In this document: in pieces, positions 1 to 64,000 of the stretch
Numbering within the stretch: the first letter of the stretch is position 1
Layout of the letters: the number at the start of each line of letters is the position of its first letter
NCBI GenBank assembly: GCA_009777445.1
Contig: WRLV01000002.1
Coordinates: 8,256-72,255 of the forward strand
Direction of reading: 5' to 3'
Length of the DNA stretch: 64,000 nucleotides
From: Oscillospiraceae bacterium
GTDB taxonomy: Bacteria > Bacillota > Clostridia > Oscillospirales > Ruminococcaceae
Made by a program: the position numbers and the translations under genes
Notes under the pieces: generated by a model
The model's input: the letters and a program-made list of their open reading frames with translations, nothing else
What the model was told of the DNA's origin: nothing
Database searches by the model: none

Positions 1-1
1 C

Positions 2-391
2 ACGGTTAACGTGAAAAGTTTTTTCGCCAACTCCTTTGAAAACTATCGGCATATAGCAAAGTTAGTCGGAACAGCTAAACTGCACAAAAAATGCGCTATT
101 GCTTCAACCGATGAGACATATGATAACGTGAGACTGTTAGCGCCGCAAGCGGCAGACGAAATGCTTGCCATCACAGGGGTTGAAGCCTCGTTTGCGATTT
201 ATAAAGTGGGAAGCGACATTCACGTAAGCGCGCGTTCAATGGGTGGAATAAATGTTCAGCTTATTATGGAGTATTTAGGCGGCGGCGGCCACTTCACCAT
301 GGCAGGGACACAGATGAAAGATATAACGTTGGCAGAAGCGCAAAGCCGAACTGTCAGCGCGATTGATTTATATTATGATAACCAAAACTAA
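2..391 (+). CDS. DHH/DHHA1-family phosphoesterase, C-terminal fragment (GdpP/YybT-like); the 5' end lies outside the window
   Basis: The ORF runs off the window edge. It carries the DHHA1 signature GGGGH ([11 protein letters not shown]) and sits upstream of rplI-dnaB, as in the Firmicute yybT-rplI-dnaC block. Confidence 0.7.
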
Positions 392-441
392 CCGGCGAGC
401 CGCCGGTGGCACTCTTGTGCAGAAAGGACAGGTCTGAAAAA

Positions 442-891
442 ATGAAAGTTATTTTATTGCAAGATGTTAGGGGTACGGGTAAGAAGGGGGAAATCAAGGA
501 AGTGAAAGACGGTTATGCGCGTAACTTCCTTATTGCCAACAAATTAGCGGCAGAAGCGACTAAGAATAATCTTAATGTGCTTGAAACCCAAAAAGCGGCA
601 AAACAACATAAAATCGATGTTGAAAAGCAAAATGCAGTCGATACAGCCAAAAAAATTGAAGGAAGAACCTTCAAAATCACCGCGAAGTCAGGGGTGGGCG
701 GCAAACTGTTCGGGGCGGTTACCTCTAAAGATTTAGCCGCCGCAATAAAAGAAGAAATGGGAACAGACATAGACAAGAAGAAGTTAAGCCTACGCGAAGA
801 GGTTAAAACATTCGGTACATATGAAGCAACAGCAAAACTTCACAGTACAGTGAGTGCAAACTTTTTCATCAATGTATCAGATGCGCAATGA
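442..891 (+). CDS. rplI: 50S ribosomal protein L9
   Basis: The N-terminus [30 protein letters not shown] is typical of L9. I chose the ATG at 442, preceded by AAAGGA, over the GTG at 406 used in the ORF track. Confidence 0.95.
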
Positions 892-949
892 CATTCCATT
901 AAAAAAAATAAAAAAGGGGGTGTCTTAAATAGAAATAAATGCTTCGTCT

Positions 950-2293
950 TTGCCGTATAGCTTTGATGCCGAGCAGGCGGTTTTAGGCTCTGTCTTGCTT
1001 GACTCGTCGGTGATGGATGTGTTAGAGCGGCTTAACCCCGAACATTTTCATGTGGGGTTGCATGGTGAAATTTTTGCGCAAATGCGGCAGATGTTTATAG
1101 TCTCAAAGCCCCTTGATATTGTGACGGTTATAGAAGAAACGCTCAAAAATAAAGTCTTCGATACCCAAGAAGAAGCGAAAAAATTCTTAGGTGGGCTTTC
1201 GGGGGCAGTCTCGACATTATCAAAATCAAGCATCAGAGAATATGCCGGAATTATTGAGGAAAAGTATCTGACAAGGCGATTGGTCTTAGCCTCGAAAGAA
1301 ATTTTTGAGGCGGCATCGGGTGGGCTTAGAGACACCGAGAGCCTTTTAGATTTCGCGGAAGAGAAAATCTATGACATCAGACGTTCGCGTGAAATTCGAG
1401 GGCTTACTTTGATAAAGCCCGACGTTATAGACGCAATGACAAAGCTAACCGAGCTTGCCGCGAATCCCGACGACAAAAGAACCCCTGTTACGGGGCTTTC
1501 GACCGGGTTTTCATACTTAGATAAATCTATTTTCGGGTTAAATAAATCAGACCTCATCATCATTGCAGGGCGACCCGGAATGGGCAAGACGACCTTTGCC
1601 ATGAACATTGCGATTAATGCGGCAAAAATACATTTTGGCAAACAAGTGGCAGTGTTCAGCCTCGAAATGTCGAGAACTCAATTAGTGAACAGGATTTTTC
1701 AAGCCGAAGCTAAAATTACTGCTGAACAAATGAAAACGGGGGTTATTCCTCATACCGCTTGGAATAACATCAGAGAGGCCGCTCAAATCTTGACTCAATT
1801 AGGGGTATACATAGACGACAGCGCGGGCATTTCTATCGGCGAGATGAAGGCTAAACTGCGCCGTATGCCGAATTTGGGGCTTGTGGTGATTGACTATCTT
1901 CAACTCATGTCTACAGGAAGAAGAGACGGAAATCGCGTTAATGAAATATCAGAGCTAACTCGAAATTTAAAGGTTATGGCGAAAGATTTAAATGTCCCGA
2001 TTATTTTGGCATCACAGCTTTCGCGCCAGTCTGAAAAGCGGTTTGACAAAGACAAGAGACCCATGCCGCCCATGCTCTCTGACCTGCGTGATTCGGGTTC
2101 AATAGAACAAGATGCAGACATAGTTGTGTTCCTTCACAGAATCGGATATTACGACCCCGAATACGAATATCCCAACGCCTGTGAATGTCACATTCAAAAA
2201 AACAGGCACGGAGAAACCACTACAATCGGGCTGAACTTTGAAGGGCAGTTCTTCAAATTCACCACGGCAGAGTATAGAGCAGTTGACAGTTGA
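950..2293 (+). CDS. dnaB: Replicative DNA helicase (DnaB family; called DnaC in B. subtilis)
   Basis: It has the N-terminal AEQAVLGSVLLD motif, the Walker A GRPGMGKTTFAMN, and SLEMS and RDSGSIEQDAD motifs. The start is TTG. The TGA stop lies in the first unit of the heptad repeat. Confidence 0.95.
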   Translation: MPYSFDAEQAVLGSVLLDSSVMDVLERLNPEHFHVGLHGEIFAQMRQMFIVSKPLDIVTVIEETLKNKVFDTQEEAKKFLGGLSGAVSTLSKSSIREYAGIIEEKYLTRRLVLASKEIFEAASGGLRDTESLLDFAEEKIYDIRRSREIRGLTLIKPDVIDAMTKLTELAANPDDKRTPVTGLSTGFSYLDKSIFGLNKSDLIIIAGRPGMGKTTFAMNIAINAAKIHFGKQVAVFSLEMSRTQLVNRIFQAEAKITAEQMKTGVIPHTAWNNIREAAQILTQLGVYIDDSAGISIGEMKAKLRRMPNLGLVVIDYLQLMSTGRRDGNRVNEISELTRNLKVMAKDLNVPIILASQLSRQSEKRFDKDKRPMPPMLSDLRDSGSIEQDADIVVFLHRIGYYDPEYEYPNACECHIQKNRHGETTTIGLNFEGQFFKFTTAEYRAVDS

Positions 2294-2436
2294 CGAATAA
2301 TTGACAATGTACAATTGACAATTGACAATTGTGGTGTCCGCTTGCGCGGACGGGTTGTAGGGGACGGGCTTGCCCGTACCGAATTTGTTTGCTAATCCGA
2401 ATGCGGTATTGCGGGACGGGCAAGCCCGTCCCCTAC
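2294..2436 (+). repeat. Composite intergenic repeat, copy 1: heptads, GTCCGC hairpin, and an inverted pair of GGGACGGGC palindromes
   Basis: TTGACAAT-type heptads span 2298-2332. GTCCGCTTGCGCGGAC is at 2336-2351. TAGGGGACGGGCTTGCCCGTACC at 2358-2380 has its reverse complement at 2413-2436. Confidence 0.9.
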
Positions 2437-2464
2437 GTTTGCCCATATCAAATTTTCAAAAAAC

Positions 2465-2493
2465 TTGACTTTTAAAATCAAGTATGCTAAAAT
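2465..2493 (+). promoter_or_regulatory. Sigma-A type promoter of the Rpn-like gene
   Basis: TTGACT, a 17-nt spacer, then TAAAAT, with an RBS GAGGTG ahead of the TTG start at 2520. Confidence 0.6.
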
Positions 2494-2519
2494 AATATTA
2501 CAGAAAGCGAGGTGTTATT

Positions 2520-3362
2520 TTGAGCTGTAGAATTATAAAGGCGATTTTGCCTGTTAAGAGCGATGTTGTGTTTCGGCTCTTCTTTGCAGATGAGCGCGAT
2601 ATGGGTGACCTTACGAGGTTTTTGAAAGCTTTTTTGCTATTGTCCGATGATGATTATGACGAGATTGAAATAGCTGACCCTCATTTATTACGAGACTATG
2701 ACGGCGATAAGTTGGCGATTATAGACGTAAAACTTCGTACCAAAAGCAAGAAGACAATCCATATAGAAATTCAGCTTAGAGTAACTCCCGAGATTAAAGA
2801 ACGCGTAATTTATTACAGCTCAAAACTCATAACAGAGCAAATGGGCAGCGGTGATAATTATGACACGATTAAGAAAGTTATAAGCATAATAATCACAGAA
2901 GAAACGCTGATTGCTGATAGTCCGGAATATCATCATCGTTTCGTAATGTTCGACCAAAAATCGAACGTTGAGTTTTCGGATTTGTTGGAAATACATACGC
3001 TTGAGTTGAGCAAATTGCCGATTGATACGGACGGCACAGAGTTGTACGATTGGGCAAAGTTTATTAACGCCGAAACAGAGGAGGAATTAACCATGATTGC
3101 TGAAAGAAACCCACAATTTCAACCGACTGTTGTCAGATTGCGTGAGTTGTCTGGCGATGAAAAGGCACGTGATTTGTATGAACGTAGGGAAAAAGCACGG
3201 CGTGACCATAATATGTTTGTTAGAGGGGCTAAGCAAGAGGGGCGTAATGAACGCTCTTTTGAGATTGCTCAAAGACTTCTTGAACGCGGCAGACCCATTG
3301 AAGAAATTATGGAAGATACCGGTTTAACGCATAAGGAAATTGAACGCTTGCAACTGCATTAA
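2520..3362 (+). CDS. Rpn-family recombination-promoting nuclease / PD-(D/E)XK putative transposase (YhgA-like)
   Basis: The N-terminus SDVVFRLFFADE...DKLAIIDVKLRTKSKKTIHIEIQL is typical of the TIGR01784/Transposase_31 family. The C-terminal tail is helical and charged (ERGRPIEEIMEDTGLTHKEIERL). Confidence 0.75.
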   Translation: MSCRIIKAILPVKSDVVFRLFFADERDMGDLTRFLKAFLLLSDDDYDEIEIADPHLLRDYDGDKLAIIDVKLRTKSKKTIHIEIQLRVTPEIKERVIYYSSKLITEQMGSGDNYDTIKKVISIIITEETLIADSPEYHHRFVMFDQKSNVEFSDLLEIHTLELSKLPIDTDGTELYDWAKFINAETEEELTMIAERNPQFQPTVVRLRELSGDEKARDLYERREKARRDHNMFVRGAKQEGRNERSFEIAQRLLERGRPIEEIMEDTGLTHKEIERLQLH

Positions 3363-3411
3363 AAACAATTCTTAACCCCAAACGCCGCCCAAAAAAATTC
3401 TGCAAAACCTA

Positions 3412-3440
3412 TTGCAATTTCGTTTCAAACGTGTTATAAT
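3412..3440 (+). promoter_or_regulatory. Promoter P1 upstream of the leader of the large surface-protein gene
   Basis: TTGCAA, a 17-nt spacer, then TGtTATAAT (extended -10). Confidence 0.6.
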
Positions 3441-3481
3441 AGAAAAAAGCAACCAAAAAGTTCAAAAAAACAGTGAGAGGG

Positions 3482-3510
3482 TTGACAACCATGCGGAAAT
3501 ATGGCATAAT
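3482..3510 (+). promoter_or_regulatory. Promoter P2 upstream of the leader of the large surface-protein gene
   Basis: TTGACA, a 17-nt spacer, then TGgCATAAT (extended -10). Confidence 0.6.
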
Positions 3511-3518
3511 TAGAAGAG

Positions 3519-3560
<42 letters not shown>

Positions 3561-3612
3561 TTAGGTTTAATACCGTTTTATTTTCGTGTGCCGTGTTACA
3601 TATAATTATCAA

Positions 3613-3651
3613 GGCGACTACCCCGCATTAGCGGGCGGTAGCCGCCTTTTT
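3613..3651 (+). terminator. Intrinsic terminator/attenuator inside the leader
   Basis: GGCGACTACCCCGC-ATTA-GCGGGCGGTAGCCGCC forms about 13 bp of GC-rich stem, followed by TTTTT. It lies 44 nt before the ATG at 3695. Confidence 0.7.
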
Positions 3652-3694
3652 GCATTTCTACTAATTTTTGTTATTATTGAAGGAGCTTACCAAT

Positions 3695-6600
3695 ATGAAA
3701 ATCAAATCTACATCAAAAATCGTAGCATGGGTGCTGACTTTCGCACTCGTGTTGAGCCTACTCCCGACCATGTCGTTGACTGTATCGGCGAACACCGACC
3801 TCCTATACAGTAACATTAAAGGCGTAACGATAAGCCTGCCGCCCGGCGCGAGTGTTATTGTAGGGAACGGTTGGTTCAATATCAGCACTGTATTCCCCGT
3901 TCTCGTAACCCTCACTGCCGCTCAAGCCAACGGCAGCGGTCTAACAAGCTTTACTACAAATGGAGCCGACGGCACAAGAGTAATCCATATCACCGCCGCT
4001 ACGGTAGAAACAGCGGGCGGCTTAACCGCCTACCTTAACGCTAATATTAACTCCAACAATGACATTCGGGGTCATAGCGGAAATCTCCGAACGAACTACA
4101 ACAACGGGCCACTCGAACACGGCGATTTCTTAGTCGTGTTTGCGATGGACATTGATTGGAGTGGCGATACCGGCATATACGCCTTTAAGATAGAAATCCC
4201 CGACTGCGAAGTCTGCAACCAAACCCCCTGTGTTTGCGCCGGCTTGACTTATACCGTCACTTTCAACACTAACGGTGGCAGTGCCATTGGCAATGTTACA
4301 GTTACCGAAGGCAACACAATCACCGCCCCGACTGCCCCGACTAAAGAGGGTTATGCTTTCGGAGGTTGGTACAGAAACAGCGCCTTAACCCAGCTGTGGG
4401 ATTTCAATGCTCACACTGTAACGGAAAATATTACCCTCTACGCAAAGTGGACGGCAGCCTATACCGTCACTTTTAACACCGATGGTGGCAGTGCCATTGA
4501 AAATGTCACAGTTTTAGACGGCGGCACAATCACCGCCCCGGCTAATCCGACTAAAGGCGGTTATTCTTTCAGCGGTTGGTTCACAGACACGACTTTAACT
4601 ACTCTCTGGCATTTCAATGCTAACTTCGTATATGGAAATATTACCCTCTATGCAAAGTGGACGGCAGTCCATACCGTCACTTTTGACACCGATGGCGGTA
4701 ATGCCATTGGCAATGTTAGTGTGGTAGACGGCGATAGAATCACCGCCCCGACTGCCCCGGTTAAAGCCACCTTCGTTTTCGATGGTTGGTACAAGGACAC
4801 TGACTTAACTATCCCGTGGGATTTCGATGTTAACGTTGTGACGGAAAATGTAACCCTTTACGCAAAGTGGAAGGCGACTGTAATGCCGGACACGCCGACA
4901 GGCATGTTTAATCTTGCCGATGGTACATGGAATGGTGTGCCATGGGACGAAGCAACAATGGGGGATGCAAACAATATCTCATGGAACAGCCCAATCCTAA
5001 CCGTGAAAGACATCGCGAACATAGAAGTGACAGGCAATGTGGTGGGTACCAATAGTTCAAACAGGTATCGCATTGTTGTTGACGAGGGCGCAACGGCAAG
5101 CATCACGCTGAACAACTTATCTATCAGGCTTGGCGACAGCGTAGCCTCCCCGCTTTTGTTAAACGCGGGAGCAAACCTGTTCCTTACCATTGCGGGAACC
5201 AACACCCTCACGGGGGAGGGAAGTCAACCGGGTATACAAGCCCCCGCCGGAACCACGCTGACGATAGACGGCACAGGCAGTTTGGCAGCCATCGGTGGGA
5301 ACTTCTCCGCAGGTATTGGCGGTGGCGGTCATATCATCATCAAAGGCGGCATACTGTTTAACGGTGACAGCGGCACGGTATACGGCAATGTTGAGCTTGA
5401 GAATGATTTGACACTCACAGCAAACCAAACGCTGACAATCCCGGATAACGCAAAATTGACGATATTGAGCGGTGTAACGCTGACGAACTATGGTACGATT
5501 AACAACAAAGGCACAATTGAAAATAACGGGACGATTATTAACAAAGGGACAGTCATAAACATCGGTACGACTGTTGGTTGGGACTTATATACAGTAACCT
5601 TCAACACCACCGGCGGCAGTGCCATTGGCGATGTTAATGCGGCTAACGGCGATAAAATCATCGCCCCGACTGTTCCGGTTAAAGTCAATTACACTTTCGG
5701 CGGTTGGTACAAAAACGAAAACTTAACCATGCCGTGGGATTTCGCTGTTGACGTTGTGATGGAAGATGTAACCCTCTACGCAAAATGGTTGAATGCTGTT
5801 TGGTGGAACAGCAACGGCAATAATCTCACAGTGCAAGACGGCGACATTGTGGTAATTGCGGCAGGAGCGACCGGTACGCTTACCGTTCCGGCGGGTGCAG
5901 AAATTACGATACTCGGCGGAAGCGCACACGCGCCTATTGATAATGGCACCAACCGCATTAGTTTTGACATTCACGAAACAGCAAAGGTTATATGGCAAGC
6001 TCATTATACAAGCCATACCGGAAATTATACTGAAATATCCGATTCAAGTGCAGGTGTTTTTGAAGTTGCGGGCGGAAGTATCAAAAACACTAACGGTATG
6101 GCAATCATCAATGATTCGACCAATACCAAACTTATAGTAAGTGGTGGAAGTGTCTACTCAAAGTCGCACACTGGTATAGCTTCGTACGGTGATGTTATTA
6201 TCACCGGCGGCAAGGTTGAGTCGGGCGGTATGGATGCGATATCCATGCGGAATAATGCTTTTTTGTTTATTGATTCCGATGTGGAAGTTGTAGCCAATAT
6301 ACTTCTGTTGAACAACGTTGTTGCATTTATAAACAGCGGCGCAACGTTTACCGGGAATGTCTTCACAGGCAATGCTTCGGGTACTAATTCGATTGGCATA
6401 ACCAAAACAACCAATGCCACAGAATTTTACGCAGGACACTCAACCGGATTGGACGTTGTAGGCACAGTTGCAACAGCAGTTTGGGCTGTTCAAGACGGCA
6501 AAAGCGGCATCCGCTACGCTCGCGGCACAAACACGGGCTTTTTTGAAGTGCCGGGCGTGGTTGTAGAAGCCATCTTCGTCAATGGTGTGGAGGTGGGAAA

Positions 6601-8446
6601 CCGCACTGTTGCGAATATCCAATCCGCAATCACAAACGCACTTGCCAATAATGATGAAGTCAAGGTGACGGGTAGGTTTACAGGCGCGGACAGTTCGCTT
6701 ACCCTACTCATACTCGCAGGCAAAACATTAGTATGGGATGCGGAGTATACCGGAAGTGCCAACAATTTGATTTCAATTACCGGTAATAACAGTGCAGGGA
6801 TTATGCGGATTGACTCTAATGGGGTTATAAGAGCAACCGGAGATACGGTTGCGCTTAATACCGGTAGCAATATTAACCGCAACAATGTGAATATAATCCT
6901 AAATGGAGGTACGGTTACGAAGAATGCCGGAACGATGCCGGTAATAGCTTTATATATCAGCCCATCTCTAAGTATTCTAAGCGGCAGTATAGAGGGCAAT
7001 GTCGTGGCGAATAATAGCTCCATTGTTTATGTCGCAGACGGCAATATAGTGAACGGCGATATTCAAAGGGGTGGCAGTGCGATAGGGTACTACACGGGCG
7101 ACAATGCGGCGAAATTCAGAACGAGCGGCTCTGATAGGTTCACCCCCGGCACAAATCTGTTCCAACTCGATGTGCCTACGCTGACCAACAATGACGGCGA
7201 TTACATCTACGACAACACAACACCCTATGCAGGAGCAATCACTGCGACATTCCCGGCAGTGCTGACCGTTACCTCTGTGACAGCGAATAACAGCGATGTT
7301 ACGGCTGTGCTTGAGAATAACGAAGTTCAGCTCACAGGGAATTACAACGGCGAAATCGCCTTAACTGTTACAGGAACACTCGCAAACGGCAGAATCCCCG
7401 TAAGTTTCACCACGGCGGCGTTTGGCGTGAATGTTGATACGCCGCTTGAATCCACCACAGTCACCGTAACCGCTCCCGACAACATCGCCTACGGCGAAAC
7501 GCTCGGAGAACCGACCGCAGAAGCGGCGGCGGGCAATGTAGGCATGTTCACGTTCTACTACACGGGAACAATAGCAGACGGCAACACCTACGATTCAGAC
7601 GATAAGCCGACATTACCGGGCGAATACACCGTGACGGCTACGCTTGTGAGCGATAGGCATTATGGAAGTGGCGAATCAGCTACTTTCACAATCTCACCAA
7701 AACAACTCACATGGAACGCAGACGGCACAGTGCTCGATAAGACGTTTGACGGTGATGACTCCGCAATAATCGAAACTGCTCCGACTTTAGACGGCATAAT
7801 CAATAACGATAACGTGACTGTCACAAACGGCACGGTGAATTTCGCAAGTGCAAACGTGGGAACGTGGGCAGTCACAGCGATTAGTTTCGGAATCGAGGGC
7901 GATGACGAATGGAAGTACACAATAAGCGTTCAGCCGACTTTCGCAAACGGCACGATTACAGCGAGCAATTTCACCGACAAAACCTACACCGTCACCTTCA
8001 GCGTAGCCGGAACAAACGGCACAATAACCGCATTATCGGGCGGAATGTCAATCACCACCGGCGCGCAGGTTCTTGAAGGAGCAACCGTCACCTTCACCGC
8101 GACACCGACTGACGGTTACCGCGTTAAAGAGTGGAAAAACAATAACACCGTAGTCAACGGCAAAGCACCCACATATTCCACACAAATTAACGCCGCGACC
8201 AACGTGACCGTTGAATTTGAGGAAGTCCCGGAAAATCCGCCTGAGTTTGAACTCGGCGACTGCAACAATGACGGAAAAATAAACATCGCCGACTTAACCT
8301 ATCTCAAACACGCGATTGTGGGAGCTTTAGAGAAAAACGACCAATGCAAAGTCGCAGGGAAAGAAGCGACTGACGCACAAAATCTTTCTGCCCTCAGAAA
8401 CTATTTAACAAGGAAAGAAGCGTTTCCGGGGAATTCTGAGAATTAG
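3695..8446 (+). CDS. Giant secreted surface protein: signal peptide, four Listeria-Bacteroides (InlB B-repeat / Flg_new) repeats, beta-helix-like central region, C-terminal dockerin-like module
   Basis: RBS GAAGGAG precedes MKIKSTSKIVAWVLTFALVLSLLPTMSLTVSA. YTVTFNTxGGSAI...GYxFxGWY...W.F....V.ENITLYAKW occurs four times. The C-terminus carries LGDCNNDGKINIADLTYLKHAIVG...LSALRNYL. Confidence 0.9.
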   Translation: MKIKSTSKIVAWVLTFALVLSLLPTMSLTVSANTDLLYSNIKGVTISLPPGASVIVGNGWFNISTVFPVLVTLTAAQANGSGLTSFTTNGADGTRVIHITAATVETAGGLTAYLNANINSNNDIRGHSGNLRTNYNNGPLEHGDFLVVFAMDIDWSGDTGIYAFKIEIPDCEVCNQTPCVCAGLTYTVTFNTNGGSAIGNVTVTEGNTITAPTAPTKEGYAFGGWYRNSALTQLWDFNAHTVTENITLYAKWTAAYTVTFNTDGGSAIENVTVLDGGTITAPANPTKGGYSFSGWFTDTTLTTLWHFNANFVYGNITLYAKWTAVHTVTFDTDGGNAIGNVSVVDGDRITAPTAPVKATFVFDGWYKDTDLTIPWDFDVNVVTENVTLYAKWKATVMPDTPTGMFNLADGTWNGVPWDEATMGDANNISWNSPILTVKDIANIEVTGNVVGTNSSNRYRIVVDEGATASITLNNLSIRLGDSVASPLLLNAGANLFLTIAGTNTLTGEGSQPGIQAPAGTTLTIDGTGSLAAIGGNFSAGIGGGGHIIIKGGILFNGDSGTVYGNVELENDLTLTANQTLTIPDNAKLTILSGVTLTNYGTINNKGTIENNGTIINKGTVINIGTTVGWDLYTVTFNTTGGSAIGDVNAANGDKIIAPTVPVKVNYTFGGWYKNENLTMPWDFAVDVVMEDVTLYAKWLNAVWWNSNGNNLTVQDGDIVVIAAGATGTLTVPAGAEITILGGSAHAPIDNGTNRISFDIHETAKVIWQAHYTSHTGNYTEISDSSAGVFEVAGGSIKNTNGMAIINDSTNTKLIVSGGSVYSKSHTGIASYGDVIITGGKVESGGMDAISMRNNAFLFIDSDVEVVANILLLNNVVAFINSGATFTGNVFTGNASGTNSIGITKTTNATEFYAGHSTGLDVVGTVATAVWAVQDGKSGIRYARGTNTGFFEVPGVVVEAIFVNGVEVGNRTVANIQSAITNALANNDEVKVTGRFTGADSSLTLLILAGKTLVWDAEYTGSANNLISITGNNSAGIMRIDSNGVIRATGDTVALNTGSNINRNNVNIILNGGTVTKNAGTMPVIALYISPSLSILSGSIEGNVVANNSSIVYVADGNIVNGDIQRGGSAIGYYTGDNAAKFRTSGSDRFTPGTNLFQLDVPTLTNNDGDYIYDNTTPYAGAITATFPAVLTVTSVTANNSDVTAVLENNEVQLTGNYNGEIALTVTGTLANGRIPVSFTTAAFGVNVDTPLESTTVTVTAPDNIAYGETLGEPTAEAAAGNVGMFTFYYTGTIADGNTYDSDDKPTLPGEYTVTATLVSDRHYGSGESATFTISPKQLTWNADGTVLDKTFDGDDSAIIETAPTLDGIINNDNVTVTNGTVNFASANVGTWAVTAISFGIEGDDEWKYTISVQPTFANGTITASNFTDKTYTVTFSVAGTNGTITALSGGMSITTGAQVLEGATVTFTATPTDGYRVKEWKNNNTVVNGKAPTYSTQINAATNVTVEFEEVPENPPEFELGDCNNDGKINIADLTYLKHAIVGALEKNDQCKVAGKEATDAQNLSALRNYLTRKEAFPGNSEN
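4250..4870 (+). repeat. Three tandem 210-nt (70-aa) Listeria-Bacteroides repeat units inside the CDS; a fourth solitary unit lies at 5588..5788
   Basis: Unit starts (TAT ACC GTC ACT TT) fall at 4250, 4460 and 4670, an exact 210-nt period. Confidence 0.9.
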
Positions 8447-8465
8447 AAGATATAAATAAGAATAG

Positions 8466-8488
8466 TAGGGGACGGGCTTGCCCGTCCC
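8466..8488. repeat. GGGACGGGC palindrome module of the repeat family, copy 2
   Basis: TAGGGGACGGGCTTGCCCGTCCC begins 20 nt after the stop of the giant gene. Confidence 0.85.
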
Positions 8489-8505
8489 GAATTGAACATG
8501 AACAC

Positions 8506-8541
8506 CGCCCGACACTTATTTGTGTTGGGCGATGTTTTTTT
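8506..8541 (+). terminator. Intrinsic terminator (CGCCCGACAC-type stem shared with the repeat family)
   Basis: CGCCCGACAC-ttatt-tGTGTTGGGCG is followed by a T run, then GGAATGTCTTG, as also seen at 42160. Confidence 0.75.
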
Positions 8542-8626
8542 GGTTGGAATGTCTTGTAAAAATTCAAAAAGTGTGGTATTATATTTGTAGCAATAAAATT
8601 CAGAACTTAAAGGGGAGGAACCAATT

Positions 8627-9382
8627 ATGAAAACTAAAATCGCTTCTATTTCAAAAGACTGCGTTGCTTGCGGTTGTTGTGTGCGAGCGTGTTCACTGAA
8701 TGCAATCAGTGTACACAAAGGCAAATATGCGGTAGTCAGCGACAAGTGCGTAGGTTGCGGGAAATGTGCGTATATTTGCCCTGCTGATGCAATCGAAGTT
8801 GACAAAATCACGGCTTGTAAAGTGAAGCAAAAACACTTGTATGATTTTCTGTGGGTTGGCGAACTTCTCTACATAGCCCTTGGATTTTTCAACATTTTGT
8901 TTGCATGGCTTGGGCTGATTTTTATGATGACACCTCTGTTTATGGCGATTATCGGGGGCAATAAATCCTATTGCAGAAAATACTGCGGCAAAGGACAATT
9001 GTTCGGGTTAGTCGGTAGTAAATTATCGCTAAAGCTGAAACCGCCACGATTTTTACGTTCAAAATGGTTCAGGTCTTGCTTTTTGACATTTTTTATGACG
9101 ATGTTCGCCTTGATGCTCTATTCGGTTGTTCGAGTGTTCGGCGGCGCGGAATTAAGCGAAACAATCACGCTTTTGTGGGCATTTAAGTTGCCGTGGAATT
9201 GGGCGGCTCTATCGTTTGTACCAACGTGGGTTGCACAATTCGCCTTTGGTTTTTACGGGACAATGCTGACTTCGACAATCTTGGGAATTACCACAATGGT
9301 GCTGTTTCGCCCACGCACTTTCTGTGTCTACTGCCCGATGGGGACGATGACTCAAGGAATTTGCAGGTTGAAAAAATCATGA
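8627..9382 (+). CDS. 4Fe-4S dicluster domain protein fused to a Cys-containing membrane domain
   Basis: Two ferredoxin motifs are present (CVACGCCVRAC and CVGCGKCAYICP). Hydrophobic helices follow, with CRKYCGKG and CVYCPMG motifs. Confidence 0.75.
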   Translation: MKTKIASISKDCVACGCCVRACSLNAISVHKGKYAVVSDKCVGCGKCAYICPADAIEVDKITACKVKQKHLYDFLWVGELLYIALGFFNILFAWLGLIFMMTPLFMAIIGGNKSYCRKYCGKGQLFGLVGSKLSLKLKPPRFLRSKWFRSCFLTFFMTMFALMLYSVVRVFGGAELSETITLLWAFKLPWNWAALSFVPTWVAQFAFGFYGTMLTSTILGITTMVLFRPRTFCVYCPMGTMTQGICRLKKS

Positions 9383-9385
9383 TTT

Positions 9386-10054
9386 TCATGATTTTCGAGT
9401 AACATTCAAGTTCAACAGCCCCATACTCATAAACCGTTTGCGCAACGGTATAATCACTAATATGCAAAAGACGACTTTTACAATGTCTAACGGGATAAAC
9501 GGGAACACTGCCGATGCTAACGTTGCGATAAATGTGGTTCCTGTGGAAATGCTTAACCAGACTGTGCCGCCGACATAAAGCAGTAAATGCGAAAAAACGA
9601 TTGAGACAGTGCCTCTTATAAAAGTTTTTTTCTTGGTTTCGTTTTGCATGGCATAATTTGAATTTAACGCGAAAGATATAATCGCCGCCATTATAGGGTA
9701 GACCATTAAATAGCCGCCTGTCGGGCCTAACAATCTGCTCATTCCACCCATAAAACCGCCGAACACCGGCAGACCCACCGCGCCGAGCAAAAGATAGCAA
9801 ATCTGCGACATAATGGCGCACCGTGGCGGTAATAAAATTGCGGCACTGTAAACAGCGACTATGCCGAGCGAAAGCGGAACCAATGGAGAAAACGGCAACG
9901 GAACAGCGATTTGAGCAAAAACAGCAGTCAACACCGCGAATATTGATGTAAAACATATGTCCTTAACCGGCGTGCCGCCGGTGGCAAAATTTCTTTTTTC
10001 AGTGGGATTTGAGGTTTCTCTTGGCGTGCCGCCGGAATTTATTTTCTTCTTCAT
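9386..10054 (-). CDS. bioY: Biotin transporter BioY (ECF S-component) with a roughly 35-aa N-terminal extension
   Basis: BioY-like core: AVLTAVFAQIAVPLPFSPLVPLSLGIVAVY...LLGAVGLPVFGGFMGG...GPTGGYLMVYP. Confidence 0.85.
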   Translation of the reverse strand: MKKKINSGGTPRETSNPTEKRNFATGGTPVKDICFTSIFAVLTAVFAQIAVPLPFSPLVPLSLGIVAVYSAAILLPPRCAIMSQICYLLLGAVGLPVFGGFMGGMSRLLGPTGGYLMVYPIMAAIISFALNSNYAMQNETKKKTFIRGTVSIVFSHLLLYVGGTVWLSISTGTTFIATLASAVFPFIPLDIVKVVFCILVIIPLRKRFMSMGLLNLNVTRKS

Positions 10055-10069
10055 TTTAATAAAACCTTT

Positions 10070-10924
10070 CTATTTTTCTTCATGAACTTTAAGAACTATA
10101 ACAGTTATATTGTCACCACCCCCGTTTTCTTTGTTAAGCGCGCTCTCAATTAGTTTAACGGCGGCTTTTTCGATGTTGTTTTTGTTTTCTTCAACTATCT
10201 TGAGAATTTCGTTAAAACTTAAATCATCAGTCAGCCCGTCCGTGGCAATCACGAAAATTTGTTCGTCTTTTAGTTTGAGCGGTCTTGAAATAGTGGCGGT
10301 TAAAACCCCGTTTTCGCGCGGAAGCCCGAAATATTTAATCAACCTTCGCCCGTTAGATGGCAACATAGCTACCGACTCAATAGATTTAAGCATAGACATT
10401 TCATTATTGTCAACGGTGAGTTTTTCGAGCGTGTTTTGCTCAATGACAAATGTGGAGCTGTCACCTATATTAATAGGGGCTGCCTCATCGCAAAAGATGA
10501 ATAAACCGCTTAACGTTGCCCCCATTCTTCTGATATTCCCCTTATTCGGGTGTTCGAGAATTTTTTGGTTGGTTCTTCTCACCATTCGCTGAAAAGCTTC
10601 CACATACTCAAATTTTTCTTTGCGCTCACTGCTCAAGCACGCGCCATTCTCAGCAACAAATTCGCGTAAAGAATCTGCCACAATAAAACTCGCCGCTTCG
10701 CCTTGTTCATGCCCACCCATTCCATCAGTTACCGCAAAAAGTCGGTTGGTGTTCGATTTGGCGCGTTTGCCGATTTGCCGTATACCTGTTTGCGACATTG
10801 ACTTTTGTTGAGTCGGCGTTAGAAGCTCACCGATAAAAAAATTGTCTTCATTGTTCACCCGATAATTACCGATATGAGTAACAGCAAAACATTCAAACGA
10901 AAACACGGATTTAAACCTCCTCAA
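10070..10924 (-). CDS. PP2C-family Ser/Thr protein phosphatase
   Basis: Motifs NEDNFF, FAVTDGMGGHEQGEAAS, ATDGLTD and GGGDNITVIVLKV. It lies 3 nt downstream of the hydrogenase-MCP gene. Confidence 0.85.
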   Translation of the reverse strand: MRRFKSVFSFECFAVTHIGNYRVNNEDNFFIGELLTPTQQKSMSQTGIRQIGKRAKSNTNRLFAVTDGMGGHEQGEAASFIVADSLREFVAENGACLSSERKEKFEYVEAFQRMVRRTNQKILEHPNKGNIRRMGATLSGLFIFCDEAAPINIGDSSTFVIEQNTLEKLTVDNNEMSMLKSIESVAMLPSNGRRLIKYFGLPRENGVLTATISRPLKLKDEQIFVIATDGLTDDLSFNEILKIVEENKNNIEKAAVKLIESALNKENGGGDNITVIVLKVHEEK

Positions 10925-10927
10925 TCG

Positions 10928-12625
10928 TCAATTTCTTTCTCTTGTTTGCGCCGATATGGTTGACATTCTCTCGTATGTGTCGTTTACGTTTTTGCTGATT
11001 TCTCTTACCTTGCCTTTTATTGACGAGACTGCTGTTCCGGCTTTTGACGAGGCGGCTTTTGTTCTCTCTGCCGATTCGGCTGAGTCAGCCGCTAATTTTC
11101 TGATTTCTTCTGCCACCACGCCGAAGGCTTTTCCGTGCTCGCCCGCGCGCGCGGCTTCGATTGAGGCGTTCAGCGATATTATGTTAACGCTCATCGCAAT
11201 TTTTTCGATGTCTTCAATAAGCTTGTTGTATGATGCTATAACCTCGGTTATTTCGCCGACATTTGTGACGATGTTTCCGGTTAGCCCTTTAATGTTTTCG
11301 ATATCGTTGAGCATTTCATGAAAACTTTCCACATTTTTTCTCATGCTCTTATGTTCTTCCATGGCCGCGCTGTGTGCCTTTTCTCTGCAATTTGTGGGAA
11401 TGTCTAACCCTTTTGCTATTTTGCGGGCCATATTGGCACAGGAGTCATGCCCACAAGCCCCACAGTTAAAATCACGTCGTTCTTCGGCTTTACCTAAGGC
11501 GGCGAAAGCTTCTTCTATTTCTTGATGTGTTACGTTTATTGTATTAACATTTACGGGGGTGTATTTTCTGATAAAATTATCGGATTTCAGATTTCTGTCA
11601 AAATCAGAGAAAATCTTATCAAGATTAACAAACTGCGCTCTGTTGCGGTTGTGTATTAATTTGCGGCTGTCGTCCATCATCGTGTTGAAGTCAAAGAAAT
11701 CTAAGCCGTTGTTATTACAGCCCGTCCCTAAGTTGCAGCCTTCGGCGCAATTGAGGACATCGAATATAACCGGCCTTTTAGAGTCGTCTTTGTGGGCATA
11801 TTCATCGAGTGCGCTATAAACCAGCGATGGGCCTTCGGATTTGTCAATTCTGAAGTGCTTTCCGATATAATGCTCAACACATTCCTTCAAACCGCCCGGC
11901 ATTGAATACATCGTCCCTAATCCTGCCTCATAGTTGTCGAACCCCGTTTCTTCATCGGGAAGTGTGATTGAGTTCATGCTTATATAATCCGAAAGGCCTT
12001 TAAAAGTGACGTTATAATGCACAAAATCTGTGGCATCAAACTCGTGAGATTTCGCTATACAAGGTGAAAGGGCGGCGATTTTTGTGTCAATTTTCTCGTA
12101 TTTGTTCATATATACAGCAGTGCAAAGCATGGGTGAGTGAACAGGCGAAAGGTTTGTTATAAGCTCTTTTTTGTGCATTAAGATGTAATTCACAATCGCG
12201 GGGCAGGGTTGTGAAATAAGTGGTGACGGCCCATTTTTTTGTATGTAACGTATGTGCGCCCATGTGCAGATGTCTGCTCCTAACGAGACATCGTAAATCT
12301 TTTTAACCCCCAAGCTGCGAATTAGGCTGAATATTCGCTTATAATCGTCAAAATTGGTTTTTATGGCAGGGGCGGCAATAACGCTTATACTCACGCCGTT
12401 TTGAAGGTCACGGAAAAATCGTTCGGTGTCGTCTTGAAAACCCCTTGCCCCGTGATGACATTCTTTAATGCACGCCCCACAGGCGATACACTTTTGGCTA
12501 TCGACTTCAACGACAACCTGACCGCCGTTTTTCCTTGCAATATTTGCCTCGTCAACACAACAAGCTCTAAGACAACGTGTGCAACCCACACAGCGGCTTA
12601 TGTCATTAGTAATCAAATTACGCAT
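10928..12625 (-). CDS. Sensory-type [FeFe]-hydrogenase-like protein fused to a methyl-accepting chemotaxis (MCP) signalling domain
   Basis: It has two CxxCxxCxxxC ferredoxin motifs. H-cluster-like motifs are SQPCP (for TSCCP), SPCIAKSHE (MPCxxKxxE) and NCAEGCNLGTG (MxCxxGCxxGG). The C-terminal MCP signature is NIISLNASIEAARAGEHGKAFGVVAEEIRKLA. Confidence 0.8.
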   Translation of the reverse strand: MRNLITNDISRCVGCTRCLRACCVDEANIARKNGGQVVVEVDSQKCIACGACIKECHHGARGFQDDTERFFRDLQNGVSISVIAAPAIKTNFDDYKRIFSLIRSLGVKKIYDVSLGADICTWAHIRYIQKNGPSPLISQPCPAIVNYILMHKKELITNLSPVHSPMLCTAVYMNKYEKIDTKIAALSPCIAKSHEFDATDFVHYNVTFKGLSDYISMNSITLPDEETGFDNYEAGLGTMYSMPGGLKECVEHYIGKHFRIDKSEGPSLVYSALDEYAHKDDSKRPVIFDVLNCAEGCNLGTGCNNNGLDFFDFNTMMDDSRKLIHNRNRAQFVNLDKIFSDFDRNLKSDNFIRKYTPVNVNTINVTHQEIEEAFAALGKAEERRDFNCGACGHDSCANMARKIAKGLDIPTNCREKAHSAAMEEHKSMRKNVESFHEMLNDIENIKGLTGNIVTNVGEITEVIASYNKLIEDIEKIAMSVNIISLNASIEAARAGEHGKAFGVVAEEIRKLAADSAESAERTKAASSKAGTAVSSIKGKVREISKNVNDTYERMSTISAQTRERN

Positions 12626-12700
12626 AACTCAACCCCCTATTTTAAATAATATCTTAATTTTAGCATAATTAAAGAAAAAAAGCAATAAATTTTTTTAGTT

Positions 12701-15217
12701 TCAGTCTAAAATATTATGTTCGCGTATTTTCATTATGGCATCAATTCCGCTTGATACGTCTAATTTTTTGAAAATAAGGTTCATATGCGATTTGATGGTG
12801 GAATGTTTTAGATTTAAATTTTCAGCCATTTCTTTATGGGTCAATCCTTCGGTTAACATTAACATGATTGCTTTTTGTCTATCGGTGAAGGTTAGGTTAA
12901 CCCCCGTTTTGCCGCCCGTCAGCCCTTTGGATTTCTTCGATTTCATCAACGCCATATAATATAGGTTTTTTAGCCAGATGATGTTGATTTCGCCACAATA
13001 GCTTTTCTGTATAACCCTCTTTTGCAGTTTATGTAGCATATTAATCAGCTCTGCCCCTTCGTTTGTGAACACCTGCGTGAATCCATATTCAGCCGCTAAA
13101 ATAATAGCACTTTCTAATGACTCAAAGGCGTTGCCTTGGTTTCCTTTACTTCTTTTCCAATAAGCGATTGAAAGCAAGACTTTCGCCTCGATTATATCTA
13201 ACGTTCGTCGATATTGCGTGCAAAGCTCTAACAGTTTCTTTAAGAATAAAATCGCCGTGCTGAAATCGCCGCCGGTAATATATGCTCTGGCGGTTGTGAA
13301 ATGCTGATATAATTTATAAAGCGATAAATCACCATGCGGTGTTTGTGCATAGCGATTGAGCCAATTTTGCGCCGCCTCACCATCGCCCTCGTTTAACTTC
13401 AAACGGCAGGTAAAAGCAATGAAGTTTGTGTTTAAGTAGTAAGCTCTCGAACTCTCAAGCATTTGAGACGCGCCTGTCAATATGTTCTGTGCATCAGAAA
13501 TTTGCTCTTGAGCGTATAATATTGAAACTAAGAGCATATAAGAGCAAAATTGAAGCTCGGGCGCGTATGTACTTTTCAGTTTAAGTTTAGCCGCTAAGGC
13601 TAAGTTATAGGCTGTATCATGATTACCACATTCATATGCTAAGCCTGCACGAATAAGCCCTTCATAAACCTCATATTCGTCACCCAACAAAACCCCGAGT
13701 GTCTTTTTAAGCAACTCAAAGTCTTTTTCTTCACTGTTGGCATAGTCGGATAAATCTCTGCCTGAACGGTGAAAAAGCGGCATGTTGTTTGTAAATGACG
13801 GTGTGTTCAGTTTTCCGACCCAGTTAAGTGGCAACATACTTAAACCGGCGATGATGTCTTTAACTTTATTTCGGTGGTCCATGCAACGCAACAACGCCGC
13901 CGTTTGCGCTGACGGTGGGTGCTGAATGATAATTTTCGGCAGCTGTTTGAAATATTTGTCGAGGTATTCCTCCATGTCTGAACTTCTTCCTTCAACAAAA
14001 GAAACCCACGCTTTTACTTCTAATAAGAATGGATATTCATCAATGATTGAATCATTAACAGAAGCGTAAACAATTGACAATGTCTTTTCAATCGCGGCGT
14101 AAGGCGAATTGTAGTTATACATAAGGCTCAAGCCCTTTGTGACACCGCTCTTGTTCTCGCCTTTAAGATAATATTCAACCGCTTTATAATAGTCACCGCA
14201 CTTATAAAACCAGTCACCGGCTTTTCGATAGATTTTATTTCTCAACCTTGGCGATTCGCTTTTAAACATAGAAGATAAAAACTCTAAAAATAGATGATGA
14301 AAGCAGTATATGCCGTCACCGTTAACACTGATGAAGGCATTTTCTCTCACAAGCTCGTCTAAAATTTCGCTGCTGTCACTTCTTCCGGTCATAGCATTGC
14401 AAAATTCGGGCGTGAGTTCATCGAACACCGACACACTTATCAAAAAATCACGGCGTTTAGAACTCCATTTATCCCAAATTTGTTCTTTTAGGAATGTCTC
14501 TAAATATTTACAGAGAAGGTTGTTGTTGGGTTTAAGAGCTTTCCTTGACAACAAGAGCGCGTTAAGGGCGATTGCCCAACCGCCTGTTGTCGCTAAAATA
14601 TCTCGTGATTGCCTCTCGTTCACCCTTTGCTCACGCGAGGCAAAGAGTGCTTTTATTTCGTCTGCTGTAAAAATTAAGTGTTCGGTAGTGATAAGTGACA
14701 TTAGTCCTTTAACCATAAATTTTGAAAAGTTAGCATTCGGCTCTGTGCGGCTGAGAATACAAAGTGTCACAAGCTCTTGCAAATCATCGACAATTGCAGG
14801 CAGGCGTTTTAAAATTTCGTGGTTAGTGACTAAATGAAAGTCGTCTATGATTAGAACATGTTCGTCATCTTGCTTTAAGTTTAAGCGAAACGAAATTAAC
14901 GATTTTTCTAAAAACTCAAACGGTGCCGAAGCAAAAGACTCATGTGCGAGCATTTGTTTTAATTCAAGATTATCGGGTTGAAGGGTAGCTAAAGCGACAA
15001 TCAGCCGTTTATAAAAATCTTCGGTGCTTTTCCCTGAAGACTCGTTTATTGCCAACCACGCATTGGAATTTTCACGCCGCCGCTCAAGCCACATTCGCAC
15101 TGAAAATGTTTTTCCATAGCCTGCCGGAGCATTAATATATATGAGCCGTTTTGCCGATGCCGCTTCTAATAAATCCATCAACCGTTGCCGAACAAGCCCC
15201 AAAAATAATTGCGCCAT
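12701..15217 (-). CDS. MalT-like STAND ATPase / LuxR-family transcriptional regulator
   Basis: Walker A INAPAGYGKTF, a long TPR-like middle region, and a C-terminal LuxR HTH (LTDRQKAIMLMLTEGLTHKEMAENLNLKHSTIKSHMNLIFKKLDV). Confidence 0.85.
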   Translation of the reverse strand: MAQLFLGLVRQRLMDLLEAASAKRLIYINAPAGYGKTFSVRMWLERRRENSNAWLAINESSGKSTEDFYKRLIVALATLQPDNLELKQMLAHESFASAPFEFLEKSLISFRLNLKQDDEHVLIIDDFHLVTNHEILKRLPAIVDDLQELVTLCILSRTEPNANFSKFMVKGLMSLITTEHLIFTADEIKALFASREQRVNERQSRDILATTGGWAIALNALLLSRKALKPNNNLLCKYLETFLKEQIWDKWSSKRRDFLISVSVFDELTPEFCNAMTGRSDSSEILDELVRENAFISVNGDGIYCFHHLFLEFLSSMFKSESPRLRNKIYRKAGDWFYKCGDYYKAVEYYLKGENKSGVTKGLSLMYNYNSPYAAIEKTLSIVYASVNDSIIDEYPFLLEVKAWVSFVEGRSSDMEEYLDKYFKQLPKIIIQHPPSAQTAALLRCMDHRNKVKDIIAGLSMLPLNWVGKLNTPSFTNNMPLFHRSGRDLSDYANSEEKDFELLKKTLGVLLGDEYEVYEGLIRAGLAYECGNHDTAYNLALAAKLKLKSTYAPELQFCSYMLLVSILYAQEQISDAQNILTGASQMLESSRAYYLNTNFIAFTCRLKLNEGDGEAAQNWLNRYAQTPHGDLSLYKLYQHFTTARAYITGGDFSTAILFLKKLLELCTQYRRTLDIIEAKVLLSIAYWKRSKGNQGNAFESLESAIILAAEYGFTQVFTNEGAELINMLHKLQKRVIQKSYCGEINIIWLKNLYYMALMKSKKSKGLTGGKTGVNLTFTDRQKAIMLMLTEGLTHKEMAENLNLKHSTIKSHMNLIFKKLDVSSGIDAIMKIREHNILD

Positions 15218-15349
15218 AATTTTAAGCAGAACCTTTCTTATTTAGTTTGTTTTTATTATAACATAAATTTGCGCGAAGTGCAAGCGAATTCAGAAATTTT
15301 CCCACGCCAAACGTATTTAGAACTTTTTCAATGTTTTTTGTAAAAAGTA

Positions 15350-15378
15350 TTGACAAAGTTCTTTTGGTGTGTTATAAT
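15350..15378 (+). promoter_or_regulatory. Consensus sigma-A promoter of the tRNA gene
   Basis: TTGACA, a 17-nt spacer, then TGtTATAAT. Confidence 0.75.
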
Positions 15379-15421
15379 ATGTGTGTTGTGTATTGTGCAT
15401 TTCGTTGCTCGCATTATTTTC

Positions 15422-15494
15422 GCTGGTGTAGCTCAGTTGGTAGAGCAGCTGATTTGTAATCAGCAGGTCGGGGGTTCGAGTCCGTCCACCAGCT
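15422..15494 (+). tRNA. tRNA-Thr (anticodon UGU), no encoded CCA
   Basis: Manual cloverleaf: acceptor GCTGGTG/CACCAGC, D arm GCTC-AGTTGGTA-GAGC, anticodon arm GCTGA-TTTGTAA-TCAGC, T arm GGGGG-TTCGAGT-CCGTC. Confidence 0.9.
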
Positions 15495-15502
15495 TATACG
15501 TT

Positions 15503-15544
15503 AAAACCGCTTGTAGAGCCAATTTGAGGCTACAGGCGGTTTTG
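15503..15544 (+). terminator. Intrinsic terminator after the tRNA
   Basis: AAAACCGCTTGTAG...CTACAGGCGGTTTT. Confidence 0.75.
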
Positions 15545-15598
15545 CCTTTGAAGAGTAAAATAGCGTTTTAGTGTCATATATATTCACCATCTGAAATA

Positions 15599-15709
15599 AC
15601 ACCGCCCGACACAAAAGTGCAGGGCGGTGTAGCTGTTATAATTCCAAATCCGTCCGCGCAAGCGGACACAATAATTGTCAATTGTCAATTGTACATTGTC
15701 AATTGTTCG
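15599..15709 (-). repeat. Composite intergenic repeat, copy 3 (full-length)
   Basis: ACACCGCCC...GGGCGGTGT hairpin, AGCTGTTATAAT, GTCCGCGCAAGCGGAC (15652-15667), then heptads 15668-15709 that abut the stop of the minus-strand gene. Confidence 0.9.
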
Positions 15710-15982
15710 TCACTTCCACCTCTTCAACTCAGGGAAAAACTTATACATAAACTCGCGTGCTTCGCTTTCGGTCATGCCTTGTTGTTCGAGAATACCGGCT
15801 TCTTTCATGTGCTTTAGACTTATCTCAATCATCTCATCCATAGTGGAATTGTCGGTAAACTCGCCGTCTTTAAAACAGTAGACACAATAATCCGTGTTTT
15901 TGCTATTGTCTTTATTTGTGCCGATTTCCTCCTCTTTAGTCAGCGGCATACCGCAACTTTGGCAATGTTTCATTTCTTCCAT
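15710..15982 (-). CDS. Putative zinc-ribbon domain protein
   Basis: CQSCGMP...YCVYC arrangement followed by a helical tail. This resembles the Zn_ribbon_2 type of small protein. Confidence 0.65.
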   Translation of the reverse strand: MEEMKHCQSCGMPLTKEEEIGTNKDNSKNTDYCVYCFKDGEFTDNSTMDEMIEISLKHMKEAGILEQQGMTESEAREFMYKFFPELKRWK

Positions 15983-16023
15983 AATAGTAATCCTTTCATT
16001 TTTTATTTTTTTAATTTAATTGT

Positions 16024-16335
16024 TTATTGCTTGTAGCTTCTTTCTATGGAATAGAAATGCTGTTTACAACTATTCAAGTTGATATACGAATAAAACTTCT
16101 TGGCTATATCATTCGGGCTTGCGTTTTCTACGTTTTCAGCATCTTCCATCGTTTCAAAAGTCAGAACATCAGCCCATGTGTCGCCATCAACAAGCTGCTG
16201 CCATGAAATATAGCCCTTTTGCTGTGACATATATTCGTCGTTCAATTTCTCCGCTGCAAGCAGAAAATCCGGCACGGACGCGCCTTTTTTCAGTTTGTAC
16301 TCAACATAAAAAACTGCGTTTGACATGATAGACAT
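16024..16335 (-). CDS. Small hypothetical protein, possibly a dimeric alpha/beta-barrel (ABM-like)
   Basis: 103-aa ORF with a plausible context and no strong motif. Confidence 0.5.
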   Translation of the reverse strand: MSIMSNAVFYVEYKLKKGASVPDFLLAAEKLNDEYMSQQKGYISWQQLVDGDTWADVLTFETMEDAENVENASPNDIAKKFYSYINLNSCKQHFYSIERSYKQ

Positions 16336-16372
16336 CTCCCTTCAAGTGTTTTTGCTTTATTGTTTTCAACCC

Positions 16373-16420
16373 GTGACAATTTGTCACGCTTTCATTTTCA
16401 GTTGGTGACAAATTGTCACC
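16373..16420. promoter_or_regulatory. Two copies of a GTGACA-N3-TGTCAC palindromic operator
   Basis: GTGACAATTTGTCAC at 16373-16387 and GGTGACAAATTGTCACC at 16404-16420, upstream of the 16024..16335 gene. Confidence 0.5.
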
Positions 16421-16456
16421 GACTCGTTTCCTTCTGCCAATAATCGTTGTTTTAGC

Positions 16457-17344
16457 TTATATCTTCCCATCAAGCTGACGTATGCGGCGTCGTAGGGTTA
16501 GTCCTTCGAGTTGGGGGGCTATTTTTTCGCTTAAGATTTTATCGTTTATGGGTTTTAACATAAAGTCGCTTGCCCCTAACTTTATGGCCTCTGATATAGT
16601 GTCTATATCATTTTCGGAAGTAAGAAAAACAATGGGTGTCGTTTTGTGGGCCGGCTGTTCACGTATGATTGAAATTACGTCGAAACCGCTTAATTCGGGC
16701 ATTTTACAATCCAACAAAAACAAGTCGGGCGTAACCATGTCTAAGAACGATGCCACCTTTGTGGGCTCACTCAAAACATATACATTATACGTGTCGCCCA
16801 ATAGATAGCGAACGGTTTTTAATATGCTCGGGTTGTCGTCAACCGCTAAAATTATAGCCTTAGCGTCGTCGGGTTTTTCGGGGTTAAGGTGATAATCAAC
16901 ACATTCCATAAAATCGGCATCTGAATAGGGCTTTTTGATAAAGTCAACCGCGCCTAATCTCATTGCCTTAATTAAGTCCTCGCGTGCGTTTTTGGCAGAG
17001 AGGAAAATCACCGGGATTTTGCGATAACTCTCGCTGCTCTTTAGCCTTTTAAGCAGTTCAAAGCCGTCAACATCAGGCATGTTAATGTCAAGCAAAATCA
17101 AATCGGGGGTGATTTTTTTAAGAACATCATACATGTCCGCCGCTGACTGTGCGGGGAAAATGTCATAATAAGCCTTGAACCGCTCTCTTGTCGCTAAAAG
17201 ATGAAAAGCCACATCGTCAACCGCGATGATTTTTTTCTTCTCTTTTTTTGCGGGCTTGCCGCCGGGGGCGTTCGTTTGTGTCGCGCCGGGGTTTTCATTG
17301 AGCGGCGCGCCGCCTTCTTTTTGCAAGTTTACGGGATTTTCCAT
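16457..17344 (-). CDS. Response regulator with two receiver (REC) domains and no output domain
   Basis: Two REC cores are present (IIAVDD...LILLDINMPDVDG...K and ILAVDD...LFLLDCKMPELSG...K). It overlaps the kinase stop by 16 nt. Confidence 0.85.
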   Translation of the reverse strand: MENPVNLQKEGGAPLNENPGATQTNAPGGKPAKKEKKKIIAVDDVAFHLLATRERFKAYYDIFPAQSAADMYDVLKKITPDLILLDINMPDVDGFELLKRLKSSESYRKIPVIFLSAKNAREDLIKAMRLGAVDFIKKPYSDADFMECVDYHLNPEKPDDAKAIILAVDDNPSILKTVRYLLGDTYNVYVLSEPTKVASFLDMVTPDLFLLDCKMPELSGFDVISIIREQPAHKTTPIVFLTSENDIDTISEAIKLGASDFMLKPINDKILSEKIAPQLEGLTLRRRIRQLDGKI

Positions 17345-20300
17345 AAGTGTACCTCCATATCCAACCTTTTTTCAATTTCAGAGAATTTTAACATATCGTG
17401 TTTTTCTTTTAGCCACGCGACTAACCCGTCATCATCTTCATATTGATAGCTGTCTATTTCTTCCATTGCCTCGTCCGCGCTGTCTATGTCGTAAAATTTG
17501 CAGGCGGTGAGCAGTTTTGAGAGCAATTCGGGTTCTGGCTTTGCCTTCATCGGTTTTGGGTTTTCATCATCTATTGTCTTCAACAGCGTTTCAAGTGCGG
17601 TGGCAAGGGCATCGGCGGCTTTGACGAACGCCGGGTTATGTGCGTTTATATAGTCTAAATCTCTTTTCGATGCCGCAACTTCAAGTTCAGCAGCATTCTC
17701 ACCGAGTTCGGCGGCGAAAATATCACGACTGGTGCCTTTAACGCTGTGGACATTAATCTCATAGTCCCCAATCACGCTCTGAGTAATCTCACCGTCAATC
17801 CGCCCGACAATTGAACGCAAACTCGCGGTATAAGAACGCAAGATTTTCAAATAAGCATCCTCGTTCCCCGCATATCGCTCTAAGCCTTTGACTATGTCTA
17901 AACCCTCAACCGTTCGCTCGCTTAAGTTTAGACCTTGCGGTTTGGGCGGTGCGCGCTCGCTTAGCTTCTCTTTGTATGCCGCCGCCGCGCTTTGCGCTTC
18001 TTCAAAGTCGCTCTCAAGCACATAGTTCTTGATTTTTTCGTTCACCGCGAACGTGTCTTTTGAGCAGTTTTTCATTGTGGCGATTATATCAAGTGTTGCT
18101 TTTCTGTCATAATCTTCACACGCTTCTTCAATCGCCGTGAATTGAGAGATGAGTTCGTCAATATTTTCATCAACATTGTCATTTTGCTCTTGAGTTGCTT
18201 CAAGTTTTTCCAAGAGTTCTTTCAGTTTTTTGAGGAATGTCGGGGTTTCCTTATTAATAGTGCGGCTGTCTTCTTCACGCCCGGCTGTTTCTAACTTATA
18301 CGCTGTTTGCGACAATTCCTTTTCGCCGATGTTAGCTAAGGCACTTTTAATCCCATGAACAAAAATCGCGTAGTTATGTATTTCCTCGCTCGATGGATTT
18401 TCTTGTGTAAAACCTTCAAGAAACTCTACGGTTTTGCGGGCATCACGGATAAATGACTCTATTAGAATTTGGTTTACGTTTTCATTGTCGGGTTTTTTCG
18501 CCTTTTGGGCGCGTGCCGCCTCAATCGTTTCGGGGGTTTGTTTGTCGCGGATAAATTTGGTGAGCGCGTTGTCTAATTGACGGGTGTCAATGGGTTTTGA
18601 GATGAAGTCGTCAAAGCCATTTTTTAAGAACATTTCCGCCTGCCCTACTACAGCATTTGCGGTGAGGGCGATAACGGGCAATTTATATCCGGACTCGCGT
18701 AATTTTTGCGTTGTTTCTATTCCGTCCATTTCGGGCATCATGTGGTCCATGAAAATAATGTCATAGACATTCCCTTCACTCACCTTGTTGAGTGCTTCAC
18801 GCCCACTCATTACCGTGTCAATTTTTAAGCCGTAAAGCTTTAACAATCCAACCGCCACATAAAGATTAGTCTCTACATCATCAACCACCAACACACTGCC
18901 GTATGGCATTGGCTCACGGGTAAAGGTGCGGCGTTTTCTCTCACCCATATAGTTAGCGCGGAAATTTTGAAGCGCGCTTGCGGCTTGCGCCCCGAGAGGA
19001 AGAGCATCTACAGTTTCTTGTGGCAAACGCGCGGTGAACAGAGTCCCCACGTTCGGCGTGCTTTCAACATAAATTTCGCCGCCCATAAGTGAGGCTAATC
19101 GGCGCGTGATTGCTAAGCCTAAGCCGGTTCCTTCAACCGTGCTGTTTTTCTCGTCATTGAAACGTGAATATTCGTCAAACAGTTTCTCAACCTGCTTAGC
19201 ACTCATACCGCAACCGGTATCACGGACTTTTATTATAAGCTCGATTGCAGATTCAGAGGGTGGGTGGGCGGGAACTGCAACCGCCGGCTCGGCGGTGATA
19301 GAAAGCTGAACTTTGCCGGAATCGGTGTATTTGAAGGCGTTGGAGAGTAGATTATTCAGAATTTGTTTAATGCGCAGTTCATCGCCTTTAAGCTTTTCGG
19401 GTATATTTTCGTCAACTGACAGTTCAAATACGATGGGTTTGCTTTCGATTCTCATGATGTTTAAGTGCGCCGAGTCGTAAATGAGGTCGGCGATTTTATA
19501 GGTTTTTGTTCTTATGTCCATTTTACCTGCTTCAATTTTAGAGAAATCAAGTATATCGTTTATAATCCCCAACAGCAAATTGCAAGAATTGTGTATTTTA
19601 TGCAACCCCTCTTCAACATCATCGGGAAGTGTTTCTTTTTGCGTTAGAACATCGGTAATGCCTAATATTGCGTTCATCGGTGTGCGAATTTCATGGCTCA
19701 TGTTAGCAAGAAACGCCGATTTGGTTTTGGAAGCCGCTAACAAAAGCTCTTCAATCTTTTTATGCTTCGTAATGTCATGCGCAACACCCATTACCCCCAC
19801 TGATTCATCGTTTAAAATCAGAGGAGTTCTTGTGGTTTCATAGAGTAGAATTTCTTGAGTAACACCGGGGATATACTCCTCTGTTGTCAGTGAGCTTTGC
19901 TCGTTCATGACTTTGAGTTCGGTTTGATTTTCTTTGTCCGCTTCAATGGTTGGCAGCCCTAAAGCCTGCACATTGTTTTTCCCGATAATGTCATCGGGTT
20001 TTATTCCGAAATGCTCGGCGAATGCTTTGTTGCAATGTGTATATCTCATCTCGCTGTCTTTGGTGAAAATCAAGGCCGGGATAGAATCAAGCAGTGCGGA
20101 CAACGTTGTCGTCTGAAGTGCCAACTCACGCGTTCGCCCTGAAACCAACAGTTCTAACTTCATGCCGTCACGGCGGCTTTTTATATGAATGACAATCAAA
20201 AGAATTACGACAAATGCCGCTAAAACAGACACCCCATACAGCCACGGTCTTTGAGCTTGCGCCATGCTTAAAAGATAGTCGTATCGTCTGTGTGTCCACT

Positions 20301-21840
20301 GTTCGGTGATAATGTTTATGTCGATAAATCCCAACGCCTTGTTAAAAATTGAGCGTAAAATCACCTCATCTTTATTAAAGCCGAAGGTGGAAATATAGCC
20401 GTTGTCAAATACGATATTCGCCTTATAATCAGGCAGTTCGCGATAGTTCGTCAGATAAAGCAACGCGCTGTAGTTGCTAATCACGCCGTCAACCTCACCT
20501 GAGTCTAAAGCCGCCCAAGCCGCATCTTGCCCGTCAAAGGTGACATTATTTCGGTGGTTCGGGAACAGCGACAAGAAAAATTCGGTGTGCGCCGTGTCTC
20601 TGCTCAATCCGATTTTCATAGAGTGGACTTTATCTATAGTGATATTAGGAAATTCCACCTTTGAAATCAGCACAGAATTATTTATTATAAATGGCGTGTC
20701 GGGCCACAGATAATACGGCTCTCGCTCAGCCGAACGAATAAGCTCTGAAACAAAAGGAATGTCTCCGGCGTTAAGCATAGCCAACAGCTCATGGAACTCT
20801 GCGTTCTCATTATTAGCCGGGACAAACTCAACGTCAATAAGCTCTGAAACCTCGCTTAGCACTTCAAAGCAGATTCCTTGCCATTTAAGGGTGTGTTCAT
20901 TGAAGAAGCTGACGGGGTAGTTGTCATATTCCGCGCCGAAACTTATAACGGGGTTGTTTTTTAGATATTCAAGCTCATCTTCTGTGAGACTCAAAAACAT
21001 TTTATATTTGAGATATTCACGCATCCCCTTTTCGTATAAATCGTCAATAATCTTAGGGTTGGCATTCATAGCCGCCTGAACAACTTTTATGATAATTTCT
21101 AAATCGGGATTTTGAGTCGTCATAGAAACAGGCGAATATACTAACGGGTAAAACTGCGTGACTTCAACATCGTCATACTCAGCGAAAACCGCCTCAACAG
21201 AGCTTGCGGCGAGAAGGGCATCAACTTCCCCAGACACTAAAAGCTCATAGGCTTCTTGATATTCGTCCACAAACACAGTTTCAAATTCATATCCCGAATA
21301 AAGAAGCGCGTTATTGGCGCACACCGCGCCACGAAGCAACGCATAACGCAAGGGTGTGTTCGGGTTGTCGCTCAGGTTGTCCCCGGTGGGTGGCTTAAAT
21401 CGAAAATACATGATTGAGCGTTGGGCTATAGGCTCGGTCATATAAAGGTTTGTCTGATAATCATCAACAGGGCTCATAGCACCGGTAAAGTCAATTACCC
21501 CGCTTTCAAGCCCGTTTGGAAGAACCCCTCTTTCAAAGTGTTCAACAACAAATTCAGTGTCAAATAATTGAGTCAGCCACTCGCATAAAAGCGGCGCGAA
21601 CCCCTTTATTTCACCGTTATTGTCAATAAAAGCTTCTGTGCTGTATGTCATGGCATATGTAAAAGAATCGACATTAGACAAAAGTTCTTCAACTTGTTTG
21701 ATGTCGTTGTTGGTTAATCCGGGAATATCGCGAAATGAAGAAAATAAGGGAGGCTCTTGACGTTCCCCAAAAACAAAACACCCCGACAACAACGCGACAG
21801 ATAACGCGAAACATATTATTATAGATAATTTCTTTTTCAA
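17329..21840 (-). CDS. BvgS-like hybrid sensor histidine kinase (2 periplasmic solute-binding domains, TM, PAS, HisKA, HATPase, REC, 2 Hpt)
   Basis: Lipoprotein-like signal LLSGC. H-box FLANMSHEIRTPMN. G-boxes DTGCGM and GTGLGLAI. REC domain VLVVDD...FMDHMMPEMDG. Hpt histidines in FVHGIKSA and VHSVKGTS. Confidence 0.85.
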   Translation of the reverse strand: MKKKLSIIICFALSVALLSGCFVFGERQEPPLFSSFRDIPGLTNNDIKQVEELLSNVDSFTYAMTYSTEAFIDNNGEIKGFAPLLCEWLTQLFDTEFVVEHFERGVLPNGLESGVIDFTGAMSPVDDYQTNLYMTEPIAQRSIMYFRFKPPTGDNLSDNPNTPLRYALLRGAVCANNALLYSGYEFETVFVDEYQEAYELLVSGEVDALLAASSVEAVFAEYDDVEVTQFYPLVYSPVSMTTQNPDLEIIIKVVQAAMNANPKIIDDLYEKGMREYLKYKMFLSLTEDELEYLKNNPVISFGAEYDNYPVSFFNEHTLKWQGICFEVLSEVSELIDVEFVPANNENAEFHELLAMLNAGDIPFVSELIRSAEREPYYLWPDTPFIINNSVLISKVEFPNITIDKVHSMKIGLSRDTAHTEFFLSLFPNHRNNVTFDGQDAAWAALDSGEVDGVISNYSALLYLTNYRELPDYKANIVFDNGYISTFGFNKDEVILRSIFNKALGFIDINIITEQWTHRRYDYLLSMAQAQRPWLYGVSVLAAFVVILLIVIHIKSRRDGMKLELLVSGRTRELALQTTTLSALLDSIPALIFTKDSEMRYTHCNKAFAEHFGIKPDDIIGKNNVQALGLPTIEADKENQTELKVMNEQSSLTTEEYIPGVTQEILLYETTRTPLILNDESVGVMGVAHDITKHKKIEELLLAASKTKSAFLANMSHEIRTPMNAILGITDVLTQKETLPDDVEEGLHKIHNSCNLLLGIINDILDFSKIEAGKMDIRTKTYKIADLIYDSAHLNIMRIESKPIVFELSVDENIPEKLKGDELRIKQILNNLLSNAFKYTDSGKVQLSITAEPAVAVPAHPPSESAIELIIKVRDTGCGMSAKQVEKLFDEYSRFNDEKNSTVEGTGLGLAITRRLASLMGGEIYVESTPNVGTLFTARLPQETVDALPLGAQAASALQNFRANYMGERKRRTFTREPMPYGSVLVVDDVETNLYVAVGLLKLYGLKIDTVMSGREALNKVSEGNVYDIIFMDHMMPEMDGIETTQKLRESGYKLPVIALTANAVVGQAEMFLKNGFDDFISKPIDTRQLDNALTKFIRDKQTPETIEAARAQKAKKPDNENVNQILIESFIRDARKTVEFLEGFTQENPSSEEIHNYAIFVHGIKSALANIGEKELSQTAYKLETAGREEDSRTINKETPTFLKKLKELLEKLEATQEQNDNVDENIDELISQFTAIEEACEDYDRKATLDIIATMKNCSKDTFAVNEKIKNYVLESDFEEAQSAAAAYKEKLSERAPPKPQGLNLSERTVEGLDIVKGLERYAGNEDAYLKILRSYTASLRSIVGRIDGEITQSVIGDYEINVHSVKGTSRDIFAAELGENAAELEVAASKRDLDYINAHNPAFVKAADALATALETLLKTIDDENPKPMKAKPEPELLSKLLTACKFYDIDSADEAMEEIDSYQYEDDDGLVAWLKEKHDMLKFSEIEKRLDMEVHLWKIP

Positions 21841-21904
21841 ATCATTACCTCCGAAAAACCTCGAAAAACTTATTACTAAAGTATAACATTTTTGGAGAAG
21901 ATTG

Positions 21905-23125
21905 TCAAGCCAGAAAATACCTCATTAAGGCAGGGCCCGTTTCAAAATAAACGCCCGAATTTTTAGCTGTCGTTTCAGTAAAGCAGCCTTGCGAGTTGTC
22001 GGTGCTTTGCTTTTTGTTATCGTAAATCAAAAACGGCACAGGCTCATTGGTATGGGTGCGAAGTTCAAGGGGTGTCGGGTGGTCGGGGCAGATTAAAATT
22101 TTAAAGTGTTCATCGTTTAACGCCTTTAGGAACGGAGCTAACACTAATTCATCAATCAATTCAATTGACTTAACTTTATTTTCAACCTCGCCGCGGTGGG
22201 CGCACTCGTCGGGGGCCTCGATGTGAAGATAAACAAAGTCATCACCCGATTTGAGGGCGTTAATTGCCGCTTGTACTTTTCCGTCAAAATTTGTGTCGAT
22301 ATAGCCTGTTGCCCCCTCTACTTCAACGACATTCATGCAGGTGAATTTTCCTATGCCTTTGAGCAGGTCAACCGCCGAAATCATCGTGCCGTTAAGCCCG
22401 TATTTTTCCTTAAAAGACGGCAATTCTTTACGCACGCCCTCGCCCCACAGCCAAATGCTGTTGGCAGGTTTTTTGCCGTTTTTAATTCTTTTGATGTTAA
22501 TGGGGTGTTCTTTGAGCAGGGCATATGAAGCTCTCATCATGTCTGCAAGCTCTGTTGCGGCAGGTAAATAAGAGATAATTCTTTTGTCTGTAATGTCATG
22601 CGGTGGTGTTAAATCCTTAGTTTTGTCCGGTATGTCACCCGTGGGGGAAAGCCCATCGTTCCACAAAAGGCAATGGCGATAGCAAACACCGCTGTAAAAA
22701 GAGAACGGCGGCTTACCCAAATGTTTGTTTATATGTTCAATCAAGACTTTTGCCTCATCTGTGTGTATATCGCCGGCGCAATAATCCAACATGGTTTTAT
22801 CGGCATATTCAGGCTCATCAGACAAGGTGACTAAGTTACAGCGAAACGATATGTCGGTTGGTTTCATGTCAATCCCGATACTACCTGCTTCAAGGGGGGA
22901 ACGCCCCGAGTAGTATTTTTCAGGCTCATAGCCTAATACCGACAAATTGGCGACATCACTGCCCGGTTTCATATTATCGGCAACGGTTTTAACCAACCCT
23001 TGAACTGCCATTTTCGCTAACTTATCCATATTGGGTTTGTGTGCCGTTTCCATCGGTGTTTTGCCGCCCAAGGCAAAAACAGGCTCGTCTGACATTCCGT
23101 CACATAATAAAACTAAATATTTCAT
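21905..23125 (-). CDS. apgM: Cofactor-independent phosphoglycerate mutase, archaeal ApgM type
   Basis: MKYLVLLCDGMSDEP...GKTPMETAHKPNMDKLA and a C-terminal metalloenzyme motif (HIEAPDECAHRG). Confidence 0.8.
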   Translation of the reverse strand: MKYLVLLCDGMSDEPVFALGGKTPMETAHKPNMDKLAKMAVQGLVKTVADNMKPGSDVANLSVLGYEPEKYYSGRSPLEAGSIGIDMKPTDISFRCNLVTLSDEPEYADKTMLDYCAGDIHTDEAKVLIEHINKHLGKPPFSFYSGVCYRHCLLWNDGLSPTGDIPDKTKDLTPPHDITDKRIISYLPAATELADMMRASYALLKEHPINIKRIKNGKKPANSIWLWGEGVRKELPSFKEKYGLNGTMISAVDLLKGIGKFTCMNVVEVEGATGYIDTNFDGKVQAAINALKSGDDFVYLHIEAPDECAHRGEVENKVKSIELIDELVLAPFLKALNDEHFKILICPDHPTPLELRTHTNEPVPFLIYDNKKQSTDNSQGCFTETTAKNSGVYFETGPALMRYFLA

Positions 23126-23223
23126 CTTTTAGATATGTCCTTTCTGCACAAACGCGCTTTAAAAATATGTTTTCCCATATTTACGAGTGTTTATTTTCAA
23201 ACTTAGATATGCCCCCTTACATT

Positions 23224-23505
23224 TTAAAATAACTCAACGCCGACACGGTCGATGTGTTCTCGCAATGGCTTATGCCCAAGCTCATCGTAACACACCACAT
23301 CAAACTTATACGGCATTGGCAGTTCATCAAGACAAGCCGCTATTTTTGCTTCACTGAACCCTCCAAACACAGCTATGTCAATATCAGAATTGTCGCGCCA
23401 ATCGCCTTTAGCTCGCGAACCAAACACAATTGCACGCTTTACACTGCAATTTTTCAAGGCATCAATTATAAGCGCGATATGTTTAGGCGAAAGTCCTATA
23501 TTCAT
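23224..23505 (-). CDS. Nucleotidyltransferase-domain protein (HI0073/MNT-like)
   Basis: FGSRAKGDWRDNSDIDIAVFG (GS-x9-DxD minimal NTase motif). Confidence 0.8.
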   Translation of the reverse strand: MNIGLSPKHIALIIDALKNCSVKRAIVFGSRAKGDWRDNSDIDIAVFGGFSEAKIAACLDELPMPYKFDVVCYDELGHKPLREHIDRVGVELF

Positions 23506-23508
23506 TTT

Positions 23509-23931
23509 TTAAACATGCCTTTCTTCAAACATTCCCTTTAGATAGGTACACAACTCTTCTATTGCCGGGTAAAAATCGCTTTTAATTCGCTTGAACACTT
23601 TGTTGAAAGTTTCTTCGTCATATCGATGCGACATTTCATTGCGTGAATCAAGCATATCAATAAAAACTTCACCGTTCGTGATTATTTTTACCGCAAAAGC
23701 TTCCTTAATAATCGGACGTGGTGATGGTTGAATGTCATGCCCGAGAAATCGTAAATAATCATTAACGGTTTTCCATGCTAAGTCAAAGGCGATTTCAAAT
23801 CGTTGAATGAAGCCTTCGCGAATAATTGACGGTGTCTGCTCAAATTCATAAGCGTTAATTTCAGATAAGAGTTTACACGCTTTTGAAAAGTTTTCAAACC
23901 TTTGTCGCCAGCGTATGTCTTTATTTTTCAT
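23509..23931 (-). CDS. HI0074-family nucleotidyltransferase substrate-binding protein (HepT-like partner)
   Basis: N-terminal RWRQRFENFSKACKLL and the overall size are typical of the HI0074 family. It lies 3 nt upstream of the NTase gene. Confidence 0.7.
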   Translation of the reverse strand: MKNKDIRWRQRFENFSKACKLLSEINAYEFEQTPSIIREGFIQRFEIAFDLAWKTVNDYLRFLGHDIQPSPRPIIKEAFAVKIITNGEVFIDMLDSRNEMSHRYDEETFNKVFKRIKSDFYPAIEELCTYLKGMFEERHV

Positions 23932-23932
23932 T

Positions 23933-25528
23933 TTAAGTTGGCCTCCTAATTAAAATATACTCCAAAGAGTCGGATAATGCTTGAATTGATGCGTTTATTA
24001 TATCTTTTGATGCGCCGACGGTTGTCCAGGTTTCTTTGCCGTTAGTGCTTTCGATTAGCACTCTTGTGGTTGATGCCGTGCTGTTGCCTTCGTCAACCAC
24101 CCTGACTTTATAGTCGGAAAGGCGAACACCGCACAACACGGGATAAAGCTTTTCAAGAGCCGCTCTTAACGCTCTGTCTATTGCGTTTACGGGGCCTGTC
24201 CCGTCTAACGTGACCATTTCGCATACATCGTCAACGCGAACTGTCACCGTTGCCGTTGAGAGGTTCGAGTCGTTCAACGATGATATAATTTCAAAGTTTT
24301 CAATCACAAAAAACGGCTTTATTTTACCCAACATTTTCAAAACCAACAGCTCAAAGCTTGCCGCCGCCGCTTCAAAGTGAAATCCTTTATGTTCCATTTT
24401 CTTGATTTTCGCGATTATGTCATTGACAATCGGGCTTGATTTTTCTAAGCCGCTCAACTGCCCGATTTTCATGATTTTAGCAATAACCGCCCCTCTCCCT
24501 GCGACTTCTGACAAGAGCACATTTCTCTCGTTGCCCACCACGCACGGCTCAATATGTTCAAACGAAACGGGATTCTTCAACACCCCGTCAACGTGCATAC
24601 CGCCTTTATGGGAAAAGGCCGCCGTACCGACATATGGCATTCGTGATGAGAGTGCTAAATTCGCGACCTCGGCTATATAATGCGCTGTGTCGGTTAATGC
24701 GCCCATGTTTTTCCCGGCTAAAGTTTTATAAGCCGTTTTCGCCTCAAGATTGGGTATGAGCGTTGATAAATTTGCGTTTCCTGTTCTCTCACCGATTCCG
24801 ATAAACGTACCCTGAATTTGCCGCGCTCCCGCTCTTACCGCCTCAATGCTGTTGGCAACGGCACAACCGCTGTCATTATGAGCGTGGATTCCTATAGTCA
24901 GTCGCTCATCGGAAAGCTCTCTCTTAACGTCAGCGACAATTTCAAAAATTTCATGCGGCAAAAAACCGCCGTTTGTATCACAAAGAATTATTTTCTCTGC
25001 CCCGGCTTTATGGGCGACTTTTAAACTGTCAAGGGAATAGTCACGATTATTTTTATAGCCGTCAAAAAAATGTTCGGCATCAAAAAACACGGTTTTGCCT
25101 TTGTCGATTAAGTATTCTATGCTTTGCTCAATCATTTTGAGGTTTTCGAGAAGGGTTGTGTCTAAAATGTCGAACACATGCAAGTCCCAACTCTTCCCGA
25201 AAATGGTTGCGTATTTTGTGTTGGCCTTTAAAATCGCGTTTAGATTATCGTCATCGCAAGGGGCGATTAGCTTTCGCTTGGTGGAGCCAAAGGCGACAAG
25301 AGCTGAATTTTTAAGTCGCACAAGCTTTGCCTTTTCAAAAAAATGTAAATCTTTGGGGTTAGAGCCGGGATTGCCCGCTTCAATATAATCAACCCCGAAC
25401 TCGTCTAATCTGCTTAATATTTTAAGTTTATCGGAAACCGAAAAACTTATGCCACGCGACTGCGCCCCATCCCTCAAAGTAGAATCATATATTTCAACTG
25501 CGTTTATATTTTGCACTTCACTCTCCAC
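23933..25528 (-). CDS. cimA: Citramalate synthase / 2-isopropylmalate synthase family protein
   Basis: YDSTLRDGAQSRGISFSVSDKLKILSRLDEFGVDYIEAGNPGSNPKD, HAHNDSGCAVANS and a C-terminal LeuA-dimer-like domain. Confidence 0.8.
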   Translation of the reverse strand: MESEVQNINAVEIYDSTLRDGAQSRGISFSVSDKLKILSRLDEFGVDYIEAGNPGSNPKDLHFFEKAKLVRLKNSALVAFGSTKRKLIAPCDDDNLNAILKANTKYATIFGKSWDLHVFDILDTTLLENLKMIEQSIEYLIDKGKTVFFDAEHFFDGYKNNRDYSLDSLKVAHKAGAEKIILCDTNGGFLPHEIFEIVADVKRELSDERLTIGIHAHNDSGCAVANSIEAVRAGARQIQGTFIGIGERTGNANLSTLIPNLEAKTAYKTLAGKNMGALTDTAHYIAEVANLALSSRMPYVGTAAFSHKGGMHVDGVLKNPVSFEHIEPCVVGNERNVLLSEVAGRGAVIAKIMKIGQLSGLEKSSPIVNDIIAKIKKMEHKGFHFEAAAASFELLVLKMLGKIKPFFVIENFEIISSLNDSNLSTATVTVRVDDVCEMVTLDGTGPVNAIDRALRAALEKLYPVLCGVRLSDYKVRVVDEGNSTASTTRVLIESTNGKETWTTVGASKDIINASIQALSDSLEYILIRRPT

Positions 25529-25537
25529 CCTCCACTC

Positions 25538-25768
25538 TCAACTCGCAACAGCGACACTCAAAACATCATAAAGCCGCAAAAGTCGTCTTTGAATGTCGGT
25601 TGTTTCTTCCGGCGTGCTTTCTATAGAAATTTCCATTTCAGATATTTGTGAGTCGGGCGTGGGGGCGCAATAAAGCGAATGTATGTTATGCCCATCGCGG
25701 CTGATTACACTAACCACCCTCAACAAAACACCATGGGTATTTTCTGTTTTCAATATAAGCTTACACAC
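25538..25768 (-). CDS. ACT-domain acetolactate synthase small-subunit-like protein
   Basis: KLILKTENTHGVLLRVVSVISRDGHNIHSL is an IlvN/IlvH-type ACT fold. I chose the GTG start at 25768 because it overlaps the upstream stop (GTGTGTAA coupling). Confidence 0.6.
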   Translation of the reverse strand: MCKLILKTENTHGVLLRVVSVISRDGHNIHSLYCAPTPDSQISEMEISIESTPEETTDIQRRLLRLYDVLSVAVAS

Positions 25769-26531
25769 TTTTAGATTCCTCACTAATAAAATAATTAAGC
25801 GCGTCCTTAACATCACAGACTATATCGGCATCGTCAATGTCTATGTGTAAAACGTTCGGGATTTTAATAACGGGCGGCTTTGTCCCCAAAACTAAAACCA
25901 AATCACAGTCATCCCGGTTGATTAAATCATCAGTAACAGGGGTATCAACTAAGCTCGAAAACTTCTGAAGTTCATAATCGGCATAGTTGAATATAAAGCC
26001 GTCTTTTGCATAAATCAGCGGTTTTTTCGCCCCCTTGAACATTTCAAGGGCGTTGTCAAGCGTGTCGTTCGGAAGTGCGCGAAGGGTGATTTTAAACGGT
26101 TTTTCGTGTTTATAGACACAAGTTGAATTGGTTATTTCTTCCGCTAAATCGACTAATACCACCCCTTTGCGCCCGTCACCGGCAATGAAAAACGCCTTTC
26201 TGATTGAATCGGCGAGTTCTTCAACGCTGCGGACTAAAATGCTGTGTTTGGTGATGGGAAGGGTTATTCCGATTATATCCAACTTCACGGGAGAGTTGAG
26301 GGTATTATTAACAGAAATAATAACCAAAGGCGTTCTGTCACAATTTGATTTTGCTATTGGAATGACTTGCCCGGCTATGTCAGAGGCCAAAGCTAATATA
26401 ACCCCTGTTTTATTTTCAGCGCGCGCATATTCGTCGGCGGCAAAAACAGATTCAGCACCGCCGCCGAAAATCATGTCGATTCCGTGTTCCGAAAAACATT
26501 CAAGTATTATTTTCGCACCCTGAAGCTTCAT
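25761..26531 (-). pseudogene. Truncated, divergent acetolactate synthase large-subunit-like ORF (N-terminal and central domains only, no ThDP-binding C-terminal domain)
   Basis: Only 256 aa, against about 560 aa for IlvB. GAKIILECFSEHGIDMIFGGG...EYARAENKTGVILA...RTPLVIISV resembles the TPP_enzyme_N domain with internal deletions. The GDG..N ThDP motif is absent. Confidence 0.5.
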
Positions 26532-26639
26532 CCTTTTTTCTCCCCGTTTTTTTAAATCTACTATTTATAATAACAAAATTCTTTCAAACTATGAATGGAT
26601 ATTCCCCCTTATTAATTTTATAAGAAATAAGCAAATTTG

Positions 26640-27707
26640 TCAAGAATTAGAAAAATATTTATCATTAAAAATAACCGACTTGTCGCGCGGTTTCAGTTCT
26701 TTTGACTTTTTATGGTAATATAGTGCTTTTTCACGCTCTCCCAATCGGTCATAACAAACGCACAGCTCAATATATGGGATAAAATCATAGCAGTCGTTTA
26801 GAACAAACCCTTTTCTTTCTGAAATGTTTGACGTTAACGCGCTTTCATACCAAAAAGCGGCAGCTTTATATTCACCCTTATTCGCAAAAAAATGCCCCAT
26901 TTTGCAGCAACCTTCGGCGCGGGGCCTGTCATAATAAAAAGCGTTCAGCACAGATGTCACCGCTTTTTGTTCATCGTTGGGATAACACTCATATAAATCA
27001 AGACAGGCTTGAATTTTATCCTCATTCCAACCGTGTTTTTCTTCTAAGAAGGCTCTGAACCACTCTGCCGCCTCTTCAAGTCGGTGGTGGAACATCAACT
27101 CGCGCGCATAATAAAACTTATCGCGTGCCGAAAGACTGCCTTTGTCTAAAAGCCGTTCAAAAATGTCGATGTTTCTGAACGGGTCGCCCGGTTTTAGTTT
27201 TCGGTGTTCTATTGAAATGTCAAAGTTTTTAACTTTTCCGCGTGGGGTTATGCCTTCGTGGATTGCCCCTCCCCACCTATAGTTCATCTCGCGCTTGAAG
27301 AGACGTTCCCGAAAATAACTTGTGATTGGGCGGTCTTCATTGTCGAAATTTACGTTATAGCGCAACATCGCCATGTCTACGTCGCCTTTTGACAAATCTT
27401 CTTTTAAGTTTAAGAATTTTTCATGTTCTGAAGCGGCGACAATATCATCGGCATCTAACCACATTTGATATTGGGCAGTTGCTTTTGAGAACGAGAAGTT
27501 GCGTGCGGCAGCAAAGTCATAAATCCACTCAAAATCATAGATTTTGTCGGTATAATTCGCCGCTATTTGTTTTGTTTTATCCTTTGAGCCGGTGTCAACT
27601 ATTATTATTTCGTCCACTAACGCCTTTACGCTGTCAAGACAACGCCCCAACAACTCTTCTTCATCTTTGACTATCATGCACAAACTAATTTCTGCCACCA
27701 AAATCAC
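26640..27707 (-). CDS. Family-2 glycosyltransferase with C-terminal TPR-like repeats
   Basis: ISLCMIVKDEEELLGRCLDSVKALVDEIIIVDTGSKDKT and DADD motifs, followed by helical repeats. The exact start (GTG at 27707 or a nearby codon) is uncertain. Confidence 0.75.
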   Translation of the reverse strand: MILVAEISLCMIVKDEEELLGRCLDSVKALVDEIIIVDTGSKDKTKQIAANYTDKIYDFEWIYDFAAARNFSFSKATAQYQMWLDADDIVAASEHEKFLNLKEDLSKGDVDMAMLRYNVNFDNEDRPITSYFRERLFKREMNYRWGGAIHEGITPRGKVKNFDISIEHRKLKPGDPFRNIDIFERLLDKGSLSARDKFYYARELMFHHRLEEAAEWFRAFLEEKHGWNEDKIQACLDLYECYPNDEQKAVTSVLNAFYYDRPRAEGCCKMGHFFANKGEYKAAAFWYESALTSNISERKGFVLNDCYDFIPYIELCVCYDRLGEREKALYYHKKSKELKPRDKSVIFNDKYFSNS

Positions 27708-27751
27708 CCTTTCAGCGTTTTTTCTATCTTATGCCGAAGGGAGTTAAAACA

Positions 27752-27792
27752 ACACAACTGTCAACTGTCAATTGTCAACTGTCAACTGTTCG
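27752..27792 (-). repeat. Heptad-only copy of the repeat family, copy 4
   Basis: CAACTGT/CAATTGT heptads directly abut the stop (27793-27795) of the minus-strand DUF3795-like gene. Confidence 0.85.
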
Positions 27793-28092
27793 TCAACTGA
27801 CTTTTATATCTATCCATTTAGGATAGACGGTTTCGATGGTTAAGAGTTCTCCGCCCACGGGTTCTGTGTTGCGTTCATCGTCTTTATATTTAACGCAGGG
27901 GTAGTTTACGCACTCAACACATTCGTACTTTTCCATTTTATTATAGCAGCAATTATATATTGGGCAAATCACCTCATCCACAAATTCAAGCCAAAACACT
28001 CTCCCCTGCACTTCATTGCACCCTGTGCAATCGTGGGGAAAGTGTATACATTCGCCGCAATCTCTGCCGCAGCAACTTATAATGTCATCCAT
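27793..28092 (-). CDS. Cys-rich DUF3795-like protein
   Basis: MDDIISCCGRDCGECIHFPHDCTGCNEVQGRVFW...CPIYNCC. The ATG at 28092 is preceded by AAAGGTGGTG. Confidence 0.7.
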   Translation of the reverse strand: MDDIISCCGRDCGECIHFPHDCTGCNEVQGRVFWLEFVDEVICPIYNCCYNKMEKYECVECVNYPCVKYKDDERNTEPVGGELLTIETVYPKWIDIKVS

Positions 28093-28236
28093 ACGACACC
28101 ACCTTTCAACGACCAATAATATATATTGTATCAAGAAAATACAAGTTTGTCAATATATCGACAAAATTTTATTTCACCTTTTATTTCACATAGCGGTGAA
28201 AATTTGATGAGAGATTGAGAAAAACGTTCAGATGTG

Positions 28237-28265
28237 TTGACAACGGGGCAAAAAATTGGTATTAT
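28237..28265 (+). promoter_or_regulatory. Promoter of the relB/dinJ-like gene
   Basis: TTGACA, a 17-nt spacer, then TGgTATTAT. Confidence 0.6.
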
Positions 28266-28283
28266 AGTATTGGAGGTGGTATT

Positions 28284-28589
28284 ATGCAAAGCGCGAAATC
28301 AACAATAAATGTTAAAATTGACACGAGCGTAAAAGAAGCGGCAGCGGAATTATTGTCAAGAATGGGTATCGACCAGACAACAGCGATTGACATGTTCTAC
28401 CGCAAAATCATTGCCGTAAGGACTATCCCGTTTCAGCCGGAACCGCTCCCCACAAACGGCGAGCTTTTACTCGCCGCCATCAAGCGCAAAGGTATTCCGC
28501 ATAAAACAGTTGAAGTAAACGAGCAAGGTCACATATTTGTAGACAAAGACAAAGACCCCGACCTTTATGATTGGGCGGTGAACGGCTGA
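28284..28589 (+). CDS. RelB/DinJ-family type II antitoxin
   Basis: RBS GGAGGTGG. The sequence INVKIDTSVKEAAAELLSRMGIDQTTAIDMFYRKI is typical of a DinJ ribbon-helix-helix. Confidence 0.75.
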   Translation: MQSAKSTINVKIDTSVKEAAAELLSRMGIDQTTAIDMFYRKIIAVRTIPFQPEPLPTNGELLLAAIKRKGIPHKTVEVNEQGHIFVDKDKDPDLYDWAVNG

Positions 28590-28672
28590 TGAAAGCTTTT
28601 GATATTTTCATTTCTTATGTGTCATGGAGCGGCGGTGGTAAAATGCGCCCTGTCTTGATTCTCGAAGGCTAA
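28589..28672 (+). pseudogene. 27-codon remnant of the cognate toxin (PemK/MazF-like N-terminus?)
   Basis: ATGA start/stop overlap with the antitoxin. It encodes MKAFDIFISYVSWSGGGKMRPVLILEG and then TAA, which is far too short for a functional toxin. Confidence 0.35.
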
Positions 28673-28700
28673 TCGAATTTATTGCTCAATAAAGCCGCTC

Positions 28701-28729
28701 TTGACTTATCCAAAATTTAGTGTTATAAT
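28701..28729 (+). promoter_or_regulatory. Promoter of the zinc-ribbon membrane protein gene
   Basis: TTGACT, a 17-nt spacer, then TGtTATAAT. Confidence 0.6.
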
Positions 28730-28773
28730 AATAAAAGCAGTTGTCAACTATTCAGAAAGGGCTTAACTAAAAA

Positions 28774-29745
28774 ATGAAAATTTGTAATAATTGTCAAAAG
28801 AGTTTGGGCGAGGGTGACCGATTTTGTCATGCTTGTGGCGAAAGTGTCGAAGGCAAAATCGAAGTCAAAAGCGAATCTACACCTGTAACCGCTTCAAACG
28901 ACAACCCCCAATGGAACAACCTTTATCCCGGTGGCGCGCAAAGAGAAGAGTCGCGTTTTTATACCGCCGCGCCGCGTGCGCATGTTCTTGAGCGTTTGAA
29001 AACCGGCCCGTTTCTTCCTTTACTTAAAGCTGCGATTGTACTTTTAATTCTCAATTCGATTTTTAGTATAATCTCACTTGTCGTTGTTCTTAACACAGAT
29101 GTTGAGTCACTTTACAGCACGAATTTTGAGAGTTTGACTTATCAGTATCGTGAAATATTAGAAGCGATGTTAACCTCTGTCGCATTCTTTACTGCCGGGT
29201 GGATTGTCATCAGCGCGTTGCTCTTAGTGGGGCTTATTAAATGTCGCTCAACTTGTTTAAACGACAGCTTTCCTTTTTACAAAACCGCCGGCCCTACGCT
29301 TATAAAAGCCTCAGGGATTTGCTCTATAGTCGTAACCGGGTTGTTTGGTTTTCTGCTTTTTGCCTTCGCTTCTCGTTCTTTCAACGGAGCAGTCAGCACA
29401 CAATTGGAGTCTCAGTTCTACGCGCTCTTTTATTTTATCCTTACGCTTGGCTTGGCAATCGCAGCGGTGTTGCCGGTTTCGATTTTCATCAGCATTATCA
29501 CCACGGCGAATAAACTTAAAGTTATTTTCACTGAAGAGCCAAACAGCACTGTTAAACAAAAACTCGGGCTTTTTCTGCCGGTTGTTATGTTCGTAGGGGG
29601 AGGACTCAACGCCCTGCAAGTTCTTACACTATTGTTCAAAGGCACCTTGCTTGAGCTTATCGCAATGCTTCCTTCTACAGCGTTTTTAATTATATTACCA
29701 ATTGCCTACTTGAAGTTTCGCAAAGAATACATGACGAACAATTGA
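28774..29745 (+). CDS. Zinc-ribbon N-terminal domain, multi-pass membrane protein (hypothetical)
   Basis: CNNCQKSLGEGDRFCHACG followed by about 6 hydrophobic helices. The stop TGA lies inside the CAATTGACAATG heptads. Confidence 0.7.
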   Translation: MKICNNCQKSLGEGDRFCHACGESVEGKIEVKSESTPVTASNDNPQWNNLYPGGAQREESRFYTAAPRAHVLERLKTGPFLPLLKAAIVLLILNSIFSIISLVVVLNTDVESLYSTNFESLTYQYREILEAMLTSVAFFTAGWIVISALLLVGLIKCRSTCLNDSFPFYKTAGPTLIKASGICSIVVTGLFGFLLFAFASRSFNGAVSTQLESQFYALFYFILTLGLAIAAVLPVSIFISIITTANKLKVIFTEEPNSTVKQKLGLFLPVVMFVGGGLNALQVLTLLFKGTLLELIAMLPSTAFLIILPIAYLKFRKEYMTNN

Positions 29746-29858
29746 CAATGTACAATTGACAATTGACAATGGTGGAGTCGCCTTTCGGCGACGGATTTTA
29801 AAAACGTCCGCGCAAGCGGACACCACGACTGTCCACTATCCACTGTCCACTGTCAACT
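29739..29858. repeat. Two back-to-back copies of the repeat family, copy 5a/5b
   Basis: Heptads at 29739-29772. GTCGCCTTTCGGCGAC at 29777-29792. GTCCGCGCAAGCGGAC at 29806-29821. Inverted CCACTGT-type heptads at 29823-29858. Confidence 0.85.
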
Positions 29859-29876
29859 ATGATAAAGGGGGTTTGT

Positions 29877-31106
29877 ATGAAAAAGATTTTTGCTTTGTTT
29901 TTGGCGTTTGTGTTTGCGTTTGGGGTTGTGCCGTTTTCGGCTTTGGGGGCGGACGAATGGGCGGGGTGGGTCGGCATTTCAACCCCGGAAGATTTGCGGC
30001 TGTTGAATAATTCGAGTAATAAATTCTATCTAAGGGGAGATATTGAACTCAATGACATTACATCATGGCAACCGATTCCTTTGTTTAAGGGGACACTTGA
30101 CGGAAATAACTTTGCTATAATGAACTTGACGAGCACAAGGGGTGGGCTGTTCAACCGATTAGATGGCGCGACAATCAAGAACTTAGGGTTGTTGAATGTC
30201 GATGTGCGGTTTGCTTCAACAGTGGGTGGATTGTCTAACGAGTATAGTCAAACGATTACTGTTGAAAACAGCTATATAACCGGGAGAGTCGCGTATATCG
30301 GCAATAACCCCACTTTGCACTTCGGCGCGTCAGGATTTGTCGGTGCGAGAATAGGCGATTCAGGCGAAGCGCGGTTCATAAATTGTTATAACGGCGCGGC
30401 TGTCACATCGTCAATAAGCGCGTCGGGAATAAGCACATCGCTTGGAGTCTATACAAACTGTATAAACGCAGGGGAGATTATCGGCGGCTGTAAAGACGGC
30501 TATATTGGGGGGATTACCTCTAATCTTGTGGGAAAAACCATGTCGTTTTGCTATAATTTTGCCAAAATCGCCAACACCGTCAACAATTTGACAGGTGGGT
30601 TAGCAGGGGAAACCGAAAGTGCTTATATTCGCGGCGGTGCAACAATCGGGAAAGCCGTTGCAACAACCGACAGAATTAGCATATCCGAAACAATAGAAAA
30701 TGCAGAGCTTTCTGAATTTAAAAAGTCACAAACCTATGAAGGCTTTGATTTCGAGAATATTTGGTATATCAACCCACAGATAAATGACGGATTCCCACTT
30801 CTTCGTTCTATGTCAAGACATTACCAACTAACCGAGGAAGAAGAAGAGAAAGAAGAAGTCAAAGAAGAAGCGGCTACCGTTATTGCAATCGCTCTTCATG
30901 TGAGACTTAGGGTTGGCGACAGAATAAGACTCGGCGCGGCTCTGAACCCGGCTGACTCAGACGAGAGGATAACATACAGCTCAAACAGACCCGCAGTTGC
31001 ATCAGTGAGCAGTGCGGGGGTGGTCAGAGCAAGAACCCCGGGAGCGGCAATTATAACGGTCGCCGCCGGAAACGTCTCACAACGAATAAGAATTCGCGTC
31101 TCATAA
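29877..31106 (+). CDS. Secreted protein with GLUG-like Gly-rich repeats and a C-terminal Big_2 Ig-like domain
   Basis: RBS AAAGGGGG precedes the signal peptide MKKIFALFLAFVFAFGVVPFSALGA. GG(L/I) motifs recur. The C-terminus VGDRIRLGAALNPADSDERITYSSNRPAVASVSSAGVVRARTPGAAIITV is Big_2-like. Confidence 0.7.
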   Translation: MKKIFALFLAFVFAFGVVPFSALGADEWAGWVGISTPEDLRLLNNSSNKFYLRGDIELNDITSWQPIPLFKGTLDGNNFAIMNLTSTRGGLFNRLDGATIKNLGLLNVDVRFASTVGGLSNEYSQTITVENSYITGRVAYIGNNPTLHFGASGFVGARIGDSGEARFINCYNGAAVTSSISASGISTSLGVYTNCINAGEIIGGCKDGYIGGITSNLVGKTMSFCYNFAKIANTVNNLTGGLAGETESAYIRGGATIGKAVATTDRISISETIENAELSEFKKSQTYEGFDFENIWYINPQINDGFPLLRSMSRHYQLTEEEEEKEEVKEEAATVIAIALHVRLRVGDRIRLGAALNPADSDERITYSSNRPAVASVSSAGVVRARTPGAAIITVAAGNVSQRIRIRVS

Positions 31107-31142
31107 CGATGAGCCAAAAAACAGAAAGGCGGAAGTTAAATT

Positions 31143-31847
31143 TTGATTCCCTTTAAACCCAACACCGGAAAGTCCCTCGAAATTAAAACGGACAGCGGTA
31201 TTTATTTGAGATACCCCATAAGAACTCATGTCATAATGAAAGAAGATATTATGGAACGTGTGGTGGACGACTATGCGCGTGAATATCTTCAAGAGGGGGA
31301 TTGTCTGTTCATATCCGAAAAAATTATCGCGATTATGCAGGGGCGTTCTTATAAAGTGTCGGAAATAAAAGTCTCACGCTTAGCTAAATTTTTAGTAAGA
31401 TTTGTATATAAGCCGGATTACGGCATAGGCATAGGCTCTCCTGCCACTATGGAGCTTTGTATTCGCGCGGTGGGAAGGGTTAAGATTCTCTTTGCGGCAT
31501 TTTGCTCGGCAATCGGAAAGCTTTTCGGCAAAAGAGGGGTATTCTATAACATATGCGGGCCTGCCGCACGCGCAATTGACGGGCCGTGTGATTATACCAT
31601 TCCCCCTTACAACGAATACGCCAAAATGGCACCGGACAAGCCTTTTGAGGTAGCTGAAAAATTATCATGCCATTTAAATTGCCCCGTTGTCATAATAGAC
31701 GCAAATGACATTGCCGCAAACGTATTAGGAAAATATCCGCTTTCTATCACCGACAGTTTTTGCGAACAAGTTTTCAGCGACAACCCGTTAGACCAATGCG
31801 ACCAACAAACACCGCTGTGCATTGTCCGACGGGCAGCTGACAGTTAG
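31143..31847 (+). CDS. Gamma-glutamyl ligase (CofE/F420-ligase-like) family protein
   Basis: EGDCLFISEKIIAIMQGRSY resembles the F420_ligase family core. The start is TTG. Confidence 0.5.
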   Translation: MIPFKPNTGKSLEIKTDSGIYLRYPIRTHVIMKEDIMERVVDDYAREYLQEGDCLFISEKIIAIMQGRSYKVSEIKVSRLAKFLVRFVYKPDYGIGIGSPATMELCIRAVGRVKILFAAFCSAIGKLFGKRGVFYNICGPAARAIDGPCDYTIPPYNEYAKMAPDKPFEVAEKLSCHLNCPVVIIDANDIAANVLGKYPLSITDSFCEQVFSDNPLDQCDQQTPLCIVRRAADS

Positions 31848-31861
31848 GAGGGATTGGTTTT

Positions 31862-33328
31862 ATGCGTTCTTGTGGGATTTTACTTCATATTTCTTCTTTG
31901 CCATCGCCTTATGGAATAGGGACTTTTGGCGATGATGCTAAGCGGTTTGTTGACTGGGTTGCGGGGGCAGGATTGAAGCACTGGCAAATTTTGCCGCTTT
32001 CTCCTACCGGATTCGGCAACTCGCCCTATCAATCTTTCTCAACCTTTGCCGGAAACCCGTTGTTGATTGATTTAGATGACTTAATAAATTTAGGGCTGCT
32101 CGATAAGCAAGACTGCAAACAAGCAGACTTTGGCAAAAATCCGTCACTTATTGACTTTGAAAAGGTAAGCCACGCAAAGCTATCACTATTAGAAAAGGCT
32201 TTCCGGCGAGCCGCCACTTCCGATTATGACAAGTTCGCACAGAGTGAAGCGTTTTGGTTGGATGATTATGCTTTATATATGTCGATTAAAGAGTCAATGG
32301 GAGATAAAAGCTGGCTTGAATGGGATAAAGACTTACTCACGCGAAGCGAAAGTGCTATCGATAAAGCAAAAGCACAACACAAAGAACGCATCGCGTTTTG
32401 GAAGTTTGTTCAATATACCTTTGCGCGACAATGGCGCGAACTTCGCGAATATGCGAATAAAAACGGGGTTGAAATTATTGGCGACCTTCCCATCTATGTG
32501 GCTGTTGACAGTGCCGATGTGTGGGCTAATCCTGCCTTGTTCAGGTTAGACGACAACTTTAAACCCACCCGTGTTGCCGGCGTTCCCCCTGACTATTTCT
32601 CCTCAACAGGGCAACTCTGGGGCAATCCGCTTTACGACTGGGAGAAGATGAAGGCCGAAAACTATCATTGGTGGCTCAGCCGCATTAAAAAGAATCTTGA
32701 GCTTTACGACTGTGTGAGAATAGACCATTTTCGCGCATTCGATACCTATTACACCATACCTGCCGCCCACAACAACGCCATAAACGGTGGGTGGGAAGTC
32801 GGCCCCGGCATGGACTTATGGAACGCCGTCAGAGAAGAACTCGGAGAAATTAATGTAATCGCAGAAGATTTAGGTGAAATTTTTGAGTCTGTGCGTGTGT
32901 TGTTAAAAGACAGCGGTTTTCCCGGCATGAAGGTGTTGCAATTTGGGTTTAATGGCGAAAACAACGATAATGAACACCTGCCGCATCGTTATCCCGTGGG
33001 CTGTGTTGCCTACAGTGGAACTCACGACAACGCAACTTTCGAGGGGTGGTATAGACATTCCACCCAAAACGAAAAGGCTATGGCTAAACGTTATCTCAAG
33101 CCGCGCACTTTTGAGCCGATTAGCAAGGCGGCAATCCGCGCGCTCTTTCAAAGCCCTGCCGACTTGACAATCATCGCCATGCAGGACGTTTTGAGTTTAG
33201 ACAACCGCGCGCGAATGAACCTGCCGTCAACAATTGGCGACAACTGGATTTGGCGAATGAAACCCGGCGCGTGTAAACAAAAGCACGCGAAATTCCTCAA
33301 AGAACTGTGCGAAACTTATTTTAGATGA
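31862..33328 (+). CDS. malQ: 4-alpha-glucanotransferase (amylomaltase, GH77)
   Basis: CGILLHISSLPSPYGIGTFG, RIDHFRAF, IAEDLG and GTHDN motifs. Confidence 0.95.
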   Translation: MRSCGILLHISSLPSPYGIGTFGDDAKRFVDWVAGAGLKHWQILPLSPTGFGNSPYQSFSTFAGNPLLIDLDDLINLGLLDKQDCKQADFGKNPSLIDFEKVSHAKLSLLEKAFRRAATSDYDKFAQSEAFWLDDYALYMSIKESMGDKSWLEWDKDLLTRSESAIDKAKAQHKERIAFWKFVQYTFARQWRELREYANKNGVEIIGDLPIYVAVDSADVWANPALFRLDDNFKPTRVAGVPPDYFSSTGQLWGNPLYDWEKMKAENYHWWLSRIKKNLELYDCVRIDHFRAFDTYYTIPAAHNNAINGGWEVGPGMDLWNAVREELGEINVIAEDLGEIFESVRVLLKDSGFPGMKVLQFGFNGENNDNEHLPHRYPVGCVAYSGTHDNATFEGWYRHSTQNEKAMAKRYLKPRTFEPISKAAIRALFQSPADLTIIAMQDVLSLDNRARMNLPSTIGDNWIWRMKPGACKQKHAKFLKELCETYFR

Positions 33329-33372
33329 AAGCCTTGCATTTTTTGGCTCAATATGCTATACTTTAATATGTT

Positions 33373-34176
33373 ATGAATATTATGAAAATTATTGATTGTC
33401 ACACGCATATTTTCCCCACGAAAATCGCCTTGAGGGCGGCTGAGAGTATTGGGGACTTTTACGGGCTTGGCATGAATTTTGATGGGACTGTCAAAAGCCT
33501 CGTTGAAATCTGTGAGCAAAACCATGTCGCAAAATGTCTTGTCTGTTCGGTGGCCACTGCCCCTGAGCAGGTTCGCAGCATTAACAGCTTTATAAGCGAG
33601 AGCGTTTCTCAAAGTAACGGTTTATTTTTCGGGTTCGCGACATTACACCCGAAATTAAGCGAAGCGGAGCTTGAAAATGAACTCAGCTTTGTTGTCGATA
33701 ACGGGCTTTTAGGGGTAAAGTTGCACCCCGACTTTCAAAAATTCGAGGTTGACGGCAAAGAAGCTTGTAAACTGTTTGAACGAATCGAGGGTAAATTCCC
33801 CGTTTTAGTTCACGCGGGCGACTCACGCTATAATTATTCAAATCCACGAAGGATTAAAACCGTCATGGAGAGATTTCCGAATTTGACGGTAATCGCCGCG
33901 CATTTCGGCGGCTGGTCAGAGTGGGACGAGGCTGTGAGCGTGCTTTGCGATACTCCAAATTTGTACGTTGACACAAGCAGCTCGATGTACACAATCTCGC
34001 TTGAACAGGCGTATGAACATATCAAGGCATACACCCCTGCGCGCGTGCTGTTCGGAACCGACTACCCCATGTGGGGGGCAAAGGAGGAAATTGAGCATAT
34101 CAATAGTATGCCGCTAAGCGAAACAGAAAAAGAATTGATTTTTTATAAGAATGCAGAAAGGTTATTCAGATTATGA
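33373..34176 (+). CDS. Amidohydrolase-family metal-dependent hydrolase
   Basis: IIDCHTHIFP, VKLHPDFQ, AHFGG and GTDYP are motifs of the Amidohydro_2 type. Confidence 0.65.
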   Translation: MNIMKIIDCHTHIFPTKIALRAAESIGDFYGLGMNFDGTVKSLVEICEQNHVAKCLVCSVATAPEQVRSINSFISESVSQSNGLFFGFATLHPKLSEAELENELSFVVDNGLLGVKLHPDFQKFEVDGKEACKLFERIEGKFPVLVHAGDSRYNYSNPRRIKTVMERFPNLTVIAAHFGGWSEWDEAVSVLCDTPNLYVDTSSSMYTISLEQAYEHIKAYTPARVLFGTDYPMWGAKEEIEHINSMPLSETEKELIFYKNAERLFRL

Positions 34177-35240
34177 ACTTAAAAATCACCAAAACTACAA
34201 ATCCCAAGCCGCTCCCCGTTGACGAGTCCAAATTAGGGTTCGGGCAAGTTTTTTCAGACCACATGTTTATCATGCCGTATTCACCCGAAAAGGGTTGGCA
34301 TGAACCCGAAATCAAGCCTTTCGGCGAGATTTCTCTTTCACCGTCTGCGATGGTTTTTCATTACGGGCAAGAAATTTTCGAGGGAATGAAAGCCTATCGC
34401 ACCGCAAACGGGGACATTCAACTTTTCAGACCCGAACGTAACTTCGCACGCCTTAACATAAGCGCGAAACGTATGGTCATTCCCGAAATAAACGAGCAAG
34501 AGGCACTTTACGCGCTGAATGAATTAATTAAGCTTGATAAAGACTGGGTTCCTCACAGTGATGGCGCATCGTTGTATATTCGCCCGTTTATCTTTGCCAC
34601 GGACCCGTTTTTGGGTGTGCGCCCGGGAAATTACTACTATTTTATCATATTGATGTCGCCTTCGGGGCCTTATTATTCGAGTGGGCTTAACCCTGTGAGC
34701 ATTTATGTTGAGAAGGAATATGTGCGTGCGATTCGCGGCGGCGTGGGTTTTACTAAAACCGGTGGGAACTATGCCGCATCCCTTGCAGGGCAAAGTGAAG
34801 CGCAAAAGCAAAATTTTGCACAGGTGTTATGGTTAGACGGTGTTGAACGTAAATATATCGAAGAAGTCGGCGCGATGAACATATTTTTTGTGTTCGGCGA
34901 TGAGATTATAACGCCTGTTCTTGAGGGCTCGGTCCTACCCGGAATTACACGTATGTCAACGATTGAGCTTTGCCAAAAATGGGGGATTAAAGTAACAGAA
35001 CGCAAAATTTCAATCGACGAAGTAGCAGAGGCTTATGACAACGGAACCTTAAAAGAAATATTCGGAACCGGAACAGCCGCAGTTATATCTCCTGTCGGCG
35101 TTTTGAAGTGGGGCGATAAAATCATGACTGTTAACGACAACAAAATGGGAACCCTATCAAAAAAACTCTACGACACCCTAACCGGTATTCAATATTCAAA
35201 AATACCTGACGATATGGGGTGGGTTAGGAAAGTGACTTGA
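34173..35240 (+). CDS. ilvE: Branched-chain amino acid aminotransferase
   Basis: FHYGQEIFEGMKAYR, LYIRPF, GGNYAASL, EEVGAMNIFF and PGITR motifs. The stop TGA is the first unit of the heptads. Confidence 0.9.
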   Translation: MNLKITKTTNPKPLPVDESKLGFGQVFSDHMFIMPYSPEKGWHEPEIKPFGEISLSPSAMVFHYGQEIFEGMKAYRTANGDIQLFRPERNFARLNISAKRMVIPEINEQEALYALNELIKLDKDWVPHSDGASLYIRPFIFATDPFLGVRPGNYYYFIILMSPSGPYYSSGLNPVSIYVEKEYVRAIRGGVGFTKTGGNYAASLAGQSEAQKQNFAQVLWLDGVERKYIEEVGAMNIFFVFGDEIITPVLEGSVLPGITRMSTIELCQKWGIKVTERKISIDEVAEAYDNGTLKEIFGTGTAAVISPVGVLKWGDKIMTVNDNKMGTLSKKLYDTLTGIQYSKIPDDMGWVRKVT

Positions 35241-35347
35241 CAGTTGACAGTGGACAGTTGAGAGTTGATAGTGATTGTGTCCGCTTGCGCGGACGACTTG
35301 TAGGGGACGGGCTTGCCTGTCCCGATTTTTTTCGCCCCGTCCCCTAC
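35241..35347 (+). repeat. Composite intergenic repeat, copy 6
   Basis: Heptads at 35241-35278. GTCCGCTTGCGCGGAC at 35279-35294. TAGGGGACGGGCTTGCCTGTCCC at 35301-35323. Half copy GCCCCGTCCCCTAC at 35334-35347. Confidence 0.9.
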
Positions 35348-35375
35348 AATAACTGTCAAACTTTTTTCAAACCCC

Positions 35376-35404
35376 TTGACTTTTTCAAAAATTAATGTTA
35401 AAAT
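35376..35404 (+). promoter_or_regulatory. Promoter of the second Rpn-like gene
   Basis: TTGACT, a 17-nt spacer, then TGtTAAAAT. The layout matches 2465..2493. Confidence 0.6.
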
Positions 35405-35428
35405 TAATCTAAAGAAAAGGAGCGTTGT

Positions 35429-36313
35429 ATGGCAGAAGAAAAAATAAGTTTTGACCGAATTATGAAAGAAATCATTGAAGTCTATCCGGCTGAAAATATT
35501 ATACGTTTTATTAATACGGTTTATAACGAAAAAATCCCACTTGACAGCGAGGTCACGAGATTAGCGACCGACAGTAATTACAATAAGAAATTGCGATGTT
35601 CAGATGTTATGTTGAAGGTTAATGAGCGTGTTTATCATGCAGAAATACAGTCCGATGACAGAACTATGGTTTTTCGCATGTTTGAATATGGTTTCAGAAG
35701 CGCGGTGATTCACGGCAAAACCGTCACTAAAGATACGCTAACCCTTAAATTTCCCACACCGGTGGTTATTCATCTGAGAAAAACCCCAAACACGCCTAAA
35801 GAATTGAAAATACGCTTAGAATTGCCGAACATTGAACCGGTAGAGTATATGTTTCCGACAAAGTATGTCGGCGATTATGACTGTGACACCATGGCAGACG
35901 GCTCGCTTTATGCGATGTTCCCGTTTTATTCAATGAAATTAGAGAATAATCTTACTGCGGAAGAGGAAAAACAATGTTTTGAGGAAATAATATCACTCGT
36001 GGAACGACTAATGCAGGACATGGAAAAAGGAAAAATCAGCAAAACTGTTTCAGACTTAGTTATTTGCGGAATAGCAGACGTGCTTTCAAACATTAAGTCA
36101 AAAACCAAAATCAAAATACATAACAGAGAGGAGTTGGATAAAGTTATGGATAACGTTATGGAAAGAAAATACTATTTTAAACAGCTTGAGTTGTTTTATG
36201 AGGGTGTGCAAGAAGGCATGGAAAAAGGCAGGCAAGAAGGCATACAAGAAACCATTGAAAGGTTCAGACGCGGCGGCATGTCTGATGAGGAAATTAATAA
36301 ATACTTGCATTAA
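35429..36313 (+). CDS. Rpn-like PD-(D/E)XK nuclease / putative transposase family protein (divergent)
   Basis: SDVMLKVNERVYHAEIQSDDRTMVFRMFEYGF is a D...E.Q core like the 2520 gene. The C-terminal tail is EGMEKGRQEGIQETIERFRRGGMSDEEINKYL. Confidence 0.6.
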   Translation: MAEEKISFDRIMKEIIEVYPAENIIRFINTVYNEKIPLDSEVTRLATDSNYNKKLRCSDVMLKVNERVYHAEIQSDDRTMVFRMFEYGFRSAVIHGKTVTKDTLTLKFPTPVVIHLRKTPNTPKELKIRLELPNIEPVEYMFPTKYVGDYDCDTMADGSLYAMFPFYSMKLENNLTAEEEKQCFEEIISLVERLMQDMEKGKISKTVSDLVICGIADVLSNIKSKTKIKIHNREELDKVMDNVMERKYYFKQLELFYEGVQEGMEKGRQEGIQETIERFRRGGMSDEEINKYLH

Positions 36314-36377
36314 AAACGGAATTCCCAAAGAAATTCAGAAATTAAAATGCAAAGATTTTGATAAATTAGAAATTAGA

Positions 36378-36527
36378 GGACGGGCAAAAGCCCGTCCCGA
36401 ATTTACCACGAATTAACCACCGCCCAACACAAAAGTGTCGGGCGGTGTAGCTGTTATAATCTTAAATCCGTCCGCGCAAGCGGACACAATAATTGTCAAT
36501 TGTCAATTGTACATTGTCAATTGTCCG
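36378..36527 (-). repeat. Composite intergenic repeat, copy 7 (full-length)
   Basis: GGACGGGCAAAAGCCCGTCC at 36378-36397. CACCGCCCAACAC..GTGTCGGGCGGTG at 36418-36448. AGCTGTTATAAT. GTCCGCGCAAGCGGAC at 36470-36485. Heptads run to 36527 and abut the stop at 36528. Confidence 0.9.
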
Positions 36528-37175
36528 TCAGTTCGCATCAACTGCATTAGGTACAGTTTCGGGGGCTTTTTTCTCTTGAAGCTCTTTTTTATAGTTGTCG
36601 AACAGTTCATAGACTTTATCGCGGGTTTCATAGCTTATAGAGGGGAGTTTCCCTCTTTTCTCGCCCAACGCTTGATTAAAGCCTTTGTCAAATGCTTCGC
36701 GCATTTTGTCAAGCTTATCCACATCGTCGCCGGCTAAAGTTTTTGCGAAGGTGAAGATTCTTTCGGCGGTTGCATCGACACTCCAGTAGTCCTTGCCTTC
36801 TGAGGTGGCTTCGGCGGCTTTGAGTGCATCTAAAATCGCGCTGTCTTTGCTTAAAGGAACATAATTGGAAACCGCCCCGTTTGCCGCTTGGGCGTTCAGG
36901 GTGTTGGCAACCATTTCTCTCATCGAGTCGTTCATAATGCGTTTTGCCGATTTTCCGGTTTCGCTTAAAGCGTGAGGTGAGATGCCGCTTTTCGCGGTGC
37001 CTTTGGTATATGCAGGGGTGTAGTGCGCGGTGTCTTTTTCGACTCTGTCTTTGTTTTCGGTGTTGTCAGCTGCTAATGTAGATTCTTTTTTCTGGGTTTC
37101 TTCAGTTGTGGTCTTAGGGGCATTGTGGTTAACGTTTTTGTTAAAATCGTTTACATTTGTGTGTGCTATTCTCAT
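36528..37175 (-). CDS. Hypothetical protein (possible DUF5610-like C-terminal domain)
   Basis: 215-aa ORF. YWSVDATAERIFTFAKTLAG resembles the DUF5610 core, but this is a low-confidence recollection. Confidence 0.5.
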   Translation of the reverse strand: MRIAHTNVNDFNKNVNHNAPKTTTEETQKKESTLAADNTENKDRVEKDTAHYTPAYTKGTAKSGISPHALSETGKSAKRIMNDSMREMVANTLNAQAANGAVSNYVPLSKDSAILDALKAAEATSEGKDYWSVDATAERIFTFAKTLAGDDVDKLDKMREAFDKGFNQALGEKRGKLPSISYETRDKVYELFDNYKKELQEKKAPETVPNAVDAN

Positions 37176-37338
37176 AGTGTTATCCTCCTTTAATGATAGT
37201 TCTTGTATGTATTATCGTTCAAAAAAGTCAAAACTTGAGTGATTTGTAAAACTTTTCATATTATAATTTTGACAAGCCCTCAAATAATAAAATCAGCAAG
37301 TGTTTCTTGCATTTAATTTTTATTGAGAGGTAACAGTT

Positions 37339-37734
37339 ATGAAAAAGGCTTTATCAACTATAATCATATCGGGATTTGCTGTTTTGGCAATGTCAACAGC
37401 TTCTTTTGCTACAACCGGTGACGGTGTAGTCGGCGGCGCGGTAAGAGGTGCCGGTGACGTAGTAAGAGGTGCGGCTGAAGGCGTTGAAGAGATTGTGAAT
37501 GGCGCGGCTAACACCGCTGAGGATATAGTGACACCCGGCCACGGGAACTATGCCACAAAAGACGGGACAAATCGTGAAGGGACACAAAGAGTGCATAATC
37601 GTGAAAGACAAAGGGTTGCAGGGGCGGCTTCCGAAAGAAACCCCGCGACAGGTGTGTCGGCAATTCCTTTTGCCATGACCTTAGGTTCGATAGGCGTTGC
37701 AACTATGGCTGCCGCTTCGGGTAGAAGAAGATAG
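37339..37734 (+). CDS. Small Gly/Val-rich secreted protein with a sortase-type C-terminal sorting signal (NPATG variant)
   Basis: Signal peptide MKKALSTIIISGFAVLAMSTASFA. The C-terminus has NPATG, a hydrophobic stretch, then RRR. Confidence 0.7.
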   Translation: MKKALSTIIISGFAVLAMSTASFATTGDGVVGGAVRGAGDVVRGAAEGVEEIVNGAANTAEDIVTPGHGNYATKDGTNREGTQRVHNRERQRVAGAASERNPATGVSAIPFAMTLGSIGVATMAAASGRRR

Positions 37735-37813
37735 GATGACAGTTGACAATTGACGAACAATTGACAATTGACAATTGACAGTTGACAGTTGAGAGTTGAC
37801 AGTTGAGAGTTGT
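37735..37813 (+). repeat. Longest heptad array of the family, copy 8 (about 11 units)
   Basis: GACAGTTGACAATTGACGAACAATTGACAATTGACAATTGACAGTTGACAGTTGAGAGTTGACAGTTGAGAGTTG immediately follows the TAG stop. Confidence 0.9.
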
Positions 37814-37830
37814 GTTCGTTTGTTGCAAGT

Positions 37831-37947
37831 GAAACCAGCGCGTGAGATGTTGTAAATAAAGCTCACGTATTCCCGGTCTGAAACCAGCGCGTGAGATGTT
37901 GTAAATAAGGCTCACGTATTCCCGGTCTGAAACCGGCGTCACGCCGG
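37831..37947. repeat. Tandem 49-bp direct repeat (2 full units plus a partial third ending in a CCGGCG-TCA-CGCCGG hairpin)
   Basis: Units at 37831-37879 and 37880-37928 differ at 1 position. Each contains a CGTGAG...CTCACG inverted repeat. Confidence 0.9.
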
Positions 37948-37985
37948 AAAAAAAGCGCCCAACACTTGTTATAAGTGTTGGGCGA
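37948..37985 (-). terminator. Intrinsic terminator of the minus-strand zinc-ribbon gene
   Basis: The minus strand reads CGCCCAACACTT-ataac-AAGTGTTGGGCGC followed by TTTTTTT. Confidence 0.75.
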
Positions 37986-38079
37986 CTTAAATCTCATTGC
38001 AATTGCCGGAATACTGAACATCTGTTTGTTTTACAAAGTAAGTATTGCGAAATTGACCAATGAAGGCATAAGGATTAGC

Positions 38080-38349
38080 TTATGCTCTTTGTTTTGCGAA
38101 ACATTCGCTGCAATATACAGGTCTGTCATCACGGGGTCTGAAAGGCACTTTCGCCTCGCCGCCGCAATCAGCACATGTTGCAACAAAAGTTTCTTTGTTT
38201 CTTGCAGAATTTTTTCTGGCGTCGCGACAATCTTTGCAACGCTGTGGCTCATTCACAAAGCCTTTTTCCGCATAGAATTCCTGTTCGCCCGAAGTGAAGG
38301 TAAATTCTTCACCACAGTCTTTACAGTTTAGGGTCTTGTCTTCAAACAT
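38080..38349 (-). CDS. CxxC-x17-CxxC zinc-ribbon protein
   Basis: MFEDKTLNCKDCGEEFTFTSGEQEFYAEKGFVNEPQRCKDCR...CADCG...CSEC. The ATG at 38349 is preceded by GAGGT. Confidence 0.8.
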   Translation of the reverse strand: MFEDKTLNCKDCGEEFTFTSGEQEFYAEKGFVNEPQRCKDCRDARKNSARNKETFVATCADCGGEAKVPFRPRDDRPVYCSECFAKQRA

Positions 38350-38570
38350 TTGATATACCTCGCAAATTTTCGCAAATTTTTTTCCGACCTCGGACGGACT
38401 CTCACCGACACCTTTGTAAAACAACGCTCTGAAATTAAGCTACCGGGTCATGAATTAGAAAAACAGACATATGCATTATACCACTGTAACATGCTATTGT
38501 CAAGTGGTTAAATTAAATTTTGTCAATTTAAACAAATTTATAGCATTAAAATGTACACATTCCACAAAAA

Positions 38571-39113
38571 TTAATAAGCATATTTAGCTCTTCCTATTTT
38601 ATAGATGTCATTGCCGTTTGAATCGAGGGCAACAATAAGCGGAAAATTCTCAAAATAAAGCCGCTTAATGCTTTCACACCCCAATTCGGGAAAGGCGACA
38701 ACCTCAGCCGTTTTGACGCACTGTGCCGCTAACGCCCCCGCCCCGCCTATTGCGGCGAAATAAACGGCGTTGTTTCTGATGTTCGCCTCTCTCACCGCGC
38801 TGTTTCTCTCGCCCTTGCCGATTGTTGCGGCAACCCCTAAATCTAAGAGCAAGGGGGTAAATCTGTCCATTCTGCCGGAAGTGGTGGGCCCGCAAGAGCC
38901 GATTGGAAGGTCGGCAGGGCGTTGAGTGGGCCCGGCATAATAAATTACCGCGCCCTTTAACTCAAACGGTAGGGGGTTGTTCGACTCAATAAGTTTAGCT
39001 AAAAGCTTATGCGCCGCATCGCGCGCGGTGTAAACTGTTCCCGAAAGAAAGATTTTATCCCCGGCGTTAAGCTCACTCGCCCTTCCACGCAACTCGCTTG
39101 TATTCAGAATCAT
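38571..39113 (-). CDS. Fe-S type hydro-lyase beta subunit (class I fumarate hydratase / tartrate dehydratase C-terminal domain)
   Basis: [39 protein letters not shown] and TIGKGERN motifs. Confidence 0.8.
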
Positions 39114-40516
39114 TTGATAAGGTCCTCATCGAAAAATTTGTGGTCCATTCCATCGTTGTCGCCGTCTGAAGAGTCGGCGAGAACTAAATTACCCGGAACT
39201 TTAGGGTCTATTTTGAGTTTTTGGGTTTTGTCGCCCGTTGTGAACATAGACTCGGACAAGTCTTTGCCCTTTTCAACCACGGTAGGGTTGGTGGGCGGTA
39301 AATCTCTACCCTTATCGACTTTAGCCGGGTCTTTGGCTTCAAGATTTGAGCCTTTATCAATAGCTTTCGGATTGAAAGCAGTAACGCGTGGTGTCGGAAC
39401 AGGAGTCGGAACCGGTGAGGGTGTCGGAATTGGTGCGGCTGTAGGAGTCGGCACAGGTGTGGGAACCGGCGCAGGTGTAGGAACCGGTTTGGGAGTCGGA
39501 ACCGGAGCAGGTGTCGGAACCGGTGCAGGTGTCGGAACCGGTGCAGGTGTCGGAACCGGTGCAGGTGTCGGAACCGGAGCAGGTGTCGGAATCGGAGCAG
39601 GTGTCGGAACCGGTGCAGGTGTCGGAACCGGCGCAGGAGTAGGAACCGGCGCAGGTGTCGGAATCGGCGCAGGAGTAGGAACCGGCGCAGGTGTCGGAAT
39701 CGGCGCAGGTGTCGGGACCGGCTGTTCCATCATAAATGAGCTTGTTTCTCCCGTTGAAAATTCACTCAAAAGAGCATCGTCCATCAACGAAGGGGCAGAA
39801 GAGTGTTGCACGGGTGGCGCAACAGGCTGTTCTTGTGAAAATCCTTCCGAAACGTCTAACGCAAATTCGTTCATAAAATCGTCGCCCATCTCGCCCATTA
39901 AAGAAGTAGTGCTTTCTTCGTGTTTCGGCGCGGGCGCAGGAGCAGTCCCCATGGCAAAATCATCGGGAACATCTATTGACAACTCGTTACCAAAGCCGCC
40001 GAACTCCTCTGATAATGACGGGGCAGGAACGGGTTGTGGTGTTGGAATGGGTTGCGGTGTCGGTGCCGGTGTGGGAATGGGTGTTGGTATGGGTTGCGGC
40101 GTTGGTGTGGGAACGGGTTGCGGCTCCGGCGTGGGCAGTGGTTGCGGCATGGGTGTCGGCGCAGGTGTCCCACCCTGTCTGTAAGCATTAAGCTCTTCCA
40201 ACAACAGACGACATTTGTTTTCAGCAGAGAAGACCGCCTCCCTCTCAGCGTTAATTTTCGCGTTGAGGTCGGTGAGTTGCTTTTCATAGTCTGCCGTCAA
40301 CTCGTTAATGTTCTTTTGAACATGGTCAAGTCGCTCAACTTCTTCCCTGCAGTGAGCCGCTTCTTTTTCGAGTTCGATATTTTTCTTTTTGAGGTCATAT
40401 ATGTATTTGTTTACCTGCTGTTTGTTAAAGCCCCCAACTTCGGTCTTGAAGGTAACGCCCTCAAACCCCGAATCTAAGTCGTTAATTTTTTTTACAGGTT
40501 GTTTATTAATCGCCAT
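39110..40516 (-). CDS. DivIVA-domain / coiled-coil protein with long Pro-rich (PAPVPT)n repeats
   Basis: The N-terminus [23 protein letters not shown] is DivIVA-like, followed by a coiled coil and two Pro-rich tracts. The ATG at 40516 has RBS AAAGGA. ATGA overlap with the downstream gene. Confidence 0.7.
39390..39722 (-). repeat. 18-nt tandem coding repeat (about 17 units) encoding (PAPVPT)n; a second Pro-rich tract lies at about 40020..40170
   Basis: The unit GGTGCAGGTGTCGGAACC is iterated on the plus strand. Confidence 0.9.
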
Positions 40517-40702
40517 TACTATACCATTCCTTTCCGAAAATAACTGTTCATCAATTATTATAACACTAAATAAAAAAAATTTCAATAGTTTTTAGAATAT
40601 TTATTAAAAACTATTAAAAACTACTTGAAATATTTTAAATATTGTTGTATAATTATGTTAAAGGGGATTAAATTGAGATATAAAATTAGGAGGGTTTTGA
40701 AA

Positions 40703-40960
40703 ATGATGGAAATAGATAAGACTATTGCTTTTAGCGTTCATGAAGAGAGAGACAAGGAAATGAAAGAGATTCTGACCACGGTGTATGAAGCTTTGAGCGA
40801 AAAGGGATATAATCCCATAAATCAGTTAGTGGGCTACATATTGTCAGAAGACCCGACTTATATCACCACATATAGCAACGCGCGCTCTCTCATACGTCAT
40901 ATCGACCGTGACGAGCTGTTGCAAATGTTGGTTAAAAGCTATTTGGGGAACAGAGGGTAG
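40703..40960 (+). CDS. ireB: IreB-family regulatory phosphoprotein (UPF0297/DUF965)
   Basis: [53 protein letters not shown]. Confidence 0.85.
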
Positions 40961-41085
40961 AGTTCTATATGAGAAAATTTTCAAGTTTTTTCAAGTTATA
41001 AAATCCGAGTAAATATTAATACTATACTTGACGGCAAATTTCGTCAAAATATTGAAAAGGATTTAGGGCATTTATGCCCTCATGA

Positions 41086-42054
41086 ATGAATATGAAAATT
41101 AGAGCTTTAATTCTTTGCGCCGCAATAATTTGCTCACTGAGCTTAACCGGTTGCAGAACCAATACTGCCGGTGGAAATAACGCGGCTACCAATACCGTCC
41201 ACACTACAGCAGGGGGCCCGGTGGGGACTCCTACAGCCACTACGCGCGCGCACATCGCCGAAAATAACGGCGAGGTTATAGACGAGACAAACACGGCAGT
41301 CGAGGGTAATCCCCCGACTGCCGAACATCTGCCTGCAATGGCTTTTACCATTCCAACCAACAATGATGTATCGAAAATCAGCAATACTAAAATCGGTTGG
41401 GGATTGGGCAAAGCCGCTGATTCTTCCGGTCGCCCCACCGATGCCGTAATCGCCAACGAAAAGTATAAGATATATAACGCCAAATTTATCGGCGAAAACG
41501 AAAGAAAAATCTACCTTACATTTGACGAGGGGTACGAGAACGGCTACACCCCTTCGATTTTAGACACACTGAAAGAAAAGGGAGTTCAAGCGACGTTTTT
41601 CGTCACATATGACTATTGCAAAAACAACGCCGAACTTGTAAACCGAATGCTCGCCGAGGGTCACACGGTAGGAAACCACTCGCACACCCACCCTTCATTT
41701 CCCGATTTAAGCGCGCATGAGGTAAATGACGAAATCACCTATTTGCATGATTATGTAGAGAAAAATTTCGGTTATAAGATGACACTTATAAGATTTCCGA
41801 TGGGTGAATTTTCCGACCGCACTTTAGCCATAGCCAATAATTTGGGTTATAAAAGCATTTTCTGGTCTTTCGCCTATCTCGACTGGGACGTAAACAACCA
41901 ACCCGCTCCAACAGAAGCCTTCAAGAAAATAGCAGAAGGAACTCACCCGGGCGCAATCATTCTGCTACACGCCGTTTCAGCCACCAACGCCGCAATCCTC
42001 CCCGACTTAATAGACTTTTGGCATGATAATGGGTGGGAGTTGGCGGTCAATTGA
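41086..42054 (+). CDS. Polysaccharide deacetylase lipoprotein (PdaA-like, CE4)
   Basis: Lipobox LSLTGC. CE4 motifs YLTFDEGYE and HTVGNHSHTHP. The stop TGA lies inside the CAATTGACAATG heptads. Confidence 0.85.
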   Translation: MNMKIRALILCAAIICSLSLTGCRTNTAGGNNAATNTVHTTAGGPVGTPTATTRAHIAENNGEVIDETNTAVEGNPPTAEHLPAMAFTIPTNNDVSKISNTKIGWGLGKAADSSGRPTDAVIANEKYKIYNAKFIGENERKIYLTFDEGYENGYTPSILDTLKEKGVQATFFVTYDYCKNNAELVNRMLAEGHTVGNHSHTHPSFPDLSAHEVNDEITYLHDYVEKNFGYKMTLIRFPMGEFSDRTLAIANNLGYKSIFWSFAYLDWDVNNQPAPTEAFKKIAEGTHPGAIILLHAVSATNAAILPDLIDFWHDNGWELAVN

Positions 42055-42158
42055 CAATGTACAATTGACAATTGACAATTGTGGAGTCGCCTTGCGGCGA
42101 CGGATTTAAAATTATAACAGCTACACCGCCCGGCAGTTTTTGCTGGGCGGTGTATTTT
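42048..42158 (+). repeat. Composite intergenic repeat, copy 9 (full-length, includes the terminator module)
   Basis: Heptads at 42048-42084. GTCGCCTTGCGGCGAC at 42086-42101. ATTATAACAGCT. ACACCGCCCGGCAG-TTTTT-GCTGGGCGGTGT at 42123-42153, followed by a T run. Confidence 0.9.
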
Positions 42159-42179
42159 GCTGGAATGTCTTGCGAGAAT

Positions 42180-42205
42180 GGGTGAGGGTGGGGAGGGGAG
42201 AGGGG
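42180..42205 (+). other. G-quadruplex-forming motif
   Basis: GGGTGAGGGTGGGGAGGGGAGAGGGG has five G3-4 runs with 1-3 nt loops, in an AT-rich genome. Confidence 0.5.
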
Positions 42206-42222
42206 CGTTTTATTTTAAAACC

Positions 42223-42283
42223 GTCCGCGCAAGCGGACACCACAATTGTCAATTGTCAATTGTACATTGTCAACTGTCCGTCA
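42223..42283 (-). repeat. Orphan copy of the repeat family, copy 10 (hairpin plus heptads oriented for a minus-strand gene that is not there)
   Basis: GTCCGCGCAAGCGGAC at 42223-42238 is followed by CCACAATTGTCAATTGTCAATTGTACATTGTCAACTGTCCGTCAG. Confidence 0.9.
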
Positions 42284-42319
42284 GGGGCTTGTTTGCTTTG
42301 CTTTTTTGTGCGAAAATAA

Positions 42320-42955
<636 letters not shown>

Positions 42956-42982
42956 ACTATAAAAAGGTGTACTTTTTTATAG
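42956..42982 (+). repeat. IR-L, hix-like recombination site
   Basis: aCTATAAAAAGGT-GT-ACTTTTTTATAG: 12-bp half-sites, near-palindromic with 1 mismatch, around an asymmetric GT core at 42969-42970. Confidence 0.8.
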
Positions 42983-43000
42983 CGATTTTGCTATTGTCAT

Positions 43001-43029
43001 ATTTTACCATTTATTTTGAGCAATGTCAA
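43001..43029 (-). promoter_or_regulatory. Consensus extended -10 promoter inside the invertible segment, currently facing the invertase gene (OFF for the LRR gene)
   Basis: The minus strand reads TTGACA (43029-43024), a 17-nt spacer, then TGgTAAAAT (-10 at 43006-43001). Confidence 0.75.
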
Positions 43030-43094
43030 GTGTTTTTTGTAAATTCTTTTAAAATATTTACTGTTTTGGTTTGTTTAACGCCCGAAAAAGCTTA

Positions 43095-43121
43095 CTATAA
43101 AAAAGTACACCTTTTTATAGT
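43095..43121 (-). repeat. IR-R, hix-like recombination site
   Basis: CTATAAAAAAGT-AC-ACCTTTTTATAGt is a perfect reverse complement of IR-L. The core AC is at 43107-43108. Confidence 0.8.
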
Positions 43122-43152
43122 AAAAAATAGTAGCGAACGGAGGGCGCAGGCA

Positions 43153-46100
43153 ATGAAAAAGAGAGTTTTATCAATATTTTTAACAATGGTGATAGTCATC
43201 GGGTTTATTCCGGGTGGAATGTTAAGTGCGAGCGCAGCAGACTCCGGCGATGGTTGGTCGTTAGATGGTGATGGGGTGCTTACTATCGAAAATGACGTTG
43301 GTATGAATGATTGGGTTGACAATTGGCAGTACCGCAACAGACCGGCACTTCGCATAGTTGTTATTCAAGACAGCGTTACATTTATAGGTGATTCGGCGTT
43401 CTCCCAGTACGAGAGTTTAACGAGCGTGACAATTGGCAATGGAGTGACAAGTATAGGTGAGTCGGCATTTAACCTGTGTACGGGGTTGACGAGCATTACA
43501 ATTGGCAACGGTGTGACGAGTATAGGCAATTGGGCATTTAGCAATTGCACGGGGTTGACGAGCGTAATAATCGGCAATGGCGTGACAAGTATAGGCGATT
43601 ATGCGTTTTGGAATTGCAGTGGGTTGACGAGCGTGATAATCCCAGACAGCGTGACAAGTATAGGCGATAGTGCATTTAGAGGTTGCACGGGGTTGACGAG
43701 TGTGACAATCGGCAATAGCGTGACGAGTATAGGCCATTGGGCATTTCAAGGTTGCACGGGGTTGACGAGTGTGACAATTGGAAATAGGGTTGAAACTATA
43801 GAACAGGAGGCATTTCACGGTTGCACGGGGTTGACGGAAATCATAATCCCCGACAGTGTGACGAGTATAGGTCGGGCTGCATTTGGAGGTTGCACGGGGT
43901 TGACGAGTGTGACAATCGGCAATAGCGTGACAAGTATAGACGGTAGTGCATTTTCCGGTTGCGCGGGGTTGACGGAAATAAAAGTTTCGGCCGCCAATCA
44001 AAGACTCGCCGATATAGATGGCGTGTTGTTTAACAAAAACACAACAGAGCTTATACGATATCCGAGTGGAAGAGTAGGAAGTTATAAAATCCCCGACAGC
44101 GTGACAAGTATAGGTAATTTTGCATTTTCCGGTTGCGCGGGGTTGACTGAAATAACAATCCCCAATAACGTAACAACTATAGGTCAGTCGGCATTTGGCG
44201 GTTGCACGAGGTTAACAGAAATAACAATCCCCGACAGCGTGACAAGTATAGGCCCTTATGCATTTTTCGGTTGCACAGGATTAACAGAAATAATAATCCC
44301 CGACAGTGTGACAAGTATAGGCAGTTCTGCATTTTACGCTTGCACGGGCTTGACAGAAATAACAATACCTGATAGCGTGATAAGTATAGGCGAGAGTGCA
44401 TTTTACTTTTGTACTGAATTGACGAGCGTGACAATCGGCAATGGCGTGACAAGTATAGGCGGTTTGGCATTTTCTGGTTGCACAAAGTTAACAAGCGTGA
44501 CAATCGGCAATGGCGTGACAAGTATAGACAGTTCTGCATTTTCCAACACGGCACTACTTAACAATCACCCTAACGGAGTAATTTATGCAGGAAATTGGGT
44601 AATAGGCTATAAAGGAACTATGCCCCCAAATACAAGTATAACATTACGCAATGATACGCGAGGGATTGCCACCTTTGCTTTTCGGGGACAAACAAATCTA
44701 ACCTCAATAACAATTCCCGACAGTGTGACAAATATAGGCATATCTACATTTTTCGGTTGCACGGGGTTGACGAATGTGACAATCGGCAATAGCGTGACAA
44801 GTATAGACGGTAGTGCATTTTTCGCTTGCACGGGGTTAACAGAAATAACAATACCTGATAGCGTGATAAGTATAGGCGAGGGTGCATTTGCAGGTTGCAC
44901 GGGGGTAACAAAAATAACAATACCTGATAGCGTGATAAGTATAGGCGAGAGTGCATTTGCAAGTTGCACAGGGTTAACAGAAATAACAATCTCCGACAGC
45001 ATAACAAGCATAGGCAATTATGCATTTTTGGGTTGCACAGAATTAACAAGTATAACCTTTAAATCTCAAACACCGCCTTCGTTTGGCTCTTATGTTTTCC
45101 AGTATATCCCATCAAACGCGATAATATATGTCCCAATAGGCGCGAAAGCGGCTTATTCAGCGGTTAGCCAGTTAAGCGCGTTTAATATCGTTGAAGTTTT
45201 CTTCTCTTGCGGCGACCATTGCAAGGGCGAAGGCGAATGTGATGAGCCGTGTGCCAAAGCGGCAGTTGGCGATGGTTGGTCGTTGGACGATGACGGGTTA
45301 CTTACTATAATGAATGATATCGGTATGAACCACTGGGTCAATAACGGAAGAGATGTCTACAGAAACGCAGTTCGCGAGATTGTTATTCAAGATGATGTGA
45401 CAAATATACCCAGTTATGCGTTTTTTGAATACGCAAAGCTAACAAACGTAACAATCGGTAACAAGGTTGAAACTATAGGCGAAGGTGCATTTTACAAGTG
45501 TACTGAATTAAAGAGTGTGAAAATCGGTAACAGTGTGACAAACATAGGCGGTGTTGCATTTTTGGGTTGCACGAGCTTGACCGAAATAACAATCACCGAC
45601 AGCGTGACAAGTATAGGCCCTTATGCATTTTTCGGTTGCTCGGGCTTGACGAGTGTGACAATCGGTAACAGGGTTGAAACTATAGGAGAAGAAGCGTTTT
45701 GGGGTTGCACAGAATTAACGAGCATGACTTTTAAATCTCAAACACCACCGGAGTTTGATTTGAGTGTTTTACATGATGTCCCGTCAAGCATGATAGTATA
45801 TGTACCAATAGGCGCGAAAGCGGCTTATTCAGCAGTTAGTGAGTTGAGTAGGTTTAATATCGTTGAAGTTTTTGAACCTTGCGGCGACCATTGCAAAGGC
45901 GAGGGCGAATGTGATGAGCCTTGTGAAAGGATAATCGCTTCCGGTATTGATTGGAAGTTAGACGAGAGCGGATTGTTGATTATAGAGAGTGATGTCGGTA
46001 TGGGTGACTGGATTAGCAACGGACGTAATCCTAATAGCGATTTGTTGCGCGCGGTTGTTATTCAAGATGGTGTTACACGTATAGGGGATTACGCATTTTC

Positions 46101-49100
46101 CGTTTGCAGAGGTCTGACGAGTGTGTCAATCGGCAATGACGTGACAAGTATAGGTAATTATGCATTTACCGGTTGCACGGGTCTGACGAGCGTGTCAATC
46201 GGCAATGGAGTGACAAGTATAGGTAGTTATGCATTTTCCGGTTGCACGGTGTTGACAAAAATAAAAGTTTCAATCGACAATCAAAATTTCACCGACATAG
46301 ATGGTGTGGTGTTTGACAAAGCCGCTACAACTCTTGTGCGATATCCACCTGGAAGGCAGGGAAGTTATTCAATTCCTGACAGTGTGACGAGTATAGGCAG
46401 TAGTGCATTTTACGGTTGCACGGGCTTAACAGAAATAACAATCCCCGACAACGTGATAAGTATAGGCAGTTGGGCATTTTACAGCACGGGGTTGACAGAA
46501 ATAATAATCTCCGACAGCGTGACGAGTATAGGCAGTTCTGCATTTCGTGGTTGCAATGAATTGACAGAAATAACAATCCCCGACAGCGTGACGAGTTTAG
46601 GCGGTAATGCATTTTCTAATTGCACGAGATTGACGAGTGTGATAATCGGAAACAAGCTTGAAAGTATAGGCTATGAGACATTTTCCTCTTGCATAAGGTT
46701 GACAAACGTGACAATTGGCAACGGCGTGACAAGTATAGGCAATTCTGCATTTTATGGTTGCACGGGGTTGACGAGTGTTGTAATTCCTGATAGTGTGACG
46801 AGTATAGGCGATAGAGCGTTTTTCGATTGCACGGGGTTGACGAGTGTTGTAATTCCTGATAGTGTGACGAGTATAGGCGATAGAGCGTTTTTCGATTGCA
46901 CGGGGTTGACGAGCGTGACAATCGGCAACAAAGTTGAAACTATAGGCGATTATACATTTATGGGTTGCACGGGGTTGACAGAAATAACAATCCCCGACAA
47001 CGTGACAAGTATAGGCAATGATGCATTTAACGGTTGCGCTGGGTTGAGGAGTGTGACTATTGGTAACAAGGTTGAAAGCATAAGTGCCGGAGTATTTCGG
47101 AATTGCACGGGGTTGACAAGCATGAGCATTCCTAATAGCGTGACAAGTATAGGCGGTTGGGCATTTGAAAATTCGGGGTTGACCGAAATAACAATCCCCG
47201 ACAACGTGACAAGTATAGGCAATGGTGCATTTTCCGATTGCACGGATTTGACGGAAATAAAAGTTTCTGCTGGTAATCAAGACTACATCGATATAGGCGG
47301 CGTGTTGTTTAACAAAACCGCTGAAAGTCTTGTACAATATCCGGCGGGAAAAACAGGGAGCTATACAATCCCCGACAGCGTGACAAGTATAGGCGGTTCT
47401 GCATTTTCCGGTTGCACGGGGTTGACAGAAATAACAATCCCCGGCAGCGTGACAAGTATAGGCGATTATGCATTTGCCGATTGCACTGGGTTGACGAGCG
47501 TGACTTTTAATTCTCAAACTCCGCCATCGCCGTGGGTTAGGTATGATATATATACTCCTATTTTCCTTCGTGTCCCGTCAAACATGGTAATATACGTCCC
47601 CATAGGTGCGAAAACGTCTTATCAGGCTTTTTGGGATTTTCAGAGGTTTACAATTTTAGAAATTACTTCAGAGGGTTTAGTAATCGGCAATGATTGGACA
47701 TTAGACACCCTTGTTGGATTGTTAACTATAACAAGCACTACTGGTATGCACGACTGGGGGTATAACGGAGGACGTTCCAACTATCGTGACAAAGTTCGCA
47801 TGGTTGTTATTCAAGATGGTGTTACAGACATAAGCAGTGGGGAATTTTTCAATTGCACGGGTTTGGCAGAAATAACAATCCCTGACAGCGTGACACGTAT
47901 ACGGCAGTCGGCGTTTTCAGGCACAGCATTACTTGACAATCAACCCGTTGGGGTAGTTTATGCAGGAAATTGGGCAATCGGCTATAAAGGAAATATGCCC
48001 TCAAACACAAACATAACATTACGCGATGATACGAGGGGGATTGCTGACCGGGCTTTTGATAATCAAACAAGCCTTATCTCGATAACAATCCCTGACAGCG
48101 TAACAAGCATAGGCGATTCTGCATTTCAATATTGCACGGGATTAACGAGCGTGCTAATAGGCAGTGGTACAACAAGCATAGGTAATTCTGTATTTCGTAG
48201 TTGTACAGAATTAACAAGCGCGATGTTCAAATCTCAAGTACCTCCTTCGTTCGGCTCTTCTGTTTTCCGGGATATCCACTGGTTAAGCATGACAATATAT
48301 GTCTCGCGGGGCGCGAAAGGAACTTATTCAGCGGTTAGCCAGTTGAGCGCGTTTAATATCGTTGAAATTTTCTTCTCTTGCGGCGACCACTGCAAAGGTG
48401 AGGGCGAATGTGATGAGCCTTGTGAACCGCCAAGCGTTTTTGAGCCATGCGGCGACCATTGCAAAGGCGAAGGCGAATGTGATGGGTCGTGTGAAGCACC
48501 GCACGTTTTTGAGCCTTGTAGCGACCACTGCAAAGGCGAGGGCGAATGTGATGGGCCGTGTGAGTTGCCGCGCGTTTTTGAGCCTTGTGAAAGGATAATC
48601 GCTTCCGGCGATGGTTGGTCGTTAGATGACAACGGATTGTTGACTATAGAGAATGATGTGGGTATGGGCGGCTGGTGGGAAGATTTACATCCGAGAAACT
48701 CTTCTGGCAATAGAGAAGCCGTTCAGAGAGTTGTTATTCGAGAAGGGGTTACGGGTATAGGTGATTTTGCATTTTCCGGTTACACAAACCTAATGGAAAT
48801 AACAATCCCCAACAGCGTGACATGGATAGGTTCGGGCGCATTTTATAATTGCACGGGGTTGACAGAAATAACAATCCCAGACAGTGTGACAAGTATAGGG
48901 CAATCTGTAGGAATGAACGCATTTTATGGTTGCACGAGGTTGACGGCGATAAGAGTTCCGGTAGCCAATCAAAATTACACCGAAATAGACGGCGTTTTGT
49001 TTAATAAAAGCATTACAGATATGATATATTACCCACGCGCTAAAGAAGGAAGTTTTATAATCCCTGACAGCGTGACAAGTATAGAGTGGAATGCATTTTC

Positions 49101-50127
49101 CGGTTGTGCAGGGCTGACGAGCGTGTTTATCCCCGACAGCGTGACGAGTATAGGCAGTGCGGCATTTTACGGTTGCACAGAATTAACAAGCATAACCTTT
49201 AAATCTCAAATACCGCCGGAGTTTTGGTTCGATGTTTTCTGGTCTGTTCCATCAAGCATGATAGTGTATGTCCCAATAGGCGCGAAAACGGCTTATCAGG
49301 CTGAAAGTGCGTTGAGCGCGTTTAATATCGTTGAAATTTTCTTCCCCTGTGGCGACCATTGCAAAGGCGAAGGCGAATGTGACGAGCCGTGTAAAAGGAT
49401 AATCGCTTTTGGTGTTGACTGGACTTTAGACGAGAGTGGATTGCTGATTATAGATAGTAACACCGGTATGAACGACTGGGCGAATAGCGGAAGAAATTCC
49501 AGCGGTGACATGGTTCGCGTGGTTATTATTCAAGATGGTGTTACAGGCATAAGCAGTGGGGCGTTTTTCAATTGCACGGGGTTAACAGAAATACACATTC
49601 CAGACAGCGTGATAGATATAGGTCAACAGGCATTTTCCGGTTGCATAGGGCTGACAAACGTGAGCATTCCCGATAGCGTGACGAGTATAGGCGTTGCCGC
49701 ATTTTCCGGCGCGGGGTTAGCAAGCGTGACGTTTAAATCCCAAATGCCGCCGTTGCTTGGAGCCGCTGTTTTCTACAACGTTTCGACAAGCATGATAATA
49801 TATGTTCCTAAAGGCGCGAAAGAGGTTTATCAGGCGTTTAGCCAGTTGAGCGTGTTTAATATCATTGAAATTTTTGAGCCTTGTGGTGAGGATTGTAAGG
49901 GCGAGGGCGAATGTGATGAGCCTTGTGAACCACCACCTGAATACGCGCTCGGCGACTGCAATAATGACGGCGTGATTAATATCGCTGATTTGACTTATTT
50001 GAAGTGGGCGATTGTAAAAACACTGCCCGAAACACCTGAATGTTTTATAGCAGGGAATAACACTATCGGTGCGGCAGATATAACGTTGCTTAGAAATTTC
50101 CTTACAGGGAAAATTAGTAGTTTATGA
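43153..50127 (+). CDS. Giant (2,324-aa) secreted BspA-type leucine-rich-repeat (LRR_5) protein: six concatenated modules joined by Cys-rich linkers, C-terminal dockerin-like module
   Basis: RBS GGAGGG precedes the signal peptide MKKRVLSIFLTMVIVIGFIPGGMLSASA. There are dozens of 23-aa units of the form (I/V)xIPDSVTSIGxxAFxGCTGLTS. CGDHCKGEGECDEPC linkers recur. The C-terminus has LGDCNNDGVINIADLTYLKWAIV...ITLLRNFL. Confidence 0.9.
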   Translation: MKKRVLSIFLTMVIVIGFIPGGMLSASAADSGDGWSLDGDGVLTIENDVGMNDWVDNWQYRNRPALRIVVIQDSVTFIGDSAFSQYESLTSVTIGNGVTSIGESAFNLCTGLTSITIGNGVTSIGNWAFSNCTGLTSVIIGNGVTSIGDYAFWNCSGLTSVIIPDSVTSIGDSAFRGCTGLTSVTIGNSVTSIGHWAFQGCTGLTSVTIGNRVETIEQEAFHGCTGLTEIIIPDSVTSIGRAAFGGCTGLTSVTIGNSVTSIDGSAFSGCAGLTEIKVSAANQRLADIDGVLFNKNTTELIRYPSGRVGSYKIPDSVTSIGNFAFSGCAGLTEITIPNNVTTIGQSAFGGCTRLTEITIPDSVTSIGPYAFFGCTGLTEIIIPDSVTSIGSSAFYACTGLTEITIPDSVISIGESAFYFCTELTSVTIGNGVTSIGGLAFSGCTKLTSVTIGNGVTSIDSSAFSNTALLNNHPNGVIYAGNWVIGYKGTMPPNTSITLRNDTRGIATFAFRGQTNLTSITIPDSVTNIGISTFFGCTGLTNVTIGNSVTSIDGSAFFACTGLTEITIPDSVISIGEGAFAGCTGVTKITIPDSVISIGESAFASCTGLTEITISDSITSIGNYAFLGCTELTSITFKSQTPPSFGSYVFQYIPSNAIIYVPIGAKAAYSAVSQLSAFNIVEVFFSCGDHCKGEGECDEPCAKAAVGDGWSLDDDGLLTIMNDIGMNHWVNNGRDVYRNAVREIVIQDDVTNIPSYAFFEYAKLTNVTIGNKVETIGEGAFYKCTELKSVKIGNSVTNIGGVAFLGCTSLTEITITDSVTSIGPYAFFGCSGLTSVTIGNRVETIGEEAFWGCTELTSMTFKSQTPPEFDLSVLHDVPSSMIVYVPIGAKAAYSAVSELSRFNIVEVFEPCGDHCKGEGECDEPCERIIASGIDWKLDESGLLIIESDVGMGDWISNGRNPNSDLLRAVVIQDGVTRIGDYAFSVCRGLTSVSIGNDVTSIGNYAFTGCTGLTSVSIGNGVTSIGSYAFSGCTVLTKIKVSIDNQNFTDIDGVVFDKAATTLVRYPPGRQGSYSIPDSVTSIGSSAFYGCTGLTEITIPDNVISIGSWAFYSTGLTEIIISDSVTSIGSSAFRGCNELTEITIPDSVTSLGGNAFSNCTRLTSVIIGNKLESIGYETFSSCIRLTNVTIGNGVTSIGNSAFYGCTGLTSVVIPDSVTSIGDRAFFDCTGLTSVVIPDSVTSIGDRAFFDCTGLTSVTIGNKVETIGDYTFMGCTGLTEITIPDNVTSIGNDAFNGCAGLRSVTIGNKVESISAGVFRNCTGLTSMSIPNSVTSIGGWAFENSGLTEITIPDNVTSIGNGAFSDCTDLTEIKVSAGNQDYIDIGGVLFNKTAESLVQYPAGKTGSYTIPDSVTSIGGSAFSGCTGLTEITIPGSVTSIGDYAFADCTGLTSVTFNSQTPPSPWVRYDIYTPIFLRVPSNMVIYVPIGAKTSYQAFWDFQRFTILEITSEGLVIGNDWTLDTLVGLLTITSTTGMHDWGYNGGRSNYRDKVRMVVIQDGVTDISSGEFFNCTGLAEITIPDSVTRIRQSAFSGTALLDNQPVGVVYAGNWAIGYKGNMPSNTNITLRDDTRGIADRAFDNQTSLISITIPDSVTSIGDSAFQYCTGLTSVLIGSGTTSIGNSVFRSCTELTSAMFKSQVPPSFGSSVFRDIHWLSMTIYVSRGAKGTYSAVSQLSAFNIVEIFFSCGDHCKGEGECDEPCEPPSVFEPCGDHCKGEGECDGSCEAPHVFEPCSDHCKGEGECDGPCELPRVFEPCERIIASGDGWSLDDNGLLTIENDVGMGGWWEDLHPRNSSGNREAVQRVVIREGVTGIGDFAFSGYTNLMEITIPNSVTWIGSGAFYNCTGLTEITIPDSVTSIGQSVGMNAFYGCTRLTAIRVPVANQNYTEIDGVLFNKSITDMIYYPRAKEGSFIIPDSVTSIEWNAFSGCAGLTSVFIPDSVTSIGSAAFYGCTELTSITFKSQIPPEFWFDVFWSVPSSMIVYVPIGAKTAYQAESALSAFNIVEIFFPCGDHCKGEGECDEPCKRIIAFGVDWTLDESGLLIIDSNTGMNDWANSGRNSSGDMVRVVIIQDGVTGISSGAFFNCTGLTEIHIPDSVIDIGQQAFSGCIGLTNVSIPDSVTSIGVAAFSGAGLASVTFKSQMPPLLGAAVFYNVSTSMIIYVPKGAKEVYQAFSQLSVFNIIEIFEPCGEDCKGEGECDEPCEPPPEYALGDCNNDGVINIADLTYLKWAIVKTLPETPECFIAGNNTIGAADITLLRNFLTGKISSL
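46761..46898 (+). repeat. Perfect 69-bp tandem duplication (one 23-aa LRR unit) inside the giant gene
   Basis: 46761-46829 is identical to 46830-46898. Both encode TGLTSVVIPDSVTSIGDRAFFDC. Confidence 0.9.
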
Positions 50128-50137
50128 TAGAACTCTG

Positions 50138-50270
50138 TAGGGGACGGGCTTGCCCGTACTGCAATTTGCAGATGTTTATATAGAAAAGGGACGGGCAAGC
50201 CCGTCCCCTACAATCCGTCGCCGCAAGGCGACACCACAACTGTCAACTCTCAATTGTCAACTGTCAACTG
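50138..50270 (-). repeat. Composite intergenic repeat, copy 11
   Basis: TAGGGGACGGGCTTGCCCGTAC at 50138-50159 has its inverted partner at 50188-50211. GTCGCCGCAAGGCGAC at 50217-50232. Heptads at 50233-50270 overlap the last codons and the stop of valS. Confidence 0.9.
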
Positions 50271-52893
50271 CCGTCAGTTGCAAAATTTTCTCCATCTTCT
50301 CTTGTGCGCGGTGGAGTTTTTCTTTTTCTCTTTGAATTTGCGCTGCCGGAGCTTTGTTTAAAAAGCCGGGATTGTTTAGTTTCGCTGACAAAAAGTCGAT
50401 GTCTTTTTTGACGGCTTTTTTCTCTGCCGCAAGTCGTTGTGCTTCTTTCTCTTTGTCTACCAAATCGCCCAACGGAATAAATGTTTTGGCGTTGGGGGTT
50501 ATAACAACTGCCATGTTGTCTGTTTCTTGTGCTTGTTCGGTTAACACCGTTGATTGAGCACCGGCAAGTCGCTCGAAAAACGCCTTGCAACTGTCAAACA
50601 CCTCTAAATCTTTTTGCTTTGCCTCAATGATTAAGTTTATTTTTCTTGACATGGGGGCGTTTAATTCGGCACGTTTAGCGCGTATGCCCGATATAATTTC
50701 TATGACTTTTTGAAAGTCTTCTCGCTCTTTTTTATATTCGTGTTGTGGATTATATTCTTCCCACTGTGAGAGCATTATAGTGGGTTCTGTTTCGCTTTTG
50801 GGTAAAGCTGACATGATTTCTTCGCTCACAAACGGCGCAAATGGGTGTAGTAGTTTCAACATACCGCGCATTACATATACGAGGGTGTTTAAAGCGGCGC
50901 GCCTACTCGTTCCCCCCGATAAAATTCGAGGTTTTGTGAGTTCTATATACCAATCACAGTAAATATCCCAAATAAAGTCGACAACTTTTCCGAGGGCAAC
51001 CCCGAGTTCAAAGTTTTCAAGATTATGGGTAACGTCTTTGATTAAATTGTTATAAAGTGATAAAATCCATTTGTCTTCTGTCGATAAGTTTTCTGTTTCT
51101 TGATTTGAGAGCGGCTCGTCGGCTATGTTCATTAAAATATAGCGCGAGGCGTTCCACAATTTGTTTATGAAGTTTCGGTTAGCGTTAATTTTATCTTCCG
51201 TCCACCTCATGTCGTTGCCCGGCGCGTTGCCTACCACTAAGGTGAGTCTTAGTGCATCTGCACCGTATTTGTCGATTATTTCGAGTGGGTCAACGCCGTT
51301 GCCTGACGATTTGCTCATTTTTTTTCCTTTTTCGTCACGCACAATGCCGTTGAACAGCACTGTGTCAAATGGAATTTTACCGGTGTATTCAAGCCCCGAG
51401 AAAACCATTCTGGCTACCCAAAAAAAGATGATGTCCGAGGCAGTGACAAGCGTGTTTGTAGGATAAAACTGCTTATAATCGGAGGTTTCTTCGGGCCACC
51501 CCAAAGTCGAGAAGGGCCATAAAGCCGAGCTGAACCAGGTGTCGAGGGTGTCTTCGTCTTGCTTAATTGCCCCTGCGCAAACAGGGCATTTCGTCAACAC
51601 TTCAATCGAAACCGTCTCTTTTGCACAATCTGCGTTTTGACAATAATAGGCAGGAATCCTATGCCCCCACCAAAGCTGACGAGAGATACACCAGTCGCGA
51701 ATGTTTTCCATCCACGAGAGATAAGAATGTTCAAACTTCTTTGGCAACATTTTGATTTTTCCCGATTTAACCACGTCTATAGCGGGTTTTGCAAGTTCTT
51801 CCATCTTTACAAACCATTGAAGACTCGCCTTGGGTTCAACCGTTGTTGTGCAACGCTGACAGCCGCCGACATTATGGGTGTGGGCTTGCGTTTTGACTAA
51901 TAAGCCCTGCTGTTCGAGGTCTTTGACAATTTCGCGGCGCGCTTCTGACCTGCTTAAACCCACATATTTACCGCCGTTTCCGTTTATTACGGCTTGGTCG
52001 TCCATTACGTTCACTAAAGGCAGATTGTGTCGCAACCCTACTTCAAAGTCGTTGGGGTCGTGGGCGGGTGTGATTTTCACAACGCCTGTGCCAAATTCTG
52101 TGTCTACATATTCGTCCGCGATTACGGGCAGTTCTTTGTTGACTAAAGGCAATATAACGGTTTTGCCGACAACATGCTTATACCGCTCATCGTTGGGATT
52201 AACCGCAAGAGCGGTATCGCCCAACATGGTTTCAGGGCGCGTTGTCGCAACTTCAAGCCAACCATCGCCGTCGCTCAAAGGGTATTTTATATGCCACAGG
52301 TTGCCGTCTTTTTCTTCATACTCAACCTCAACGTCTGAAATAGAGGTTCGGCAGACGGGGCACCAGTTTATAATCCTTGTTCCGTGATAGATTTTGCCCT
52401 TTTCATAAAGCTCAACGAAAACTTTTAAGACGGCGCGCGAACAACCCTCATCAAGGGTGAATCGTTCACGGCTCCAATCGCAACTTGAGCCTAATTTCTT
52501 GAGCTGTTTGACAATCAAACCGCCATATTGAACTCTCCACTCACGACAATGTTCTAAGAATTGTTCGCGTGTGAGTTCTTGCTTAGAAATACCCTTCGAT
52601 TTCAGCATTTCCACTACACGCGCCTCGGTTGCAATAGAGGCGTGGTCTGTCCCCGGCAACCAAAGGGTATTATAACCCTGCATTCGCCGCCAACGGATTA
52701 AAATATCCTGATAGGTGTTGTTAAGAGCATGCCCCATATGAAGTTGCCCCGTAATATTCGGTGGCGGAATCACTATAGTATAAGGCGTTTTCGTAGAAAT
52801 CGGCTCTTGATGAAAATAGCCATTCTCTTCCCAAGAGGTATAAATTCTTTCTTCAAAATCTTTCGGGGAATATGTTTTAGCTAATTCTTTCAT
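50257..52893 (-). CDS. valS: Valine--tRNA ligase
   Basis: PPPNITGQLHMGHA (HIGH), KMSKSSGN (KMSKS), a CP1 editing domain and a C-terminal coiled coil. The last residues QLTAVDS and the TGA stop are encoded by the heptad repeat. Confidence 0.95.
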   Translation of the reverse strand: MKELAKTYSPKDFEERIYTSWEENGYFHQEPISTKTPYTIVIPPPNITGQLHMGHALNNTYQDILIRWRRMQGYNTLWLPGTDHASIATEARVVEMLKSKGISKQELTREQFLEHCREWRVQYGGLIVKQLKKLGSSCDWSRERFTLDEGCSRAVLKVFVELYEKGKIYHGTRIINWCPVCRTSISDVEVEYEEKDGNLWHIKYPLSDGDGWLEVATTRPETMLGDTALAVNPNDERYKHVVGKTVILPLVNKELPVIADEYVDTEFGTGVVKITPAHDPNDFEVGLRHNLPLVNVMDDQAVINGNGGKYVGLSRSEARREIVKDLEQQGLLVKTQAHTHNVGGCQRCTTTVEPKASLQWFVKMEELAKPAIDVVKSGKIKMLPKKFEHSYLSWMENIRDWCISRQLWWGHRIPAYYCQNADCAKETVSIEVLTKCPVCAGAIKQDEDTLDTWFSSALWPFSTLGWPEETSDYKQFYPTNTLVTASDIIFFWVARMVFSGLEYTGKIPFDTVLFNGIVRDEKGKKMSKSSGNGVDPLEIIDKYGADALRLTLVVGNAPGNDMRWTEDKINANRNFINKLWNASRYILMNIADEPLSNQETENLSTEDKWILSLYNNLIKDVTHNLENFELGVALGKVVDFIWDIYCDWYIELTKPRILSGGTSRRAALNTLVYVMRGMLKLLHPFAPFVSEEIMSALPKSETEPTIMLSQWEEYNPQHEYKKEREDFQKVIEIISGIRAKRAELNAPMSRKINLIIEAKQKDLEVFDSCKAFFERLAGAQSTVLTEQAQETDNMAVVITPNAKTFIPLGDLVDKEKEAQRLAAEKKAVKKDIDFLSAKLNNPGFLNKAPAAQIQREKEKLHRAQEKMEKILQLTAVDS

Positions 52894-52900
52894 GTTATTC

Positions 52901-54661
52901 TTAAAATTCCTTTCTCACATATAATGTCTTGTTGTGCTTATATATAACCATGCCCGGTTTTGCGCCAACGGGCTTTTTAACGTACTTGACAAGGGTATAA
53001 TCCACCGGGACTACTCCCGCATCTCGTGCCTTTGAGTGTTCTGCCGCCAATCGCGCCGCCTCAAGAATGCTCTGCTCATTCGCTTCACCCGAAATAACAA
53101 CGTGGCTCCCGGGTATTTCTTTTGCGTGAAGCCATATGTCGTCCGGCTTTGCCATTTTAAGGGTAAGACGCTCGTTGTTTTTGTTGTTTCTGCCCACTAA
53201 AATATCAAGGCCTTCGCTTGACTTAAATTTTAAAGGGGGAATGGGTTTTTCGTTTTTGTTGCCTTTTGCGTGCTTTTGGCTTCTCAAATTAAGGTATCCA
53301 CTTTCCCCTAATTCAATACGTATTTCATTAAACTCAGCATCGGATTTAGCTCTTGTCGCCGCATCAAAAACGCTGTCAAGATAAACAAGTTCTTGTTCGC
53401 CGTAACGAATCAGCTCTTTTAATTTTTTTTCGGCGGTGTCAAGCTTCTTATAATCACTGTAATATTTTTGTGCGTTTTGAGCAGGGTTTAAGTTTTCATA
53501 AAGCGGTATTTCAATTTGAGTACCTGTGTTATAATCTGTCGCGCTTAAACTGACATCGCCTTTTTTCAGCCGATAAATATTAGCGGTAATAATATCGCCT
53601 TTTAGTCTTAAATCTTCTCTCGAACGGCAATCCGCAAGCTCGCTTCTTTGCACTCCAACTCGCCGTGAGACCCTCTCAAAAACACGCATAAGTTGTTTTA
53701 ACAATTCGCCTGAGCGTTGGCGGTTTCTCTCAATTAAAGAGCGTTCACCGAAAAACTCATCTAACAATAAATTCGCACTTTCATATTGCACGGTGAGCAT
53801 TTCATTTGCGTATTGTTCAATGTTTACAAAGCAAAAGTCAGATGGTTTTCCGTTTTTCTCTTTAACCATAGTAAGACAAGGGTGAACGGTAATGGCAGCA
53901 CCCCCTTTTTCTAAAAAGAAGTAAAGCCTGTCTAAACAGTTAGGCGCGTTTAATATTTCGTTCACCGAAACGTCAATGTCTTTAGCGCAATAGTGGGCGG
54001 CTTCACGGGCGAAAACGGGGGACACGCCCTCAAACAGCTTAATAATAACCTTAGAAAGCCGTCCGGCGCGCTCGTTGTTCAAAAGAGAAAACAATTCATC
54101 ACGCGAAAAGTCATAAAGTGTCAATCGCGGCTCACGCGGTGGTGGCTCATAAACAACACCCGGCAACACCCGGCGCACCGACGATGTTTCATCGGTAACA
54201 CGCTTAATCGCATCGGTTATGCGCAACTCGCCGTGTTCGCGGTCTGCCACCGGCGGCTCGCCGGAAAGAATAATATTACTGCTTCTTCCCATTATTTCTA
54301 TAGCAAGGCGGTTTTTGACAATGTCACCAACCTCGTTTGTGCAGTTGAAATCAAGGTTAACTATTCTTTCAAGTCCGTCTTGACTTATATTTTCCAAGCG
54401 TGAGCCGCCCAAATGTTTTCTTAACAGCATACAAAACATAGGCGGCACCCCCGGATTTTCGGGGGCGTTTTCGGTTAGACAGACACGTGCCGCACCCGGG
54501 TTTGCCGACATTAAAAGTTTATGGGTGCCGCTCACCGTGCGCAAAGATAACACTAACTCATCTTTAGAAGGCTGATGAATTTTATCCACCCTTGCCCCGA
54601 TAAGCCCTTTATCTTTCCACTCGTTTGTTACAATTCGCAAAAAAGCCCCGTCAAGCGACAT
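52901..54661 (-). CDS. rqcH: Ribosome quality-control protein RqcH (NFACT / FbpA family)
   Basis: MSLDGAFLRIV...RVDKIHQPSKDELVLSL N-terminus, a coiled-coil middle region, and the C-terminal NFACT-R motif WLHAKEIPGSHVVI. Confidence 0.85.
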   Translation of the reverse strand: MSLDGAFLRIVTNEWKDKGLIGARVDKIHQPSKDELVLSLRTVSGTHKLLMSANPGAARVCLTENAPENPGVPPMFCMLLRKHLGGSRLENISQDGLERIVNLDFNCTNEVGDIVKNRLAIEIMGRSSNIILSGEPPVADREHGELRITDAIKRVTDETSSVRRVLPGVVYEPPPREPRLTLYDFSRDELFSLLNNERAGRLSKVIIKLFEGVSPVFAREAAHYCAKDIDVSVNEILNAPNCLDRLYFFLEKGGAAITVHPCLTMVKEKNGKPSDFCFVNIEQYANEMLTVQYESANLLLDEFFGERSLIERNRQRSGELLKQLMRVFERVSRRVGVQRSELADCRSREDLRLKGDIITANIYRLKKGDVSLSATDYNTGTQIEIPLYENLNPAQNAQKYYSDYKKLDTAEKKLKELIRYGEQELVYLDSVFDAATRAKSDAEFNEIRIELGESGYLNLRSQKHAKGNKNEKPIPPLKFKSSEGLDILVGRNNKNNERLTLKMAKPDDIWLHAKEIPGSHVVISGEANEQSILEAARLAAEHSKARDAGVVPVDYTLVKYVKKPVGAKPGMVIYKHNKTLYVRKEF

Positions 54662-54686
54662 ATTAACCCTTTCTCATATCTTACTA

Positions 54687-55814
54687 TTATGATTCATCAT
54701 TTAATAATTCCATAATCTCTTGCTCGGACATTCCGCGTTTTTTTAGTTTTTCAATAATTTCTGTTCGCTCTTCTTCACGACCTTCTTCACGACCCTCTTC
54801 ACGCCCTTTTTCCATGCCTTTTTCCATGCCTTTTTCCATGCCTTTTTTCTCGCCCTCTTCTCGCCCTTTCTTCTCGGCCGAATAAAGTGCCGATTTCTCT
54901 TCTCTGAGCTGAACTTCGCGGGCTTCGACCTCCCTTATAAACTCCATGTTATTATTCAGTCTTTTAACCTCGCCAACCGCCTTCAATATGTTCTTGTTTG
55001 CGGTTCGCCTTAAACCGCTTATGTCTTCCAATTCCCCCAGTTTCTCCTCTGTGTCTGCGCTTATTGCATCAACATCACGCTTTGATATATAAATTTTCTC
55101 GCCGCTGAACTCTTTTGCTTGCGTGAGTAAATTTTTAAGGTGTTCGCAAAAGATAAATTCTGTTGCGTAATGACCGGCATCAATCAGCATGAAGTTGCGA
55201 TTCATCGCTTCGACAAAGTGGTGCCTGCGCACATCGCCTGTAATTAAGCAGTCGGCGTTGCTTTCAATGGCTAAACCCATTAAGTCCGCGCCTGCGCCGG
55301 AGCAGACCGCGACATTCCTCAACTTATCTTTTCCTTTGGTGTAACGTATATTCGCGGTTGCGAAAGCAGTCTTTATTTTTGCTAAAAGTTCATTCTGACT
55401 GAACCCGTCTGACGTTTGGGCGATTAGCCCGTAAGGCCCTAAATTTTGGGCAGTTTCTATTTCCTGTCGGCTGAAACCCAAGCGTTCTAACATAGCCGTT
55501 GCCATTTGTGCCACATCAAAGTTTATATGGGCTGAAATTACGTTTAGAGCGTTTTTGGCAAGTTCGTAAACAACGCTGTCGCTCATAAGCTTTCTCAACG
55601 GGTTGAAGATTACGGGGTGATGAGAGATGATTAAATTCGCGCCTAATTCTATGGCTTCGCTGACTACCGCATGTGTGACATCAAGGCAAAGCAAAACTGA
55701 ATCAACGGGGCAGTTCACATTCCCCACTAAAAAGCCTGAGTTGTCATTATGCCCGTCTTGAAGGCTAAAAGGAGCTATTTGATTAATGAAATTAAAATAA
55801 TCAGATGTTTGCAT
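54687..55814 (-). CDS. Nif3-like dinuclear metal-centre protein (YqfO family) with an atypical charged C-terminal extension
   Basis: NIF3 motifs are LIISHHPVIF and LIDAGHYATE. About 120 extra C-terminal residues end in (GMEK)3GREEGREEG...KRGMSEQEIMELL. The start may be 55814 (MQTSDY) or 55835. Confidence 0.75.
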   Translation of the reverse strand: MQTSDYFNFINQIAPFSLQDGHNDNSGFLVGNVNCPVDSVLLCLDVTHAVVSEAIELGANLIISHHPVIFNPLRKLMSDSVVYELAKNALNVISAHINFDVAQMATAMLERLGFSRQEIETAQNLGPYGLIAQTSDGFSQNELLAKIKTAFATANIRYTKGKDKLRNVAVCSGAGADLMGLAIESNADCLITGDVRRHHFVEAMNRNFMLIDAGHYATEFIFCEHLKNLLTQAKEFSGEKIYISKRDVDAISADTEEKLGELEDISGLRRTANKNILKAVGEVKRLNNNMEFIREVEAREVQLREEKSALYSAEKKGREEGEKKGMEKGMEKGMEKGREEGREEGREEERTEIIEKLKKRGMSEQEIMELLNDES

Positions 55815-57111
55815 TTTTGAGTTCGACCTCCTCAATTACTGTTTTTAATTCAGGGTTTGAGCGTGCCATTTTTTTTAGTTTTGACAGTTGCGATTTTATA
55901 TATAATTTGTCAGTTTGTTTGCCGATGTAAAGAAAATCGGGGGTGACTTCTTGCTTAACACCACTGAATTTTGCGTAAATTATGGTATAATGTTTCTTAT
56001 CATCGTTCACGGCGGTTTCCGACAAAATTTCATAACCGCCATCACAGAGTGCGGCTCTTAACAAATGATGTTTGGTCATGGGCTGTAATATGAATCTTTG
56101 GTTTTTGGTGGGATTGTGCCTTTTTAGAATTTCGGCGATGGTTTCTCCCCCCATTCCGGCTATGATAATGTCCATGTCGTCATAGTGGGGAACGCTGTCT
56201 AACCCATCAGACAAAATAAGCTCTACCCCTTCAACCCCACAAGATTTCATCGTCTCTTTCGCGCCGTCCAATGGCTTTTGGTTTTTATCAGATGCGAAAA
56301 CACATTCCCACCCATTTTGTTTGAGAAAACACGGGACTAATGCGTGGTCAGTTCCGACATCACACACGGGTTTGCCCTTTCGCACAAGTTGCGCTATTGC
56401 CAAAAGACGTTTGCTTAATAATTTTTTTTGAGGAATGTCTAAGAGCGTATGTTTAGGGGAAGAATCAACGGCACAGAATTCTTTGATTACACATTCGCCG
56501 CAACGCGGTCTTTTTGCCGCGCAAACTCTTCTTCCATACCAAACAAGGCGGTGGCAAAACCCCATTCCTTCATCGGGCGGCAATAAATCACTCAACACCT
56601 TTTCGATTTGGTGGGCATTTTTGCCGACAGCAAGCCCTAAGCGATTTGACAGCCTTATTACGTGGGTGTCAACGACTATAGCGGGCTTGTTATAAAGCTC
56701 GCCTATAATTAAGTTAGCGGTTTTTCTCCCCACACCGGGCAGTTTCACAAGCTCACTCAGGGTATCGGGAATTTCCCCACTGTAGTTTGAATCAAGAAGT
56801 TGACACATCATAACAATGTCGCGCGCTTTGCTCTTAAAAAGCCCACAGGTTTTAATCAGTTCACAAACATCATCGACTTGCGCCGCGGCGAAATCAGCAA
56901 TCGATTTATAGCGCGAAAACAGTTCGGGTGTTACCAAGTTTACCCTCTTATCGGTGCATTGCGCAGACAGCCGCGCCGCAATTAAAAGCTCGTGCGGCTG
57001 ACTATAATTGAGTTCACAGTGAACCTCGGGATATAAATTTTTCAAACGCGCGCAAATCCCGGCAACCGCCGCACCACCAACAGATTGTTTATGCCCAGCC
57101 GCAGTCATCAT
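55801..57111 (-). CDS. Fusion protein: endonuclease III (Nth) N-terminal half plus tRNA (adenine22-N1)-methyltransferase TrmK C-terminal half
   Basis: Nth features: LLIAARLSAQCTDKRVN, LPGVGRKTAN, VDTHV and the FeS loop CAAKRPRCGECVIKEFC. TrmK features: LSKRLLAIAQLV...CDVGTDHALVPCFL...IIIAGMGGETI. There is no stop or start codon at the junction. Confidence 0.8.
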   Translation of the reverse strand: MMTAAGHKQSVGGAAVAGICARLKNLYPEVHCELNYSQPHELLIAARLSAQCTDKRVNLVTPELFSRYKSIADFAAAQVDDVCELIKTCGLFKSKARDIVMMCQLLDSNYSGEIPDTLSELVKLPGVGRKTANLIIGELYNKPAIVVDTHVIRLSNRLGLAVGKNAHQIEKVLSDLLPPDEGMGFCHRLVWYGRRVCAAKRPRCGECVIKEFCAVDSSPKHTLLDIPQKKLLSKRLLAIAQLVRKGKPVCDVGTDHALVPCFLKQNGWECVFASDKNQKPLDGAKETMKSCGVEGVELILSDGLDSVPHYDDMDIIIAGMGGETIAEILKRHNPTKNQRFILQPMTKHHLLRAALCDGGYEILSETAVNDDKKHYTIIYAKFSGVKQEVTPDFLYIGKQTDKLYIKSQLSKLKKMARSNPELKTVIEEVELKNANI

Positions 57112-57235
57112 AGTCTTTCCACTTCTCTCTGTTGCATGTCTGCCCCAAACGATAGACCAAAAACGCCGCCGCCGCGACTATGCAGACAAACGCACAGATA
57201 ATCGAGAACACTTTGTTGTTACTTTTTTTCAACAT
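57089..57235 (-). CDS. 48-aa single-pass membrane peptide (hypothetical, below the ORF-track cutoff)
   Basis: RBS GAAGGAGG lies 7 nt upstream of the ATG at 57235. It encodes MLKKSNNKVFSIICAFVCIVAAAAFLVYRLGQTCNREKWKDYDDCGWA and overlaps the nth-trmK start. Confidence 0.45.
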   Translation of the reverse strand: MLKKSNNKVFSIICAFVCIVAAAAFLVYRLGQTCNREKWKDYDDCGWA

Positions 57236-57238
57236 AAT

Positions 57239-57556
57239 TTAACCTCCTTCGTTTACGTTTGACAACTGTTCATTGTCAATTCCGTTATACCATAGTTCTA
57301 TTTCAGATATATCAAGTTCGTCATTCCAAAAAACAGAATAATTTCCATGTTGCACGGCATTAAACAATTTTTCGTCTTTCAATACTTTGAATTGCGGATA
57401 TTCTGCAAAAAGTCTCTTCACATCATATTCACGAGTTTTGTCATTCGCAAATTCAACTAACAAACAAGTTTCCTTAATTGGTTTTACACCAATTATGTCA
57501 ACGTTTGTATCCGGATAAGGTCTATTCATTTCCATTATTTCATCAACACCCATCAA
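57239..57556 (-). CDS. DUF2442-like small protein
   Basis: IIGVKPIKETCLLVEFANDKTREYDVKRLF...WNDELDISEIELWYNG resembles DUF2442. ATGA overlap with the upstream gene. Confidence 0.55.
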   Translation of the reverse strand: MMGVDEIMEMNRPYPDTNVDIIGVKPIKETCLLVEFANDKTREYDVKRLFAEYPQFKVLKDEKLFNAVQHGNYSVFWNDELDISEIELWYNGIDNEQLSNVNEGG

Positions 57557-58644
57557 CCATTCGCCACAAAGTTTATACCATGTATACCATGTTCATAAGC
57601 ATACTCCTCAGCATAACTCCCTCTTGCGCCGTAAATTGTTAAATCCGGGCAACCGTAAAATGCCACATCTCCTATACTTTTTACACTATCAGGAATTGTA
57701 ATGCTCGTCAATCCCGAATGAGCAAATGCTTCATATCCTATACTTTTTACACTGCCAGGAATTGTAATGTTCGTAAGTTCTTCGCACCCGTAAAATGCAC
57801 CAGCTTCTATACTTGTCACGCTATTAGGAATTATTATACTCGTTAATATCGAAGCGTAAAATGCCCATTCGCCTATACTTGTCACACTATTAGGAATTAC
57901 AACACTCGTCAACCCTGTGTAATGAAATGCGCCATCGCCTATACTTGTCACACTGTCGGGAATTATATACTTACCAGTTTTCACGGGAGGATAAGCTATA
58001 ATAGTACTTAAGTCTTTATTGAACAACACTCCGTCAATATCTGTATAATGTTGATTGGCGGTTGAAACTTTTATCTCAGTCAACCCAGAGAAAATAAATG
58101 CCCATTCGCCTATACTCGTCACACTATCGGGGATTGTTATGCTCGTCAACATCTCGCAATAACAAAATGCCAATTCGCCTATACTCGTCACACTATCGGG
58201 AATTATCACGCTCGTAAAGTCACCCTGATAAAATGCATCATCGCCTATCCTCGTCACAGGCATGCCATCAATACTACCCGGAATAATCAATTCACTCGCT
58301 TTGCCGATATACTTTACAATTTCTACTCCACCCGAGCCATCAGAACGGTATTCAAAATCACCTTCATGAGCATACTCAAAATCATCTTCCCAATCATCAG
58401 AATCGTCATTGAAATTATCATCTTCACCCTCAACATCATCACCCCGAACTTCATCGCCGGAACTGTTGTCTTGATTTTGTGTGTCGGGTTGTGGTTTTGC
58501 TGAACTGTTTACTGTCTCGATAATTGTTAAATCAGCCAAATCAGCTAAATCCACAAGCGCGGAATTATTGTTTTGAGCTGAACAGGCGCAAAGGGTTAAT
58601 AAAAGTGCGGTTGTTGTTAAAAATGTAATAAATTTTTTCATCAT
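57553..58644 (-). CDS. BspA-type LRR (LRR_5) lipoprotein, a single-module paralog of the giant protein
   Basis: Lipobox LLTLCAC, an acidic linker, then VIIPDSVTSIGELAFCYCEMLTSITIPDSVTSIGEWAF... units. Confidence 0.85.
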   Translation of the reverse strand: MMKKFITFLTTTALLLTLCACSAQNNNSALVDLADLADLTIIETVNSSAKPQPDTQNQDNSSGDEVRGDDVEGEDDNFNDDSDDWEDDFEYAHEGDFEYRSDGSGGVEIVKYIGKASELIIPGSIDGMPVTRIGDDAFYQGDFTSVIIPDSVTSIGELAFCYCEMLTSITIPDSVTSIGEWAFIFSGLTEIKVSTANQHYTDIDGVLFNKDLSTIIAYPPVKTGKYIIPDSVTSIGDGAFHYTGLTSVVIPNSVTSIGEWAFYASILTSIIIPNSVTSIEAGAFYGCEELTNITIPGSVKSIGYEAFAHSGLTSITIPDSVKSIGDVAFYGCPDLTIYGARGSYAEEYAYEHGIHGINFVANG

Positions 58645-58654
58645 TTTTCTCCCG

Positions 58655-58723
58655 TTAAAACTTTTCAAAAAAATCCACTATAACCGGAATATCTTCTTCC
58701 ATTGCTTGCCATATTTGCTCCAT
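58655..58723 (-). pseudogene. 22-codon remnant of a HepT (DUF86) toxin C-terminus
   Basis: It starts 2 nt after the MNT stop and encodes MEQIWQAMEEDIPVIVDFFEKF, which resembles the ...W..v..DlP.L...i... C-terminus of DUF86 proteins. Confidence 0.35.
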
Positions 58724-58724
58724 G

Positions 58725-59021
58725 TTAAGTTGCCAATCGTTCATAAACATTTACCACCTTGTCAATATTTAATTTGTCCCTTCGCGGCATTGGCAAAGTT
58801 ACCACGTCAACAGGATAATTCAAACTTCTTGAAAGTTCTTCTCTAAACCCCATAACCTTAAATATTGAAGGAGTTGTCGCGCTAAACGTCACTAAAAAAT
58901 CAGCATCAGACCTTTCGGTAGCGTTGCCCGTTGCATATGAGCCGAATAAATCAACCTTTAAAATATTATATTTTTCAGCTAAAGGAACAACAGCTCGACT
59001 TATAACATCTATAGTAAGCAT
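58725..59021 (-). CDS. MNT-type nucleotidyltransferase antitoxin
   Basis: LFGSYATGNATERSDADFLV (GS-x9-DxD). Confidence 0.8.
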   Translation of the reverse strand: MLTIDVISRAVVPLAEKYNILKVDLFGSYATGNATERSDADFLVTFSATTPSIFKVMGFREELSRSLNYPVDVVTLPMPRRDKLNIDKVVNVYERLAT

Positions 59022-59040
59022 AGCACGACCCTCGCATTTT

Positions 59041-59877
59041 TCATTTAATAACTGTCAATTGTCTGTATATTTCCGACCTTTTATGCCCTGTTTGCTTTGC
59101 TGTTAGTTTTGATGCTTCGGCTGTGCTTAAACCTTCGCTCGTCAGCTTTCTCGCGATTTGCACGGCTTCTTTTATGTCGGTTTCGGGGGTGTTTTCGTGT
59201 TTTTTGCCTTCAATCACCAGCACAAATTCACCGCGCGGCTTTTGTGTTTCATAAAACGTTATGAATTCCGATAAGTTGCCCCTCTTAACCTCTTCGTGAA
59301 TTTTAGTTAACTCACGACAAATCGCTATTTGACGTTCCCCCAAAGTCTCGTATAAATCCTTGAGCGTATATTCAAGCTTGTGTGGGGCTTCATAGAAAAT
59401 CAGCGTGTGATTTAAATTTTTTATGGCTTCTAAATGTTCGCGGCGACTTCTTTTTTTAACGCTTAAAAAACCCTCGAACGAAAATCGCTCTGTTGACAAT
59501 CCCGAAAGACACAGGGCGGAGATTAAAGCACACGGCCCCGGAACCACCACAATCTCTATGCCGCACTTGGCACATTCACGCACTAACTCTTCCCCCGGGT
59601 CAGATATGCAGGGCATACCCGCGTCACTTACCATGGCGCAACTCTCGCCCGACTCAATCCGCCTTATAATCTCTTTGCTCTTATGCCTGATATTGTGCTC
59701 GCGGCAGGATAACAGCGGCTTTTTAATATTAAAATGTGTTAAAATTTTCAACGTCACGCGCGTGTCTTCAGCGGCGATGAAGTCAACGTCTTTGAGGGTG
59801 TCAATCGCACGTGGCGATATATCAGACAGATTGCCGATAGGTGTCCCGACTAAATAAAGTTTCATATCATGTTTCAC
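59041..59877 (-). CDS. rsmI: 16S rRNA (cytidine1402-2'-O)-methyltransferase
   Basis: LYLVGTPIGNLSDISPRAIDTLKDVDFIAAEDTRVT and SDAGMPCISDPG. Confidence 0.9.
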   Translation of the reverse strand: MKHDMKLYLVGTPIGNLSDISPRAIDTLKDVDFIAAEDTRVTLKILTHFNIKKPLLSCREHNIRHKSKEIIRRIESGESCAMVSDAGMPCISDPGEELVRECAKCGIEIVVVPGPCALISALCLSGLSTERFSFEGFLSVKKRSRREHLEAIKNLNHTLIFYEAPHKLEYTLKDLYETLGERQIAICRELTKIHEEVKRGNLSEFITFYETQKPRGEFVLVIEGKKHENTPETDIKEAVQIARKLTSEGLSTAEASKLTAKQTGHKRSEIYRQLTVIK

Positions 59878-59944
59878 TTCCCTGTATTATAATTTATTAT
59901 ATCATTGAATATTTGGAAAGTCAAGAATTTTTTATATTTTACTG

Positions 59945-59973
59945 TTGACAATAACTCAAAAATAGGTTATAAT
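59945..59973 (+). promoter_or_regulatory. Consensus promoter of the Sel1-repeat gene
   Basis: TTGACA, a 17-nt spacer, then TATAAT. Confidence 0.65.
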
Positions 59974-60016
59974 AATACCTGTGTATTTATAATTCTCGAA
60001 AGGTGAGGGGTAGAAA

Positions 60017-60850
60017 ATGGAAATTTGGGTATGTAAGAGAGAGGATTGCGGTTACAGAAATATAGGTGAACACACGAGATGTTCAAAGTGTGATACCGAG
60101 AGAGGCGGTAAAAAATCCGCGCCGGGACAATCCAAAACAGACATTGGGCAAATCGAAATACAAGAGATTATTGACAGAGCTGTGAAAGGCGACATCGAAT
60201 GTCAATATAATTTGGCTATTCAATGTGAAGAGGGTAAAACCGTTGAGCAGAATTATGCAACAGCCGCGGCGTGGTATCGCAGTGCCGCCGAACATGGACA
60301 TGCAGATGCGCAGTGCAGTTTGGCTCTCATGTCGCTTGAGGGCAGGGGTATTGAGCAAAGCAACAGCGAGGCGTTTAAATGGTTTACCGAATCAGCACGG
60401 CAGGAAAATGCCGAGGCGCAGCTTAATTTAGGGCTTATGTATGCGAAGAAAACCGCCCCGACACTGTCTCGAACCTCTAACATCGAAGCCTTAAAATGGC
60501 TCAAAGCCGCGGCAGAACAAGGGGCTGAAAAAGCCGAGGACGCGCTTAACGAAGCACGCGCGTTAATAGCAGAAGACAAACAAAAATATCCGGCAATTGA
60601 CGGCAAATGGGGCTGTAAAATAGAGTTCAACGGTGAGACTATATTTGACGGGGTTTATGAGTTTCTCGAAGACCTCACCTACAACTATTCTAATGCCGGC
60701 GGCAATGAAATTACGGGGCATTACGAAAACACAGATAAAGAGCTTATATTCCCGACTGACGAAGAAGAGACAACTCTTGAGTTTAGGCTGAATGACGACT
60801 TGCTTGAAATTCGCGCTGACACTCAATGGCTTTGTTTTTCGAGAGTTTAA
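60017..60850 (+). CDS. Sel1-repeat (TPR-like) protein with an N-terminal zinc ribbon
   Basis: CKREDCGYRN...CSKC, then Sel1 units (AAAWYRSAAEHGHADAQCSLALMSLEGRGIEQSNSEAFKWF...). Confidence 0.8.
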   Translation: MEIWVCKREDCGYRNIGEHTRCSKCDTERGGKKSAPGQSKTDIGQIEIQEIIDRAVKGDIECQYNLAIQCEEGKTVEQNYATAAAWYRSAAEHGHADAQCSLALMSLEGRGIEQSNSEAFKWFTESARQENAEAQLNLGLMYAKKTAPTLSRTSNIEALKWLKAAAEQGAEKAEDALNEARALIAEDKQKYPAIDGKWGCKIEFNGETIFDGVYEFLEDLTYNYSNAGGNEITGHYENTDKELIFPTDEEETTLEFRLNDDLLEIRADTQWLCFSRV

Positions 60851-60878
60851 AAAGTTGCAGAAAGGACATTCTTAAATT

Positions 60879-61901
60879 ATGTTCACAAATAAAACTCTGC
60901 TCATCACAGGTGGAACGGGTTCATTCGGAAATGCCGTTCTCAGACGTTTTTTGAACACCGATATCGGTGAAATTCGCATTTTCTCACGTGATGAAAAAAA
61001 GCAAGACGACATGAGAAATGTCTACCAAAATCCCAAACTTAAATTCCATATCGGTGATGTGCGCAATCAAAAGGCAACTCGTGCCGCTATGGAGGGTGTT
61101 GATTATGTGTTTCAGGCCGCCGCGCTCAAACAAGTTCCCTCGTGTGAGTTTTTTCCGGGAGAAGCCGTGCGCACAAATGTCTTAGGAACTGAAAATGTAG
61201 TGAATGCCGCGGCAGATGCAGGGGTAAAAAAAGTGATTTGCCTGTCTACCGATAAGGCTGTCTATCCCATAAATGCTATGGGAATGTCTAAAGCGCTTAT
61301 GGAAAAGACCGCGCTTGCTAAGACGCGAAGTGCGAAAAACACAACGATTTGCGTAACACGCTACGGCAATGTAATGTGTTCTCGCGGTTCGGTAATACCT
61401 CTTTTTATTAGGCAAATGCGTGAAAACAAGCCGATTACTGTCACTGACCCAAATATGACACGTTTTATGATGAGTCTTGAGAGTGCGGTTGAGCTTGTGC
61501 TTTTTGCGTTTTCTAACGGCAATTCGGGTGATACTTTTATACAGAAAGCACCTGCCGCAACAATACGCTTGTTGGCTGAAACCATGTGTGAGTTGTTTGA
61601 CTACCCGGCTAATATTCGCGAAATCGGAACAAGGCACGGCGAGAAATTATATGAATCGCTGCTCACCAGAGAAGAGCTGTCATGCGCTGAGGATATGGGT
61701 GAGTATTATCGTGTTCCGCTTGACGGGCGCGACTTGAATTACGGGAAGTATTTCTCTAACGGGCAAACAGGCATGGCAGACATAGAAGATTACACCTCCC
61801 ACAACACGCACAGGTTAAATAAAGAAGAGTTAAAAGAATTATTGCTGAAACTCGACTATGTGCAAAAATCGCTTGCAGGGCAGAATCCGGAGGGGTATTA
61901 A
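60879..61901 (+). CDS. UDP-N-acetylglucosamine 4,6-dehydratase/5-epimerase, CapE/FnlA/WbjB family
   Basis: MFTNKTLLITGGTGSFGNAVLRRFL...EIRIFSRDEKKQDDMR...AAALKQVPSCEFFP...LSTDKAVYPINAMGMSKALMEK is near-collinear with S. aureus Cap5E as I recall it. Confidence 0.8.
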   Translation: MFTNKTLLITGGTGSFGNAVLRRFLNTDIGEIRIFSRDEKKQDDMRNVYQNPKLKFHIGDVRNQKATRAAMEGVDYVFQAAALKQVPSCEFFPGEAVRTNVLGTENVVNAAADAGVKKVICLSTDKAVYPINAMGMSKALMEKTALAKTRSAKNTTICVTRYGNVMCSRGSVIPLFIRQMRENKPITVTDPNMTRFMMSLESAVELVLFAFSNGNSGDTFIQKAPAATIRLLAETMCELFDYPANIREIGTRHGEKLYESLLTREELSCAEDMGEYYRVPLDGRDLNYGKYFSNGQTGMADIEDYTSHNTHRLNKEELKELLLKLDYVQKSLAGQNPEGY

Positions 61902-61905
61902 AAGA

Positions 61906-62721
61906 ATGTCTGAAAAAATGAGTAAAATTTTAATCATCGGCGGCACAGGTATGTTAGGACATGCGGCGGCAAGGCATTTGTCGGCGCGCCATGAAGTTTG
62001 GGCAACCTATCGTGGCGATTTTATGCCGCCTTACGGAAAGCCTATCGCGTTTAATGTTCTTGATAGTTTAGATTCATTGCCGAACGGTTTTGATTATGTG
62101 ATTAATTGCGTGGGAGTAATCAAGCCGTATATGGAAAAAGACCCGTTGGGGGCCATTGAGATTAATGCCGCTTTTCCTTGGCGGTTGGCGAATTGGTGCC
62201 GCACAATCGGAGCTAAATTGCTTCACATTTCAACAGACTGTGTGTATTCCGGCAAAAAAGGTGGGTACACAGAGAGCGAGCTTCACGACCCGTTAGATGC
62301 CTACGGAAAATCAAAGTCACTCGGTGAGTGTTCTGACCGCGCTATGGTTCTCAGAACAAGCATAATCGGCGAGGAATTAAGGGGCAACCTAAGTCTTTTA
62401 GAGTGGACACGCTCTAAAGCCGGGCAAACTATTGACGGCTATGTAAACCATATGTGGAACGGTGTAACAACTAACGCGCTGTCTGAAATTTTCGAGCGCG
62501 TAATATCAGACAACCTTTATGAAGTCGGATTGTTTCATCTTCATGCCGCAGATGACATTTGCAAACGCGATATGGTAAAGTTAATAAGTGAACATTATGA
62601 TTTAGGGCTAACCGTGCGTGATGCGCACCCTGAGCCAATTGACCGCACGCTTCGCTCTGAAAAAAGCTTATGCGCAAAACTCAAAATCCCCACTGTTGAG
62701 GAGATGATTAAAGCCATATGA
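61906..62721 (+). CDS. SDR-family nucleotide-sugar reductase (RmlD/CapF-N-domain-like, short form)
   Basis: Rossmann motif ILIIGGTGMLGHA and catalytic YGKSK. About 271 aa. It sits between the CapE-like and CapG-like genes. Confidence 0.65.
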   Translation: MSEKMSKILIIGGTGMLGHAAARHLSARHEVWATYRGDFMPPYGKPIAFNVLDSLDSLPNGFDYVINCVGVIKPYMEKDPLGAIEINAAFPWRLANWCRTIGAKLLHISTDCVYSGKKGGYTESELHDPLDAYGKSKSLGECSDRAMVLRTSIIGEELRGNLSLLEWTRSKAGQTIDGYVNHMWNGVTTNALSEIFERVISDNLYEVGLFHLHAADDICKRDMVKLISEHYDLGLTVRDAHPEPIDRTLRSEKSLCAKLKIPTVEEMIKAI

Positions 62722-63830
62722 AAAAATTAAAACTCGCGACCATAATCGGAACAAGGCCTGAAATTATCAAGCTCGCAGAAATCATCAAACTCGCTGATAG
62801 GGTTTTTGAGCATACGCTTGTGCATACTGGGCAAAATTATGATTATAGTTTGAACAAAGTGTTTTTTGAAGGGCTGAATATTCGAGAACCTGATTTTTAT
62901 TTAAATGTAGCGGGAGAAAATTTGGGAGCGACTATGGGGAATGTCATTACACATTCCTATAAAACCCTTATTGAGGTAAAGCCGGATGCTGTTTTGATTT
63001 TGGGCGACACTAATTCCGCGCTCTCGGCAATTTCAGCTAAACGCTTAAAAATCCCCATTTTTCACATGGAAGCGGGAAACAGATGTTTTGATGAAAACCT
63101 GCCCGAAGAAGTCAACCGCCGCATAGTAGACCATATAAGCGACGTGAATTTGACCTACAGCGAACAAGCGCGAAGAAACCTGCTTGCTGAGGGGGGTAAT
63201 CTTGCCTATACTTTCGTTGTCGGCTCTCCCATGCGTGAGGTGTTAGACAAAAACAGTTGTAACTCAGATGTTGTTGAGCGGCTTGGCTTGACAAAAGATG
63301 GCTATATATTGTTGTCTGCTCACAGAGAAGAAAATATTGACATTGAGCAAAATTTCTATGAACTCATCGGGGCGATAAACGCTTTAGCTTCTCGTTATAA
63401 AATGCCTGTTCTTTATTCTGTTCATCCCCGAAGCCAAAAAGCAATTAACGCACGCGCGGTTAAGTTTAACCCGCTTGTGAGAACGCACGAACCATTTGGA
63501 TTTTCGGATTATATACAGCTACAACAAAACGCTTTTTGCGTGGTATCAGACAGCGGGACGTTAGCGGAAGAATCATCAATTTTAAACTTCCCGGCGGTAT
63601 CAGCGCGAACAAGCACAGAGAGACAAGAAGCAATAGAACGAGGTGGCATGATTGTGGGGGGAATTGGTGAGACGGCCATTCTACAAGCAGTCGAATTGGC
63701 AACCGCACTAAAAGACACGCAAAGCGCCGCCGTTTTAGACTACAATGATATAAACGTTAGTAATAAAGTCTGCAAAATTATACAGGGGTATACCGATGTT
63801 GTGAATAGGATGGTATGGAGGAAATTTTAA
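62718..63830 (+). CDS. UDP-N-acetylglucosamine 2-epimerase (non-hydrolysing), CapG/FnlC/WecB family
   Basis: IIGTRPEIIKL, HTGQNYDY, GDTNS, HMEAGNRCFD, SAHREEN and SDSGTLAEES motifs. Confidence 0.85.
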   Translation: MKKLKLATIIGTRPEIIKLAEIIKLADRVFEHTLVHTGQNYDYSLNKVFFEGLNIREPDFYLNVAGENLGATMGNVITHSYKTLIEVKPDAVLILGDTNSALSAISAKRLKIPIFHMEAGNRCFDENLPEEVNRRIVDHISDVNLTYSEQARRNLLAEGGNLAYTFVVGSPMREVLDKNSCNSDVVERLGLTKDGYILLSAHREENIDIEQNFYELIGAINALASRYKMPVLYSVHPRSQKAINARAVKFNPLVRTHEPFGFSDYIQLQQNAFCVVSDSGTLAEESSILNFPAVSARTSTERQEAIERGGMIVGGIGETAILQAVELATALKDTQSAAVLDYNDINVSNKVCKIIQGYTDVVNRMVWRKF

Positions 63831-63878
63831 AAAATGACGAAAATGGATGATGCAACCCCCAAAAGAAAGGAAAAACCC

Positions 63879-64000
63879 ATGACCAACATAATAAAACTAA
63901 AACTCGACATCGTATTCAAAAAAACCTTCACCGAGCATGACGACTTGCTGAAGTTCATGTTAATGCACTTACTCAATCTATCATCAATCACAAAAATAGT
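63879..64000 (+). CDS. Third Rpn-like PD-(D/E)XK family gene, N-terminal fragment (runs off the window)
   Basis: MTNIIKLKLDIVFKKTFTEHDDLLKFMLMHLLNL matches the N-terminal D.VFK..F signature of the family. An in-frame ATG at 63834 is an alternative start. Confidence 0.55.
   Translation, partial: MTNIIKLKLDIVFKKTFTEHDDLLKFMLMHLLNLSSITKI

Follow-up and report, generated by a model that had tools for sequence, protein, structure and literature searches.

Inverted repeats with stop-bearing heptad arms at gene ends of an Oscillospiraceae bacterium

The 11 heptad arrays of period 7 found in a stretch of Oscillospiraceae DNA belong to what is probably a family of non-coding mosaic repeats of the REP/BIME/MITE type, present in this bacterium and a few relatives and spread by copy and paste, with the supply of stop codons to genes being a property of a selfish or neutral repeat. 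The stretch analyzed, here called the window, is 64,000 nt of an Oscillospiraceae bacterium (GCA_009777445.1, contig WRLV01000002.1, positions 8,256-72,255 of the forward strand). The host is an uncultured gut Clostridium-like bacterium. That the element provides stop codons is a real consequence of its sequence, but not a demonstrated host device.

Chance expectations for motif counts are taken from 100 dinucleotide-preserving shuffles. By this measure, the junction between heptads and hairpin, TTGAYARTN6GTCSSCTTKCGSSGAC, has 8 matches in the window versus 0.00 expected, the hairpin GTCSSCTTKCGSSGAC has 9 versus 0.01, and both GGGACGGGCWWGCCCGTCCC (6 matches) and ACACCGCCC..GGGCGGTG (3 loci) have an expectation of 0. 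An independent ENA assembly (L032) matches window positions 24173-36215 at 99.975%, copies c4, c5, and c6 of Table 1 included, and because two independent assemblies carry identical copies, an assembly artifact is ruled out. The earlier note had listed a modular element at 11 loci; the family and its modules are real, but the locus at 8466 has neither heptads nor the small hairpin. No known RNA family is matched at Rfam gathering scores, and the permissive matches (AaHKsRNA41 at 18.7 bits and GOLLD at 11.5 bits) are at chance level.

Table 1. Positions of the repeat copies and their parts in the window
Feature	Position	Strand	Description
Period-7 arrays 1-6	2280-2332, 15672-15712, 27754-27790, 29738-29772, 29826-29860, 35237-35272
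Period-7 arrays 7-11	36490-36530, 37737-37814, 42048-42082, 42242-42285, 50237-50277
c1 whole	2280-2436		DnaB stop is TGA 2291-2293
c1 heptad array	2280-2332	+	CAGTTGA x2, leader TGACGAA, TAATTGA CAATGTA CAATTGA CAATTGA CAATTGT
DnaB tail in c1			Profile match ends at residue 440/447; ..RAVDS-stop encoded by GCAGTTGACAGTTGA
c1 small hairpin	2336-2351	+	GTCCGC-TTGC-GCGGAC
c1 head-to-head GTAG REP dimer	2357-2436		GTAGGGGACGGGC-TT-GCCCGTACC ... GGGACGGGC-AA-GCCCGTCCCCTAC; folds into one long hairpin
c2	8465-8541	+	Single GTAG REP 8465-8488; no heptads, no small hairpin
c2 terminator-like hairpin	8502-8541	+	ACACCGCCC..GGGCGATG then T7
c3	15599-15712	-	Leader TGACGAA 15706-15712 is stop of Zn-ribbon gene 15710-15982
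c3 inner parts		-	Heptads 15672-15705, hairpin 15652-15667, terminator-like hairpin 15599-15630
c3 module GGATTTGGAATTATAACAGCT	15631-15651		Other strand carries TGTTATAAT at 15634-15642
c4	27752-27795	-	Leader TGACGAA, its TGA is stop of gene 27793-28134; hairpin absent
c4 units		-	Five CAGTTGA/CAATTGA
c5	29732-29862	both arms	Minimal complete element; first CAATTGA is stop of gene 28774-29745
c5 left arm	29732-29792		Leader, heptads, hairpin GTCGCC-TTTC-GGCGAC; then 13-nt AT spacer
c5 right arm	29806-29821 (hairpin), 29826-29860 (heptads)		GTCCGC-type hairpin, inverted heptads
c6	35234-35347	+	Heptads, IlvE stop TGA 35238-35240, hairpin 35279-35294
c6 GTAG REP	35300-35323		Then T-run; degenerate inverted partner, end CCCCTAC at 35347
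c7	36377-36530	-	Leader TGACGGA, its TGA is stop of gene 36528-37175; heptads
c7 inner parts		-	Hairpin 36470-36485, module c 36449-36469, terminator-like hairpin 36418-36448, REP-like hairpin 36378-36398
c8	37737-37814	+	Longest array, ~11 units, internal leader TGACGAA at 37751; no hairpin
c8 gene contact			Array begins 2 nt past native TAG stop of gene 37339-37734
c9	42048-42283	both arms	Full-length; first CAATTGA is stop of deacetylase gene 41086-42054
c9 left arm and interior			Hairpin 42086-42101, module c 42102-42122, terminator-like hairpin 42123-42153
c9 right arm	42223-42238 (hairpin), 42242-42283		Inverted heptads and leader at 42242-42283
c11	50137-50276	-	Leader TGACGG and heptads, hairpin 50217-50232; ValRS stop TGA 50257-50259
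c11 GTAG REP head-to-head dimer	50137-50211		9 nt from stop of convergent gene 42952-50127

Outside the window, the junction is found in one other of 185,579 reference genomes, in 24 contig stretches of a metagenome scan, mostly from two samples, and in a single contig (L033) of a viral-contig scan, which carries a minimal element. Plasmid and phage collections contain no blastn match for c9, and with only that one viral-collection contig and its minimal element beside this result, a plasmid or phage origin is rejected. The window and related contigs together give a census of 66 non-redundant arrays, six-fold larger than the first set. Copies are 92-98% identical to one another, and judged by their sequences the spread of the family appears recent and lineage-restricted. 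With all copies young, conservation is unable to separate function from recency.

Complete elements are 120-300 bp long and built as inverted repeats. Going inward from its outer end, each arm consists of a TGACGRA leader, followed by 3-11 heptads and then a 6-bp GC hairpin. The heptad consensus is [C/T/G]A[A/G]T[T/G][G/T]A, with CAATTGA or CAGTTGA predominating. The interior is either empty, as in c5, or contains a terminator-like hairpin, as in c9, whose predicted fold has a stem of about 45 bp and -134.8 kcal/mol; in one-armed copies it is a GTAG-tagged REP hairpin, present singly or as a head-to-head dimer. The 13 inverted pairs span 121-303 bp, and together with the size, non-coding nature, and copy number this agrees with the definition of a MITE. 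Arrays are joined to the hairpin in 54 of the 66 cases, and modules also recombine, with heptads fused straight to a GTAG REP in L016 and L024, no hairpin in c4 and c8, and three tandem arm copies in L014.

The stem of the small hairpin is found as GTCCGC/GCGGAC (26), GTCGCC/GGCGAC (13), and GTCGGC/GCCGAC (5), and also as GTGCCGC, ATGCCGC, and ATCGCG. All the variants are complementary, though complementarity was not demanded by the search pattern; 4 of the 6 pairs have changed on both sides, and pairing is 100% as against 16-57% in slid controls. The small hairpin is under structural constraint. Complete elements are furthermore polar, in that all 8 of the 8 pairs with one end at a stop have the GTCGCC or GTCGGC hairpin at that end and a GTCCGC-type hairpin at the far end, a polarity that is not predicted by pure symmetry.

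Independent gene calls reproduce the nine gene-proximal contacts described earlier, all of them sense-oriented, and in 8 of the 9 the stop is a TGA of the element, the exception being gene 37339-37734 with a native TAG. The small genes among those abutted are real, since 15710-15982 on the minus strand encodes a full-length Zn_ribbon_2 protein and 27793-28134, also on the minus strand, has a DUF3795 domain. Two details of the earlier note are likewise seen in the sequence, the TGAs of copy 1 at 2291, 2302, 2316, and 2323 lying in frames 2, 1, 0, and 1, and the LTAVDS tail of ValRS being element-encoded. Such tails, ending in ..AVDS, ..TNN, or ..TNS before the stop, are common to unrelated proteins. 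In the 66-array census, 43 arrays abut gene 3' ends in the sense orientation and at most 1 in the antisense. The stop is an element TGA in 33-38 of these 43 genes (33 of them clear), and TGA is the stop in 34 of the 43 (79%) versus 44 of 128 other genes (34%). With few exceptions among the 43 abutting copies, the element start lies within 3 nt of the stop region or overlaps it, a coincidence that may be tighter than selection alone explains. All window copies are in unidirectional or convergent spacers, and about 18% of the gene ends in the window, roughly one-fifth, carry the element. The rule of strict sense orientation at gene 3' ends thus holds in the larger census, but much of it is geometric, because the heptads are the outermost part of an inverted repeat and always read inward from both ends.

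The opposite strand, TCAATTG, is confirmed to be stop-free in every frame, and it does give spurious antisense ORFs, such as 36435-36737, which reads ...IVNCQLYIVNC... and has no family match. A RelB call in L032 makes no conflict with gene 36528-37175, because L032 differs from the window at that place; the plus-strand ORF of the window is spurious.

Gene ends were compared with those of relatives. Relatives whose IlvE is 81% or 75% identical carry no element copy in 12-21 kb; no relative has a closer IlvE than 81%, the same organism excepted. In three comparisons, the element has overwritten the last 3-5 codons of the gene. The IlvE end WVRKIKF-stop of the relative is WVRKVT-stop in the window, the ValRS end KILEALKE-stop becomes KILQLTAVDS-stop, and a homologous gene end, 96% identical, is empty in the window (MSEQEIMELLNDES-stop at 54687) and filled in L012 (MSEQEIKEILLTVDS-stop). 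The native terminal codons are not found beyond the far side of the element, and simple insertion fails to explain these replaced tails. The native tail of the gene at window position 54687 seems to resemble the L012 element interior, a likeness judged an AT-rich coincidence because other copies share that interior. L032 and L006 differ at 36215 by a swapped gene tail, which does not amount to a clean empty site, and a look-up of the 294-aa neighbor for strain-level filled and empty sites found nothing. At the outer borders of the 13 pairs, there is no consistent target-site duplication (TGA, TCA, TA, or TAA), in which respect the element departs from a MITE, and flank similarity there merely extends the inverted repeat.

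For the mobile repeat that we favor, copies would have spread by copy and paste into gene-distal intergenic DNA and into the final few codons of genes. Both arms read inward with TGAs spaced 7 nt apart. Whichever side an ORF enters from, it therefore meets a stop in 0-9 codons, and the element becomes the new gene end. Rapid closure would make insertions at gene ends tolerable, and purifying selection would then retain the copies giving the shortest tails and those sparing the start region of the downstream gene. Selection on tail length is supported by the copies with the canonical leader, of which 12 end the gene at the leader TGA, 6 at the TGA at +11, and none in the third frame. The hairpins would act single-stranded, in recognition by a mobilizing enzyme or as RNA 3'-end or terminator structures. 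In the window and loci, no transposase, RAYT, or other candidate for such an enzyme was found. Clustering all predicted proteins of the window and about 170 kb of loci gave no recurrent enzyme candidate; the only multi-copy families nearby are PD-(D/E)XK Rpn (3 copies), rejected as mobilizer for having no consistent link with the elements, and leucine-rich-repeat surface proteins. Some of these proteins were compared with family profiles, and among them no Y1 transposase was matched. The window and related contigs yielded no parent insertion sequence sharing the ends of the element, and the plasmid and phage collections are without a match too.

An extension of this reading, which we entertain as a speculation with the odds against it, is that a mobile element has evolved its heptad arm as a translational insulator, or in a stronger version that insertion is actively directed to stop regions. 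All-frame stops at both ends, with hairpins or terminators, would be why the element could insert onto or over the last codons of dnaB, valS, and ilvE without killing the host. The arm would then be a natural counterpart of the omega interposon, reportedly described by Prentki and Krisch in 1984 as an engineered cassette with inverted ends that carry all-frame stops and transcription terminators. Like omega, the element would be an insert polar from either side; omega is artificial, and the comparison is functional only.

The earlier note had instead taken the heptads for a stop trap. As a host-selected fail-safe, they would be kept to halt ribosomes in every frame after read-through or frameshifting, marking the coding end before a structured 3' UTR. 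It is true that 55 of the 66 arrays have stops in all three sense frames and 49 are stop-free in antisense, that most abutted genes use the element stop, and that the essential genes dnaB, valS, and ilvE bear the element. However, arrays that face gene starts or nothing have the same TGA density as those abutting gene ends (0.81 vs 0.84 per unit, p=0.79), so that the function is not borne out. Moreover, 51 of the 272 heptad units (19%) have lost the TGA, as CAATGTA, CAATGGA, and similar, relatives do without the element, and most gene ends of the window are without it. C follows every TGA, and no termination context known in E. coli is weaker than TGA-C. We consider a host fail-safe improbable.

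We give the same low standing to regulation at the level of transcription, with the heptads, as iterated TTGACA, or the inner-module TGTTATAAT as putative promoters, and in one form with an outward antisense promoter sending RNA from the small hairpin into the 3' end of the upstream gene. The 9-mer TGTTATAAT is on the antisense strand in c3, c7, and c9, with similar sequences in at least 8 related copies, and one module variant retains TGCTATAAT. The host probably uses this 9-mer, since it also precedes tRNA-Thr (15370) and gene starts (3432, 28721). It has, however, no usable -35 in the element (AAAGTG or AAACTG), the heptad TTGACA sites have just GACAAT or GATAGT as second hexamer, and the module is absent from most copies (c1, c4, c5, c6, c8, c11). 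The antisense-strand hairpin loops GCAA, GAAA, GTGA, GCGA, GTAA, and GAA are GNRA-like, but two copies have a G-T pair in the stem that pairs in the sense strand only. Intrinsic (rho-independent) terminators have a GC-rich hairpin with a T-run immediately behind it in the sense of the upstream gene. Such a T-run is present in c2 (T7), c6 (T7 after the REP), and c9, and T-runs are weak or missing in c1, c3, c5, c7, and c11.

A shade less probable again is homing, where the insertion mechanism would recognize stop regions or a TGA-containing target and the position would come from targeting, not selection. The very tight distance distribution and the 8/8 polarity of the pairs suit it, as does L016 2127/2327, where both element ends abut the stops of convergent genes. 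In 12 of the 18 copies with a canonical leader, the leader TGA is in frame, versus 6 expected. But the leader TGACGRA is also present at arms far from any stop (c9 right arm, L014, L016-10143, L024), and hence is part of the element and not of the target. There is neither a conserved flank nor a duplication, and the element at IlvE, at ValRS, and in the L012 pair starts 3-5 codons short of the ancestral stop rather than at it. Published REP families lie equally close to ORF 3' ends with no known stop targeting (PMC3733652).

Least likely by some way is that a DNA- or RNA-binding protein (nucleoid protein, transposase, or 3'-UTR binder) uses the heptads as a binding array, the TGA being incidental. 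Positions A2, T4, and A7 are near-invariant (269-271 of 272 units) where the TGA is often broken, and each subfamily has a constant array sequence, the same in two assemblies, with no slippage-type variation. But no candidate protein came to light, and the terminal place in an inverted repeat suits transposase binding equally, which would merge with the mobile-repeat explanation.

As a mobile repeat, the element can be placed among known systems. Enterobacterial BIMEs are mosaics of palindromic units and short conserved motifs in alternating orientation after genes, with IHF and gyrase as protein partners. The family here has the same mosaic of palindrome and motif combinations, alternation, and position, but the motifs are unrelated, and we know of no heptad arrays described in BIMEs. 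Correia elements, the MITEs of Neisseria, are non-coding, 100-300 bp, with long terminal inverted repeats and many copies near genes, and can alter gene ends. Size, non-coding nature, long inverted ends, folding into long hairpins, and gene-adjacent copies are shared with them; unlike them, no target-site duplication or parent insertion sequence is found, and the arms are tandem heptads plus a hairpin, not unique sequence. Mycobacterial MIRUs, reportedly described by Supply et al. in 1997, are said to be intergenic direct repeats of 40-100 bp, oriented with their flanking genes, overlapping stop codons, and containing small ORFs that couple translation between operon genes. The orientation and stop-codon overlap are alike, but MIRUs are without hairpins or inverted arms. 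Cyanobacterial STRR heptamers are tandem 7-nt intergenic repeats.

The earlier note knew of no described counterpart, yet there are close precedents (PMC3733652, PMC4679880). TAACTGA intergenic heptamers of Beggiatoaceae, Cyanobacteria, and Bacteroidetes have stops forward and an open frame in reverse, and limit overlap with coding ends (MacGregor 2015, PMC4679880). Like these and the STRRs, our arrays are tandem 7-nt intergenic units, stop-rich on one strand and open on the other. TAACTGA arrays are, however, free-standing and mostly just upstream of start codons (PMC4679880), whereas the arrays here are at stop codons as arms of inverted repeats; being fixed and mostly hairpin-joined, they are not the free-standing, slippage-variable arrays of a heptamer simple-sequence repeat.

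The inner module is closest to the GTAG REPs, defined by an unpaired GTAG tag at one end of a short GC-rich palindrome with a stem of 6-13 bp and a short loop, often TY (PMC3733652). Here it is GTAG plus GGGACGGGC-TT-GCCCGTCCC, which combines the tag with a 9-bp GC stem and a TY loop, and GTAGGGGACGGGC-TT-GCCCGTCCC occurs 6 times in the window. Inverted, head-to-head dimers of GTAG REPs and REPINs are common, 20-100 bp apart and foldable as one hairpin (PMC3733652; Bertels and Rainey 2011, PMC3116915); our dimers are 27-32 nt apart, and 2357-2436 and 50137-50211 fold as long hairpins. GTAG REPs are extragenic, downstream of ORFs and rare between divergent genes; they sit no more than 20 bp from ORF 3' ends, and the stop codon is frequently furnished by the repeat terminus (PMC3733652, Di Nocera et al. 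2013). The same spacers, the same 20 bp, and a stop supplied by the repeat terminus are seen here. There are three differences. The lineage is Clostridia, and the survey lists no Firmicutes (PMC3733652); REPINs are accompanied in the genome by a cognate gene for RAYT, a Y1 transposase, and REPs often flank that gene (PMC3733652; PMC3116915), and none is seen in the window and loci; and the stop comes not from the GTAG tag but from a separate heptad module without counterpart in published REPs. The small hairpin is not a CGTC REP. Those have an unpaired terminal CGTC, a stem of 8-9 bp starting with A-T pairs, and a CCA tail; here CGTC can be read on the complementary strand, but its GTC is paired and the 6-bp stem is all G-C apart from one T-A pair, with no CCA tail. 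On the paired tag and the different stem, we reject membership.

The element is, then, an unusual version of a known REP/MITE-type bacterial repeat, not a new kind of system. It extends REP/MITE-type mosaic repeats, a textbook GTAG REP included, to an uncultured Oscillospiraceae lineage, and gives a compact route by which a repeat can form the physical end of many genes. For annotation, it accounts for spurious antisense ORFs, over-long N-termini of downstream genes, and an excess of TGA stops. It is also a defined system in which to ask whether repeats lie near stop codons through targeting or through selection, a question general to REPs.

Period-7 heptad arrays stand at 11 places in the window, and every module joined to them is far more frequent than chance, with 8 matches to the heptad-hairpin junction (0.00 in shuffles), 9 to the small hairpin (0.01), 6 to the palindrome GGGACGGGC (0) and 3 loci with the hairpin ACACCGCCC..GGGCGGTG (0). 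The first copy, c1, has on rereading the content that the earlier note gave it, and the frame arithmetic for its TGAs is correct; its leader TGA at 2291-2293 is the stop codon of DnaB. Window 24173-36215 recurs at 99.975% identity in an independent ENA assembly, where c4-c6 are unchanged, and this rules out an assembly artefact as the source of the elements.

Read from the outside inward, an arm consists of the leader TGACGRA, 3-11 heptads, and a 6-bp hairpin. The arrays form 13 facing pairs with spans of 121-303 bp, the shortest (c5 and the L033 element of the viral-contig scan) being two arms with a short AT spacer and nothing else; copy c9 folds into a stem of ~45 bp. Across 272 heptad units, positions A2, T4, and A7 hardly vary, and 221 of the units contain TGA. 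Array composition is fixed per subfamily, and copy number is not the variable. The hairpin stems are GTCCGC/GCGGAC (n = 26), GTCGCC/GGCGAC (n = 13), GTCGGC/GCCGAC (n = 5), and three rarer forms, with halves complementary in all cases, though the search pattern also admitted non-complementary combinations. Both sides have changed in 4 of 6 stem pairs, and pairing is 100% versus 16-57% with the partner column slid, in an aligned set selected for having the hairpin. Loops are TTGC, TTTC, TCAC, TCGC, TTAC, and TTC, GNRA-like on the opposite strand; the G-T pair in two stems works on the sense strand only. On one related contig, three complete arms stand head-to-tail opposite a single inverted arm, so an arm can be amplified in tandem.

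Two modules are found inside the arms. One, in c3, c7, and c9, consists of GGATTTnnAATTATAACAGCT followed by a terminator-like hairpin. The other, GTAGGGGACGGGC-TT-GCCCGTCCC, occurs singly or as head-to-head dimers (c1, c2, c6, c11), and agrees with the published definition of GTAG-tagged REPs in tag, stem length, TY loop, location, and head-to-head dimers 20-100 bp apart. Heptads are joined straight to the REP in two related loci (L016 and L024), and the arrays of c4 and c8 have no hairpin. The modules thus recombine freely, in the same mosaic organization that is known from BIMEs.

Coordinates and composition of the element and of neighboring features
Feature	Sequence	Coordinates (strand)	Description
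Copy c1	window	2280-2436	CAGTTGA x2, leader TGACGAA, 5 more heptads, hairpin GTCCGC-TTGC-GCGGAC, 2 inverted copies of GTAGGGGACGGGCTTGCCCGTCCC
A-type array			CAATTGA CAATGTA CAATTGA CAATTGA
B-type array			CAGTTGA CAGTTGA CAATTGA GAGTTGA
TAATTGA-type array	more distant contigs		
Tandem arms	L014 (contig Ga0099364_10001699)	3205-3375	leader, heptads, hairpin; period 65-78 nt; inverted arm at 3052
Minimal inverted pair	L033 (IMG/VR UViG_2820259584_000002)	3690-3815	adjoins gene 5' end; contig classed viral
PD-(D/E)XK "Rpn / putative transposase" gene	window	2520-3362 (+)	PF12784, TIGR01784; just after the c1 REP dimer
Rpn gene copies	L011; L024	5064-5612; 11019-11207	88-94% identical
49-bp repeat	window	37830-37938	TGAAACCAGCGCGTGAGATGTTGTAAATAAAGCTCACGTATTCCCGGTC x2.2, 96% identity, directly after c8 heptads
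Hairpin	window	37956-37984	strong, terminator-like, after the 49-bp repeats
TGTTATAAT	window	15370-15378, 3432-3440, 28721-28729, 40557-40565	extended -10 motif; ~45 nt upstream of tRNA-Thr; also upstream of several genes
Serine recombinase gene	window	42335-42955 (+)	small, 206 aa, Resolvase N-terminal domain, directly downstream of c9
Repeat-protein gene	window	42952-50127 (+)	2391 aa; 69-bp (23-residue) leucine-rich-type repeats
In-frame tandem repeats	window	4251-4875, 39400-39722, 43420-47495, 57651-57971	units of 210 bp (1592-aa protein), 18 bp x18, 69 bp x many
NIF3/DUF34 gene	window	54687-55835 (-)	~130-residue C-terminal (GREE/GMEK)n extension ending in GMSEQEIMELLNDES before the stop; tandem repeats 54770-54876
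Divergent contigs	L006 (JGI); L032 (ENA)	1-751; 12044-12846	mutually 100%; leave the window at 36215, inside gene 35429-36313

The census pools the window with the related loci and holds 66 non-redundant arrays. In 43 of them, the array adjoins a same-strand gene at its 3' end, at -62 to +24 nt (the gene being at least 100 aa in 38). Another 15 face a gene start, mostly as the more distant member of a pair; in 4 the upstream gene is remote, and in 4 no upstream gene was called. The nine gene contacts first noticed in the window remain valid under gene calls made independently from codon usage, and the small contacted genes are real, one encoding a full-length Zn_ribbon_2 protein and one a protein with a DUF3795 domain. 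Only one array is antisense to a gene whose 3' end is at most 30 nt away, and that gene is a doubtful ORF of 65 aa, so that the orientation bias claimed by the earlier note extends across copies at 43 to at most one. Antisense overlaps with called genes are all at 5' ends and are start-codon over-extensions, because the antisense frame is open: the TCAATTG strand is indeed stop-free in every frame, and the spurious ORF 36435-36737 translates to ..IVNCQLYIVNC.. without a family match, the sense gene 36528-37175 reading as a normal protein. The stop codon at abutting arrays is an element TGA in 33/43, the TAA or TAG that opens a TAATTGA or TAGTTGA unit in 5/43, and a native stop 2-24 nt upstream in 5/43. 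Abutted genes end in TGA in 34/43 cases versus 44/128 for other genes. The pattern is robust: neither of the two outcomes that the earlier note named as refuting it, a lack of orientation bias or a stop-codon overlap at the level of random placement, is seen.

The orientation rule is partly geometry: the heptads are outermost in the inverted repeat and always read inward, which puts any arm that meets the end of a gene in the sense orientation of that gene. This accounts for only part of the pattern. One-armed copies almost always have the heptad end at the stop, and pairs with a single stop-proximal arm are polar in 8/8 cases: the hairpin is GTCGCC or GTCGGC in the stop-proximal arm and of the GTCCGC type in the distant one.

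Comparison of homologous gene ends shows that the element replaces them, and does not sit behind intact genes. The last residues before the stop are WVRKIKF in an IlvE relative at 81% and WVRKVT in the window; for ValRS, they are KILEALKE in a relative and KILQLTAVDS in the window. The window gene ending at 54687 has MSEQEIMELLNDES without the element, versus MSEQEIKEILLTVDS with it in a gene on a different contig (L012), the tails being 96% identical in DNA upstream of the replaced last codons. The tail AVDS is common to DnaB and ValRS, and the last residues of six unrelated proteins are TNN, TNS, or TDN. Displaced native codons were not found beyond the element at replaced gene ends. Genes at canonical-leader copies terminate at the leader TGA in 12 cases, at the +11 TGA (four-residue tail) in 6, and in the third frame (nine-residue tail) in 0, with 6 expected per class (chi-square 12). 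This skew fits selection for short tails, and also some in-frame preference.

The very close fit of the element to the stop and the pair polarity suggest homing to stop sites, but the leader is also present on arms with no stop nearby, and in 3/3 comparisons the element starts 3-5 codons before the ancestral stop. The putative antisense promoter of the inner module rests on a real motif, TGTTATAAT in c3, c7, c9, and related copies; the exact 9-mer also precedes tRNA-Thr and several gene starts, hence it is probably read by the host, and it appears to be the preferred promoter core in this organism. Against promoter activity, the motif has no -35 and the module is missing from most copies; for the heptad TTGACA sites, only poor second hexamers are available. 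The stop-trap reading stands as far as stop supply and sense orientation go, but a host fail-safe function is disfavored by equal TGA density in gene-touching and other arrays (0.84 versus 0.81 per unit, p = 0.79, a weak test with young copies, giving no sign that stops are maintained where used), by loss of TGA from 19% of units, by the TGA-C context, a weak termination context in E. coli, and by relatives without the element.

We favor a non-autonomous mosaic repeat that would spread by copy-and-paste, its hairpins probably being the structures recognized in single-stranded nucleic acid. Stop-rich arms would make landings on gene ends survivable, and purifying selection would leave copies at stop codons and off downstream start regions. 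No recurrent transposase or RAYT was found in ~230 kb (the window and ~170 kb of loci), the family-profile scan covering some of the proteins. Near the elements, just two protein families are multi-copy, the PD-(D/E)XK Rpn type and the surface proteins with leucine-rich repeats; for neither was a consistent association with the elements established. No target duplication is seen at array pairs, which fits single-strand (Y1-type) or recombination spread better than DDE transposition and is evidence for neither.

The serine recombinase gene overlaps the start of the repeat-protein gene, and the pair could be an invertase or phase-variation arrangement. The long tandem repeats in large surface-type proteins are not related to the heptad element. 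Past 36215, the two divergent contigs, which come from independent assemblies, encode a 294-aa protein with a different C-terminal tail, then RelB, with no element; either this is a strain variant by recombination between paralogous "...GMSxEEI..." tails, or the window contig has a chimeric join.

Gene content in the window is clostridial and includes a PdaA-like deacetylase of the sporulation type; the IlvE protein is identical to that of an NCBI MAG named Oscillospiraceae bacterium. In 185,579 reference species, the junction pattern is found in one other genome only, an Oscillospiraceae MAG (L002), two further matches looking like chance. Metagenomes gave 24 contig stretches, mostly from two samples, and the viral collection one contig with a minimal element, which may be a prophage or a phage carrier for the family; plasmid and phage collections gave none. 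From contig to contig, copies keep 92-98% identity to those of the window amid unrelated flanks, and the 12-21 kb of sequence from relatives with IlvE at 81% and 75% identity contain no copy. The family is young and confined to a narrow lineage.

The earlier note knew of no such element, but the principle is in print. In REP-rich genomes, REPs are mostly between unidirectional or convergent ORFs, at most 20 bp from 3' ends, GTAG termini often supply the stop codon, and some repeats lie inside gene ends; Firmicutes are absent from that survey list (Di Nocera et al., PMC3733652). TAACTGA heptamer arrays carry stops in the forward reading and leave a frame open in the reverse one, limiting overlap with coding ends; they are mainly upstream of start codons (MacGregor, PMC4679880), whereas the heptads here are at gene stops. 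The observation is thus confirmed and its first interpretation partly supported. What is new is the heptad array as the arm of an inverted-repeat element, its combination with a covarying hairpin and a GTAG REP, and a clostridial host in which the last codons of a large share of genes are rewritten.
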